NCBI GenBank assembly: GCA_030704615.1
Contig: CM060733.1
Location: forward strand, 49,042,001-49,106,000
From: Takakia lepidozioides
Lineage: Eukaryota > Plantae > Bryophyta
Length of the DNA: 64,000 nt
Direction: 5' to 3'
The notes under the pieces were generated by a model. It made no database searches, was not told where the DNA came from, and worked only from the letters and a program-made list of their open reading frames with translations. The position numbers were made by a program, and so were the translations under genes. Of this stretch, positions 1-64,000 are shown in pieces. The first letter of the stretch is position 1, and each line of letters begins with the position of its first letter.

Positions 1-664
1 GAAGAAATGCTCAAAATAACGAAATTCCATCCCCAAATAGTAGTAAATGACCTGTGAATGAAACCATTTTTCATTCATCCCTAATATTTCACCTTTTAAA
101 AAACATTTGGAAGAATTTGTTTTTTAAAGGGAACAGAGGGGACAGAGGCCCTGATGAAACTTATTTAGAATTATTAGAGGGGGAAAATTAATCGAGTACA
201 CCATTCAAAGGCACACACATATTTCACCTTTCTGTCGACGGTTAAGTTAGTTAATTGGCCACAAAATCGTCCCATAAAATTTTGTTAAAGTAAAGGTTGG
301 ACGGAATACTTGTCTAGACCCATCCAAATCCCACAGAATGTCTCGTATCCCGAAATAGATATTCGAGTTTCGGACGTGCAGTTTCTGTGTGCCACCGTCT
401 CCAGGTGTCCAACATGTCATCACAGAAATAGAGTAAGAGAATGTCGGCGATGCCTCGGGACTGCAGCCTGCTCTGCACCGTCCACCTGTGCCTGCCTCTG
501 CTTTTGCATTCTTCACGATTTTTCTGCGCCTTCCGTGGACGGTGTTGCTGATGGACGATCCGAAGCTCCCGCATGTCCTGTACTTATGAGCGTCGGACAG
601 AACAAGGGGCTCCACGCATCCTTGAATTGAATGAGGGAACGAGTTTTGTCTCTAAGCTCTCGTT

Positions 665-849
665 CATTTCAGCTCTCGTCCTCTCTCTCCCGCTACATGC
701 ATTTCGCTCCAGCGAGCAGCCACGGAGGCATAGGACAGGTATTGTTTCTACTTAGGATTGCTTAGGAGATGCATTTCAGCTCTCGTTCTCTCTCTCCCGT
801 TACATGCATTTCGCTCCGGCCAGCAGCCATGGAGGCATAGGACGGGTAT
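665..849. repeat. Direct duplication of an ~80-bp unit (665-742 and 772-849) upstream of the elongase
   Basis: catttcagctctcgt(c/t)ctctctctcccg(c/t)tacatgcatttcgctcc...ggaggcataggac(a/g)ggtat occurs twice, 107 bp apart. Confidence 0.8.
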
Positions 850-2943
850 GGTGCATTTCAAAGTAGATGAGGAAGAGTATTTTTTGTTCGGAGGTTTCAG
901 GAGAGTGGCAAGCTGAATCGTGAAATCGGACACAGCCATAGGCTTTTGTCTCCAGCTCTTCCAACCGAGAGCTGAAAGAGTGTCTATCGAGGATTTTCAA
1001 TGTTGTAGCATTCAGTCGCGCTGAGTTACTTTCTTTATTAGGTGTATGTTGTGTGAGAGTCGATTGTCATTTGTCGTTGAAGTATCTTGTCTTTCCGTTT
1101 CGAAGGATTACCTCCTTGGTTGCTGCCCGATCTGAGCTGGCACCACTCCCGGCGTTCTTTTGGATGTGACGCTATACGGTTCCGTCATCTTCTTCCCCGG
1201 TTGCGCTGTTAATCTCTCGCAGGTACCTACCCCGCCAGTCCATGCTCTCATTCTCTCTTCGGAGTGAATATTGCTTAGGATTGCTGGCCGCGTTGGCCTG
1301 AACAACATATCCATTTCTCTATCAGTCTCGAGTCTCTCTGTTTCCTTTTCCTGTACAGTTGAATCAGTTTGTATGCCAGCCGTATGCGCTTCTTCTAACT
1401 CCTGTTTCTAGCATTTCAATGAATTACAACTGCAATAGGCTCGGTGCAATCCACACTGCAATTAGCTTACTTGTGAGTCGTAGCCATTGCTTTGTTGCTC
1501 TCGTCATGGTTTCCGTTGCACAGCGATGGCAACGCCATCCGCCTGTCTCCTAAGCGGGCACGGAGAGCCAAGATATGCCACAACTACTTGGCTTTGTGTT
1601 TAAAACGTCTGTGGTGTGGGGCGAGTAGTAAGTGTATTCATTGAATATGCCAGTCATTGCATACTTGCAGGCCCGGGCTCTGTTGCGAGTACAAGTAGAC
1701 TACTTGAGACTAGTAGCGCTTCTTTCTCTTTGCCGTTTGCAAATGCAGGTTTGAGTCTTGAACGGTGTGTGAGAGAATAAATGTACTCTGACTTTGCCTA
1801 AAGCAAGTTGCATCTTGCGGCCATTTCAAAGGATATACTTTAGCTCCCTCCATTACTCGTTTGTCTTACGCCTCAACATGTGATCTGTCGACAACGCGTT
1901 GCCGCTTCATGAGTCCTCCATTTGCTCAAAATCGACACATGGATCACGTGCGTTGCATCACATGGCAGTCTATGATCCCTTGCTTTGCAGGCCCACTAAG
2001 GCTCGGTGGCTACTCACCAGCTTTACACGCCTGTACTCTCCAAATCTATTGTTTTCTTTGCCCGAAATTTTGTTTGTGAAATTGCGAGGCCAACTTGCCA
2101 AGCCTGCGAGCATGGGCAATGAAAACCCCATTTACTGGTGTCTTAAGAATTTCCGACTTTTTTTTGTGATCATCCTTGTAGCTAAACTGCAGGCTTGCGG
2201 GGGACAACGCATTTGCATATTGAGAGGCCAAAGGATGTTTCCCATCCATGAGACGAAAAGGCCATTGCGGTCGTTCCATAACCGATTTTTAGAGCAGACT
2301 CGCTGACGTGGCGTGTTTCTACTGGATTTGAGGAGGGGTGCTGTATGTGGTATTCTACAACCTACTAGATTTTAACTACCTACCTACCTGCTGCGGGGAT
2401 GAAAACTTCATATCACAGCTCCAAATGGAAAGAAAACGTGGTGGTAGGTACGTACAAGGGTAAACTGACTAGCTCGCTGCCCTAAAATGATTGGCATCGC
2501 TGCTCTTAAAACCGGTTATGTCCGGTAGCGCTCGAGAGGAGCCCCTGCTACCGGATATAGCAGGTCGCCATGACTAATGCGGCTCGGTAGGTCCTGGCTC
2601 CCTGCTATATCCGGTAGCAGGGGCTCCTCTCGAATGCTACCTAGTCCGTAGTGATGACGTGGAGAAAATCTCCCCGTATTTCTGCAATCTGGGCGCCGGG
2701 TTACATGGACAGGTCCTGCTCTCGTCATGCTGGGTTGTCCTCTTCGTACTTTTAACTGAGATCTGGAGTCTGTAATTTCTGGACGACTACAGGCTGGATT
2801 GGAATCCCGGTCTGGCGGGACCCAGAATTTGGTATATGGGTGGAGATTGTGGAGGAGGTGGGTAGTTGGGATTAGAAAGTGCATGGAGGAGGCTGAAGAC
2901 CAGAGTGCTTGGCGCTGTGTTTTCGGTGCAGGAAGTGCAGGCG

Positions 2944-5172
2944 ATGGAGGTAGCATGGAGGGCGCTAGACGTGCATGTCACGGGGGCAGTGAATACAATA
3001 ATTAGGAAGGGCATGGGCGTACAGCTGACAGGCACCCCGCCCACGCAGGGGCTGCCCGGCGTGGACAGCCCCACGCCCATAGTGGTGGCGGTGATTTTGT
3101 ACATTGCCTGTGTGCTGGGGGGATTACTGTGGATTCGCGCCTTCGACCTCAAGCCACGGGTGAAAGAGCCCGCGCTGCTGCAGGGCCTGGTGCTAGTGCA
3201 TAACCTTTTCTGCTTTGGGCTCAGTTTCTACATGTGTATCGGTGTCATCTACCAGGCTGTTCTCAACAAGTACGCCTTCTTTCTTGGTTTTGTGTCCCAT
3301 GAACTTTTCTTTCCTTTTGTAATGTGCACGCCCCCTAAGCTTTTTTTCAAAATTAGCGCCTTCCTTTTTCACATTACATGTCATATTCGGGTCGGTGGAT
3401 GTTCTGCTGTTGCAATGTGGAAGTCCACTTCATCGAAAGTGAAGATGCAGTCAAAATTGAGGGTGAATACAGTGTACGAAAATGTTAGGCAAGAAGCAGC
3501 AGAGGCATTTTAATCGGGCTCTAGGATGTTTGTTGTTGCGTTAACGTGTAATGTGTCGGTGGGGGACCCAGGTACACCTTATGGGCCAATGCTTATAATC
3601 CTGAGCAGACTCAGGTATGCCTTTGACTCGGTGTCTTCGTTGCCTCGTTATTGTCTTGTACCCTGTAGGTGTCTGAGAACGAAAATGATGAGCAGTGCCT
3701 TCTCCACGGGATGAAATGAGGAAGCAAATGTCTCTTGGGATGTGCACAATTGCAGCAGAGAGTGAAAGAGAATGGTGAGGAAAGAGTCACTATTTTCTAG
3801 CTCCCATAGGTGATCCATTTTAGTTTGCAAATAGAAACAGTGACTTCAGGATTGTAGCAAAGCTCTTTGCTTTATTAGAGAGACAAAGGCCATCAAACTT
3901 GGCATCCAGTGGACAACAATCCAGTATACTGACCTGTGGTGATGGGATGTGGGTGCAGATGGCGTTCCTCGTCTACTTGTTTTATATGTCCAAATATGTT
4001 GAGTTCATGGACACGGTAATAGTTGCCTTTATGTAGCATTTATGGAGAATGAGTATTAGTGGGATTGTTAAAGTGATGAAGGTTCAATACAGAACACCCA
4101 TAATTTCTTGAGTGGGATAATGAGCTAGCTCTGGGTTCTCCACATTTGCTTCATCAAATCAGGGTTCACTTTCTTTTTGAGCCTGGGATCAGACGCAGTT
4201 TCCTTGGGCTTCAGTGAGAAATTGCCTCAGGGTTGCATAGGAGAGATGGTGTATATGCTTGCAAGGAAGTTTTAAGCTGCAGATAAAATGACAGGTTTGG
4301 AATGAGGGATGCAGATAATTATGCTACTTAAGCGCAATACGCGCCAAATCAGCTTCCTACACGTCTACCATCACTCGTCCATTTCTCTCATCTGGTGGGC
4401 TATAGCCCACCATGCCCCTGGTGGTGAAGGTATGTTTATTGCTCCATCTAAGCCGTATCTCACACTAATAAAAAGCTTCACAGAGATGTAAACAGTTGGT
4501 GCAATAACAGATGGGGATGGCAATCGCTAATGAAGTGAGAAAATTTCTTTGTGCAGCCTACTTTTCCGCAGCGTTGAACTCGGGGGTGCACGTGTTTATG
4601 TACCTTTACTATTTCTTGTCTGCTATATTTCGGAGTGATGACAAGCTGCGCCGCAAGTACCTTTTCTGGGGGAAGTAAGTAGCTCTGCAACAACTCAGAA
4701 GTCATATTCTGCGCATGGAGATCTCTAATGTTATACCCCTGGATCCATTGACCTTGAGGGGGTGGCATGACAATGCAGGTATTTGACACAGCTACAAATG
4801 CTGCAATTCTTGCTCAACATGATGCAAGCCTACTATGATCGCAAAGTGGCTGCCCCGTACTCACCCTTCTTGACAACAGTGCGCTTCCTTTCTTCAAGAC
4901 ATCCTGACTTGCTTTCTTTTCGTGACGTTTGGTTGTGGCTCAAGTTTGGTTGTCAGTGCTTGCCAGTATTTTGTTTGGCCAATATATTTCTTGTCAACAA
5001 TGGACTGGAGTTTGATCCATAGCAAGGTTTAAGACAGCTAACAAGGGTGTTGACCTGGTTGCAGATTTTGTTCTATTACATGATCTCCTTGTTACTCCTG
5101 TTTGCAAACTTTTATGTATGCAAATACACCTTGTCTTCAAAAGACAAGAGGAAGGAAACCAAGATCGAATGA
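2944..5172 (+). CDS. ELO: ELO/GNS1-family fatty-acid elongase, PUFA (delta-6-type, PSE1-like); 7 exons approx. 2944-3269, 3572-3614, 3959-4015, 4315-4429, 4557-4674, 4779-4878, 5065-5172
   Basis: Spliced product MEVAWRALD...DSPTPIV...HNLFCFGLSFYMC...LFYMSKYVEFMDT...ISFLHVYHHSS...NSGVHVFMYLYY...TQLQMLQF...KRKETKIE*. Contains the KxxExxDT, HxxHH, NxxxHxxMYxYY and TxxQxxQ elongase motifs, GT-AG introns and a Lys-rich C-terminus. Recognised as very similar to moss PSE1/ELO1. Confidence 0.95.
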
Positions 5173-6890
5173 GGTCTGAGTGCAATTGTTGGTGGGGCCC
5201 TTTCTACATCTCAAAACATTTAAATCAGTTGGATGGCCATGCATGAAAGCATTCATTCCTAGATGCCTATTCCAACATGTGCAGAGCTGGCTGTGGCCTT
5301 TGCTATTTTTGGAAGTGTTGACTCCGCACCGCCTCCGGTCCCAGCAGAACGTATTGCAGTAGGTTGTTACTGACAACTTAGTCGTCAAATTGCCCTCTTC
5401 TGCAGATTGCAGTTGGGAGCCCTGTAAAATGAGGTGTTCCATACCTTCCTCTACAAGTGTCAATTTGAAGCTCAAACACAATTTTGACTTGTGAAGCATC
5501 TCCCACAGCCAGTTTGCTTGGTCCCCTTCATGAACTAGTCGGCCTCTCACGTCTGGAAGTAGAAGCCAAACAAACAAATGTTTTACTTCCAGTGTGGTCT
5601 TCTAATTATAAAAAGCTTGAATTCTTGTTACCTGCACTAGTGGGAATGAGAACTTCTGAATTATTCTATCGAGCTTTGGAAATGAAGATGGAACTGCTGG
5701 TTATTGGCAATTCTGGGCAAGAGATTGAACGAGACAATGGTCCTCCAAACTACATGGGGTTTGTTCTCGTATTCAACACAACCTAGACTTCGATTCCACT
5801 TGTCTTGGTCTAGGTCCACAGTATAAAGCCAAAACAACCAAGCGAAACCATTTGCCAATGGCCATTCTTTACTGCTTGGTCCCTAGTGTAAAGCAGCTTT
5901 CATTGTCCATAGACACACTAAGGAGTAGATACCTTGCACTTCAAGCAGAAGCCGAAACAGAAGATTAACGTATGCATCTCCAAACAATCATTACCTTTGT
6001 AGGGGATCTGAACAACGCTGTAGCTGTGAGAGTCACTTTTTGGAATTGCATTAAGGAACCTTTGAACAATCAACCCAGTGAAAGCCATGGCGCCTAGTAA
6101 CAGAATCTTGTTTCAGTGTATCTATAGTTGGTGGTCCAAGCCATGTGCAAATGTGCACAATCCACAAAGAAAGTCTCATGTTACCCCCACAGTAGTCCCA
6201 ATACGGGAAAATCATTACAGCACGAGGTGAAGCAACATGTGTGATTGATACAATCTCTTGAATTTGTGCTCAATTTGCCAAATGGTGTAAAACTTGAGGC
6301 AGGAGGGAAACCACTTAAGAGAAAACACTAACAGAGAAACATAAGATTAGAACTGCATTCAAGTACCTTGCTTATTGAACATAATGCTACAATGCGGAGA
6401 TAAAAAGTTAAACTTGCCCATTCAGACATCAATGGAACAGATAAAAACCTCTATAGGGTAACCACTCTCTGACAGTGGGGAATGGAACCAGCAAACCAAT
6501 TTACATGTCCCCGAGAAACACCCTCTCCATAACACTTCCTGCTCCATCTACAGAAATATATATATCTCAAATGAGGAGATATGCTTGCATTACCTTCTAC
6601 CTGGATCTCCTATAGCGTTGTAGCAAATCTGCATCAGTTGATTAGGCCAATATAAGCAGCCAACCCAAAGAGATGACAAAACAGGAAGAGGTCGGGCAGG
6701 GGTGCGATACAGTGCCTTCGCATGCATCCAGTCGGGGAGAAAGAGGACGGTTAAGCGTGTGCTGGCCTATGGGGCAAGAAAGAGATCCCTTCTCTCTCGG
6801 AGGAGCTCCACCCACATTGAGATAATTGTATAGGATATAGTGAAGGGCAGATACCAACCCAAAACGGAAGGGGAGTGCCTAACAAGGATA

Positions 6891-9800
6891 CTACGAGCTA
6901 TTACGGGGACTACAACGCAGTGAATCGACTCGATCAATCACATCAAGCTCTTTAATCCTATCTATATCCAGCTCTAGAGGACTAAGACTATGGGGTCGCG
7001 CCAGTTTATACAGTGGAGAGGGTGTTTCACTCCTTGTTGTTGTACTTGGAGAATGGCTATTGCTCTTACTCAACCTTAGCATTTCACGATTTTGGGCAAC
7101 TCTACTGGAATCAAACTCCTGGGATTTACTCTGTCCTGGAAATAGTTTCCGCGGCTTCGGACATTCGATGTCACGCAACATGTCCTTATCTTCCTGCGAG
7201 AGCTCTGGACTGGATGCTCCTGCCGACCGAGGGCCACCATTTGCTGGTGGAGATGGTGGTGACAAGTTCGGAGCTGGTAAAGTGAATTTTGCAAACGGTC
7301 TTGACCGGATTGGTGACTTTTGTGGCGACCGGTGGCTATTACAACTTCTTGCCCGGCTTACCAAATGGTGAAGCCCCACAATGAGTTCTAGGATGTAACT
7401 CTCGACACTCTCTTGGTTGGCATGGTGCAATGTCTGTAGAAGTGTCAGATCTGAATGGCCCGAGGACCTTCGATCCCCTGATGACCTGCCTTGGAAAAAG
7501 CACACACTCAGCTCAAAGCACAAGCCCAGCTTACAGGAAAACTCAATGTAAAAGTGAGCACCATCATGACAACGAACTCAAATTACAGCTACCAACTTGA
7601 TAACATACGCAGTTCACTACGTTATCATGCCACCATATTGACACTAGTCAGAAGGGGCCAGGTTGTGTTGAAAACCGATACAGAAAAGTATTTCAGTAAG
7701 AGTCAAGCAGCAGTAAACTATAGAAAAAGAAAACCAAATATGAAAGATTGGATCTGAAACTGGGTGTGAGGCTCAAGAGTGCTAAAATGGTGAATATGCT
7801 CACCCTGTGTTTGCCCATTCTCCAACCCATCCAAATCCATGATGCGCCCTGTCCAGAGAATGCACACACAGATAATCAGAGGATGATAATTTACTCTGTT
7901 GGCAGATAGAGCCTCTCGCTACAATGAGCCCATGGACTCAGACAGATGAACAAGTGCTCCACTGCAATATGGCAAAGGTGCCTCACTTCAAACATCCTCA
8001 ACAAGCCACCAAAAGTGTCCAGGTAAGTATCGCCAACTTTTTACTCTTGTACATTAGAATCCAACTATGTGAGAATCAATAACCTGCACAAGACCAGTGA
8101 ATTCCCCTTCCAAAGCGGGGCAGCTCAGCCATTAACATGATCTAGCACTTGATATCAAAAGAGGTGCTAGACAATAAAATCCGCAAGGTCAAGTTGCAAC
8201 TTCCATGTATCAATATCATCATACTGCCATGCCAGTGAAATGGAGGCTTACTTAGTGGTGTTGGCTGCAACCGGAACCAGCCAGTCCAAGATTTTGTCTA
8301 AATCTCCTCTTATCTCTGCCACACTTTGCTGCAGGGAGAACAATGGTTCAGTAGGTACAAACAAGGCAGGGCTGGATGTGAATTGTACAAAAAATCAAAA
8401 GTGGGTGGGGGGGTGGGGAGTCAAAGATAGTATGTACTCAAGAGACGTTTACATAGACCCTGCGCCCTGGGCACAACAAGGGAGCAGACACTATCTTTGT
8501 GAGGGTTTCCAGTGGGACTTTGGTAAAAACAATTGGTTCGAGCTTTCCAGAATTCCTCTAGAAAGTCCTTCACACAAGCATCAATTTGCTGCGTGTGAGC
8601 TTCCCAGCAATTAGACCCCAACAGGGTCAGAGCTTTAGGCTCAACCTCAAGATTTTGAAAGTTGGTGAACAGAGGTGCAGGGACACGGGGTACACTTGGT
8701 ATTCTTGTTATTCTTTGGTGGTATTCTTGATGGTCCTTGCTCTCTGATGAGACTACCCCGGACATTGTATCAGAATAGGGATATTGTCTTCCGGCTGCCA
8801 GCACATCGGGCATTGACATTCTCCCTTTCCTCTCTGCATCTGTTTATTGTTCGAAACCCTGCCTGAGTTTAAATTTCAGTCTAGTGCCAAGGGTAGGGAG
8901 GCACTTCAGATCATCCTTAAGGTCCTCATCCATGTTGCAAACTGGAGACACGTTCAGGGAAGGACATTGTTCGGACATTCTTTGTGGTTCTGACATGGCC
9001 TTAGACACTTCATCCTCAAGTCAGCTTCATCTGGCAGGGTCAGTTCTTCCTGCATAATATTGAGGTATGTGAAAATCCCCTCATGCCCAGTCCTGCCTCC
9101 AAGAAATAAAGTCAATCATCTTAAGGTGTCTGGTATTAGGCATGCGATTCAACTGACCCCACCATCTCACCTTCAACTCATCACGTCAAGAGCTCAAGGT
9201 GGTACGCCAAACCAGCCCTGAACAGCCACGTTGCTGTTCTAGAGCATGCTGACATGCCCTCTTTGAGAACCGAAAGCTGTATGGATTCTAAAGTTTTAGC
9301 ATGGTTGGAGTTGTCAACCTACACAGCAGATGCGTACTCCAAGGTAGGTCTAAGAGCATGGTCTGTCTTACTTCTGTATTAATCCCTCTGCAGTGGGAAA
9401 ATTGACTGAGACCCAAAGCTTTGCAATTTGTTGTTTGAACCACTTTTTGTATATGCATCCCAGTTACAACTGGAGGAAAACTCAACACCAAGATATGTGT
9501 AGGAAGGGAGCACAGGGATCTCTTCACTGCCCCGTGTCCGTTTGAGATCTCTACTCCCTCCCCACGATCGTTGAAGGCCACCCACTGCGCATTTACTAAC
9601 ATTGGCTTCTACCCTCCACAGTACCTCTTCACACAATCATTCAATGAAAATTGGATAGGATATCCCCTAGGCCAGTGAAATCATCCGCAAACATAAGAGC
9701 TGGTATGGTGGCATCATCCACCTTTAACCCAAATGCCTCACTTTCCACATCTTTGAGGAGCTGATTACTTAAAACACTTAAGAGAAGTGGGGAGAGGAGT

Positions 9801-12800
9801 ACAGCCTTGAGCTACACCTTGGTCAATGTTAAAGAAACTAGACTTCTGGCCATTGACTTTTGGTGTTCACATACAGGTTGTGAACCATCCTCCACATCTT
9901 TCCTCTCACCCCAGAAGGCCACAGACGAAGCCACAGCCCATCGCGCCATACTGTGTCATAAGCCTTTTTACATCCAGGAAGAAGACACAAATGGGTTTTC
10001 CTGGTGAGTTACGGATAGAAAGGTAGAGAAACAAAGATAGAAAGAAAACCAAACGAGGGAGTAGTATACCTCATCCTTTCTGGAATTTTGCTGTAAGCGA
10101 TTGCGCAGAGAGGCCTTCAAAGTCGGGGGCAGACCTTGGTACAGTGTGTCCCTGGTGTTTGGTGGCACCGAGTTAGGTCTTGACACCTGCCAAAACGGTC
10201 ACGTGAATCTCTTTTCTGTTAGTCTGGTTGGCGTTGGGAATGACAAACAGCTGGAAGGAGAGAAACAGAAGTATAGAGTTAAGCGTCTAGGCTATGGTGA
10301 CATAACATCTGGAGAGAGAACTATTGTGACATCCTAGAAATACAGGGAGAGACAAAAATCTGCATATCGCAAAATCACTCAAAAGAGGTAATGCTAGACC
10401 AAGTTGTCGATCTGATTGATAATGTTGGCATAGTGAAGCGCCAGGCCTGATGACCCCAATTTTTCTGTCTTTCCTGTGTACTCCTCTGCCTCTGTAAACA
10501 CTGCACTCACCCTCACCCTCAAAAGCGAATAGCTCTTATGAATTTCAGTTCTGTCATTGGTACTGCTCCCTGTCGCTATCATTCACATGTTGTTAGGAAT
10601 TATTTCGCGGCACCATGTATTAAGGCCCTCATGAGGCACCTGTCCCTTGAAGATGCTGCCATTTCCCTCTGCTATGTTTCTCAATTAATTTTGCTTCTGT
10701 TAGATGTATCATCACACATAAGCCTGGAGACTAGTGAGAGCTGTCAGCAAATGTAGGCAGGTACTTCTCTAGTTGTCAGAAGCCACAGAACCTAACCTGA
10801 GTGAGAGAGAATGCGCTTGTTAGCTAAGCCAGGAGAGAATGTACTCATGCCATTCCCTGCAAACATTAGCCTAACGGCCATTGACCCCGCTAATCCGACA
10901 CACACAGAGCTCAGTCCCCACTATCTCTGAAAGATATAGAAGAATGCTTAAAAGAATGTGAACAAAACATACCACTGTTGCCAAAGGCATCATGAATTTC
11001 TTGATAAAGAAAGTAGACGATGTCCACGAGTTGCTCCATAACCTGCAGAAATGGTAGACCCTGTCAATAACTCTTCCCCCAGGTGGTCTTAATTGAAGAC
11101 TTCGTCACTGGTGAAAATTTGAAACAACAATCTATAGACAACACCAGTTAATGGGCTCAGACTAGAGTGCCTAATTCATTTCCCACTCTGTCACATAATT
11201 ATAATAAAGAGAAGGGGGGAGTAATCTTGAGACCGTGCCTTATAGCCTTGCGTTTACACATCCCATGCACCAGACCAGAGGAGAAAGGAGGGGGAGACAC
11301 AAGGGCACAACCATGGCAAGAACATTGATGTGGTAGAAATACAAGACTTCATTGTACTACATGACAAGTACCTCTTCAAGAATCTTAGCCCAGAGGGACC
11401 TCTTCTTGAGAGCCTTGACATGCTTCTCTTGGCTCTTCACTTCATTCTTCAGGAACGCAACACTGTCTCCTACAAACACATTCCCACACACACAACCCCA
11501 TCCTTCAATCACCAACTTATATCTCTCCCTCAATAATACACATTCATACAGCCAAATGGGTAGGAATATTATCAACTCACATGAACAGGGGAAGGAAAGA
11601 GCAGCTGTCAGCCTTTGGGGTTTCATTTAATTGGGTACCCAAATCTCAAGTTGTCCTTTAGAAGGGGTGGAAGTGGAGGGCAGGGGGAGAGAGAGAGAAT
11701 GTACTCATAAGACGTTGTTTGCTGTAGCCTTAGGGCCATAGACCCCACTCCCAGTTTAAATGGAGCAGACACTACGTTTGTGAGAGGTTCACTCAGTAGC
11801 GTGACTTACCTTGGTATAAACAATTGGTTCAGGCTTTCCAGATAAACCAAAGTGTCCTCACCCTCTTCCTAGATAATTATCCTGAAAAGGAAGGTCCCAA
11901 AGACCTGGTTTTTTGTTCTGCAGCATGAGCTGCTGTTGGACAAGGGGGGCAGGAGGGAGCGCACCACGCGCCGCAGCACCAGTGAAGAGCTCCTCTTCTA
12001 GTTGCTTGCGCTTCAAATCTGTATAGAATCGATCAAGTGCATGCAGTTCGTGGTACAACTCCTGCATCCGTTCACAACCCCTCAGGTCTCTCTTTTCTAC
12101 CATGTGAAAGCAAGGGGTTGCATTTCCAACAGACTTGCACACAAGTGGATTCTACTCAACATGGGGCCCTTCTTGCCTACCATTGCCTCAAGCCAAATCA
12201 ACTCACTGCCAGTGGCCAAGACTCCAAGCTTTGCCAGCATAGATTAGCCAAGTGGAGCATGATCTAATTCATGTAACCTAAAGAAATTTCCCTATAAATA
12301 CAATAGCCCATGTAGAGAACTGTGGATGTAGGTGTGGCTGAGGTCGGCTGAGAATGAGAACCCAGCTTTGGTTAGAGAAAACCAGCACAGCAATGGAAAG
12401 CATACTGCAGTATTTTGTGCAAGAAGCATCAAGTTCTCCATTAGAATGTCCGCCTCCTCTTTGGTTTGCCTTGGAATCTCCATCTCCACACCCAATCTGC
12501 ATTGCACCTCCCCCTCCTTCAGACACAACTTAAGAAGGCATGAGTCTTTCAGGATGAAGCTGAGAGACAGACAGACAGACAGACAGACAGAATGCACCCA
12601 TAAGACGTTGTTTACAGTAGCCTTGTGGCCGTAGACCTTACGCCCAGTTTGGGGGGATAAAAAGGGAGCAGACACTACCTTGTGTGGGGCTCACTGTGGT
12701 AGTGGGACTTACCTTTAGTTGTTCATATAGTGCATATTAACAGCTCATAGAACATTACCACTGATTCTATTTTTTCGAGTCAAGTGAAGTAAGGAGTGTA

Positions 12801-13396
12801 AATAACTCAACTTAAACAAGAGTCAAGTGGTTGGTACTAGCTTTACTCTCATTTTCAGGTTTCCTAATTCTGACACAAGGCATTGGCTACAGTAGACCAG
12901 CCAAAAGAGCAAATGTACATTGACCGGATCATGTAGAAGGTGTACACATGTACTCCAGCATGCTGCTGCTACAGGACCTAGCACAAGATATTAGGGATTA
13001 GTTTGCCATCAAATGTCATGTTGCCACCTGCATGGACGTACCATTCTCCTTTCTGTCTTCACAGACATGTATGTGGTAGCAGATAGTGGAAGGCACAAAA
13101 CCCTAATTCCACTTTGGCGTAAGAGGAAAATCCAAAATAGACTATCAAATTTCTCCTAAGAGAAATCTCAGAAATATATGTTGCTTTCAAACGTATTAGA
13201 GAATGTACTCATCAGACATTGTTTGCGGTAGCCTTGTGGCCATTGACCCCACATTCGAGCAGAACACAAAGGGACAGAAACTACCTTTGACAGGGGCTTA
13301 CGCCGGTAGTACGACTTATCTTGGAACAGACTCAAAGGTATTAGAGAATGTACTCATAAGACATTGTTTGCCGTAGCATTGTGCTTTCAAAAGTAC

Positions 13397-13438
<42 letters not shown>

Positions 13439-16183
13439 AAGTACTTGTTAAAAATCCGATCAAGGTGATGCCACTGAGGGTCGCGGCAATGGTTGCCAAA
13501 TCGAACCACCTCCCCAGCAAATATTTTCAGCTCATCCCTGTCACCCCCATAAATATTATTAGAAAAAAAGGTCTGAGTCAGGATTAAGTAGACCTCTACC
13601 ATGATCTGTGCACGTGTTTTGTCGGGATATGGAAGAGAGAGAGAATGTACTCATAAGACGTTTGCCGTAGCCTTGTGGCCATAGACACTGCGCCCGGTTT
13701 GAACAGAAACAGAGGGAATAGACACTCTTTTTGTGAGGGGCTCACTCCAGTAGTGGGACTTACCTTGACATGGAGCCAATGGGTGCTTGAACCAAGATTT
13801 AGATGGAAGACTAAATTGACAATACGCGGACCACTTTCTGGATTAGTTCGGGCTTTCCAGATATCCTCTAGAAACTCTTCACACTAGCATCAATCTGCTG
13901 TGTGTGAGCAGCCCAAAAGTTAGACCCCAATAGGGCTTTAGGATCAGTTTTGAGATTTTGAAAGTTGGTGAACAGAGGCGCAGCAAACCATGTTCTTGAT
14001 GTTCCTGAAGAGGGTCACTCTCTTGTGCTACGCCTTGATCTTGATCAATATCAAAGAAGTCTGTACATTGAACGTAACACAGCTTTTGGTGTTCGCATAC
14101 AGGTTGAGGACCATCCTCCACATCTTTCCCGACCCCAGAAGACCAAAGCCGGAGCCACAGCCCCTCATGCCATACTGTGTCATAAGCCTTTTTGAAATCC
14201 AGGAAGACAAAAGTGGGCTTTCCTTGTTTTTTCCTTCCCTGGATAATCTGGCTTAGAGTAAAGATATGGTTGCTGCAGCCGCTGTCTCCGAAAGCCAGCC
14301 TGGCCTTCATGAAAACCACCTCTAGACTCCGAAGGGAGAGAGAGAATGTACTCATAAGACGTTGTTTGCCTTGTGGCCATTGACCCCGCGCCCAGTTTGA
14401 GCGGAACACAAAGGGACAGAACCTACCTTTGTCAGGGGCTGACGCCCGTAGTAAGACTTAACCTTGGAACAATTGATCGAGTTTTCCAGATCCCTTTACA
14501 CAGCATCAACCTGTTGTGTGTGGTTTGCCAATAACTAGCCCCAAAAGGGCCTGGACTTTTGGCTCAGCCTCGAGACTTTCAAAGTTGGTAAACAGAGGTA
14601 CAGGCACAATTCCTTGATAGGTTTGAAGAGAGTCTCTCTGGTGAGAGAACCCCGGACAATGAATCAGAAAATAGAGAGAGAGAGATGAGCACAGACTTAA
14701 ACGCCCATTAAGGGCATACCTCTTATCAGCTGCTGCAATCCGCTTCAACTCTTCCAGGTTGGTTGACACCAAGAGTTGTACACCCTCTGAGAGAAGGGTC
14801 TCTTCCTTCAGCACCCTCATTTCCTCTTCGCCCAGTGACTGCCTCAAATTACACCCCTTCACAATAGTATTTGCAACTTCAAAAGCCAGAATACCTATCT
14901 TGTTGCCTTTTGGGGCCACCCCAGATGCAAATCCACGACCCGGGTTTAGGTTGGTCATGGTACTCCCTAGAGTGTCCAGTGCTTCCACTGCCTTCCCCAA
15001 GCTTGCTGTCCCCGCTCCCCTTAATACCTCCCCCACCTGCCAATTTGCTTTGCATCAATCCCTCTTGCACATCCAATGGCAATGCTACCTTGCTGGTAGC
15101 ATAATGGGCCTCTCTCCCTTTCCCACTTCCCAATTACCCACCAGTCCGAAGCCAGTATGACTACGCTCAGGAGATGGGTTATGCATTGCAGAGAATTCAC
15201 ATAAATATCTTTACCAATCCTTGGCATGTTTCTGTTCAAATCCCCTGGAGAATCCCTGTGAAGTTTGACTCTTGCTCTCAGAAAATCACCAAGTGCACGT
15301 TTCTACAGCGTTGACAGAATGCTGGTGTGGCTAAAGGTGCTGACTCTGCTCTCAACTGAAACAATCTTCTTTCTTTAAAAGACCAGAAGACTCATCCTTA
15401 ACTTCTGTGATAGTCCACCTTTACAAGTACAGCGGTCCCCCCTTGGCAAATATGTGGAAACAAAACTCACAGATTAGAATCCTTTTTATGATTATCTAGC
15501 TGTCTCCTCCCATGTGTTCCTAAAGTGGCAAGAGTGATACACATGATAAATCCATGGCCAAGTTATAAGGTACCACATTATTGACCTAATGCCACACACA
15601 GTTCAGTTCGAGTAACATCGGGATCAGATAGACAACTATAATTGATGTGGATTGACAGAAAGGAAGAGGCAGAGACAATGTTGAGGAGGGGAGCTCGATA
15701 CTAGCCTGATAGATTATTGCCTGATGTAAGAATGTACTAACCCAGGAGAGCAAGAACTATTTATGTGCAATAACGTACCCTAAAGGCCCCTTTCTTGGCG
15801 ACATGAGTGGTCTTTAATCTGACAGAGATGGCCTTGTCAGAGAGCATTCTCGAAAGCCGCTTCTTCTCTTCTCTGTTTCTGTCATCTTTTTCATCTGAGT
15901 TTGCTCCATCAAAAGAACTTGTTGTTTCAAATGAGATGTCATCAATTTCAGGGCTGAAAGTCGCCCCTTTCTGACTAGTTAGTGCCAAAGAACCTGGCTC
16001 CTGCAGCCCTTTCTCCATCGCCTCCATGGTCCTTAGGGGCATTGCATACTGATGCAGAACAGGCCTGCTTGCAAATGCATTATTTGGTGATGGCCATGGC
16101 TGGCCGACTTGGCTATGGTGGTTCTCAATCTCACCATCAGACAATAGTTCCACAGGCGCCCTTCTTGAGCAAGCTGTCCCCAT
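6891..16183 (-). CDS. DUF3475 + DUF668 protein, PSK SIMULATOR (PSI)-like; about 12 exons
   Basis: Exon peptides in order: MGTACSRR (N-terminal Gly/Cys acylation-type start), KIGILAFEVANTIVKG, ELKIFAGEVVRFGNHCRDPQWHHLDRIF, ELYHELHALDRF, LKKRSLWAKILEEV, LGSSGLALHYANIINQID, SRPNSVPPNTRDTLYQGLP, ILDWLVPVAANTT, LLQTLHHANQESVESYILELIVGLHHLVS. Internal exon borders are approximate. Confidence 0.9.
8425..9990 (-). mobile_element. Degenerate non-LTR retrotransposon (LINE) fragment, RT to 3' end, intronic
   Basis: Minus-strand RT motifs FLDVKR-AYDTVWR, QGVAQGCTLSP, PALMFADD; frameshifted. The 3' part matches the other LINE copies in the window. Confidence 0.8.
11686..11880 (-). mobile_element. LINE 3'-end fragment with (TC)n tail
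   Basis: (ga)n-gaatgtactcataagacgttgtttg...ggccatagacccc family signature, also at ~10801, 12562, 13198, 13343, 13635 and 14336. Confidence 0.7.
12562..12716 (-). mobile_element. LINE 3'-end fragment with (TCTG)n tail
   Basis: (gaca)n followed by gaatgcacccataagacgttgtttacagtagccttgtggcc, same family. Confidence 0.65.
13195..13440 (-). mobile_element. Two short LINE 3'-end fragments and a (GA)n microsatellite
   Basis: tagagaatgtactcat at ~13196 and ~13343; (ga)n at 13399-13438. Confidence 0.6.
13635..14620 (-). mobile_element. Two tandem LINE fragments (13635-14335, internally deleted RT + 3' end; 14336-14620, 3' end)
   Basis: ORF 13879..14409 contains CSNHIFTLSQII...FVFLDFKKAYDTVWHEGLW...DQGVAQ. 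Both units end in the gagagaatgtactcataagacg signature. Confidence 0.8.
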
Positions 16184-18249
16184 GCTTTCCTCTCCCAGAA
16201 CAGACAGATGACTGAGAAAGAGTATGGGGAGAGACAGACAGGGGATTGAAAGAGGAAGCGGTCGGAAAGGGAAAGAGAGTAACGTGGTAGTAAAGAACCC
16301 TGTGCTAACTAAAGAGTTAGGACCAAGCTTCTCTGCTTCTAGTCCCAAAATCTCCTCACTTGATGCAAATGCTAATAGGCGAATGGAAATTACTCTACTA
16401 AAAGCTGAGGTTTCGTGTATGGAGCTTCTAGGGCACGAGGATAGTAAAGAGGGGGATCGATTGTATGCGGAGGACCAAAATGAAAGCTAAAGTGATGAAT
16501 TGTTGAGTCTGAGAGTGAGTACGTCTTGAACCTGCAGTAACCTGCTAGGCGGATGACCATGAAAGGTGGCAGGTTGTTTGATTGCTGGTACTGGGTGTCG
16601 GAGTGTCTCTTCCAACGCCTGCTTCTACCTCCGGAGTTCTGCCTGTCGTGCTTTCTCATGTTGCACAAATTTCGAAATTCACATTGTAGCCATGGAGAAA
16701 GCTTTCAGCAGTTCTGAGTTTTTGGTAGACAATCCACCTGGCTAGGCCTCTTGGTCTGTCTACCTGTCTATCACTATGAACAGCCAATCATTGAAGATCT
16801 TCATTTCTCTAAGACACTGCATTCAACTGTGGATGTGAAATTCAGTTGTATCAAGTACGAGCTGGAGGAATCATAAAGATCACTGCAAATTGGAACGAGA
16901 ACTGTTTATTTGTATCGACTCCGCGCAGTATTCCCAACAACTACCTCATTGTCAGTTTCCCCGAGCTTAATCACCAGACCCGCCTTTCTACCCTTCGCCA
17001 TCTTCTCTCTTGTCGACATGAAAATATCCACCCGCATCTGACCATGCTATGACTCTTTAGAAGTGCCTTGAAAGCAATGTATGCTCCATGAATGGCTAAC
17101 AACCTCAGTTGACCAAACAGTGCTGCCGTATTCTGTCATATTCCCCCCAGCCGACTCTGAGGGACGTATGGCTTACAACATATTCAGCTTGTCATTCACA
17201 TGTTGATCGTACACTATCCGAGTCAATCGCAACGCTTGTTCCTGCTCCTCCAGTCCACTACTCAGGGCAGAGCGACACACAAAAGATAAGAGAAGGCAGA
17301 AGAAGCAATCGGACAGAGCGCCGACCTAAAAGTAAAATGAACAAGTTGCAAAGGACACTAGAACTGCAAATCAACAAGGAAAAAGCCATAAGACGAGTCA
17401 GAGGCAAAGTAAGAAAGAGAAATCAAAACATCCAGCTTTGTGGACAATTCAGTTCCCTCCATAGACTTTTGCATGCACGACCGTGTGTCAAATCTTCCCA
17501 AAAAAACTGCGCCTGGATGCACGAGCAGCACCACAGCGAGACCGAAAGGCTCTGCTGAGCAGTCAACACTCTTCCCACTAACAAGTCACTAACCTTCTCA
17601 CTGATCACGCTTCTCACTAATCACACCCTCGAAGCCTCAGACTTCGACTGGATTAGTGAGTCATCTCGTTTAGTTAGTGACAAGCCGTGATTAGTGACAT
17701 GGGCCGGTGGGCCCGACTCCTCGCTGGAGGATATAAATTTCCATTTGCTCTTAACTAATAATTCGGACGTCCAATTAATTATAATTAATTACTAGCTCGG
17801 ACCACCGGCTGTAGGCGGTCGTCCGACAGGATCACGGCAGGCGATCCCAACGCTGAGAACGAATAGAATCTGAGAAATGGACGAATGTCGTTCTTCTTTC
17901 GGGTTTGGGTTGGGTCAGTAGGATGAGATCACGTTTCCTGGGAACGTGGGAACATGGGAACATAGTCACGTAGAAAAGGAGGAATGTTTCCAAGTTTGGA
18001 GTAGCACGTGGGTCAGTGCGCCAGCCCACTTGCGAGGTATGGATGAAATTTAGAGGTGACATTGGATTGGCCCTTCACACATCCATCTATGAGGTCGTTC
18101 TTTGACCTGAGTTGACCAAGCCGCCGGAAAATTAGCGGCATCTTCCGGCATAGACATCTGGGCGACGAAATCGGTGCTCCTACGGTTTGTAATTTTATTT
18201 ATTTTTTCTTATTTTTTTCGGTTTGTAATTTTTTAAGAAAAAATACAAT

Positions 18250-19060
18250 TAGTTTTTCTTTTTCTTTTTCTTTTTTTCTTTTCTTTTTTTTTACTGGAAA
18301 AGGGGAGTTACACAGCCCCCTACGTTATATTGAAAGAAGACAAGGAAAAAGAGTCGAAATCTTTTCAAAATATACTCCGGTCGCTAGGCTATTCGGACGG
18401 TACCTATTGGAAAGCCCTCGATGAGGAGGGGTGCACCGACTTGGTCTCATAATTTTTGGACCTGTGGTGTGGGTGTATATATCTGTTTACATATTCTATT
18501 TCAGGTGCGTTTTCCTTTGTAATCTAGTCAGTGATTCATCCACGGAATTTCCAGGTAGAAAAATAATAAGCAGATTTTAGCTTGGACAAACATGACACGC
18601 AGTGGAGCATCACGGCCCACTGTGGATTCAAGCCCGGACGCATCGTGGAATTTTCGGGGAGCCTTCAAGGTTTGAATCCACAATGGCCGAGCGGTTTTGC
18701 ATACATAAAGCTTTTTTTTACTTTCAATGAGACAGTAGATATACAGATGTATTCGGTTTTCAGAGGTAAGATGAGTGGGATTTGGACAGTCCCAAGGAAG
18801 GTGTGGTGCAATTGTCTTGGTCCAGTATTCCCCAAGACCAGGCCGGAGGTGGGACACAGTGCACTTGGTTTGGAACGGTCCTGGGAGTTCACCTAGTCAA
18901 CAACTCGCATTCAACGGCTTGTAGAAATCACTAATAGGTTCAACAACCCCAAGTTTGACATGCCAAGTTGCCGCTATGGAGCTCATTTGGGAGGGGGAAA
19001 TAAGAAAAGATGGAAGGATGCCAGACCACTTGAGTCTAGATTTAAGTGGAAGAACGAGTT
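18250..19060 (-). mobile_element. Possible L1-like 3' remnant
   Basis: T-rich tract at 18250-18292 (poly-A on the minus strand) and a degenerate HLPWDCP peptide resembling a zf-RVT end. Weak. Confidence 0.3.
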
Positions 19061-19479
19061 ACATATAGCAATAAAAAATTAATAGTTTATCTTTATATTT
19101 AATCTTTTTTTAGTTATTTTTAGTATTCATCTTTTTAGTCATAACCTAAACTTATTATAATCATTAAAAGTTATATTATTGTACGAATTAAATCAACACA
19201 TATTTATTATTAAAAATAATAGAACATTATTCAAAATTTAATTTTTATACAACCAGTCACTTGTAACTACACAATGCTCTTAAACTTGTAAAATCAAGTA
19301 TGTTATATATATATGTGTATATATATATTCAAAGATCTATCACACAACATTCAGTCTCACTTTCATTTTCTAAACATCTAAAGATCGGACATGTAACAAT
19401 CTGATTCTAAGTATTTCAATCTATTTTTTTCTTTCTACTGTAATTAATTAAGAGAGTAGGACTATAGGCAACATTGTCA

Positions 19480-20545
19480 AAAACTGCGTCTTTGTTTCTG
19501 TTGCTTGTTTATGTTTCTCTGTTCTTCCGGTTCTTTGGCAATGTTTTTTTTAGTTCTTCTCAGTAGTTTTTTTTATCTTTGTTCTTCACTTTTGGCTCTC
19601 TGTTTACGTTTCTTTCTAATCTCTAGTCTTTCTGTGTGAGTTTTTCGTTAGAATAGAACTTTCTCTTCTTTTTTCTCTTTTATTTTGTTGTCTTTTTTTT
19701 CCTTGAAAACTCTATAAGTATGCAAAAAGAGGATCATTTCCTTCACTTTCTTTTACAAGCAAGCTTTTTGTATAGAATAGAATCGTCTCTCAGTTCTGCT
19801 CTTTTGCCATCGTTTGTGTTTCTTCTTTGCTTCTGTTGTTTGTTTATGTTTCTTTGTTCTTTCGGTTTGTGGCAAAATAGAACTGTCTCTTAGTTCTTTT
19901 CAATAGCCTTCATTTGTTTTTTTCTTTCACTTTCTGTTCTTCGTTAATGTTTCTTTCTGTCTCTGTTCTTTGTATTTCTGTGTTAGTTGTTCAGCGGAAT
20001 AGAACTTTCTATTCGTTCTTTCTCTTTCGTTTTGTTTTCTTTCCTCTTTATTTGTGTTTCTTCTTTGCTTTTGTTGTTTGTTTATGTTGCTTTGTTCTTT
20101 CGGTTCTGTGGCAAAATGAATTGTCTCCTAGTTCTAATTTTGAGTAGCTTTCATTTGTTTTTGTCCTTCGCTTTCTGTTCTTTGTTTATGTTTCTTTCCG
20201 ATCTTTATTCTTTGTATTCCTGTGTGAATTGTACAGCAAAATAGAACTTTCCATTCTTTCTTTTTCTTCGTTCAGTCTCTTTCGTTTTGTTTCTTTCTTC
20301 TTCGTTTGTCTTTCTTCTTTGCTTCTGTTGTTCTTTCAGTTCTGTGGCAAAATAGAACTATCTCCTAGTTCTTCTGAGTAGCCTTCATTTGTTTTTTTTC
20401 TTTCACTTTCTGTCTTTTTTTATATTTCTTTTTTATCTTTGTTCTTTGTATTTTTGTGTGAGTTGCTCAGTGGAATAGAACTTTCCATTCTTTCTTTCTC
20501 TTCGTTCTTTCTCTTTCGTTTTGTTTTGTTTTGTTTTCTTCTAAC
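19480..20545. repeat. T-rich degenerate tandem repeat, period roughly 230-250 bp
   Basis: Recurring aatagaactttc, cttctttgcttctgttg and gtggcaaaatagaact blocks. Confidence 0.75.
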
Positions 20546-20599
20546 ATATCAGACACACTATCAGATAACTACCAAAAACACTATCTTATATTTCCAAGA

Positions 20600-21400
20600 A
20601 ATCATCAAAATTCATTACACTGTGATTATGCCACTTGAATGTTACATCATAATCTATAGTATATATGATATTCAAGCATGATATCAATATAGTATATACA
20701 ACTTAGAATTATAAATATTTAATTATAATCAAAATTTTATATATAATATAAATAAGTATATAAAAATGAATATTTATATTATATTATATTTAATAATAAA
20801 TAAGTGTATTTTAAAATCTAGCTATAACCTAACGACGTCGCTACATAAATCAACTATCATTCTATCCATCAACCAGTCAATTATCATTCCATACATTATC
20901 ATAAATCAATCATTATCAGTTACAATCATGTGTTATTTTTACTCACTACATATTTTATTTATTCATATCACTTTATATCTTATCATTATATTTTCATATT
21001 TCAAATTTAAAATATTATTATTTATATAAATGAAAATACTAAGATATTTATTTAATAAAATAAAAATTTATTTATTTATTTATTTAAACATAATTATGTA
21101 TATTACATATTATAAAAATAAATATATTATCAATTTATGTCATGCTTTCAATGTCAGATTCATCATTCCAATTTAAATCTAATCAATCAAGTTATCTATC
21201 ATATTACATCTCAAGAACTTCAAATATTTCAAATATACTATTTATATTAACGAATTTATTTAATGAATAATAATTTTAAATAAAATGTATATATAATAAT
21301 ATAAGATGTATTAAAGACTTTAAATATAAATCAATATATAATGTATAATGTATAATACTATATTGTATCATGTTTCCAACCTCAGATTTCATCATTTAAA
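20600..21400. repeat. Extremely AT-rich low-complexity tract
   Basis: Base composition is almost entirely A/T. Confidence 0.7.
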
Positions 21401-21649
21401 TAAATTCAAAACCTTTATGGTTAATATTTAAGGCCTTTGGGCCATAATTTTGTATGCTATAATGGATAGCTATAAGGGTTCGAATCCCTATACAAAAATA
21501 TTTTTTTTGGTGAAAACCAGGTTGAAACCAGTCCAATCTGATATAGGAGTTCATATTCGTATATTGTATAATGTGTATATATCTATATGTATACATCAAA
21601 TATGACATGTATAATATTGATCGTAATCTGATATACCAATAATGACGCA

Positions 21650-22520
21650 ATAAGAAATCTTTAGAGTGATTCTAAGAAACTCTTGGTGTGAATGTGTTGT
21701 TTTTTTAATCACTCTAAAAAATCCTTAGAGCGGTTCTAAGGGATCCTTAGAGCGATTGCAAATAGCAATATAGTTTATTTTGTTTTCTTGCTCTAAGTGA
21801 TGCTTAGATCAAATGTGAATAGCCATTTAGATTTTTTTTGTTTTCCCGCTCTAATAAATCCTTAGAGCGGCTCTGAAGGATCCTTAGAGCAAATACAAAT
21901 AGCAATTTAGCTTTTTTTGTTTCCCTGTGGTAGAAAATCCTAGAACGGTTTAGAGCGGCTCTAAGGGATCCTTATACCGAATGTAAATAGTAATTTATCT
22001 TTTTTTATTTTCTTACTCTAACTAATACTTAGATCGAAAGTAAATAGCAAATCAGTTTTTTTTGTTTTTCCACTCTAAAAAACCCCTAGCTCTAAAGGAT
22101 TCTTAGAGCAAATATAAATAGCAATTTAGCTTTTTCTGTTTTCCCGCTGTATGAAATCCTTAGAGTGGCTTAGAGCGGCTCTAAGGGATCCTTAGAATGA
22201 ACGTAAATAGTAATTTAGCTTGTTCTATTTTCCCAATCTAACAAATCCTTACATTGGCTCTAAGGATATTAAGGGATAGTTAGAATAAATGTAAAAAATA
22301 TGTTAAGTTTATCTTCTTCGTCATGGTTGACCGATTTGTTTTCCTGCTCTATGAAATCCTTAGAGCGGCTTAGAACGCTATAAGGGATCCTTACAATGAA
22401 CGTAAATAGAAATGTAGTTTTTTTTTATTTTTCCAATTTAAGAAATCCTTACATTTGCTCTAAGGGATCATTAGAATAAATGTAAAAAATATATTAGGGT
22501 TTTTTTTCTTGGTCATGGTT
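21650..22520. repeat. Degenerate tandem repeat with near-palindromic core ctctaagggatccttagag
   Basis: Repeated aaatccttagagcggctctaagggatccttag...aaatagcaatttag units. Confidence 0.8.
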
Positions 22521-23398
22521 GACTGTTGAGGCCATAAGGCATCCTTTGAGATTTAACTCTTCTTCCCCTTCAATAATTCAACTATTAACAATATAGTTAT
22601 TTGGCTAAAAATAATGTGATTTTTTGGTTTAGCCAGAACTTGTCCTGTTGTCTTGCCGAGAAACAAAAACTTGGCACTAGCTGGCATCCTAAAAACAGTG
22701 AGGACAACAACTTACGGATATATGTATAACTTCAATGGATGCATATATACTACAATAACTTCAATGGATGAATTATATGTACTCTATTATAGATTAATAT
22801 TGTATTCGCTAGTTTTGTTGACTTAGAAGTTTTGGTGACATTGCTCTTGAAAATTTGTATATGATTGTAACAATGACCTGTATGTTGTACTTGTAATGCT
22901 TATATTGGAAAAATCAATTTTTCTCTGTAAGGGCTCCTGAGTCCTGGTGATGTGATGGTGGTGTTGCTACCGTAGATTTTCAGAACCATAAACTGTATCT
23001 TGTGTCGGACAGCATTCTCACATTATGGATGAATATTTTGATAGTGGATGAACATGGATTATAAAATAACAGTATCTAGTCAATGCATGGATAAGTAGAA
23101 ATTTATTTAGTAAATTTGAAATTTCTTTCAATCACACTTTCTTTCACTAAATGTAACTTTGAATTTTGTGTAGCCTTAGTTAGGAAGTCACATTGCTAGC
23201 TGTAGAGGAAGGGCTTCCGTGAAGCCAACAGGTGTGGAGTCTAACATGGTCATTGAATGACAGAGAGATTTTCAAATGCTCTGCATTGTCGTGATATCTT
23301 GACAATGATGATCTTTTACATGTAGATAAACAAGGCGTGGGATACACGGAGGCCCCGCCATTCTTTTATTGATATGAAGTGTAAAAAAGAAAAAAGGA

Positions 23399-23649
23399 GG
23401 GACTACGCATCAAGTTGGCCAAAGTGACCTTAACCTTACATCATGGGTTGTTCCCATGAGACTTAATGGGAACATGAAAGTTTTTAGTTCCCAAGTTGGG
23501 AACATGTTACACTTCATGCTGCCAGACCTAGGGACTTCGCATCAAGTTGGCCAAAGTGACCTTAACCTTATATCATGGGTTGTTCCCATGAGACTTAATG
23601 GGAACATGAAAGTTTTTAGTTCCCAAGTTGGGCACATGTTACACTTCAT
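23399..23649. repeat. Near-perfect tandem duplication, period ~132 bp
   Basis: gggact(a/t)cgcatcaagttggccaaagtgacc...catgttacacttcat occurs twice. Confidence 0.9.
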
Positions 23650-23661
23650 ATAACAACCAAC

Positions 23662-24192
23662 ATGTAGCCCAGCACTAAGGGCATATACGAGTGTTGGGCG
23701 GTTCTTAGTTTTTTTTAATATACGCCGGGTCCGGATACTTGATAAATTAGTGAATGATATATCCTGTAGATCTGGATATTTTAATTGATTAAAATTCTAA
23801 TAAAATATTAATATTTGATTTGATTTTCTTGTATCCGGTTGAGATCCGGTATTCTGGCTACATATCCGGATACAATCCGGTTATTAAATCTGTTTATATC
23901 GGGCGGGTAGGATCCTATCCAGATCCTCCGTTTTATGTATCCGCTGGATATAAATGATAGCCGGATATCAAATAGTTGCCGGATCCGGATCCGGATACAT
24001 TGATATCCGGGTTGATATCCTACTATTGATATCCTGATGACTCTATATCCGCCCAACACTGGCATATACCCTCTTACGAGTGGTTGTGGGTTCAAACCAC
24101 CCTATTGGTTGTTACAAAGGTGTCGGTAGGAAGTAGCCCTTCTGGGTCAAGCGACAACATAAGTTATGCTTGCTTCGGCAACGCGTCCAACC
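23662..24192 (+). mobile_element. tRNA-derived SINE (interrupted by a MITE)
   Basis: A-box-like tagcccagcactaagg and B-box-like ggttcaaacc. The body matches reverse-strand copies at ~25850-26650 and ~32098-32240. Confidence 0.65.
23689..24061. mobile_element. hAT-type MITE
   Basis: TIR (g)agtgttgggcgg...ccgcccaacactg; 8-bp TSD gcatatac at 23681-23688 and 24062-24069; internal atccgg/ccggat repeats. Confidence 0.85.
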
Positions 24193-25849
24193 CTGTCGGG
24201 GCAGGGCCAATAAACCTTATGGCTCTTTTCTACTATTTCATTTTATTTTATTTTGGCTCCATTGTGTCTTTTTTTTTTTTAAACCAAACAACATTCGTAA
24301 AAGTAATTGTCATTCTTAAGCTATGGAACACACAATACACTATGGTGGCCTGCCTCTTATTCACCATAAGCTATCTAAAGAGAACTTGAAATTAATTTTA
24401 TCTATTGTTCACATTAGAGCCTTTGTTACGTAGTCATATTGCATGCAAACAGCCACTTAGGTAGCAATGACCCCTCTATGTATGTTAACTTACATGGTGC
24501 CCTAGTTTAATACACATATACGCATGATATAAACATATCAAAAGATTGGTCAATTATAACACAATGTTGTTTTCTACAATGATCTATTTTAAGCATCGCC
24601 CAACACATGACCCACACTGCAAATGCCACTTTACAGGTGGTTGTAGCTAGTCCATATCAATGTTGGTCTGGCATCTAGGTTGTACTTTGGTTATAGAGAG
24701 TGAAGTAACTAAGAGCCACTTCACCTTGTGGCTATATCCCTTTCAAAGGTGGGCTAGTACCTAGTATAAGCAATGGTATGAAAAAATCCAAGGGGCTGAT
24801 TGGAAGTGTTCTAATACCTAGATGAAGAACCCACTAGGCTAGTATCAATATTGGATAGAAAAACATTCTAATACCTGAGCCAATACTAGGTTAATACTAG
24901 TTCATTGTGCCTAGGTATTGAGAATTTGACGCAATATTTAGAACCGACCGGCCATATCAAAATCATTTTCTTTTTGAAATATTTAAACCTGACGATGTGA
25001 AAAATGTACTACCAATATAGCACCGGTTCATGTGTTGGATGTCACCCATTATGGCCAACCTAGCTATAATACCTGGCCATACCCAGCCAGCCACGTTGGA
25101 TCAGACCTACAAATTGAGATTCTCGGACTGTACATATGGATATTCTACTTAGGAGAGAGGTAGACAGTGGTGAAGCAAGATTAAGAATATCTAGATATAC
25201 TTACTTAGTGGTGGATCTGGTTTGGAATTGCGCTGAACATTGAGTCACTCATGTGCAGTAAGAATATGAATACTGAATGTGTGAGTATTTGGAAACTTTC
25301 GAGTCCTAGTTATACTAGTCGTGTGTCCCCATTCCAGACGGAATGCAGTAGCCCTTTCGAGTGAAGTGAACATCAGTTACACTTGCTTTGACATACGTCA
25401 ATTTCTTTTGTCTATTTAAATGAACAAATATTTATACATATACAGTTATAATTTAATTGTTTAAATATATTAAACGTTTATGCATTATGTACTTACATAT
25501 AACAAAATACTATTTCAGACATTTGTCCAATTTCAGCAATAAGTAGAAATTTTTTCCTTTCAATAATCTTAGTAAAATTCTCAAGGGCAACCTCCCCTTT
25601 TCGTTAAAAGAAAGTAAAAAACAAACAAACAAACGAGACTTCGACTCAATTTCATTGTCTAGTTTCATTCGGTTTGATTTAGTTTCTTTGCTTCATTATA
25701 TTCAATATCGTTATGATAAAATATCACTCACAATGTTGTTTCTTTGAAAAGAAAAGTATGATCAGCCTTCATGGCCTTTTTTTCATTTTTTCCTTGCTTT
25801 AATAAAACTTTACGGGCCTTTGTCCCCTTTTGCTATTGAAAAAAATAAT

Positions 25850-26650
25850 TATGACGCCTCCCGAAATAAGCGTAAATTATGGTGTCTTTTGACCCCGAAG
25901 GATTACTACCAGTGTTGTACTGGTATATAGGGTTAGCCCCTGTATCAATAGTGGGTATCAACCTGATATGAGAGAACCTACCAGGCGGGTACGTAACGAA
26001 CAATACCCAAGATAGACCATTGTTACCCTATTTCGGGCGGCCACCCTACCATACATATATTGATACCTCTCGTGAATGCAGAGAGCGATACCAATTTCAA
26101 TCCTAGGTAGGGTCTTGCAATATACTAACACACGTTCTACGGAAGGGTGACGGTTGTGTAGAGTGAACCTTTGGGCCGCAAATTGCAGTTAGGGTGAGAG
26201 ATTTGTTAGATTTGGGGTGGTTGTGTACTTGCAGCTGTGATTACACCAAGGACGGTGGTGGCAATGGACAACTTGTGGCTGGGTATGCCTATGTATGTAT
26301 TGGAAACCCTTGATGTCACATGGAATTCAGCCTATCTATCGTGGGAATAAATGTCATACCTGGGTTGATATCTGCCTGGTATTGCACAATTCCAAACCCT
26401 ACTATTGATATCACATACTGGTTCTTGCAAAAAGCAATACTTATACCAGTATTGTACTTCAGAAATCCTTATTCGGCAATACCTAGCTAGGGCCATACCT
26501 GTGTTCACATTTCAAAAAAATCAAGCCCCGGACCCAGTTGGTATGTTAAAAATTCAATACCAGTACAACACTGATTCCTACCTTCTGGCTACAAGGTGGA
26601 GATCATTTGTGACACCAATCGTAGATTGAATCCATAACCACTGGTCTACA
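25850..26650 (-). mobile_element. Second copy of the SINE (interrupted by a MITE)
   Basis: gacgcctcccgaaataagcgtaaattatggtg...ccccgaagg | ...tttgtgacaccaatcgtagattgaatccataaccact aligns with 32098-32225. Confidence 0.6.
25910..26573. mobile_element. hAT-type MITE
   Basis: 17-bp TIR cagtgttgtactggtat...ataccagtacaacactg; 8-bp TSD attactac / attcctac (1 mismatch). Confidence 0.85.
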
Positions 26651-28649
26651 ATTAGTAAGTGACTTTAAATGTGGACTCTTGTGGAAAAAAAATGTAACTT
26701 ATGATGTCACTTGACCTTGGCAAAGGGCTCTTGTCTTCTAATGAGAAGGTGGCCATGGACCACTAATGACGTGGTATTATGGATGTCTCAGTGATTTGAA
26801 AGAGGTTATCATCTCCTCTCAACATATCTTAATCATCGCCTTCACAGTTCCCTAGAGGTTATTTTTCCCTCTTGTATCTGCTATATCCTTTAATAAATAT
26901 ACCGCAGGGCCACAGCTCCCTGTTCTATAAAAAAACATTTGAAAAGAAAAAAACTTAACCCTTAACTTCCTATGCGATCCATATGGGGGGCGCCCTACAA
27001 GACAAATTCACACAACTTTTGCATATTTTATTATTATAAATTGGTTCCTAAAGCAATAAATATTCTGACAATATGGCCAACACGATGAGCTAATAATCGG
27101 TGAAATTGCACAAAATTGACGGGGTGCTTAGATGAAATGCAAGTCATAGTCTCACCGCAGGGATCCTACAAATCGCTTATTTGGGTCCAGGCTGTTGTTA
27201 CGAGATCTGATATGTTTGAAGATTTTCTTCTAGAGCTCAATCTGAACCCCCACAAGAACTCATACAAAGGAGGTAAATTCCAAAATACTGCTCCAACTCA
27301 GAGCCGCTGATTCTATGGATATTGCATCCCACATGGCCAAATGTGATGAGTTCATATCCCATGTATCATAACAAAAGAGCATCACCACAGAAAAAATTGC
27401 ATCTACATGAAGATACTTGACAACATACAGGAGGTTCAAACTAGGAAATTGAATTGGACAAAAACTTTTCAATCGACGGCTCTGCCCTCCCAAATGGAGC
27501 AAACGATATCAACAAATGAATCCACGACATGTTTTAAGACAAAATTGCACTGAATATTGTAATGCAAAGTAAGAAGCCATGCTTCTGAAATTCCGAAACC
27601 GCAGTCACATACACACAACAAGAGAATGTGAAGTTCAAAATAGAACCCCAAGATTGTTCCAAAGAAGCATTTGTTCATCAACGCAGATAGCATCAGCGTT
27701 GTACATTTCATGCCCCATGCATCACCAGCAAGAGGTCTACCGCAGGCTACGGCGCTACAGTCAACGCGAGCAAGCTGGGATCTCGGAGTGAATCTGGACC
27801 TACACTCCATGATACGTCCATCACCTGTCTCAGCACCGGTAATATACAAATCTTCCTCTTGCTGCTAGCACAAACATTCATATAAATCACTTTGGGCTCG
27901 ATTGGACTCTACACATTGAAGAACACATAAATGTCCAAACTTATATGCGTGCTAAACCAGCTTATGTTTGCAGTTTGGAGATTTTGGATTGGTCTGTAAA
28001 ATCGACCAAGTAGCCGTTGAGCAGCCACAGTCCTTTGTCAATCAATAGCTGTATAAAAAACTTGCATGGGTAGATGGTCAACTGGAAACAACAGCGACAG
28101 CGGCAGCAATACAATTGATAAAACCAGGTACTGCTAAGTAATGAAGGTTCTTCAATACCTTTCATCCTATTTTTCTTGCTCTTTCACCTGCCTCAACACA
28201 AATCATGCATACATCCTCGCATTGTTGTTGGCAGCTGATAATAACAGCTCTACAGTTATTCCAGCCAACATCCCAACCCTACTTACCACAAACTGACTGC
28301 TAACACCGGGGCGAACGTAGGGAAGCTAGCCCTAATTGGCTTCGTCGTAGGTAAAGTGATTTTTTTTTATCTTGCGCAGTAGAAATCCAGGTTTTTCCAG
28401 TAAAAACAGGGTTGGGTGGTCTCGCACCTGCTACGGCGATTTGCGCGGGACTTGCCGCCTGACTTGCTGTACCGGGTTTTAATTTTGTAAGTGTATGCTT
28501 CGTCTACAGTGGAGCAAACATGGAAGATTCTCTTCCTAGCTCTTTCTTGGTTATTTTTTAGAGGGAGTTGAAGGGACTTCTTCTTCCTCTCCTCAAGGTG
28601 TACAAAATAATCATGTGCAAGCTCTTCAAGCTCCTCCAAACCATTTGCA

Positions 28650-29473
28650 GAAAGTCCAAGCTCCGAAAAATCATGTGCAGATGGTCCTGGCAGCTCAGGG
28701 AAATGATAGGAGATCGTGGACAAATCCTTGCAGAGTTTTTGTGGGAGGAGAAACACTAGGAGTACAATCGAGGACACATAAGAGAGGTGAATTGGAGAGT
28801 TTGTAACGTTATTGAACCTAAACTTTGCAAATTATGTGCAATGGACCTAGAAGCAATGCACAGACAAAATCAACAAGATGAATGACAAGTACAAGAGGAG
28901 AAAGAGAAGACTAAGGTGGCATGTGTTGCTCCTTCATATTGGTCTTGGTTTGACAGATTTGACAACATTTTACGAGGAACCTCAAAATTAATGGTGTACC
29001 TCATATTGTCAATGAGGGAGTTCATTTTACTCATACTGAGGCTGTAGAAGTGAGTCATGATGAGGGTACTGTTCCACACACTCAACAAAAAGATGTGCAG
29101 ATGTGTCGGGGACTCATAGCGAACGCAGAACTTCTGTTTTTTGTGAAGGTGTTGAGGGTGTTGCACCTGAGCAGTCTGCTTCGGCTAATTCACCAAGGAC
29201 CAAAGCTTGCAAGCTATCTTGTATGCAGGGAAAGCCCAATGGGAAAGCAGAGAAGAAAAAAGACGTTTGTCTGTAGTCCGGTCCTCTGCAATTGCAAATG
29301 CCATTAAAGACTTCGGTGATGGTGTGAAAGAAATAGAGAAGCTGAAGATGGAAATGACTGAGATACTCATAATTCAGATGCTTCAGAATGAACAGACAAG
29401 GCGAGAGATGATAGTGCAAGGACAATTACAGATGGCTGCCCTCTTTGGAGAGGTTTTGAAGCCTAAAGAATAA
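28650..29473 (+). pseudogene. Myb/SANT (trihelix)-like ORF of a PIF/Harbinger element, disrupted
   Basis: WT*KQCTDKINKMNDKYKRRKEKT...YWSWFDRFDNILRGT trihelix-like motif plus coiled-coil C-terminus (29207..29473); convergent with the Harbinger nuclease. Confidence 0.7.
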
Positions 29474-29599
29474 TACAGAGCTTGGTATGGTTTAGGGTGC
29501 TTAAAGATATGTGTGGGAAAACATCCAAATGCAGAGTTAGAACTGCAATAAAAAATGGTTTGATTTTAATACCAAATGGAGTACAGAATGGGCGTTCGC

Positions 29600-30760
29600 T
29601 TAAGCTGCACTGCTCAATTAACTTAGTCCTTAATCTTTCTCCTTCTGCTTTTGCAATCTCTCCATCTCTCAGTGTCCGTAATCTATCAATTCCAAAACCC
29701 GCCAAATGATCTCTACTAGTTGGAGCATTGGCAAGCCCTGGCTCAGGAGCACCCCACAACTCACAATAATTATGCAAGACACAACAAGCAACCGCAATTA
29801 TGGGAGCTGTATCAACTCTAGAATCAAAATGTTTCAGAATACGCCATCTGTTTTTAAGAGATCCAAAAGCATTTATATTGTCACCCTCCCTGAGTTCATG
29901 CTGGAATCAAATCTCATCTTCTCTATAGCAGCTGGATTGTGGGTTTTCCAATTCTTCTGCAAGTAGGTGTGGATATGATAAGCTGCATTCCAATCAAATA
30001 CGGAGTGCATCTCATGCCTCCAACCGTGACCACTAGCTCTTGAAGAATCTCACCAACCCTCAATTGTCTATACAGACTCGACATCTTGAACTGTCCTCCA
30101 TCATGAACCCCTCCTGGTTCTTCCGCACATACATTCCAAAATCTCTTGTCTGCACAACAAACAGCTTATAGCACAATACTGTGGAATTTTTTTTTTATTG
30201 TAAAACTCACTAACTACAAGCGTGACTCTTTTATTGGGAAGCTCAGCTAAAGGAATGTGACTACCATCAATTGCTCCACAAACATTAGGTAGCCCTGTGA
30301 GCTCCTGGAAATGGTTTATAATCTCTTTCAAACGGCCACCTGAAGGGATACTAATGTACTTGCTGAACAATTTATTTCTATCAGTTAGAGTATCACAACA
30401 ATAGCAACATACTTTTGTATGGTTGATGCACCCACATTGAAACAATCAGCCATATGTGTAGCATTATATCCATGAGCAAATCTGTATAGAACAATGGCCA
30501 CAATTTTTCTGATCTCTAATTGTGGCCTCACATGATTGAGACATCGAGATTGCAAGAAATGTGTTAATTCTAAAGCTAAGTTGTTGAAAGCTTCAAAACT
30601 CATTTTATAAGACATTAAAAATTTCTTGTCTATACATTTCAGGTGTAGTATGCCACACATCTCTTTGTACATGATCCCAATGCGTGTATTGTCTAGGTTC
30701 TTTCCACCACAAGCAAGGTGGATGTCTCTTCCTCTTTGAAATGACATAGAAAATCGGAAT
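29600..30760 (-). pseudogene. PIF/Harbinger (HARBI1-like DDE) transposase, frameshifted
   Basis: YKMSFEAFNNL...KIVAIVLYRFAHG...FNVGASTIQKY; GLPNVCGAIDGSHIP; IMHNYCE...GERLRTKLI. Confidence 0.85.
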
Positions 30761-31046
30761 GAAACTAAACCCTATTGAAGGTTCTTTGTCTGCACGCAAG
30801 TGCCTCACTCTGGACTTGAACATTGCACAGTTTTTTCAGGTAACAGAAAAAAACATCCAAATGAGTAAAATCCTTCCCATGACAGCTCGGTCCATTTTAC
30901 TATGGCTGGTTTTGATAAATAGCACCTGAGCATGTAATAGCAAGCACCGAACTTTTGTAAAAACCAACACAAAAAAGAACAAGGCAGGGGGGCCAACAAC
31001 CGTTCGCTGCAGGTGCCGGGTACGGCCTTTCGCTTTGCTCCCTTGA

Positions 31047-32600
31047 GGTGGGTGAAAAGCAAGGGATTTGAGTTAAAGGGTGATGATGCCACCATGCCAG
31101 CTCTTATGTTTGCAGATGACATCGTGGGCCTGGGGATACCCCATCCAATCTTCAGGAGTTGATGTGTGAAGATGTACCTTGACCTACGGAGGCTACAAGC
31201 TAATGCTAGTAAATGCACATTGGTGACCTTCAATGATCACGGGGAGGGAGGAGGGGATCTCAAATGGGCATGCAGCAGTGAAGAAATCCGTGTGCTCCCT
31301 TCCTACACATATTGTGGTGTTGAGTTTTCCTTCAGTTGTTACTTGGCTGCAGTATACACAAAATGTGGTTCAAACAGCTCAACGCAAAGCTTTGGATCTC
31401 ACTCAATTTTTCCATTGTAGAGGGATTAATACTGAAGAAGGCCCATGCTTTGCAGCGTTAGTAGGCCCACCTTGGAGTACACATCTGCCTTGTGGATTGG
31501 CAACTCCAACCATGCTAAGACTTTAGAATCCATTCAGCTTTTGGTGCTCAAAGAGAGCATGTCAGTGTCAGTCTCTAGAACAATTGATGTGGTTGTTCAG
31601 GGCATAGCACCCTTCAGCTCTTGACATGATAACTTCAAGGTCAGATGGTGTGGTTAGTTGAATTGCATGCCTAACTAGATATCCTAAGATGATTGACTCT
31701 ATTTCTTGGAAGCAAGACCATCTTGTTAGACTGGCTAAGTCCTGGCGGAAAAGGTAGAGGACATTTTCAAATACCTAAATATTAGACAGGAAGAACTGAC
31801 CCTGCTATATGAAGATGGAGGCTGAAGTGTCTACTTGGCCATGTCACAAGAATGAAAATGGTCCCAACAAAATAAAGTTAGGCATAAAACCTTATTGAAC
31901 TTGTTTCCAGTTTGTGATATGGGTGAGGACCTTAGGGATGATCTGAAGGGCCTACCTACCCTTGGCACTAGAATGAAATTCAAACAAAGGGTCGGGAGTG
32001 AGTCTACCTTTGAACAACAAACAGATGCAGAGAGGAAAGGCAGATTGTCAATGCCCAACATGTGGGTGCCCTGAAGACAACTTCTGTATATTATATATTT
32101 GACGCCTCCCAAAGCAAGCATAAATTATGGTGCAGTCTCTTCACCCCGAAGGGTTACTGCCTTCCGCTAGGAAGGTGGACACCTTTGTGACACCAATCGG
32201 TGGATTGAACCCACAATCACTTCCGAGGTGGTATGTGCCCATCACCACTACGCAACAATTTGGTTGTCGACAACATCCAATTTCTGATACAATGTATGGG
32301 ATATTCTCATCAGTGACCCTCTTTAGGATCGCCATCAAGAACATAGTCCTCGCAGTACCTCTGTTCACCAACTTTCAAACCCTCGAGGTTGAGCCTAAAG
32401 CCTTGGTGCTATTGGGGTCTAATTGCTGGGCAGCTCACACACAACATATTGATGCTTGTGTGAAGGGCTTTCTAGATGAAATCTGGAAAGCCCGAACCAG
32501 TTGTAATTTACTACACCAGGTAAGTCTCACTACTGGAGTGAGCCCCTCACAAAGGCAGTGTTTGTTTCCTCTTGTTCTATTGTTAACCGCTGGTTTATGA
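31047..32600 (+). mobile_element. LINE fragment (RT C-terminal half to 3' region), same family as the intronic copies; contains a SINE at ~32098-32240
   Basis: ccagctcttatgtttgcagatgac (PALMFADD); LQANASKC; VLPSYTYCGVEFS; 3' part PLFTNFQTLEVEPKALVLLGSNCW shared with 8421..8819. Confidence 0.8.
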
Positions 32601-33019
32601 CTTAGACAAAACAGGCTAGCAGCACTACTGCCCATTTCCTAAGACATGCAACAGAGGTTGTCCGACGGTATGCTTTCAGAAACGATTACGAAGTAATCAT
32701 TTTAAGGATAGCTAAACCATGAACGTCGTATGAATTTATCTCCTTGGAGGCTGCTTAATCCTATTGATTAAGCTCAACTTACAGTCTCTTTGACATGAGA
32801 GATCTTAGTCGTAAAGACTGAAGTCATTCCATTCATGCAAACAATTGATAGTCAAGGCAAAACAAGAACTATCCTGAGATGATACACATTCTCACCATCT
32901 CAAATTCTCTCATAATGCATATTCTCTCTATCTCACATTCACTCAACACAGAGATACTTCGAATAGCATGGCTTTACTTCAGAGTTCGTCATACCATCAT
33001 AGAAATACACACTGAATCA

Positions 33020-33897
33020 CTCACATTTCAGCGAGCAGTTTCTGAGATATTCAAGAACTATCTCAACGATTTTATGCAGGTATTTTTGGATGATTTCAGT
33101 GTCTTCGGACAGAAATCCAAACACTTGGCACAGTTAAAACTTTGCCTACAAGCCTGCAGAAACAATGGAGTAAGTCTCAACCCGGAAAAATGTACATTTT
33201 GTGTGAATTCAGGATTACTGTTGGGACACATTGTGTGCCAACGGGGAATTCTGGTGGATCCAAAGAAAGTGGAGGTTATCCAGAAAATACCACCACCAGA
33301 AAATCCCAAGAAACTCAAGAGATTTCTGGGACAGAGACCACCCTTTCAGAGAAATAGGGGTCCAAGTTGTTAACTGGTTAATGGGCAGCAGGGCGACTAA
33401 ACACATTATACCCTGGACCTAGGAGGAGCTGCAAACCTACCGAGAAACCTTGACCACCAAAATCGACATAGTGCATGGGGATGGAGCAGCAGAACACCCT
33501 GATAACGAAAGCTGGCCTACTCACGAACCAGGGGAGCAACCAGACAGTGACGATAACAGGAACAAGAAGCTGCTACCACGACAATCCTGGGACGCACTTC
33601 CTACCCCGCAGACAGGCTTGCCACCACCTTACATTGACCCCCACACCAAAACAAAAACCAACACCAGAGGTTTACACGATTAAACCCACAACTATACGAC
33701 AAACTTCAGACTACGACGAAGCAATACCCGTAATACAAGTACGTATTGGACGGAAGATGGTAACGGATGTATTCATTGATGGAGGATCCGGAGTGAATAT
33801 CATGACAGAGAAGATGAAGAAGTCACTAGGATTGGGGCACATGAAACCTGCTCCATTCACGGTACGAATGGCTGATCAACAAAAAACTCAGGGGTAG
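33020..33897 (+). mobile_element. Scrambled Ty3/Gypsy fragment: RT piece (33020-33335) followed by gag-end/aspartic protease piece
   Basis: TFQRAV...FMQVFLDDFSVF...SLNPEKC...LLGHIV...LKRFLGQ, then VFIDGGSGVNIM...PFTVRMADQ. Confidence 0.85.
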
Positions 33898-34329
33898 GGG
33901 GGTAAGTCCTGAGGAGATAGGATGGCCGCTGGATAAAGCATTTTGTGAGGATGCCATACGCTACCTATAGGTCCCTGAGGCGAGGAATGAGGTCGGAATG
34001 AATGACATCTTGATCAAGGGCATTCTCCAAGAAAGAGGAAGTGAAAGAGGTGGTACCAAGGGGGACGCCCAAGACGCAAATGCCGTCAGACGGTGTGATG
34101 AAGTGTGTAGGAGGTACAAAGTCTGGGGGCAAACCGGCTGTAGATCCACCAACGAGCTAACTTGTAGAATTCAACATGAAAAATTAGGGACAACTCTGAT
34201 AGCAGGGGAAAACAGGGTGAAATATGTTGAAGAAGGTACCTTCATTAGCATTGGGCTTTGTTCTATCAATTGTGCTGCTGCCATTGTTGTTTCCAGTTGA
34301 CCATCTACCCACTTGTAGCCGTTGTGCTA

Positions 34330-34645
34330 TTGAAGAAGGTGCCCCCCCTTCCCCCATCATTTGATCATAGGTCTCCAAAGCCTCCATACCATGTCCCTGC
34401 TGTGCATACCCTGCAAGCATCGCGTTCCATGACACCACATTTGGTTCAGCCATAGTGTTGAAAACTCCCTTCGCATCCTTAATGCACCCACATTTGGCAT
34501 AGACATCCACCAGGGGAGTGTTCAGGATGACATCTGGTACAATTCCAGCTTTGACGATGTCACCATGGACCTCTTTCCCCTTTTCTAGAGGTCCCAGGCT
34601 TGCACACGCATTGCAAACATGCGGAAGCGTGATATGGTTGGGCTT
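34330..34645 (-). pseudogene. PLS-type PPR pseudogene, downstream half (split by the MULE insertion)
   Basis: KPNHITLPHVCNACASLGPLEKGKEVHGDIVKAG...VDVYAKCGCIKDAKGVFNTMAEPNVVSWNAMLAGYAQQGHG. Confidence 0.85.
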
Positions 34646-34658
34646 GAGGTTTACTATT

Positions 34659-34760
34659 TCATGAGCATAAACCATGAGCCATGAGCCATGAGCCATGAGC
34701 CGCATGAGCCGCATGAGCGGTGAGCCGAAGTCTAAGATACGCGGATTTCATGAGCGGACT
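34659..34760. repeat. Subterminal CATGAGC(C) repeats, left end of copy 1 (inverted counterpart at ~45624-45690)
   Basis: catgagc x ~8 at the left end; gctcatg x ~6 at the right end. Confidence 0.9.
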
Positions 34761-35503
34761 CCTCCAAATTTGGAAATGCGGCAGATTAAACAAGTATTAA
34801 AATAATAGTTTTTTATTTGACCTTGCCGTTTTTGGACGTTCCAGATCATGTAATGCGGCGAAGATATGTCGTCAGTAACAAGTCCGCTCATGGTTTTATA
34901 GATCCGCTCATGGAAATAAGTGACCGTGCAACGGGAAATCCAGTATACCACTGCAAAAGGACGTCGCATACTGGCCTGTATAGAGTATTCCGCGGTTTTA
35001 CATGCCTTAACATTGGAATGAAGCTGACCCTTTTGCCGCGATTGAACCAATGGAGTCTGCACCAATACAGTCTGCAGTACTTCACAATTCTGTCTTCTTC
35101 GGGTATTCGGCGGGAAAGGTTTGCAACTGAACTGGGAAATAAGGTGCCGCATTAGGGTTCGCACGTGCGAAATTTCGGAGCGGTTTGGTGTTGGCGAAGG
35201 CCGCCTCTACCAGTACCTACGACGATACTTGGAAATGCGGCGCCGCATTTCCTTGTCGGAGGTCGAATGAGGAAAGCAAGTTTTCGGAAAGCAGAAAAAC
35301 ATGAGCCCTCCAACATACAAAAACACATGCACGTGGAAACAAGTGAACGATATAGTAATATCTTAGTTCGAGCAAAACAGGTTACTGGTAGGCAAGACAT
35401 ATGTCGGACCTTTCTGTGGCCAGAGTCTGAGGTACTGGCAGCAGTACAGTTCTACTATCCGAAAAGGATGGGCGTACCATTGTATGGGGACCGCAAGCCA
35501 AGC

Positions 35504-37308
35504 TCACTGGTCCCCTGGATCCATATTCAGAAGAGTGTGAACCTCCTGGGGGCTCAACCCTGGTGCATGTATGAAGTGATGAGTTGTGGAATTACAACGG
35601 AGTCTCTTTAGGTACACGTAGTACAAATGCTTGCAAGGGCAGTATGATGCCCCCTTGTTCGCCATGATCTGGAAGTCGGTGCAATTGCAGGTGGGTAATT
35701 CTGAAATGGTGATGGTGTACACCTCATTGCGAACAGCTGAGCCCGTCGTGGCCATCTGATACACACGCCCGAATCCTGGTGGGGGCACTTCTGTCGAGCT
35801 CTGGATTGTACAGTTCATCCGAAGTGCATTCCCCATCCTTGTCTCGTTCACTTTTGAGGGAGGTCGCCACCTCTTCGGTTTCCCCCAACGGTGTATAGGA
35901 TGCTTAGAGCTGTCGTGTCCCATTGTTCTTGCTCTCACAGGGGTCGGTGGTGGAGGCTGTGGAAGCGGAAATGGTTCTCTGGGGTCGTCAGTGCGCTGCA
36001 CCATCCGAAATCCTGCGGCGGTAAGGGCGTCGGCCTCAACCTGACTCAGATCGCAGCCTGGTTCCACCGGCCACACCGGGGGAGCCTCTGGCATTGTTTG
36101 TATGCCGTACTTGGGCTTTCCATACACGCAAGTCATAATGTCGTGCCTGCAGAACCAGAACTGGGTGGTTGTCGCCTCCGCAAACTTTGCATGGACAAAT
36201 CTTCCTGTAAAAGTAGGAGCAGGGACAGCCCCATCTGGATTCCTCCTTATCATCTCTAAACAATGTTGCCGTGTATCCACACGAATTGCGGAACACCTTC
36301 CTCGAAACGACGGCTTTGTGCGAGCAATTCTCCACTGTGAGGCAGACACAGTCGTCTCCACAATGGCTTGGTCATACTGCATAACAGCGGGCGGAATCTG
36401 GGGCAAGGGAGCGGTGGGAATTTTTTGCACGAAATCCCCGGTTGAAGGCGACGGCGATCTGGAATTTCTTGGGCTTCCACTGCTGGAAGACACATTGTGC
36501 GGCAACATGACGGGACCTCCAGGTGCTGTCCGAATGTTCCTGTCGGATCTCCAGGAATTCTCTTCGCACCCGGGTTTCTCTTCAATCCTCCGCCTGACAG
36601 GGCGAGTCCGGACGTCCCCCTCTAGGTGTTCACGTCTGCGGTGCAGAGGCGTCCCTTTGATCTTCTCTCGCAATGCTGTCGCCCATTTCACTGGATTCTT
36701 GGACCTCAAAGCTGTTCGTACCAACAATTCCTCCCTGTCCGGCCCAAAGCCCCATTGTTTTCCGCTCAGGAACTTGTAGTACGTGGCTTGCTGCATGATT
36801 GCTCTGTCGATGTCCTCCGTTGTGGCCGTCACTACGTCCACCAGATGTGCGGCAGAAGACGCTCGCCAGGAGGAGTGGACCGCCATATTCGTGTTCGGCA
36901 TGTCCGTGTCGGAATCCAAGCACCGCTCCTAGAAGGACACAAACAATGGTGAGGGACCAATCGAAATGTCCGTAACAGAAAGACAAATGAACGAAATTGA
37001 CAGCAGCCTACCTCCCGCATGTACTGTCCAAACTGTCGATACCGAAAATGCCACCACCCCAACCAGCTGTGCAATGCTCCCAGATTGGTTGTCTCCACTG
37101 CACCTGATGTGTTCCACCAAGCCTCGATGATAGCAAACTTAACCTCCGCGTCATCAAATGTGGGTGCATCCTTCCACGCCGTACAAAGGACACGGTGTTC
37201 AGCCTGGAATGAGCTAGCAACAAATTTGATAGTGTAGTGGGATAGACTCTGCATCCAATGGAATCCACAGGATCTCTCTTTCCCCTCCATTGGAACATTG
37301 CCACTCAG
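35504..37308 (-). pseudogene. MULE-type transposase, C-terminal part with SWIM zinc finger; exons ~37308-37012 and 36928-35504; N-terminus deleted
   Basis: ERSCGFHWMQSL (CxxH motif of Mutator transposases); LHSWLGWWHFRY; PNTNMAVHSSW where TNxxE is expected; SWIM CNCTDF...CPCKHLYYV; GT-AG intron 37011-36929. Confidence 0.75.
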
Positions 37309-37420
37309 GCAACCCAGCCACCAGTGAGAGCTCCATGCGATCGGGCTGCGCGCAGCTGATCGAGCACCGAACCCCCCATTTTGCTTCTGTAATTCTTAGA
37401 CTGAATGCTAGGAGACTTGA

Positions 37421-40400
37421 ATGCAGAACATGTTTGCATGCCTAACAGGAAAGGTGGACGTGCTGGAGGGATCGCAGGAATCCGAAGAGCCGCAGGAAGA
37501 GTCCGAGGAGCTAGCTGCAGCACGTACACCCACCCGATCCCCGAGCGCGGGTATTCCTGCCGGGCCTAGCCCTGTGCGATTCAAAGACGCGGCTTCGAAG
37601 GGCAAGTTCAAAGCCCCAGAGATCGACTCGCGTTCTTCGGTCATGGAGAATCGCCAGCAGGGGTCGGGCCCTTCTCCAGCAAAGTCGAAGAAGAAGCAGC
37701 CCGTCCCTCTACTGGCTTCTGAACCGGCTCAGGCTGATTCACCCCCCCCAACGCGTATGAAGCAGCAGGGTAAAAGACAGATTCAATTGCAGTAGACACC
37801 TTCACCTGCAAGGATGAGGAAGCAGAAGGCAATCAGGGCGACGGCCGAACAATCTCCCGCAAAACCGCTTCCACGAGCTGAAGCTCAGTTCCTGGAGGAT
37901 TTCCCGCCTGCAGATGTTGGGGCCGACTCTGCTGCAGCGAAGGCAATGGGATCGACCGTTGATCTCGATTTGGTACCGGAGGAGGGTGCTGCCGCTCAAC
38001 GTTCGTAGCAAGACCTCACCACCGATGAGCAAGCAGGCCCGGAGGAGGCCTCTGCAATGGCAAAATTGCCCACAGACAGGCCCCAGAGTGCAGCTCCAGT
38101 TGAGGATGCTCCAGCTGCTCAGCCACTACCGGCACCTACAGACATGTCTCCGGAGGATTTCAAAAGTGCAGCGGATAAAATGTTGGAGGAGACACACAGT
38201 AGCATTGGCAGAGTTCTGGGCAGCAGGGTATTCCAGCGGACTCTTCGAATCCCACTCTGTCGCATGGTCTCCCTTCCCATCGTCAGGCAGGCCCTTCCCG
38301 GAGATGTGGATAAGCTGAAGTTCGCATTTCGAGAAGGGTACCGTCTGGGATCGGCAGCGTTTTACGTTTCCATTGAGAATGAGGACGGCGAAACTCGTGG
38401 ACCCACTGCCGATGAATTGTCAACGTGGGATACCCACTGGCACACTCGCAACGACGAATTCGAGGCGACAATGAAGGGTGATCCAGACTTCGGCCATATG
38501 TCTGGTAAAATGTTCTTTGTGTGGGACGGGAATCACCGACTTCTCGCCTGGTGGGAGTACATCAAGCAGAACCATGCCAAGCACATTGGCTGGCATTACA
38601 TGGTGGAGTGTGTCATCCTGAAGGTGAAGGCGGCAGACTCCTCCCTGCTCAAGAATGCCATGGCGGACCTCAACTCGTAAGATACTCATACCCTCCCTAG
38701 CACGTTCGAAATGCGGTGCCGCATTTCGGTTTCCATTCTGGTTTGTTTCCGTGCTTCCGTGTACTGAACTGGAGAGTGTGCCTTGCAGGGTCACTGAGAA
38801 TGCGTACGTGCATACCCACATGGCACATATGCTGTACAGGGTGAGGAAAACTGGTCTCACTGATCCGCAGATGTTTGCGGAAATGCTGGAGCCCGAGCTC
38901 ATTCAGAAAGCCGTTGCAAAAACAGACCGGACATGGTATCGTCTCACTATGGATGGAATGGTGGAGGTGATATACGAAGTAAGTTGTCCTCCAATTTCCC
39001 TCTGCTCATCCTTCCCCAATTTCCAGTAATCTTTCCACATGAATCGAATGTAACGCTTCTGCATGTTTTTGTTGGCAGTCAAACATCAAGCTGGATTTGA
39101 CCCATGCCAAACGCTTCTTCATGGAAAGTGAGGGGCAGGTCAAAATGTTGTAGTCATTGACTGAGCACTTGAAGGAAGCCGGTGTCAAGTCCAGAACCAA
39201 ATACAAGTCAAAGCTTGTGAAGCTGGTGGCAATTGCAGATCCGGCACTTGGAAAGGACTTCATCCCCGAGATTGCAAAACACTATTCTCGGGCCATGCAG
39301 CCGACCATGCAATTGGAGAAACTGCATCACCTCTCAACGGCATGTGTGGAGGCGAAAGAGAAGGTGAGGTTTCAATGCACTGAAGTTCCTTCCTAGCAAT
39401 AGCCACTCTCTTCCAGCTCCTGACATTGGTTCGGAAATGGCAGACACGGTGGCTGTCGATCTGGAATGCATCCGAGAGCATAAGGACAATGTGGTCTTTT
39501 CCACTCGAAGTTTCCGACCCTGCAGTGGATGTGTGGCTCAACCGTATGACTTGGTGGTTCCAGGTAATTCAAGGTACTTCCCCAGATTTGCTTTTCTGAA
39601 ATGAATTCCCTGAACTGCTACGTGACAATGCATTTGGGAATCGCAGGTAATGTCGAATGCGAAGGAGCAAGTCGTAATGCACACAAATTTGTTCGGCTTG
39701 TACGTCAAATGGGATGGAACACAGACATTGGAAGACTACGTGACACGTTTCAGATGTGCGTACAAGGACAACCTTTTCGCCAGAGAGCTACAGACAGCAA
39801 GAAGGAGCGTGGAGTTTACACATCAGGAGGGAGCGGGGAAAGCTGCAATGCGAATTGTTTACAGGTGAAGCACAGCTGCCCTTGTATGCGAAGCCTGGTT
39901 ACGAGGTTTGTCTCGGAAATGCGGCACCGCATTCACATTTTATGTTTTCGGTGGCACCCTGCGAGTAGGTTGGTCTCAACTTTTGCTCACGCATGCTGAC
40001 TGCCTTGCAGGTATATGAAATACGTGCTCCTTCAGACAGGGGCCCTGGCTCAAGAGCCCCCGTTCTTCATGGCTTGGACCGTGGCGGGCCCAAGCTGTGT
40101 CTACACACCCGAGATGCAGAAACAATGGCATCCCGCACATCTCGTTGGATGCCCGTGGTACCTGGACATGTCTGGCGGTATTGTTGACGAGTCTGAGAAA
40201 GATCTGCACGCCTTGGCAGAAGAGAAGAGAAAGGAAAGACGTGTCCCTGCTGGGCCAAAGTCGGCAAAGGAATCTGCTGCTCTGGAAGAATCCAGAAAGG
40301 CAGCTGATATGGCACAAAAGACGGTGGATGCAGCTGTGCAGGCCCAACAGAAGGGGTCGAAGAAGAGGACTCGCCAGCAAGGAGCAGCTGTTGTGACACC

Positions 40401-42362
40401 CGCCAAAACGAAGAAGCAGAAACAGCCTGTTCAGGAAGAGGGTGAGGAAGAGGACTTCGATGGAGACTTTGCAACCAGCCCACCCCCCCAAACGCAGGCT
40501 GCCTCCCCTGTGCCCACCGTTGTCACGAGAGGCACGAGAACTGGCTCGGCAAAGAAGACACTCTTCAACCCCCCAGGGGGGCACCCTTTCGAGCCGGTGG
40601 AAATGAAGAGGCCGAAAGTGGCTCCCGAAACAGTAGTCCAGTGTGTAAATGAGAGTTTCTTGGCGGCTTTGGATGGACGGGCAGCCAAGTTGGCATACAT
40701 GAAGACCATGGAGGGTCTGAAGGGCAGAGCACTGAAGAAGGCGACTGCCGAAGAGCCTTCCGACACCCCAGGATTTCAGAATATGGTCTCGTTCTTTGAG
40801 AGGGTGTGTGCAGACAAGGATTGTAGGAGGGGCGGAAATGCCACCGAGTGGTCTTGCGATATGATCATCTTGGATATTCCGGACGGAGAGCCTGTGGAAG
40901 AACTGCAAGCTTTGCCATCTTGGAACAGGTACTCGGAGGACTTTTGGAAGAAAGGATTCGGGCTTGCCCGCATGGTGTTGGACGACAGAGGCTGTGTGGT
41001 TGTCCTGGCGAGCAGAGGAAAAAACACTCAGACAGGAATTGCGAAGTGGACCCGCAAGAGCGCCGTCCCGATTCTGAAAAAGAAGTGGACGTGCATCAAC
41101 ACACTGGGCCTTCGGTCGGAAGGGAAGAAGGTGATTACGACACTGGCACTCGTCCATTCATTTGCTTGGGTGTTTTCAAATGCGGTGCCGCATTCGGTTT
41201 CTAATCGTTCCCCCCTGTGTATGCAGACGAAGCAGTTCGATGCATACTGCTTTGTGAAGGAGAACTCCACCTTTGCTTTCTGGAAGGAGGGAGGAAAGGT
41301 TGACCCGAACTGCGACCCCCTCGATTACGACGTTCTGTTCAACAACGTTCCCAAGGAACTTCTCCCTCATAGCCTCACTTCAACGGAACCCCTGCGGTAC
41401 TCACGGACTTGGAGCCCTGCCTTCATTCAGACAATTATGGAGACATGCACAGACGTGGAGGGCACAGTGCTCGACCTCATTTGTGGGACAGGTATGCAGA
41501 ATCTTGATCTATGTTGTTCTGCAAATTCTCGTTAGGATGTAGTTCGCAACATCTGAAGCGCCATGTGGTAGTGTGTGGATGGCATTGTAACAGGTGCCTC
41601 AATGTGGGCTGGGCGGTTTTCTGACCGGCACCTCTTTGCCTACGAGGAGGATTCATCCGTGTGGGGATCCCATCTGGAAGGGCTGCAACGGAATGTTAAG
41701 GCTCCCGACAGAGCGGAAGTCTCCTCGGATTCGTCGGAGTCCGTGGAAGACACAGTGGACATTGATGCGGAGGATAACCCGGAATACGAGTGAGTGCAAA
41801 CATTGTTAGTTTGCAAAGCCTTCTGGGTCATTTTTGTCAAACAAATTTCCGGACTGTGGTTCTCATTAGTCTCGTTGATGATTGTCATGTGCAGGATTGC
41901 AGGGTCCGGGTCGAAACATGTAGGGCCTACACTTCCTGCCAGGAAGAATGTCCCATTCTTTGCGAGGGCCGACTTCATGACGAGCCCGGTGAGGGACTAC
42001 TCCCTTCCTAGTTATGCAGCTAAACTCGCAAATACAGCGATTAGAAGAAGTGAGAATCCCAGTAAAGTAGAGCAGATTTTGGAAGGGCTAGGGAGGACAG
42101 AAGGATAAGGAAAGAGTTGGCAGCAGCTCAGACAGGTAGACGGGTACGAAAGTACATATGTGATTCAGCGGATGAGAGCGACGCAGACAGGGAGGAAGAC
42201 GACCCAACGGAGGTGAGATGGACAGTTCCGCAAGGGGAAGATGGGATTTTCGAAAGCCTGGCCAACGAGCAGTCCGCTGGAGATGAGAAAGGCACTGAGG
42301 GGGTGGAGGCGGAGCAGGACAGTCTAGAACAGGATGAGGATTCGGATGATTTTCAAGATTAA
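37421..42362 (+). pseudogene. Multi-exon gene: low-complexity N-terminus + ParB/Srx-like domain + helical region + N4/N6 DNA methyltransferase-like domain + acidic tail; several premature stops
   Basis: Approx. exons 37421-38676, 38789-38978, 39079-39363, 39417-39562, 39647-39863, 40011-41130, 41227-41491, 41594-41788, 41895-42362 with GT-AG borders. Motifs FFVWDGNHRLLAW, CDMIILDIPDG and GTVLDLICGTG|ASMWAGRFSDRHLFAYEED. Confidence 0.75.
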
Positions 42363-42498
42363 TAGAATTTTAATGAAGTCTCTGTAAATGTAAATTCTCT
42401 TCCAGAGTATATAAAGGAAATTCTTCCCGACATTCGTGACCCCTCTCCAGTGTGCATTCCAGCCACACAATCGCCCAAACCACGACGCTCCCAAAATC

Positions 42499-43290
42499 AG
42501 AAATGGGGCACCGCATTTCCAAAATTTTGGCAACTCTAAGAACCTCTTTTGGAAATGCGGCACCGCATTTCCAAAACAGGGGAGGGACTAAATTTTCCAT
42601 TTCAATGTTGGCATAGTAAAAAGTAATCGGCCGATTGGAAATGCGGTGCCGCATTTCCAAAATTTCCTTTGTCCACACGCCAGTTTTGGCCTCTCCCGCT
42701 CATTGCATGGATGCCACCATGCTTACAGAGGTCGAACAAGGAGGTCGAGATGGCGGAATTGGAAATGCGGTGCCGCATTTCCATATTGGGGATGGTCGTT
42801 GTTCGAACTGCAGGCCCATCAGCAAAAATTGGCACCGCATTCCATTGTAAAAAAAAAGTCGATGACGGACATGGAAATGCGGCGCCGCATTTCCAGAACG
42901 GACATCGCAATTTGTCCATTTGCAGACCCTCTCACGGAAATGTGGTAACGCATTCCATCGCGCTGGTCGGAAATGTCACACTTTTCGAAGTGTTGGACGG
43001 AAATGCGGCACCGCATTCCCTTGTCCAAAAAGAAGTTTCCATTGCCAAGCTGGAAATGCATCGCCGCATTTGCAATGCCAACCTCGTTGTCTGTCCAATT
43101 TATAGACCCGTGTTGGTATTTCGTGTACTTGGACGGAAATGATGCACCGCATTTCATTGTCCGACACTGAAATGCGGTTCATACATTTCCATGTCGGCAT
43201 GGAAATTCGGCACCGCATTTCCTTGTCCCACATGGAAATGCGGTGCCGCATTTCGATGCCAACATGGAAATGCGCCACCGCATTTCAATG
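42499..43290. repeat. Array of ~14 palindromes GGAAATGCGG(CG/CA/TG)CCGCATTTCC with mostly non-repetitive spacers
   Basis: Core hexamers start at 42507, 42559, 42645, 42769, 42831, 42881, 42944, 43007, 43060, 43143, 43176, 43209, 43242, 43274. Confidence 0.92.
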
Positions 43291-43543
43291 TCCGACATGG
43301 CGTTACTCTGGTATATTCTTGACACATGACTCACATACCGGTTACTCTGCTATATTCATCCGGACAGACACATTGTAGAAATGAGACATCAAATTGTAAA
43401 CAGTGGGCCAATTCCGAGAGTTATTCAACAGAATGAAACACAATCATACAGAAGTGAGGTACGATGGGTTTATTGATCGGACACGATGTCTCACATTTAC
43501 CAACTGCAGACAAAACTAAGCCCTTCCTCCTTCTACATGGGCT

Positions 43544-44122
43544 TCACCAAGTCGACGGAACTTCGATACCCCTCAAAACAAGCTCATCACTGCTGCGGCA
43601 CCTCGAGGTAAACTGCAATTCGGTCGTTCTGCTGCCCTTGCTGGAGCCGACGACAATGTCATGTCCATCAATGATACCACCATCATACATTGACAAGGTC
43701 ACTGTGGGCCTCATGTGCCCGTGCGATTCGTCTTCGCAACTCAGCCGAATGTCTCCATACACTGGAAGAGCGGAGTGATCTGCACGTATATAGTTTTCCC
43801 CGGTGCCGTCCTCCCTGGTCCACTGGCAGCAGTTCCAGCGCCAAAGCGAGGCCGTGCGTGATCTGTCCGGCATCCCTTTCCAGCTTGGTATATCGAGGTC
43901 AACAATTTTCAGGACCCACGGACCGCATTGACCCTCGCCCTCACCTCGCTCAAAGCGGTAATAGCCCTCCAGATACTCCATTGCGCGCAAAGACTCTTGC
44001 TTGATTCCAGCAGCGTCTGTGAAAACAGAGAGCCAGACAATGATGTCTCCTGATTCAGGTTTGAACATAGCATAATCGTGGCCATGATAAGGGCAGTCGG
44101 CTGGATTTCGGCGGCACGGCAT
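43544..44122 (-). CDS. Unknown element-encoded protein, 'RWNCCxWT' family paralog A (~192 aa from MPCRRN)
   Basis: Intact ORF, alignable end to end with 44678..45241 and over most of its length with 56561..57139. Confidence 0.75.
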   Translation of the reverse strand: MPCRRNPADCPYHGHDYAMFKPESGDIIVWLSVFTDAAGIKQESLRAMEYLEGYYRFERGEGEGQCGPWVLKIVDLDIPSWKGMPDRSRTASLWRWNCCQWTREDGTGENYIRADHSALPVYGDIRLSCEDESHGHMRPTVTLSMYDGGIIDGHDIVVGSSKGSRTTELQFTSRCRSSDELVLRGIEVPSTW

Positions 44123-44677
44123 CCTTGAAAAAGAGTAGCGGAGTACGCTCAATGACAGCAGCTCCCGGATGGAGGAGGAGCAGCGCGGTGGCTGGAAAAA
44201 GTTCAAGCTAACGCTGCAATTCCTCACAAACACTCCAGGGCACATTTAAATTTCCCCCTACAGGATCCTGGACCGATGAAGATTGGCTGCTTCATGAATG
44301 TAGCCGTTTCAGTTTCCTACCCTGCCATGCAAACTATGGGCACTCACTGCCAGGTGGGCCGATAGCCACTGGACACGACGAAGTCCATCCCCTCTTCGAT
44401 GTAAATGCGGCGCCGAATTTCCATCCGGGGGGATGGACTTCGGTGGCAGATCTCAAACTATAACTTGTTGATGAGAAAGATGTATGGGTTCATCCACCAC
44501 CGGCGTGATGAACACGTTCCACCTCCGTCGGTGGGTACGTGGGACCCAGATGCTCCATTATTGGAGGCCGGACTGCTCTTCCGCTTCGCATCATTTCCAA
44601 AATGTAAGGGCTTCGTAGCTGTCCGCAAGGTCATTGTCATCTGCATCCAAGTCGTCCTCAGGTCCTCCTTTGCAAGG

Positions 44678-45241
44678 ATGCCGTGCTTCCGGAACCGGGA
44701 TGACTGCCCATTTGGAGGCATCGATTATGCAATGTATTCGGCCACATCGGGAGACATTGTTATCTGGTACACAGATTACACAGAAGATACTGGTTCGATT
44801 GTGGAAACATTGGTGGCTTTTGAGTATATCGTAGGCCACTACGCCTTCGAGCGGGGTGACGATCTTGGTCTGAGGAGTCCGTGGCTCCTGCGCATCCTCG
44901 ATTCCGATTTTCCCAGCTACGACAGTCACCCATGCAGAAGAAGGTACACTGCTATGCTGTTGCGGTGGAACTGCTGCCACTGGACGTGGGTGGACTCCAT
45001 CGGAGAGACCTATTCTCCTCAAGGAGTGCGCTCCTCTTCTCCATTGTATGGGGACATTCGCATTGGTGTGGACGACGAAAACGTGAAGATTTCCATATTC
45101 GATGGTGGTATGATTGAAGGGCAGGACATTGTGGTGAACATCACTAGGGGCGGTACAACGGCTGCAATCGACTTTACATGGAGGAGCCCCATGACTCATG
45201 AGTTAGTTCTGAGAGCAGTCGAAGTCCCATTGACAACGTGA
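44678..45241 (+). CDS. Unknown element-encoded protein, 'RWNCCxWT' family paralog B (~187 aa from MPCFRN)
   Basis: Intact ORF, head-to-head with paralog A; shared DCP..DYAM...SGDI..W, RWNCC.WT, LYGDIR, DGG.I.G.DIVV, ELVLR..EVP. Confidence 0.75.
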   Translation: MPCFRNRDDCPFGGIDYAMYSATSGDIVIWYTDYTEDTGSIVETLVAFEYIVGHYAFERGDDLGLRSPWLLRILDSDFPSYDSHPCRRRYTAMLLRWNCCHWTWVDSIGETYSPQGVRSSSPLYGDIRIGVDDENVKISIFDGGMIEGQDIVVNITRGGTTAAIDFTWRSPMTHELVLRAVEVPLTT

Positions 45242-45704
45242 CTTGTATTCAGTAGGCACAGGGCTAAAGATTTGATTGCACAATCAGCACAGTAGACGTG
45301 CTTCAAATGCAATTCATGTGGATCAATAAAAACCTCATTGTGCCCTCTTTTTATTCTATTCTGTGTCCATCGTTCCGAGAATGCGTCATTGCTCATTTCG
45401 TTTGGGATTGGGAGTGTGGGTGGATTTTGCAAGTGGCTGGTAGGCTGAAATGGGCCCCCATTGTACAGAGCAGTACCACCCTACCATTCGCGAAACATTG
45501 CCTTTCAATATATAATTCTAAATAACATTGCCGAACCTCCTTCATCGGGAGGTCCTTCTCCCCCTATGACCGTGGCACCCTAAACCCTATTCCCGCGGAC
45601 ACTCATTTCCGGAAAATAGTGTTGCTCATGTTTTTTTCCACACTTACGACTCTGCTCATGGCTCATGCCGCTCATGGCTCATGGCTCATGAAATAGCAGC
45701 CCCC

Positions 45705-46050
45705 GTTGGGCTTCACCCCTTTGCGCATTATTTGCTCATAGGTCGCCAAAGCATTCCTACCACACCCATGTTTGGTAAATCCTGCCAACATTATATTCCA
45801 CATGATTAAAGATCGCTGAGGCATTATGTAGAAATCTTGGCGAGCATCCATGATGCTCCTGCACTTAACATACATGTTGACAAGGGTGTTGAGTAGAAAA
45901 AACATTTGGCATGAATCCACTTTGGATAATGTGAGTGTGCACCTGATTCCAGCTTCCAGACCTAGAGCCTTTGTCAGTCTGCCTGCCTCACAAAGCATCT
46001 TCACATGCCCCCACAGAAAAGGCATTGTGGACTCCCTCTCTTGATCCTCT
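45705..46050 (-). pseudogene. PLS-type PPR pseudogene, upstream half
   Basis: LLNTLVNMYVKCRSIMDARQDFYIMPQRSLIMWNIMLAGFTKHGCGRNALATYEQIMRKGVKPN; the KPN codons are the duplicated TSD. Confidence 0.85.
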
Positions 46051-46589
46051 TTCAGAAGTTGCGGTCATGGTTGAGGACGTGCCTGATTTTATCAACTGTG
46101 CCGCTGCAGCTATTGCCTTTAGTTGACCATCTACCCATTTAGGTTTCTTGCAGCTATTGATCCACATGGAATCACAGGTAATCTAGAGCTTGAAGTCCGG
46201 CCCTCTTGGATGAATCTGGACCCACACTCTATCCCTTCTCCTTCAGCTATCCATGCCTCTGCACAAATCATGCATTCATCTTTGCCCTTGCTGCTAGCAG
46301 CTGACAATGACAACCTAGGAAACACCCAATCACACTAGTTCCTATGCTGAGTTGCGTCTGCTACTCTCTCTCATCTAATAGGCATTCAACTTTTTGCCTC
46401 GGTTGTTCCACCATTCACTGGGGTCAACAAAGTATTCATTCCACACATTCTCCTCATCTCTGTGATCTATTTTGGATACTTTCCAGCTGCCACATCAGCA
46501 GTTACTTGTCATAGTCATTCCAAACCACCACAAATCCACCCAACAAGCTAACTTACAGAATTCAATATGTATCTCAGGGCCGAGTCTGA

Positions 46590-47932
46590 TGAGAGGGCAA
46601 AACAGGCTGAAATAGGTCGAAGAAGAAGGTGCCCTCACCACATTGTCCTTGACAATTCAATATGTAAATTCAGGGCCGAGTCTAATGAGAGGGAAAAACA
46701 GGCTGAAATAGGTCAAAGAAGAAGGCGCCCTCACCACATTCTCCAAGGCCTCCATACCACGCCCCTGCTGTGCACACCCTACAAGCATCGTGTTCCACGT
46801 GATGAAAGATCGTTGAGGCATTCTGTTGAACACTTGGTGAGCATCCATGATGCTCCAGCACATAACATACATGTTGACAAGGGTGTTGAGTAGAAAAATA
46901 TTTGGCGTGCACTTTGGATAATGTGAGTGTGCACCTGCTTTCTAGCTTCACTTGGCATTTCATCTTGATGCACTTATGCAAGAGATAAACATACGTATCT
47001 GAATCTGCTGAAATGCCTCCTTGGTTTAAAGTCAGTAGAGCCTCTTTCAGTCTGCCTGCCTCACAAAGCATCTTCACATGCCCATAAGTGCTAGAAGAGG
47101 CATTGTGGACTCCCTCTCTTGATCCTCTTCCAGAAGTTGTGGTCATGGTTGAGGTGCCTGACTTTATCAACTGTGCCACTGCAGCTGCTACCTTTGGCGA
47201 TGCAACCATGCACCTCTTTGCATCTGGTAATCTGACAAGCATTCACCTTGGTACAATTCCAGCTCTGAAGATGTCGCCATGTGGACCTCTTTCCCCTTTT
47301 CCAAAGGTGCCAGGGCAGTGTTCAGATTGACATTTGGTACAATTCCAGCTTTGATGATATCCCCATGCACCTCTTTGCCCTTCTCTAGGCCGGCTGCTAG
47401 GCTTGCACAAGCATTGCAAATGCACACAAACATGATGTGCTTCCATTGCTCATAGGTCTCCAAAAGCCTCCATTCCACATCCCTGCTGTGCATACCCTGC
47501 AAGCACATCATATCGCACTCCACGACACCACATGTCATTCAGGCATAGTGTCGAACACTCCCTTTGCATCCTAGATGCACCTACATGCTGCAAACATGTT
47601 CACTAGGGTATTGTTTAGAATGTCATCTGGTACAATTCTAGCTCTGAAGATGTTGCCATGCACATCTTTCCCCATTTCCAAAGCTGCCAGGGCAGTGTTC
47701 AGATTGACATTTGGCACAATTCTAGCTTTGATGATATCCCCATGCACCTCTTGCCCTTCTCCAGGGCTGCCAGGCTTGCACAAGCATTGCAAATGCACAC
47801 AAACATGATGTGCTTCCCCCATCATTTGCTCATAGGTCTCCAAAGCCTCCATCCCACGTCCCAGCCGTGCATACCATGCAAGCATCGCACTGCACGACAC
47901 CACATCTCGTTCAGCCATAGTGTCGAACAGAG
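46590..47932 (-). pseudogene. Cluster of frameshifted PPR pseudogene fragments with local duplications
   Basis: LCEAGRLKEAL...DTYVYLLHKC; MDAHQVFNRMPQRSFITWNTMLVG; CNACASLA.LEKGKEVHGDIIKAG repeated. Confidence 0.8.
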
Positions 47933-48228
47933 ATAGGGTTCTTATTCTCCTGTGCATCCAGTGAAATAGTTCTCATACGCACATTTGCCTCTTGCATAGG
48001 TTGCAGTTGCATTTCAGGACACCTCGCATACTTCTATTCTAGTTTCCTGTCTCTCAGGATCTCTCCTTTCAGGTTTGATTCACAGGATCTGAAAATTTTC
48101 CAGGGGTGCATAACTGGCCCCCCCCTAAAACTTGTTTGCCCGGATCGTGTTTATCTTGCACCTGGTGCATCCGCGTTGTACTGCTACACTTGTTTTGATG
48201 CTTTATGTGAACCCTAAACTTTCTTATA

Positions 48229-49929
48229 GTGTTAGCTGAAGTGGTGACTAGTTGGACAATCACAGCTGATGAGCAGGTGAGGGAAGTGAATGTGGGAACT
48301 AAAGAGGAACCGAGGATGGTGAAAGTAGGAGTTGATTTGGAGCCAGAATTCTTTGAAGAAGCTAAGAGCTTGTTCATCAAATACAGAGATGTATTTGCTT
48401 GGAACTATGAGGATCTAAAAGGGATACCACCTGAAGTCTGTCAGCATAAGATTGAATTGGAACCAGGGTCAGTACCAATCAAGCAGGCGAGGTACAGAAT
48501 GAATCCCAACTACGCACAGAAGGTTGGAGAAGAAATCAAGAAGTTGGCTGAGGCTAAGTTTATATACCCAATAGAGTATACAACTTGGTTGTCACCCATT
48601 GTTATAGTTCCCAAGAAGAATGGTAAACTAAGAGTATGTGTGAACTACAAGAAGCTGAATGCTTGTACGAAGAAAGATCCTTTCCCTTTGCCATTCACAG
48701 AAGCAGTATTGGACACTGTGGCAGGCCATGAGATGTACTCATTCATGGATGGCTTCAGTGGTTATAATCAAGTGCAAGTGGCAGAAGAAGATCAAGGAAA
48801 GACAGCTTTCATCACAGACTGGGGTGCTTATGCATACAAAGTCATGCCCTTTGGACTTTGTAATGCACCAGCAACCTTTCAGAGAGTAATAAGTGAATCT
48901 TTTCATGAGTATCTGGATGATTTCATGCAGGTGTTCTTGGATGATTTCAGTGTGTACAGCTCTAAGAATGAGCACTTGCATAAATTGGAGTTATGTCTGG
49001 CCAGATGCAGGATGAGAGGTCTGGGCCTGAATCCAGAGAAGTGTACATTCTGTGTGAACTCAGGGGTGCTCCTGGGACACATTGTGTGTAAGAAGGGACT
49101 TCTTGTGGATCCCAGGAAGACAGAGGCCATTAAAGTCTCTCCACCACCAATGAATGTTAAGAGTTTAAGGAGATTCCTTGGGCAAACCAGTTATTACAGA
49201 AGATTTGTCAAAAGGTATGCACAAATAGCAGCACCATTGAGCAAGCTTCTGAAGAAAGATGCAGTGTTTGCCTGGACAGCTGAATGTCAGCAGGCGTTTG
49301 AGGAACTTACACTGTCAGTAACAACTACACCTGTGCTGATTAACCTTCACTGGCATGTAGTATTTCATGTTCACTGCGATGCATCAGGAGAAGCGTTGGG
49401 AGCGGTGTTAGCCCAGAATGTTACAGGAAATATAGATTCACCTGTGTACTATGCTAGCAGGTTGATGAACAGTGCTGAAAGGAACTATAGCACAACTGAA
49501 AGAGAAGCACTGGCAATGATTTATGCAGTCAAGAAATTCAGGCATTACCTATTGGGAAGAAAGTTTATGTTTTATGTGGATCACCAGGCTCTGATATATC
49601 TGGTGAACAAACCTTTGATAAGTGGAAGGATAGCGAGGTGGTTAATAATCTTGCATGAATTTGAGTTCGAAGTTATTTACAAGCCTAGCCGTTTGCATCT
49701 TGTGGCAGATCATTTGTCACGACTAACAACAGGAGAGGCAGCTACAGGAGTGGACGATCAGTTACCTGATGCGAGTTTATTTGTAATGGAGGTGCAAGGA
49801 AGTGCAGATGAATGGTTAGATTGGCAGTGGCCAATCAGATACTACCTTACTCATGGTCAATGCCCACCTAGTTATGGTAAGGAGCAGAGGAAGAGAATCG
49901 CTATCAAAGCTTTACCTATACTATGGTAG
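48229..49929 (+). CDS. pol: Gypsy pol: reverse transcriptase + RNase H (frameshift into integrase)
   Basis: WLSPIVIVPKKNGKLRVC, MPFGLCNAPATFQR, FLDDF, HCDASG, ERNYSTTEREALA, VADHLSRL. Confidence 0.95.
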   Translation: MLAEVVTSWTITADEQVREVNVGTKEEPRMVKVGVDLEPEFFEEAKSLFIKYRDVFAWNYEDLKGIPPEVCQHKIELEPGSVPIKQARYRMNPNYAQKVGEEIKKLAEAKFIYPIEYTTWLSPIVIVPKKNGKLRVCVNYKKLNACTKKDPFPLPFTEAVLDTVAGHEMYSFMDGFSGYNQVQVAEEDQGKTAFITDWGAYAYKVMPFGLCNAPATFQRVISESFHEYLDDFMQVFLDDFSVYSSKNEHLHKLELCLARCRMRGLGLNPEKCTFCVNSGVLLGHIVCKKGLLVDPRKTEAIKVSPPPMNVKSLRRFLGQTSYYRRFVKRYAQIAAPLSKLLKKDAVFAWTAECQQAFEELTLSVTTTPVLINLHWHVVFHVHCDASGEALGAVLAQNVTGNIDSPVYYASRLMNSAERNYSTTEREALAMIYAVKKFRHYLLGRKFMFYVDHQALIYLVNKPLISGRIARWLIILHEFEFEVIYKPSRLHLVADHLSRLTTGEAATGVDDQLPDASLFVMEVQGSADEWLDWQWPIRYYLTHGQCPPSYGKEQRKRIAIKALPILW

Positions 49930-52900
49930 GAAGCAGAATGTATAAGCTAGGACCTGATGGAGTACTAAAACGATGCTTGTACCACCATGAAGTAAATAAA
50001 GTTTTGGAGGAAGTTCATAAAGGAGTGGCTGGAGGTCATTTTGGAGAAGAGACTACCAGTAGAAAGATACTACTCGCAGGTTACTGGTGGCCTACTTTAT
50101 TCAAAGATGTACACAAGTATTGTCAAAGTTGTGATGAATGTCAGAGGCTAGGACCTTTGCAGAGATCTGGAAGGATGGCCTTGCATCCTACAATGCCTAC
50201 GGAACCATTTCAGAAATGGGGACTAGACTTTGTTGGACCAATTAACCCACCAGCCAAGAATACACGGAACAGGTACATAATTACAGCAACTGATTATACT
50301 ACGAAGTGGGTGGAAGCTAAAGCTTTGAGGGACAACACAGCCAAGTCCACAGCAAGGTTCATGTATGAGAACATACTTACACGATTTGGCTGTCCCTTAG
50401 AATTTATCAGTGATCAGGGAAGTCACTTCACTAATGAGACCATTGAATTATTGACTAAAGAATTCATGATTGTGCATAAGAAGAGTACAACATATTACCC
50501 ACAGGGTAATGGACAGGCAGAGGCTACCAACAAAATACTATGTACTATCTTGGCTAAGATAGTCAATGCAAACAGAACGGATTGGGATATAAAGCTGTTG
50601 ACAGCTTTGTGGTCATATAGGACTTCATATAAAGTCACCACTAAGTATACACCATTCCAATTAGTTTATGGTATGGAAGCCTTACTTCCAGTGGAATTCC
50701 TGTTACCTACCATGAGAACGGAATGGGGAAAGAGAATGGAATTGCAAGATTCCATTAAGGTCAGGAAACAAGAATTATACCATGTGGAAGAAGTACATGC
50801 TGATGCAGCTGATAATATGACTAGAATTCAGATAAAGAGGAAGGAACAGTTTGATGAAGACAAGTTAAAAACTTTTAAGACGGGAGATTTGGTTCTATGG
50901 TTGCAGAAGAAAGGAAAGATTAAAGCTTCTAAGCTTAAATCACCATGGAAAAGACCTTATGTCATACAAAAGATGTATGATAACAACACCGTCATGTTAC
51001 AAACCATTAACAAAGAGATGCTGGGAAGAGTCAATGCTAATAAGTTGAAGGGGTACAGTGGTATCCATGACAAACCATTGCAGCATGATTTGCATGTTGA
51101 AATGCAAAAGCAGTCACGGGGTGCGCCAGTGTTATCAACGGAGTATGGAGCACTTGTCGCTAGGCCGAGCATATATGACCAGGGCGGGCAGAACAAGCGT
51201 GACACAGCCTATCACAGCCCATCAAGGCAAAACACAGCCTATCACAGCCCATCACGACGTGACACAACCTATCACAGCCCAGCACGGCGCAACACAGCCT
51301 ATCACAACCTACCACAGCGTGTCACAGCCTATCACAACTTACCACAGTGCATCACAGCCTATCACAGCGTACCACAGTATGACACAACCTGTCACAGCTC
51401 AACACAGCCTACTAGGGTTACACAATCCATAGAATCAGTGACAGGTGGACGCACAATAACTTCAGGAAAATGGCCGACGGAAGAAAGGACGGAAATCAGT
51501 TTAAAAATAGACACGTGGAAGTCAGGGCGCGACACACAGCTGAGAAGGAAGTGCAAGAACAGGTGTCATCAAGAAAGAGGACGAGAATGGCCGTCAAAGT
51601 ACCTACTTAGCGTGTCAATTCGGATGAATGGCGGGCCCATTAATGAATACAGAAAAGGGGTAACAGAACAAACGACAAGTACAGAAAAGCGAAATTCTTG
51701 TCACATGTGTTATCCTAGTGGACAGTCCAGCAAGGAAAGTCCACTAAAGAAAATTAAATCTAAAATCCAGTCACAGCGGTTACAGCCAATAGAAAACCAG
51801 AGAAGGGATCAAGAAATTGGAGGGAAATTAAGCGCAAGAGTCGGCGTCGTTCTAAGTAACGGGCGTCTCGACGGAACAAACCATCAATGCGATAGCTTTG
51901 AAGCTATGGAGGAACTAACAGACTATACACTCGCAATACTACTTACGCAGTGGCATAGGGACGAAAGAACAGAACGGATCTTTTATCTTGAGCGATGCTT
52001 GCAAGCCCCGCAGGCTTACAAGAAATTACCCATAGCTTTTTGTGGCAACCATACGTTTATGCTTTTTGCACTACAGGCATTTCTTCAATTGTTACAGCCA
52101 AAACATTTCTGTGGGTCTAGAATGAAGAGAGTGAGAGGAATGGAGGAAATCAGGGTGAAGAGCACCACAATTCTGCAGAAACAAACGATTGCTACCCCAC
52201 AGGCGATACAGATACTGAAGGACCTGAGATTGCAAGGATTGCAAAGCAAAGATTGGACATTGCACCATAGACAATACATGTTACAATTTTTACAGAACTT
52301 TGAGCCAAGGACAAGAGCAACAACGGTGAAGGGAGTTGAATTAGTAATTACTCCCCTATACCTACAACAATTGTTTCGATTACCAGCAGGCCAGGTGCAT
52401 GTGGAGGAGCACAGGGCAAGACTGCAAATAGGGGACTTATTCCAAGAAGGGAGTTTCTTTAAAACTCAGGGTTATGCTTGTACCAAGGCCGTGTACCCAG
52501 GGCTTAAGGAGGTAGGCCAGATATTGAACGTTCTGTTTGCCATGAAACTGAACCAACAGTATTTGAGCAGATCCTTCACAGAGGAAATACTCAAAGCCCT
52601 GAGAGGAGAAGAGGTAGACTGGGCGGACATAATGTACAACGCACTGGTAGAGGAGATGAAAAGATTACAGGGTACTGCCGCAAAGTCTCCTATCATAGTG
52701 TCTGGCCCAATCATTGCTCAAATAATTCTTGATTCTGGCATCCTTGATGCTCGAGAAAGAAAAGAGATGGGAGTGTTTGAGCCAGAAACCACTGCAATGG
52801 AAGAGCAAGGCTCTTCACACAGTGAGGGTGGACTGGCAGGGCAACCCGAGAATAAGAGACAGAGGTGGGGAAAGACTGTAGTGGAGGATCCACTGGCTTC

Positions 52901-53024
52901 ACGGAATCCGCATGATAATGTTTCCGAAGTTTTTGTGCAGGAAGGGGCACAGCAGCACAGAGAACTGCTATTACTAGAAGCAGGACCTTCAGAGAGGGAA
53001 GAGGAAGTTACTTCAGTATCATAG
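49923..53024 (+). CDS. Gypsy integrase (to ~51055) reading through a tandem repeat into an extra ORF (from ~51906)
   Basis: HHCC finger (H..VAGGHF...CDEC), WGLDFVGP, SDQGSHF, NGQAEATN, GPY/F-like WKRPY...VNANKLK; then MEELTDY...VDWADIMY...GPIIAQII. Confidence 0.85.
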   Translation: MVGSRMYKLGPDGVLKRCLYHHEVNKVLEEVHKGVAGGHFGEETTSRKILLAGYWWPTLFKDVHKYCQSCDECQRLGPLQRSGRMALHPTMPTEPFQKWGLDFVGPINPPAKNTRNRYIITATDYTTKWVEAKALRDNTAKSTARFMYENILTRFGCPLEFISDQGSHFTNETIELLTKEFMIVHKKSTTYYPQGNGQAEATNKILCTILAKIVNANRTDWDIKLLTALWSYRTSYKVTTKYTPFQLVYGMEALLPVEFLLPTMRTEWGKRMELQDSIKVRKQELYHVEEVHADAADNMTRIQIKRKEQFDEDKLKTFKTGDLVLWLQKKGKIKASKLKSPWKRPYVIQKMYDNNTVMLQTINKEMLGRVNANKLKGYSGIHDKPLQHDLHVEMQKQSRGAPVLSTEYGALVARPSIYDQGGQNKRDTAYHSPSRQNTAYHSPSRRDTTYHSPARRNTAYHNLPQRVTAYHNLPQCITAYHSVPQYDTTCHSSTQPTRVTQSIESVTGGRTITSGKWPTEERTEISLKIDTWKSGRDTQLRRKCKNRCHQERGREWPSKYLLSVSIRMNGGPINEYRKGVTEQTTSTEKRNSCHMCYPSGQSSKESPLKKIKSKIQSQRLQPIENQRRDQEIGGKLSARVGVVLSNGRLDGTNHQCDSFEAMEELTDYTLAILLTQWHRDERTERIFYLERCLQAPQAYKKLPIAFCGNHTFMLFALQAFLQLLQPKHFCGSRMKRVRGMEEIRVKSTTILQKQTIATPQAIQILKDLRLQGLQSKDWTLHHRQYMLQFLQNFEPRTRATTVKGVELVITPLYLQQLFRLPAGQVHVEEHRARLQIGDLFQEGSFFKTQGYACTKAVYPGLKEVGQILNVLFAMKLNQQYLSRSFTEEILKALRGEEVDWADIMYNALVEEMKRLQGTAAKSPIIVSGPIIAQIILDSGILDARERKEMGVFEPETTAMEEQGSSHSEGGLAGQPENKRQRWGKTVVEDPLASRNPHDNVSEVFVQEGAQQHRELLLLEAGPSEREEEVTSVS
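51198..51412 (+). repeat. 30-bp tandem repeat (~7 units) rich in CACAGCC
   Basis: acacagcctatcacagcccatca... repeats, encoding TAYHSPSRRD-like decapeptides. Confidence 0.9.
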
Positions 53025-53099
53025 CCATCACAGCCAGATGATCGGCTTGTCACAAGGTTACCACAAGTTGTCCATGCAGCTCAACCAGAAATAATTGAT

Positions 53100-55686
53100 T
53101 TGGAAAAAGAAGGGTTAGATATTCCAACTACAGAACAGATAGTGGCAGAAATTGAGAAGGGGGACCTTCTCTATGAATATTCTGGTCTGGTCAAGGAGAC
53201 AGAGATTCCAGAGGTGCAACAGTTGCCCAAGGGAAATCGTGAGGTGCATATAATACACACACCTGTGTCGGAGGTACCACAGGTAGAATGTCAAGACATT
53301 GCAGCACCGGTGATGGATGAAGTGGTTCAGGAAGAAAATTTGGTGGGACAATGGCCTGAGTGGTTCGTGAGACATCACACTGTTGAGGATCAGGGAGAAC
53401 AGCAGCAACCTCACCATGATGACCCTCAACAGGCAATGCTTATGAGTTCCATAGGCAGGACACTTAATTTGTTGGGGACTTATGTCAAATCCCATGTCCC
53501 AACTACCCAATTGACAGCCTTGAGAGAGGAACTCAGGAAGGAGTTTGAGGCTCGACTAGCCACTGAGTGTGCAAACAAAGTCGATGAAGAGGTCACTCTC
53601 AAGATGCAGCAAGACTTGGAGAATACAGAAGCGGCTTTGCAATTGGCCAAGGAACAATTGATTGAGGCAGGCCTCGCGCAAGACCAATCGCATGAGCAAC
53701 AGCTATACCAAATCCAGGTGAAGCATGAAAGCAAGTTGCAAGAAGTGAATGCACTATATACGGAGTTGCAGACAGTGCATGACAGGATGGTCATACAATG
53801 TGCTACACTCACAACTATGCTTGACCAATCTACAAAAGAAATAAACAGTCAAGCGGAAAAATGTACGAAAGCAGAGGAAGAGAATGTTGAGCAAATGAAA
53901 CTCATTGTCGATATGAAGAATACAATCTGTCGCAATGAGGATACTTTCAAGCAATACAGGCAGATTGAAGCTGATCAAGAGAGGCACATCCTGGAGTTGC
54001 AACAAAGGATCATGGCCAATATAAATGAAATCTCGGTCACTAACAAGGCTTGGAAGGAAGCCAATAATCTACTTGCTGCCTATGCGAATTTGGTTGAACC
54101 TCATGCAAAGCGCATGGAGGCTTTACAACAGCAAATAGATGTGTACAAACTAAGAGAGGAGCACACTCTCAAAGGAACCACAAACAATTTGGTGGATAAC
54201 CAACTTATGCAGGTCTGGTTAGCACAAGGGCCAGTGGAGGGCAAAGCACCACAAAAACTCACCCAAAGCGAGATGAATGAGCTCAGACTGCAAGTGCAGA
54301 ACATTGCCACAACTACTATAGACAATGTCTATAGTAGGATAGCGGAGTTACAGGAGGATGTAGACGAACTGCATACTCAAGTGGAGGACCTCACTTCAAA
54401 TATCGACAAAAGAGTCTATATACCTGTCCGTCTGCTGGACAGTTCTCCTCTATGGATATCAGTCTGTTGGCTTCGTATTTACATGCCAGAACTTTGGTTT
54501 TTCAGTCTTCTTCACAGGAGGTGCAGGAGATGCCAATGATACAGGAGCCAGTGCCACCAACACCACAACAAGTAGCTAACCCTGTTGTTACTACAACCAC
54601 ACCACAGCCACCACAGTCTGAGGTATGGGGCAATGCTGCTTTTAACCCACCTAAAACTCCAGCTGTGAGGGAGTACAGTAGGGCTATGATTATGCCCTTC
54701 AACCAAATTCCCATCATGTTGGATTTGGCTTGGAAAGAATGTAGTCCTCCGCAGTCATTGGCACATTACTACCAAATCATGCGCATTTGGCTGCCAGTGG
54801 CAACTAGGACTAAAGTTCTTCCGAACAATCGACCAATTGAGGATCATCACTTTGCACAATACTGGCATGAGGCAGGTACAATGTTGAGGGAATTAATTGC
54901 CTTCCAAGTTGTACATGGATTCATTTATACCAAGACCAAGGAGGTAGCAAGTATTGTCATGGGATGCGGGTTATACTACGCTGCTTGTTTTCTGGTACGT
55001 TATCACATTGAGCAGCAAAAGATGCAATCGCGCTTTCTGAGTTATTCCAGTGGGGATCATTGGTCTTACCTTCAGTGCCACCTCATATGTACCTATATGA
55101 GGCAAAAGTTATGATGCAAAAGGATTCTCAAATTCGTTCATGGTTTCATGCGGCCTGGAACAATTTGTCAACACAGAAATTCGGCATTGATGATATTTTC
55201 TATAAGGGACATGTGGCATGGAAATACTTGCACAATTCACAAGTCATTGGTACCCCACTCACCTGGACAGACAAGGAGCTCAGTGTCTTCACCAATTTTG
55301 CCATTCAGCGTTTACATCAAGTTTTAAAATATAAACTTCCAGACATGGTAGGACAACATTGTATGCCCCAGAGGATTCCACAAAAAGTTCGACAATTAAA
55401 ACACCTGAGAGGCGATGAGGATTCTGATACAACTGTTTCTTCAGCGGATTCTTTTGACATGGGAGAAGACTATTTAATTCAGATGGCAGAGAAGAAGCGA
55501 CGGGGATCTCCTATGCCTGAAAGGTTACCTCGATATCAGCCTCCAGAGGGACTCACTTATCCGGGTAGTGTTCAATCATCTCCGTCAACCAGTGACAGAC
55601 CTCGGGCTCGTACACACAGTCCGCCACGAAACTCTCAACGTCAGAAAGGTGCTCACTCACAAAGGTTTGCTAATCGCAATCAGTAA
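53100..55686 (+). pseudogene. Continuation of the Gypsy extra ORF (coiled coil + unknown domain), broken into 53100..54539, 54452..55114 and 55060..55686
   Basis: Long overlapping same-strand ORFs ending just before the PPT; heptad-rich E/Q/L segment. Confidence 0.7.
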
Positions 55687-55724
55687 ACCGTGAGGACACG
55701 GCTTTTTGAGAGGGGAAGGGGTAA

Positions 55725-56503
55725 TGTTAGAGGACTGTCTGGGACTTAGACACTTATACGGGATCTGTGGGGTACCCTTAATTTTTGCACAGACTGAGAC
55801 CAACAGGAGCCTTAGGGGTGACAGCAGCGCACTTTAGAGGGGGGTTACACAGCCCGTCACAGCCAACACAGCCCATCACAGCCAACATAGCCCGTCACAG
55901 CCGACACAGCCACACAGCCAGTCACAGCCCGACACAGCCAAACACAGTCGCACAGCCAGTCACAGCCCGTCACAGTTTCACACAGCCAGTCACAGCTTGA
56001 CACAGCTGTCACGACCATAGGGAACGGATAGCAGGACAGGGAACGACTGTGGAGAACAACACCTACGAATGGAACATGTTAGTTCACGGACGACGGTTAG
56101 TGAGGGAAACGGTTAGAACAACGGGTAGGAAGATAAAACTGGAAGCAAGGACTGAAAATGGGGATCATTCTTGGGCGCTTCTTGGGGAAGGGAACTTTGG
56201 ACATCACTGAGGGGAAATAAGGCAAAGAGCATATCTCTGAGCAGAAAGAGGAAGAGCACGGAATAGGAGGAGGATGATCTATGATGCTTAATGGAAGCAA
56301 GCAGTAGAATTATAATGTAGAGCAGATTAGAGACTCCAGGACTTTAGCCTGATACTTGATACATATTAATCTGATACACACTTCATACTCACACTGTGTA
56401 GAGAGATCTGAGTGAAGCTATGGAATGAATGGATGAGTTGATGGAATCCGATAGATTGATGAAGCAAACTGATACTTAATTATCAATAGTAAGGTAGCTA
56501 ACA
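55725..56503 (+). repeat. 3' LTR (779 bp) with internal CACAGCC repeats (55846-56010)
   Basis: Follows the PPT; TG...CA ends with 6-bp inverted termini tgttag/ctaaca. Confidence 0.85.
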
Positions 56504-56560
56504 TGAATGCGGGAAGGAAAACAAATAGGAAACACCCCCATGATACACTAGCTGTAGGTC

Positions 56561-57139
56561 ATGACTGATTGTTCTGAGCGGGCTGAGTACTTAGAGATTT
56601 CCAACTCTTCTATCTTGGAGTTTCCGCCTCGGATAGCGAAGGGATGGGTGAGTAAAAGCCGCGCGACAGTTTACAGGGACGATCCTCGACTTGTCCAGCT
56701 GCGAGCAATGGAGTTTCTTCCAGGATTGCACGATTCTCCTGGACCCCGGCTGGGGAGCAGGTGGTTCCTACGCATCATGAACCTGGACTTTCCGCATGAG
56801 TGGGAGCCGAACAGATCACGCACAGCGTTGCTGTATCGCTGGAATTGTTGCGAGTGGACGTATGATGAGTGCATAGGTGAAAACTTTACGCGTGGACGGA
56901 CTAGCTCGGAAAGTGGGGACATTCTCTTCAGTTATGAGGATGAGGAGGAGGGGAACACAGGGCCCACTGTGAAAATGTCCTTCTACCAAGGGGGCGCTAT
57001 TGATAAACACGACATCCTCGTTAGTTTCAACTGGGCGACAGAAACCACTGACATTTTGTTCAAATATAGGCACCCGGTCACTCAGGAGGTCCTTGAGAGG
57101 CCAATTATAGTTCCTTCTTCTTGGGCGAGGGGACCATAG
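56561..57139 (+). CDS. 'RWNCCxWT' family paralog C (192 aa)
   Basis: LRAMEFLPG, WFLRIMNLDFP, RSRTALLYRWNCCEWT, GDI, PTVKMSFYQGGAIDKHDILV match paralogs A and B. Confidence 0.75.
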   Translation: MTDCSERAEYLEISNSSILEFPPRIAKGWVSKSRATVYRDDPRLVQLRAMEFLPGLHDSPGPRLGSRWFLRIMNLDFPHEWEPNRSRTALLYRWNCCEWTYDECIGENFTRGRTSSESGDILFSYEDEEEGNTGPTVKMSFYQGGAIDKHDILVSFNWATETTDILFKYRHPVTQEVLERPIIVPSSWARGP

Positions 57140-57822
57140 GTCTTGCATGCTAGAGTAGACATGTTTCGACTCGCCGACACTCATGGCACATACATTTTCA
57201 TTCAGAAATCAAGCAGCTTCCCTGTGCCATATGGGGAATATACATGCTTGGATAATCTTCTATTAAGGTTTTTTACAATTCACTGCCAGTATGCTGGGAC
57301 GTGTCCTTTGTCGTATGGATTGCTGTTTGCATAATGTGCAGTATGCAAATGCTGGAATGTGCAGTAGGACCCTTCCCACTGGGACACAGAACTAGCAATC
57401 TTGTAAAGACATCACATTTGCAGAACAGTAACAATGTATTTGTAGCAAATTGGAGTCTTCTCATAAAGGTGGACGAAAACGCCAGGATGGGCTGCGAAAT
57501 CACTACAATTTGAATGAAGAGCAGTAACAAGGAAGCACTATGCAGTACACAGACCATAAACGGCGCTGAAATAGGCCTCAATGCCCGTTAATCTCCACAC
57601 AATGTATGCTTTACTAGGATCCATTTGTAGACAACCAAAATAAAAAAAGCATGCGCATGCCATTCATGGCCAAAAACCACATTCTCATGTACTGCGGCAC
57701 CGAAATTCACCTGTAGCCATGGCGATGCGGCACCACCAAGTGTACAATTCCTCACAAAAAAATAGGGTGCAAGAAGATGAATGTAATATAATTGTCACTT
57801 TCTCCTTCCCGAATGTGGAATG

Positions 57823-58245
57823 TCAAGCAGTCCGACCAGTATCCTGCCGTAGGGCCTTGTGCAGCTCGTTGAAACTCAGTGTTGGAGCATGGATGAAGAC
57901 GTCCACTACGGATATGCAACTCATGCGCTTCAGAAAAATGTAATAAAGGTGTTTGCAGGGGACGTATGCTGCATTCTTCGATTCCATAACAAGGAAGTCC
58001 TTACAGTTGCAAGCTGGGTACTGTGAAACCGTGATTGCATACACGACACTGCGCGCAGCAGACCCGGCTGTTGATAACTGAAATATGCGCCCCATCCCGG
58101 GGTGAGGAACATCCCTGCAACCTTGCACTATGCAGGGCATTGCAAGAGCGTTGGCCATCCTAGTGTCATTCGCCTTTGTTGGTGACCGCCGTCTTTTCAG
58201 TTTCCCCCACCGATGGGTGGGCCAAGCTGCGGGGTCACCCACCGG
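57823..58245 (-). pseudogene. SWIM-domain C-terminal remnant of the copy-2 transposase
   Basis: HRWGK...TRMANAL...CNCKDF...PCKHLYYIFLKRM...FIHAPTLS aligns with the end of 35504..36919. Confidence 0.85.
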
Positions 58246-58367
58246 TATGCGGGGCGAAGAGCTTCTCGTACGTTACAAAAACGGACGACAACAGGAAGTT
58301 CACATCGGATATTTGGTGCCTGAATTGTAATGTACAACCACTTGGGCTACAATAAATCAGGCCTTCC

Positions 58368-59940
58368 CATGAATTTCGGCACCGAAATCTGGATGAACAT
58401 CTCTGTCATGTAACAGCTTTGGAAGCCAGTGGATGAATTCCGGCGACAGAAATCGTAATTTGTTCACCTCATAAAACTGACCAAGCACCCAACGGATGGA
58501 TTTCGGTGCCGAAATTCGGATGAACATCTTCTTCATCAAATTGTTTCTGCACTTAAGGGTTGAATTTGGATGCCAAAATACGGATGAATGTGTTCCTGAT
58601 TACAGTCGTGATTCACCACGTGTCCGGATATCGGTGCCGACATCCGAATGACAGTAATCCTGAATCGGCTGAATGGATGTATTTCGGCGCCGAAAATCAT
58701 TCTTCATCTCATTTTCCGACCCTAATTCTGCTGCCCTGCGGATGGATTTTGGTGCCGAAATTCATCTGAAGTCTTTTTTTTTTTTTTTTTTTCCTTAGCG
58801 ACAGATGAACTTCGGCGCCAAATCTCATCCAAGTACTCCCTTCTAATTTTCCTTTTTCTTCGCAAGTAATGAATTTCGGCGCCGAAATTCATCCGAAGTC
58901 CTCCCGAAAAAAAATAAAAAATCTTTGCGAGCAATGAATTCCGGCGCCGAAATTCAACCGACTTCATCCCTCCAAATTCTTTTCAGGGTTTGAGCGCCGG
59001 ATTTCGGCGCCGAAATTCATCCAATGCCCTCCCTCCAATATTTATTTTTCTTTGAAATGGATGAATTTCGGCGCCGAAATTCATCCTTACCGTCCGCAAT
59101 GAGTAACTCTAACATTACATTTTGTATGCGACGGATGAATTTCGGCGCCGAAATTCGTCCAAACCCGACACTTACTTTTTGCTTCTGGATGATATAATTT
59201 TCCGTAAATCGTTGGAAATACCCCGTTCCGACGAAGATAACAGGAATATTCTGCATTTAATGGAGAAATCGGCATATTGAACCCCTTCTGTCAAAATTAA
59301 TTGCATTCTAGCCGTTTTTTTCATTTGAAATCGACAGTATCCATTAAGTGGTCTTTTTCGCACGGGACGTTGCCGCACATAAAGTATAATTTCGGCGCCA
59401 AAATTATAGTTAAATGTCCAGAAATGGCAAGTCCAACAGGCATGGACAGCATCCGTCAGGGGCAATGATGGCGGCAAAGCTTAGCATGGTGCCGATTTAG
59501 TCTTCGCTCTGGATGAATTTTGGCGCCGAAATATGGATGATTTCACCTCGTCTACGCGCGGACGGAGATATTCGTAATGAATTTCGGCGCCGAAATATGG
59601 ATGAAATGTGCCCAAGTGCAGCCGTTTCCACTGTCCCGGAATTAATTCCGGCTCCGATATCCCACTGACAGGTTTGCTCATGACGGATGAGGACTTGGGA
59701 AGCGATGAATTGCGGCGCCGAAATTCGTAAGTTTGTGTATGAAAGCACTTGAATAGGATGAATTTCGGCGCCGAAATTCATCCGTCCGCTGATGAAACGT
59801 ACCGACCTGACTGTTGAATGTCATAGGCAGGGGATTTTCATGGCGGTTGGGTTTCATGATGTGCGGATATTTCATTCAATGCAGGCTGCTCCGAGAACAA
59901 CATCCGGTGAACGGAAGGTATTTCGGCGCCGCAATTCAGA
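58368..59940. repeat. Array of ~20 palindromes (GAT)GAATTTCGGCGCCGAAATTC(ATC) with unique spacers, period mostly 63-65 bp
   Basis: Core hexamers at 58378, 58442, 58505, 58569, 58633, 58686, 58751, 58814, 58878, 58943, 59006, 59070, 59144, 59394, 59522, 59586, 59650, 59714, 59767, 59925. Confidence 0.95.
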
Positions 59941-60448
59941 TAAACCGTCTTGTACTGGTGGCTGGAACTGGCACGCGTCGTGTTCCAGTCGACTTCATCC
60001 GTGCGAACGTGTCAGGGGTCACAATCTCTTCATCACCCATACGGCAGAAAGTGGCGGACGGTGGCAACGCTTCGGGAGACGTGGCTGCTTACGCATCTGC
60101 TCGTGCATAGTGGTTGCATGTTCCACCGCTTCGCTCTCTCGCTCCTTGCCCTTCTGCAGTGACATTCTCCTGCATTTCCTCTCCTTATGCGGCATAGTGG
60201 TAGCATAGAGTTTGTGGAAGGTCAGGCGACTCCGGCAAAGAGAAGGAGGACGCGGGATTTTGGGAAGCCGCCGACGACACGACTTAAGCTCCGTCTCATG
60301 CATGAAATGCAGACCTCGTTATCCGGAGACTCGGATCGCCCACCAGTGAGAGATTCGTGCATCGCGGATGTGAAGCACTCCATACGCAATATTCTTTTTA
60401 CACCTTTTTTTTTGCGTGCAGTGTCTCATGTTTTCCTGTTTGTTTGAC

Positions 60449-62287
60449 ATGGGAGCTGGGGAGGGATCGCAGGGGGGCGAGGCAACACAGTCAACTTTGG
60501 ATATTCCTGCCCGGGTGCTGCGCTTGCAAGGTGGAAGTGCATCGAGGCAGGCGAGTCCTCATTCAACACCTCAGATATCGCCTCAGAAAAGCCCACCTAG
60601 AGTTCGGAAGCCGAGGAAGCAGAAGGAGCCCATGGCTTCGCCAGTAAAACCCCTAGGGAGACTGGAAGCGGAGATATTGGGTTTGCAGTCAATTTCAGAA
60701 AACACGGATGTGGTGGAGGACGCTGGAGATGTGGGAGTCGGATCTGCAGAAGGGCGGCCCATTCAGCTGACAGAAGGAGCGGACGACAACGTGGTACGAC
60801 TTGGCGACGATCAGAATCTGCTGGAGCTTGCGGAGGAGCAAAACCTCCAGGACAATAGACAGGCTGGTGAGAGGGGTGAGGGAAGTGACAGAGGTGATAG
60901 AAGTAAGAAACTGGTGGCGGGTATGCTCATGAGCGCACGAGACATGAACATAGCAGCAAACAGGTTGCTAGCAGAGACTCATAGCAACATAGGCCGCGTT
61001 TTGGGCTCCATGGTGTATCCGGAGAACCTCAAAGTTCCTTTGTGTCGCATGGTAAGCCTTCCAGTTGTAAGGGAAGCACTGCCAGGGGATATTGATCGAC
61101 TGAAGCACAACTTCAGAGAAGGGTACAGACGGGGGTCGGCAGCATTCTACGTTTCCATTGAGAATGACCAGGGTGTCACAAGGGGCCCCACTGCAGAGGA
61201 GCTTCAGAATTGGGGCCCCCACTGGCACATTGTTAATGCCGAGTTTGAAGCCTATCTGAAGACTAATCCCACATTCGCACACATGGAAGGGAAGATGTTC
61301 TTCGTTTGGGACGGGAACCACATGATGCTTGCCTGGACAGAGTACATTGCTGAAATGCATCCGCAAGATATCAGTTGGCATTACATGGTGGATTGCATTG
61401 TCGTGAAGGTGGACGTCAGGGACAGAGGACTGCTGAAGGGTGCCATGGCGGATATAAATCTGTAAGTATACAATTATATCATTGTGTACTGCCTATTGCG
61501 GCGCCAAAATAGGCAATGTTCACCACTGTCATGCACTCTATGAACTGGAAATTGGATTGTTGTGCCGAAATCATATTTTCATGTTGTTTTTTTTCTCCAT
61601 GGCAGGATAACAAAGAGGGCCTTCGTGGAAACTCATCTGGCACATACGCTCTACAGAGTGCAAGAAGTGGGGACAGCTCCGTTGACGGACTTCCAAAAGC
61701 CCCTCGATCCCGAGCTGTACAAGAAGTCCCTAGCGAAAGCAGATCGCACCTGGTACCGACCAACACTGGACGCCATGGTGGAGATCCTCTATTTGGTGAG
61801 GTTCATTTCAAATGTCAGTATCAATTTAATGTTATTTGTTGCAGGGATCCGTGGCCTGACTGTATCTGTTGGGTATGGGAATGCATACGAGTTTCTCGCG
61901 AGTCCCCAGAAGCCCTTTTTTCTACCAGCCTATGCAGACACGGCTGCCAGAGAAGCCATCAGGAGGGAGGATAGGCCTACTCGGTTAGAGCAATTGACAT
62001 ACGGGAATGAGCAAAGAATTATAATGAGGCGTGAGGCCAAACATAGAATTGTGAAAGGCAGAGTAGGGAAGTTCGTAATAGAATCCGCGTCCGAGAGCGA
62101 GGGGAATGTTGAGGACACTTCCGCACCCAGGTGGACAATTCCGGCTGGTGAGGATGGTATTTTTGAGGGGAGGGCTTCTCAGAGTAACAACGGTAGCGGC
62201 AGTGCAGGTTCGGAGGCAGGTGGAAGGCAGCCATCCTTGCATGAGACCGGGGATGCATCGGACAGTGATAGCGGATCCTCACCATAG
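60449..62287 (+). CDS. ParB/Srx-like protein of copy 2 (exons ~60449-61461, 61606-61795, 61845-62287); lacks the MTase-like region
   Basis: ETHSNIGRVLGS...VPLCRMVSLPVVREALPGDIDRLK...FFVWDGNHMMLAW...MADIN; DRTWYRPTLDAMVEILY; RWTIPAGEDGIFEG, all homologous to copy 1. Start codon uncertain. Confidence 0.75.
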
Positions 62288-62524
62288 CAAAGTCTCATTT
62301 GGATCCTTTTGTTGTACAGTTCTGAAACACTTAATGAAAATATTGACGATTTGAAAAATCATTGTGTTTAGACTGCTTGTCCGATTCCCTACATTTCTTC
62401 TGCCAACCAAAATGTATAATAAAAGCAGAAGAGACGCAAACTTCAGTGAAGAACCCTACAAGTAATTTATGCACACCATCGAGCCGGGAACAATGAAAAC
62501 CCTGCCATTTCTAACATTCCTATT

Positions 62525-62810
62525 GGGAAATTTGGCGTCGAAATAGCCCAGTGCGCGCCTTCGTTATATGGGCCTCAAAAATTCCACGGATGAATTACTG
62601 CACCAAAATATCACGATGGAAGCCTTCAGCACAAAGCACTTCAGCACATTCCACTTGGGTATTTCGGCGCCGAAATAGCCCGTTCTGCGCCATTAAATAC
62701 CGCACTATATCACATTTTAAGAGGTAATTTCGGTGCCGAAATACCCCGGTGGATGTCTTCAAAACACCATTTTAGCACACTGCTCTTGGGAATAACGACG
62801 CCGAAATACC
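62525..62810. repeat. Five further copy-2-type palindromes at 65-67 bp spacing near the right end
   Basis: Cores at 62534, 62599, 62666, 62732, 62797 (e.g. gggtatttcggcgccgaaatagccc). Confidence 0.8.
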
Positions 62811-62972
62811 TCATTCCGCATCCTGGACCAGGAGAAACAGACTCTATTACTGAGGTAAGAGGACATAACACCGTCAATAAAGGCAGGAAAATTCCAATTC
62901 CGCGGATGCCCGCTCATGAGCTCATAGGCTCATAGGCTCATGGGCTCATGCGCTCATGAAATAGTAAACCTC

Positions 62973-63205
62973 GGCTACTTCGTGAGCAGGTGCACACTCA
63001 CATCATCCAAAGCGGATCCCTGCGAAATCTTTTCTTACTCACCACCCTTGCGAACATGCCAAATATGTGCGGGAACATCATGGATGCTCACCAGAATTGA
63101 GAATGCCTGAACGATCTTTGATCACGTGGACTTTAACGTGATGGATTTACCAAGCATTCTTCTAGCATGAATGGTTTGGAGACCAACGAGCAAATGATGC
63201 GAGAA
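62973..63205 (+). pseudogene. PPR pseudogene fragment flanking the right end of copy 2
   Basis: QVHTHIIQSG...CGNIMDAHQ...RMPERSLITW, same family as 46700-46950 but on the opposite strand. Confidence 0.7.
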
Positions 63206-64000
63206 TGCTCTACCCGAACCAAAGATATTTGTTTGTTTTTGCAATGCTAACAAGCCTGTGAGCTCCGCAAAACACTAAATAGATTGAAGGAACAATCCCA
63301 TCTCCAACGATAGTATGTTCCCATGAATTTGCATCCCACGCACACATTGCAAACAGGACAACACGGACACACAACCATCCCATTTCCAAATTGGCCCCGA
63401 AGAAAAGCAAAAGAAAACTTCATATCAAGTGTCACAGTCATCAGAATCAGTATCGACCTCCTGTGCTATGTCATCCACAAAGATTCCGGCCCCAACACCA
63501 CGTCTTCTACCACGGCCGTCGATTGTTGGACTGCGAGTGCCATGAACGTACATGCTTGCTGCGAGTGCCTCCACATAGACAGGCAGCACGTAAGACTGAG
63601 GAGGACTTGAAAGAAGTCCAAAAAGGTGTGATAGCCCTGGAGGGTCAGTGGAAGCACGCGGACTCCTGCACAAGTCGACAAAAACCCATTTTGAACACAA
63701 TGATGTAATGCACAAGTCCAACGAAGAGGATATGTCCCATGTGCACTTCGCCTTAAGAACAGTGATTCTGGGTATCGAAACAACAATGCAAGCATCCACA
63801 GGTTGAACTTACTCACAGGCAAAGTCGAAGTCCAGCTCCTTGTCGGAAGTCTCCCCTGTATCAATATCAGCGGGTAGGGGCTTCGGAAGGACTTGAGAAG
63901 TGTGTCCACCCAAACCCATCAGGAGGTTCTTGTAAATCTCGCGCACTGGCCTTGCAAGCGTGGTACGAGGCACCTGTAGTGGAATACAATAAAGGAAACA

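What the first reader, a model, noticed from the sequence alone, without database searches (positions are those of the whole stretch)
43544..57139. Unrecognised ~190-aa protein family with three paralogs, all inside the elements
43544-44122(-), 44678-45241(+) and 56561-57139(+) share L.A(M/F)E(Y/F)..G, W.L(K/R)I...D(I/F)P, TA.L.RWNCC.WT, GE.(Y/F), GDI, S..(D/Q)GG.I...DI.V and a C-terminal VP. All three are stop-free despite strong divergence, whereas neighbouring genes are broken. I recognise no known domain. They are candidates for the specificity or anti-silencing factor.
Basis: partly seen in the sequence, partly recalled or inferred. Interest (0 to 1): 0.78.

Follow-up and report, generated by a model that had tools for sequence, protein, structure and literature searches.

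The report
Orphan accessory gene of plant transposon
A multi-copy plant DNA transposon carries a small extra gene, in two intact copies and one truncated copy here, that evolved under selection and matches no family or fold searched; its acidic, predicted all-beta protein likely helps the element by binding a protein such as its transposase rather than by reading DNA.

Summary
The family is real, but the description needs correcting. ORF1 (43544-44122, minus) and ORF2 (44678-45241, plus) are intact and lie head-to-head in an 11-kb Mutator-like element with inverted ends and a perfect 9-bp target duplication. ORF3 is not a whole gene: its ATG and first 36 codons are the end of a gypsy LTR, and only 56669-57139 belongs to the family, in a second subfamily element. 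dN/dS between copies is 0.29-0.49, every interval below 1. Public runs hold many diverged copies. No homolog or confident fold match was found; AlphaFold gives a moderate-confidence ten-strand all-beta model. The proteins are acidic (pI 4.6-5.2), which argues against a DNA-reading specificity factor; the element's ParB-like/methylase-like gene is the better candidate for its palindromes. Best reading: a lineage-restricted accessory protein that likely binds a protein partner, as maize MURB binds its transposase (untested, about 0.35). Anti-silencing through a host protein or RNA is the main rival. This scan already reported the element type on other DNA, but its look-ups returned nothing for this protein. 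Interest 0.4.

The parts
34637..34645 (.). Left 9-bp target-site duplication of element 1
   Evidence: Identical 9-mer at 34637 and 45705, its only two occurrences in the window
34646..34720 (+). Terminal inverted repeat A of element 1, followed by short CATGAG-type repeats
34646..45704 (.). Element 1: 11,059-bp Mutator-like DNA transposon, non-autonomous copy, inserted in a PPR gene fragment
   Evidence: TIRs and TSD; PPR reading on both flanks
35504..37395 (-). 3' part of transposase with SWIM finger; 5' part missing
   Evidence: SWIM E 0.062, below cut-off; 54% identical to element 2 piece; relatives in L073, L030
37421..42363 (+). Spliced ParB-like / DNA-methylase-like gene, several stops; limits approximate; domain names rest on recalled motifs and on a relative's weak Pfam hit
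   Evidence: relative P0009 N6_N4_Mtase E 0.0027, below cut-off
42499..43287 (.). Cluster of 22-bp palindromes of element 1
43544..44122 (-). ORF1, intact 192-aa family member
44401..44422 (.). Single palindrome 11 bp from the midpoint of the 555-bp gap between the ORF1 and ORF2 starts
44678..45241 (+). ORF2, intact 187-aa family member, old inverted duplicate of ORF1
   Evidence: downstream flanks still similar, 0 of 200 shuffles reached the score
45650..45704 (-). Terminal inverted repeat B of element 1
45705..45713 (.). Right 9-bp target-site duplication
56275..56668 (+). 3' LTR of a 5'-truncated gypsy element (48229-56668); supplies the false ATG and 36 codons of ORF3; start approximate
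   Evidence: RT, RNase H, integrase; boundary at 56668; purine tract then TG, and CA end
56669..57139 (+). ORF3 remnant, 156 codons; positional counterpart of ORF1 in element 2
57823..58242 (-). SWIM-finger transposase 3' fragment of element 2, tail-to-tail with ORF3
58369..59939 (.). Palindrome array of element 2, same 8-bp core as element 1, different arms
60929..61459 (+). ParB-like exon of element 2 (64% identical to element 1); methylase-like part deleted
62910..62972 (-). Terminal inverted repeat of element 2, same type as TIR A; other end not in the window

Best explanation
This is an accessory gene of a Mutator-like plant transposon, kept by purifying selection in two diverged subfamilies, whose small acidic, predicted all-beta protein likely works in trans by binding a protein partner, most likely the element's own transposase, to assist insertion as maize MURB does. 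Shown: the gene lies inside the elements, is under purifying selection, changes faster than the ParB-like gene, was duplicated head-to-head in one subfamily, and is net negative. Inferred: it is expressed from the internal two-way promoter; the palindrome in the middle of that promoter puts it under control of the ParB-like protein; it is soluble and folds as a ten-strand beta-sandwich; its partner is the transposase (whose N-terminal part is missing from both copies in this window).
For: dN/dS 0.49 (bootstrap 0.33-0.73), 0.30 (0.09-0.52) and 0.29 (0.10-0.49); neutral drift at half the ORF1-ORF2 distance leaves the frame open in 0.2% of 3000 simulations. All 5 indels listed among copies of 43300-45500 fall outside the two ORFs, p about 0.03; none of the 12 shown of 13 falls in the ORF3 remnant. 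dN ORF1-ORF3 0.48 (0.38-0.59) against 0.29 (0.23-0.37) for the ParB-like exon and 0.37 (0.29-0.47) for SWIM, the pattern reported for accessory against core TE proteins (PMC13547354, passages). Same position and inward direction relative to TIR A in both subfamilies although the transposase-ParB block is inverted. pI 4.6-5.2, no hydrophobic segment; net charge at or below zero in all but 3 of 20 30-residue windows. Two models agree on ten strands. Precedent: MURB binds the variable N-terminus of MURA (PMC12973397, passages) and is confined to one MULE subfamily (PMC10401008, passages).
Against: No partner was identified and no homology to MURB could be tested. A duplicated, still-diverging pair fits a changing host target at least as well as a one-to-one transposase cofactor. 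mudrB is driven from a TIR promoter, whereas these genes start from an internal region. Some copies lack ORF1 altogether (joint 43462-44230 in 2 X3 contigs and 1 X9 contig), and 0 of 80 related loci carry a detectable homolog, so related elements do without it; those loci are decayed and often short. Models are of low to moderate confidence (pLDDT 52 and 62) from three sequences.
Confidence: 0.35

Rival explanations
1. Counter-silencing factor that binds a host silencing protein, histone tail or small RNA, acting beside the ParB-like/methylase-like protein to keep the element active.
For: Fast evolution, lineage restriction and duplication are typical of conflict genes. CpG observed/expected is 0.77-0.88 in the two elements against 0.29-0.40 in the PPR flank, gypsy and left part of the window. 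Accessory TE proteins have more predicted host contacts than core ones (PMC13547354, passages). Conserved tryptophans W69, W96, W101.
Against: High CpG is also explained by recent insertion or by the ParB-like/methylase-like gene. The window's own copies show mostly deamination-type private changes (A>G and T>C dominate for 56020-58360). No reader or suppressor fold among the listed matches stood out.
Confidence: 0.25
2. Sequence-specific DNA-binding factor for the element's palindromes, a VANC-like specificity protein.
For: Palindrome arrays differ between the two subfamilies, as VANC targets do (PMC5735166, passages); one palindrome lies between the two genes.
Against: Net charge -7 to -12; no DUF1985, DUF287 or other Pfam match; the element already encodes a ParB-like protein, and ParB-like cargo beside inverted-repeat arrays is described in red algae (10.1101/2025.02.11.637652, passages).
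Confidence: 0.1
3. A small enzyme (for example acting on a modified base or protein) using the invariant polar residues around the R-W-N-C-C-x-W-T motif.
For: Invariant E49, D77, R87, R89, R95, N97, C98, C99, E109, D124, D155; the element already carries a DNA-modifying-type gene.
Against: With three sequences at 41-49% identity many columns are invariant by descent; no enzyme fold matched above Z 6.1.
Confidence: 0.12
4. A captured host gene fragment riding as a passenger (Pack-MULE type), with selection dating from its life as a host gene.
For: MULEs capture host genes (PMC6446971, passages); the host genome could not be searched and plant proteomes are thinly covered in the libraries used.
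Against: ORF1 and ORF2 arose by duplication inside the element and still show dN/dS 0.49; the gene holds the same place in two subfamilies whose synonymous sites are nearly saturated; no real homolog among 1.84 billion representatives.
Confidence: 0.1

Closest known systems
MURB / mudrB of maize MuDR (PMC12973397, PMC10401008; passages seen)
   Same: Small accessory gene confined to one lineage of Mutator-type elements; ORF3 is tail-to-tail with the transposase in element 2
   Different: No sequence link tested; promoter is internal and two-way, not in the TIR; duplicated; binding to transposase not shown here
VANC and VANB of Arabidopsis VANDAL elements (PMC5735166, PMC6446971; passages seen)
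   Same: Fast-evolving accessory genes in a MULE with 9-bp TSD and family-specific repeated motifs
   Different: No DUF1985/DUF287 match; acidic and predicted all-beta; a separate ParB-like gene is the better motif binder
PAG1-3 cassette of red-algal Plavaka elements (10.1101/2025.02.11.637652) and Ectocarpus Sola1-1_Ec32 ParB-methylase gene (PMC12477816); passages seen
   Same: DNA transposon with ParB-like and methylase-like cargo, inverted-repeat arrays, and (PAG1) an additional gene of unknown function
   Different: Different transposon superfamily and host; homology of this family to PAG1 was not testable
FAIM N-terminal domain (3mx7_A)
   Same: Best structural neighbour of the ORF2 model: Z 5.5, rmsd 3.0, 85 of 90 residues aligned
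   Different: Z is within the range common for unrelated beta folds, 7% identity, and it was not among the 50 rows listed for the ORF1 model

Membership tests
Mutator-like element (host element) | 8-11 bp target-site duplication | tested here: met
   Perfect 9-bp duplication at 34637 and 45705; range from PMC6446971
Mutator-like element (host element) | Terminal inverted repeats | tested here: met
   Matching ends at 34646 and 45704, imperfect and short, and a third at 62972
Mutator-like element (host element) | MULE DDE transposase domain | tested here: inconclusive
   5' part missing in both copies; SWIM E 0.062 only, no MULE Pfam hit; C-x-F-H-W and following motifs look MULE-like by recall; related pieces in L073 and L030 are decayed
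Functional TE accessory gene | Located between the element's ends | tested here: met
   ORF1, ORF2; ORF3 linked to element 2 by X6 contigs, far end of element 2 absent
Functional TE accessory gene | Purifying selection | tested here: met
   dN/dS 0.29-0.49, at most 1 of 1000 bootstraps reached 1
Functional TE accessory gene | Expression | tested here: inconclusive
   No run on record as RNA holds the stretch; see Tried and rejected
VANC anti-silencing proteins | DUF1985 / DUF287 domains | tested here: not met
   0 Pfam families at E up to 1 for 3 of 3 proteins; domains named in PMC5735166
VANC anti-silencing proteins | Binds element motifs and causes sequence-specific demethylation | not testable with these tools
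   Needs EMSA and methylome data; charge argues against DNA binding
MURB | Sequence homology to MURB | not tested
   No MURB sequence came from any tool; the protein searches returned no homolog
MURB | Binds transposase N-terminus; needed for insertion | not testable with these tools
   Transposase N-terminus is absent from the window
Tudor/Agenet, BAH or PUA-like reader domains (resemblance recalled) | Profile or fold match | tested here: inconclusive
   No Pfam or PDB-sequence match for whole proteins or fragments; low-confidence models limit the fold searches
Pack-MULE captured host gene | Host homolog outside elements | not testable with these tools
   No host genome held

The most novel reading that the evidence does not exclude
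The family is a transposon-encoded counter-silencing protein with an undescribed beta-sandwich fold that acts as an acidic decoy for a host chromatin or small-RNA factor, switched on by the element's own ParB-like protein through the palindrome in its two-way promoter, making a three-part self-protection system (palindromes, ParB-methylase, decoy) whose decoy is diversifying by duplication.
Probability: 0.15. Interest if true: 0.75.

Novelty: new variant of a known kind. Interest (0 to 1): 0.4.

Why it matters
Accessory proteins are thought to decide where and when plant transposons jump and how they evade silencing, yet few have a known mechanism (MURB, VANC). This is a compact, intron-free, soluble candidate with no detected relative and no assigned fold, in a transposon that also carries a bacterial-type ParB/methylase-like gene. 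It is easy to express and test. Orphan cargo is common, though: only 52.3% of non-transposase proteins of active plant TIR elements had an identifiable domain (PMC12973397, passage), so without a function the finding is of moderate interest.

Tried and rejected
Homolog searches: 0 of 1010 candidates; 1 hit among 1,835,955,588 representatives, a 546-aa tandem-repeat protein matching profile 57-97 six times, rejected as spurious; 0 of 19 shorter proteins; 0 of 516 metagenome, 0 of 50 viral and 0 of 89 prokaryote-genome stretches; none in phages or plasmids; ESM Atlas best 0.80 for ORF1 and no usable hit for the other two; PDB sequences best E 0.64; PHROG best E 0.16; one of 8 fragments gave an Ig match at E 0.1, below cut-off. 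80 loci around ParB-like relatives (the best 80 of 189 matches, 738,839 bases): best domain E 4.4, near the reversed control, and no conserved unknown ORF cluster stood out. Searches used alignment A1, whose third row still held the 36 LTR-derived residues. Fold searches: no Foldseek match at E 0.001 in PDB or BFVD; VIA best Z 6.1 (levivirus coat, rmsd 4.7, 66 aligned) and 5.5 (FAIM), both treated as common beta arrangements. Tudor/Agenet, BAH and PUA-like resemblances, recalled by eye, were not among listed rows. Internal two-fold repeat: not supported, p 0.34-0.99. ORF1+ORF2 complex prediction: no answer, score 0.00, alignments not used. Expression: no RNA holder listed; two runs guessed to be RNA had no contig on 56731-57520; neither is evidence. 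Polymorphisms among copies: of the 40 of 108 rows shown, 17 fell in ORF1/ORF2 (8 synonymous, 9 not), too few and too selected to use. ParB-like and SWIM relatives in viral contigs: none. Relative-rate test of ORF1 against ORF2: not significant, 19 against 13 sites, p 0.38. Literature searches showed no paper on this family; a word search cannot find an unnamed family, and no supplements were read.
Full report
Setting. The window is plant nuclear DNA: PPR fragments, an ELO-type and a DUF3475 gene piece, LINE and gypsy remnants. No whole genome is held.

Observation. The three frames exist as described and align at 49% and 44% identity to ORF1, with scores of 218-458 against at most 51 for shuffles. 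A profile search of all six frames finds no fourth copy.

The elements. Element 1 runs from 34646 to 45704. Its ends are inverted repeats, and the same 9-mer lies outside both ends and nowhere else in the window. The two flanks read as parts of a PPR motif. A 9-bp duplication, TIRs and a SWIM finger fit a Mutator-like element (PMC6446971, passages), but the catalytic domain is missing and the SWIM match is weak, so the label is likely, not proven. Inside lie the 3' part of a transposase (minus), a spliced ParB-like/methylase-like gene (plus) with about four stops, a cluster of 22-bp palindromes, then ORF1 and ORF2 head-to-head. One palindrome sits 11 bp from the midpoint of the 555-bp gap between their starts. 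Element 2 ends at 62972 with the same TIR type as element 1's left end; it holds a ParB-like exon (64% identical), its own palindrome type and a SWIM fragment (54%). Read from that TIR, its transposase-ParB block is inverted relative to element 1, and ORF3 holds the place and direction of ORF1. ParB-like relatives occur in Selaginella and Adiantum proteins; the Adiantum one has a weak N6_N4_Mtase hit. The domain names for the window's gene rest on that and on recalled motifs.

Correction to ORF3. Laying public contigs on 56020-58360 shows a boundary at 56668. Contigs of all four runs leave the window there (63, 3, 4, 4), summed depth falls from 2.4 million to 0.11 million in X3 and from 3071 to 56 in X6 between nearby bins, and one X6 contig fits from 56669 on with 98 other letters before it. 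The window reads a purine tract, TG at about 56275 and CA at 56668, downstream of gypsy RT, RNase H and integrase. So the ATG and first 36 codons of ORF3 are LTR, and the gene's true start was lost with the far end of element 2. X6 contigs tile 56669-57082, 57109-57478, 57449-57730 and 57701-58269 at depth 40-60, tying the remnant to the SWIM fragment; successive overlaps are 30 bases and 57083-57108 is not spanned by a listed piece.

Selection and copies. On the corrected alignment, dN/dS is 0.49 (0.33-0.73) for ORF1-ORF2, 0.30 and 0.29 against ORF3; neutral drift at half the ORF1-ORF2 distance keeps the frame open in 0.2% of 3000 runs. dN to the other subfamily is 0.48, against 0.29 for the ParB-like exon and 0.37 for SWIM. 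6470 contigs of run X3 fit 43300-45500 at a range of identities, and runs of only 2-3 million letters hold 70-75% of its words, as expected of a many-copy repeat; depth is not a copy number. All 5 listed indels fall outside the ORFs (p about 0.03). Against a vital role in every copy: a joint that skips ORF1 occurs in 2 X3 contigs and 1 X9 contig. Lack of stops in this one copy means little, since its neighbours carry only a few.

What the protein is. No library gave a homolog (details and counts under Tried and rejected), nor did 80 loci around ParB-like relatives, which are decayed and often short. These libraries cover plant transposon proteins thinly, so the result shows restriction, not absolute novelty. 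AlphaFold on three sequences gave pLDDT 52 for ORF1 and 62 (pTM 0.62) for ORF2, both with ten strands and no helix of four or more residues. Fold searches gave nothing at E 0.001; the best VIA scores were Z 6.1 and 5.5, within the range of common beta arrangements. The proteins have pI 4.6-5.2, net charge -7 to -12 and no hydrophobic segment.

How it likely works. An acidic soluble beta protein is a poor DNA reader, and the element has a better one: ParB-like cargo beside inverted-repeat arrays is described in red-algal Plavaka elements (10.1101/2025.02.11.637652, passages) and ParB-methylase cargo in Ectocarpus (PMC12477816, passages). VANC, the known specificity factor, has DUF1985/DUF287 domains (PMC5735166, passages), absent here. 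The nearest precedent for a small, lineage-restricted Mutator accessory gene is MURB, which binds the variable N-terminus of its transposase and is needed for insertion (PMC12973397; PMC10401008; passages). I therefore infer a protein-binding cofactor made in trans, likely of the transposase (0.35). A counter-silencing role through a host protein or small RNA (0.25) fits the duplication, the fast change and the elements' CpG ratio of 0.77-0.88 against 0.29-0.40 around them, but recent insertion explains that ratio as well. Enzyme (0.12), DNA specificity factor (0.10) and passenger host fragment (0.10) are less likely. Expression, partner and function are all untested.

Known and new. The element type was reported earlier in this scan on other DNA (unchecked notes). 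Look-ups by sequence for ORF1, ORF2 and 33100-45099 returned nothing. Six literature searches showed no paper on this family; PMC4738411 (passages) covers eukaryotic ParB-linked adenine methylases and PMC13547354 (passages) the general traits of accessory TE proteins. No supplements were read; supplementary TE catalogues could hold related sequences. Verdict: a real orphan accessory family, two intact genes and one truncated, a new variant of a known kind, interest 0.4.

Noticed in passing
window 34184-34645, 45705-47957, 62973-63201: All three element ends in the window abut PPR gene fragments, hinting at insertion preference for, or local duplication with, PPR sequence.
   Followed up: partly
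window 35231-44422 and 57687-59939: The two subfamilies carry palindrome arrays with the same 8-bp CG-rich core but different arms, as if site and binding protein diverged together.
   Followed up: partly
window 44837: Contigs of runs X8 and X9 (organisms B and C) follow ORF2 to 44837, then leave it and end in a run of A: a truncated variant or a polyadenylated form.
   Followed up: no
window 43463-44229: Some copies lack exactly this 767-bp block, which holds all of ORF1.
   Followed up: partly
window 51700-55686: The gypsy element carries long extra frames after integrase (to 53024; 53100-54539; 54452-55114; 55060-55686) with no significant Pfam match.
   Followed up: no
window 51166-51418 and 55847-56016: Two related 10-bp tandem arrays inside the gypsy element, one within the long ORF.
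   Followed up: no
window 40848-41490: The methylase-like part has a D-I-P-D motif and a later D-L-I-C-G-T-G motif, in the order of beta-class amino methylases (recalled); no Pfam hit for the window's own piece.
   Followed up: partly
window 29463-30771: Decayed Harbinger-type transposase remnant (DDE_Tnp_4 E 0.00015).
   Followed up: no
window 8529-9748 and 31052-32504; 13702-13978: Dispersed copies of a LINE-like repeat in opposite orientation, 79-88% alike.
   Followed up: no
window 19489-20535 and 21697-22514: AT-rich degenerate tandem arrays, the second bracketed region at 26% GC.
   Followed up: no
window 2524-2641: 51-bp hairpin, 90% complementary, just upstream of an ELO-type gene piece.
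   Followed up: no
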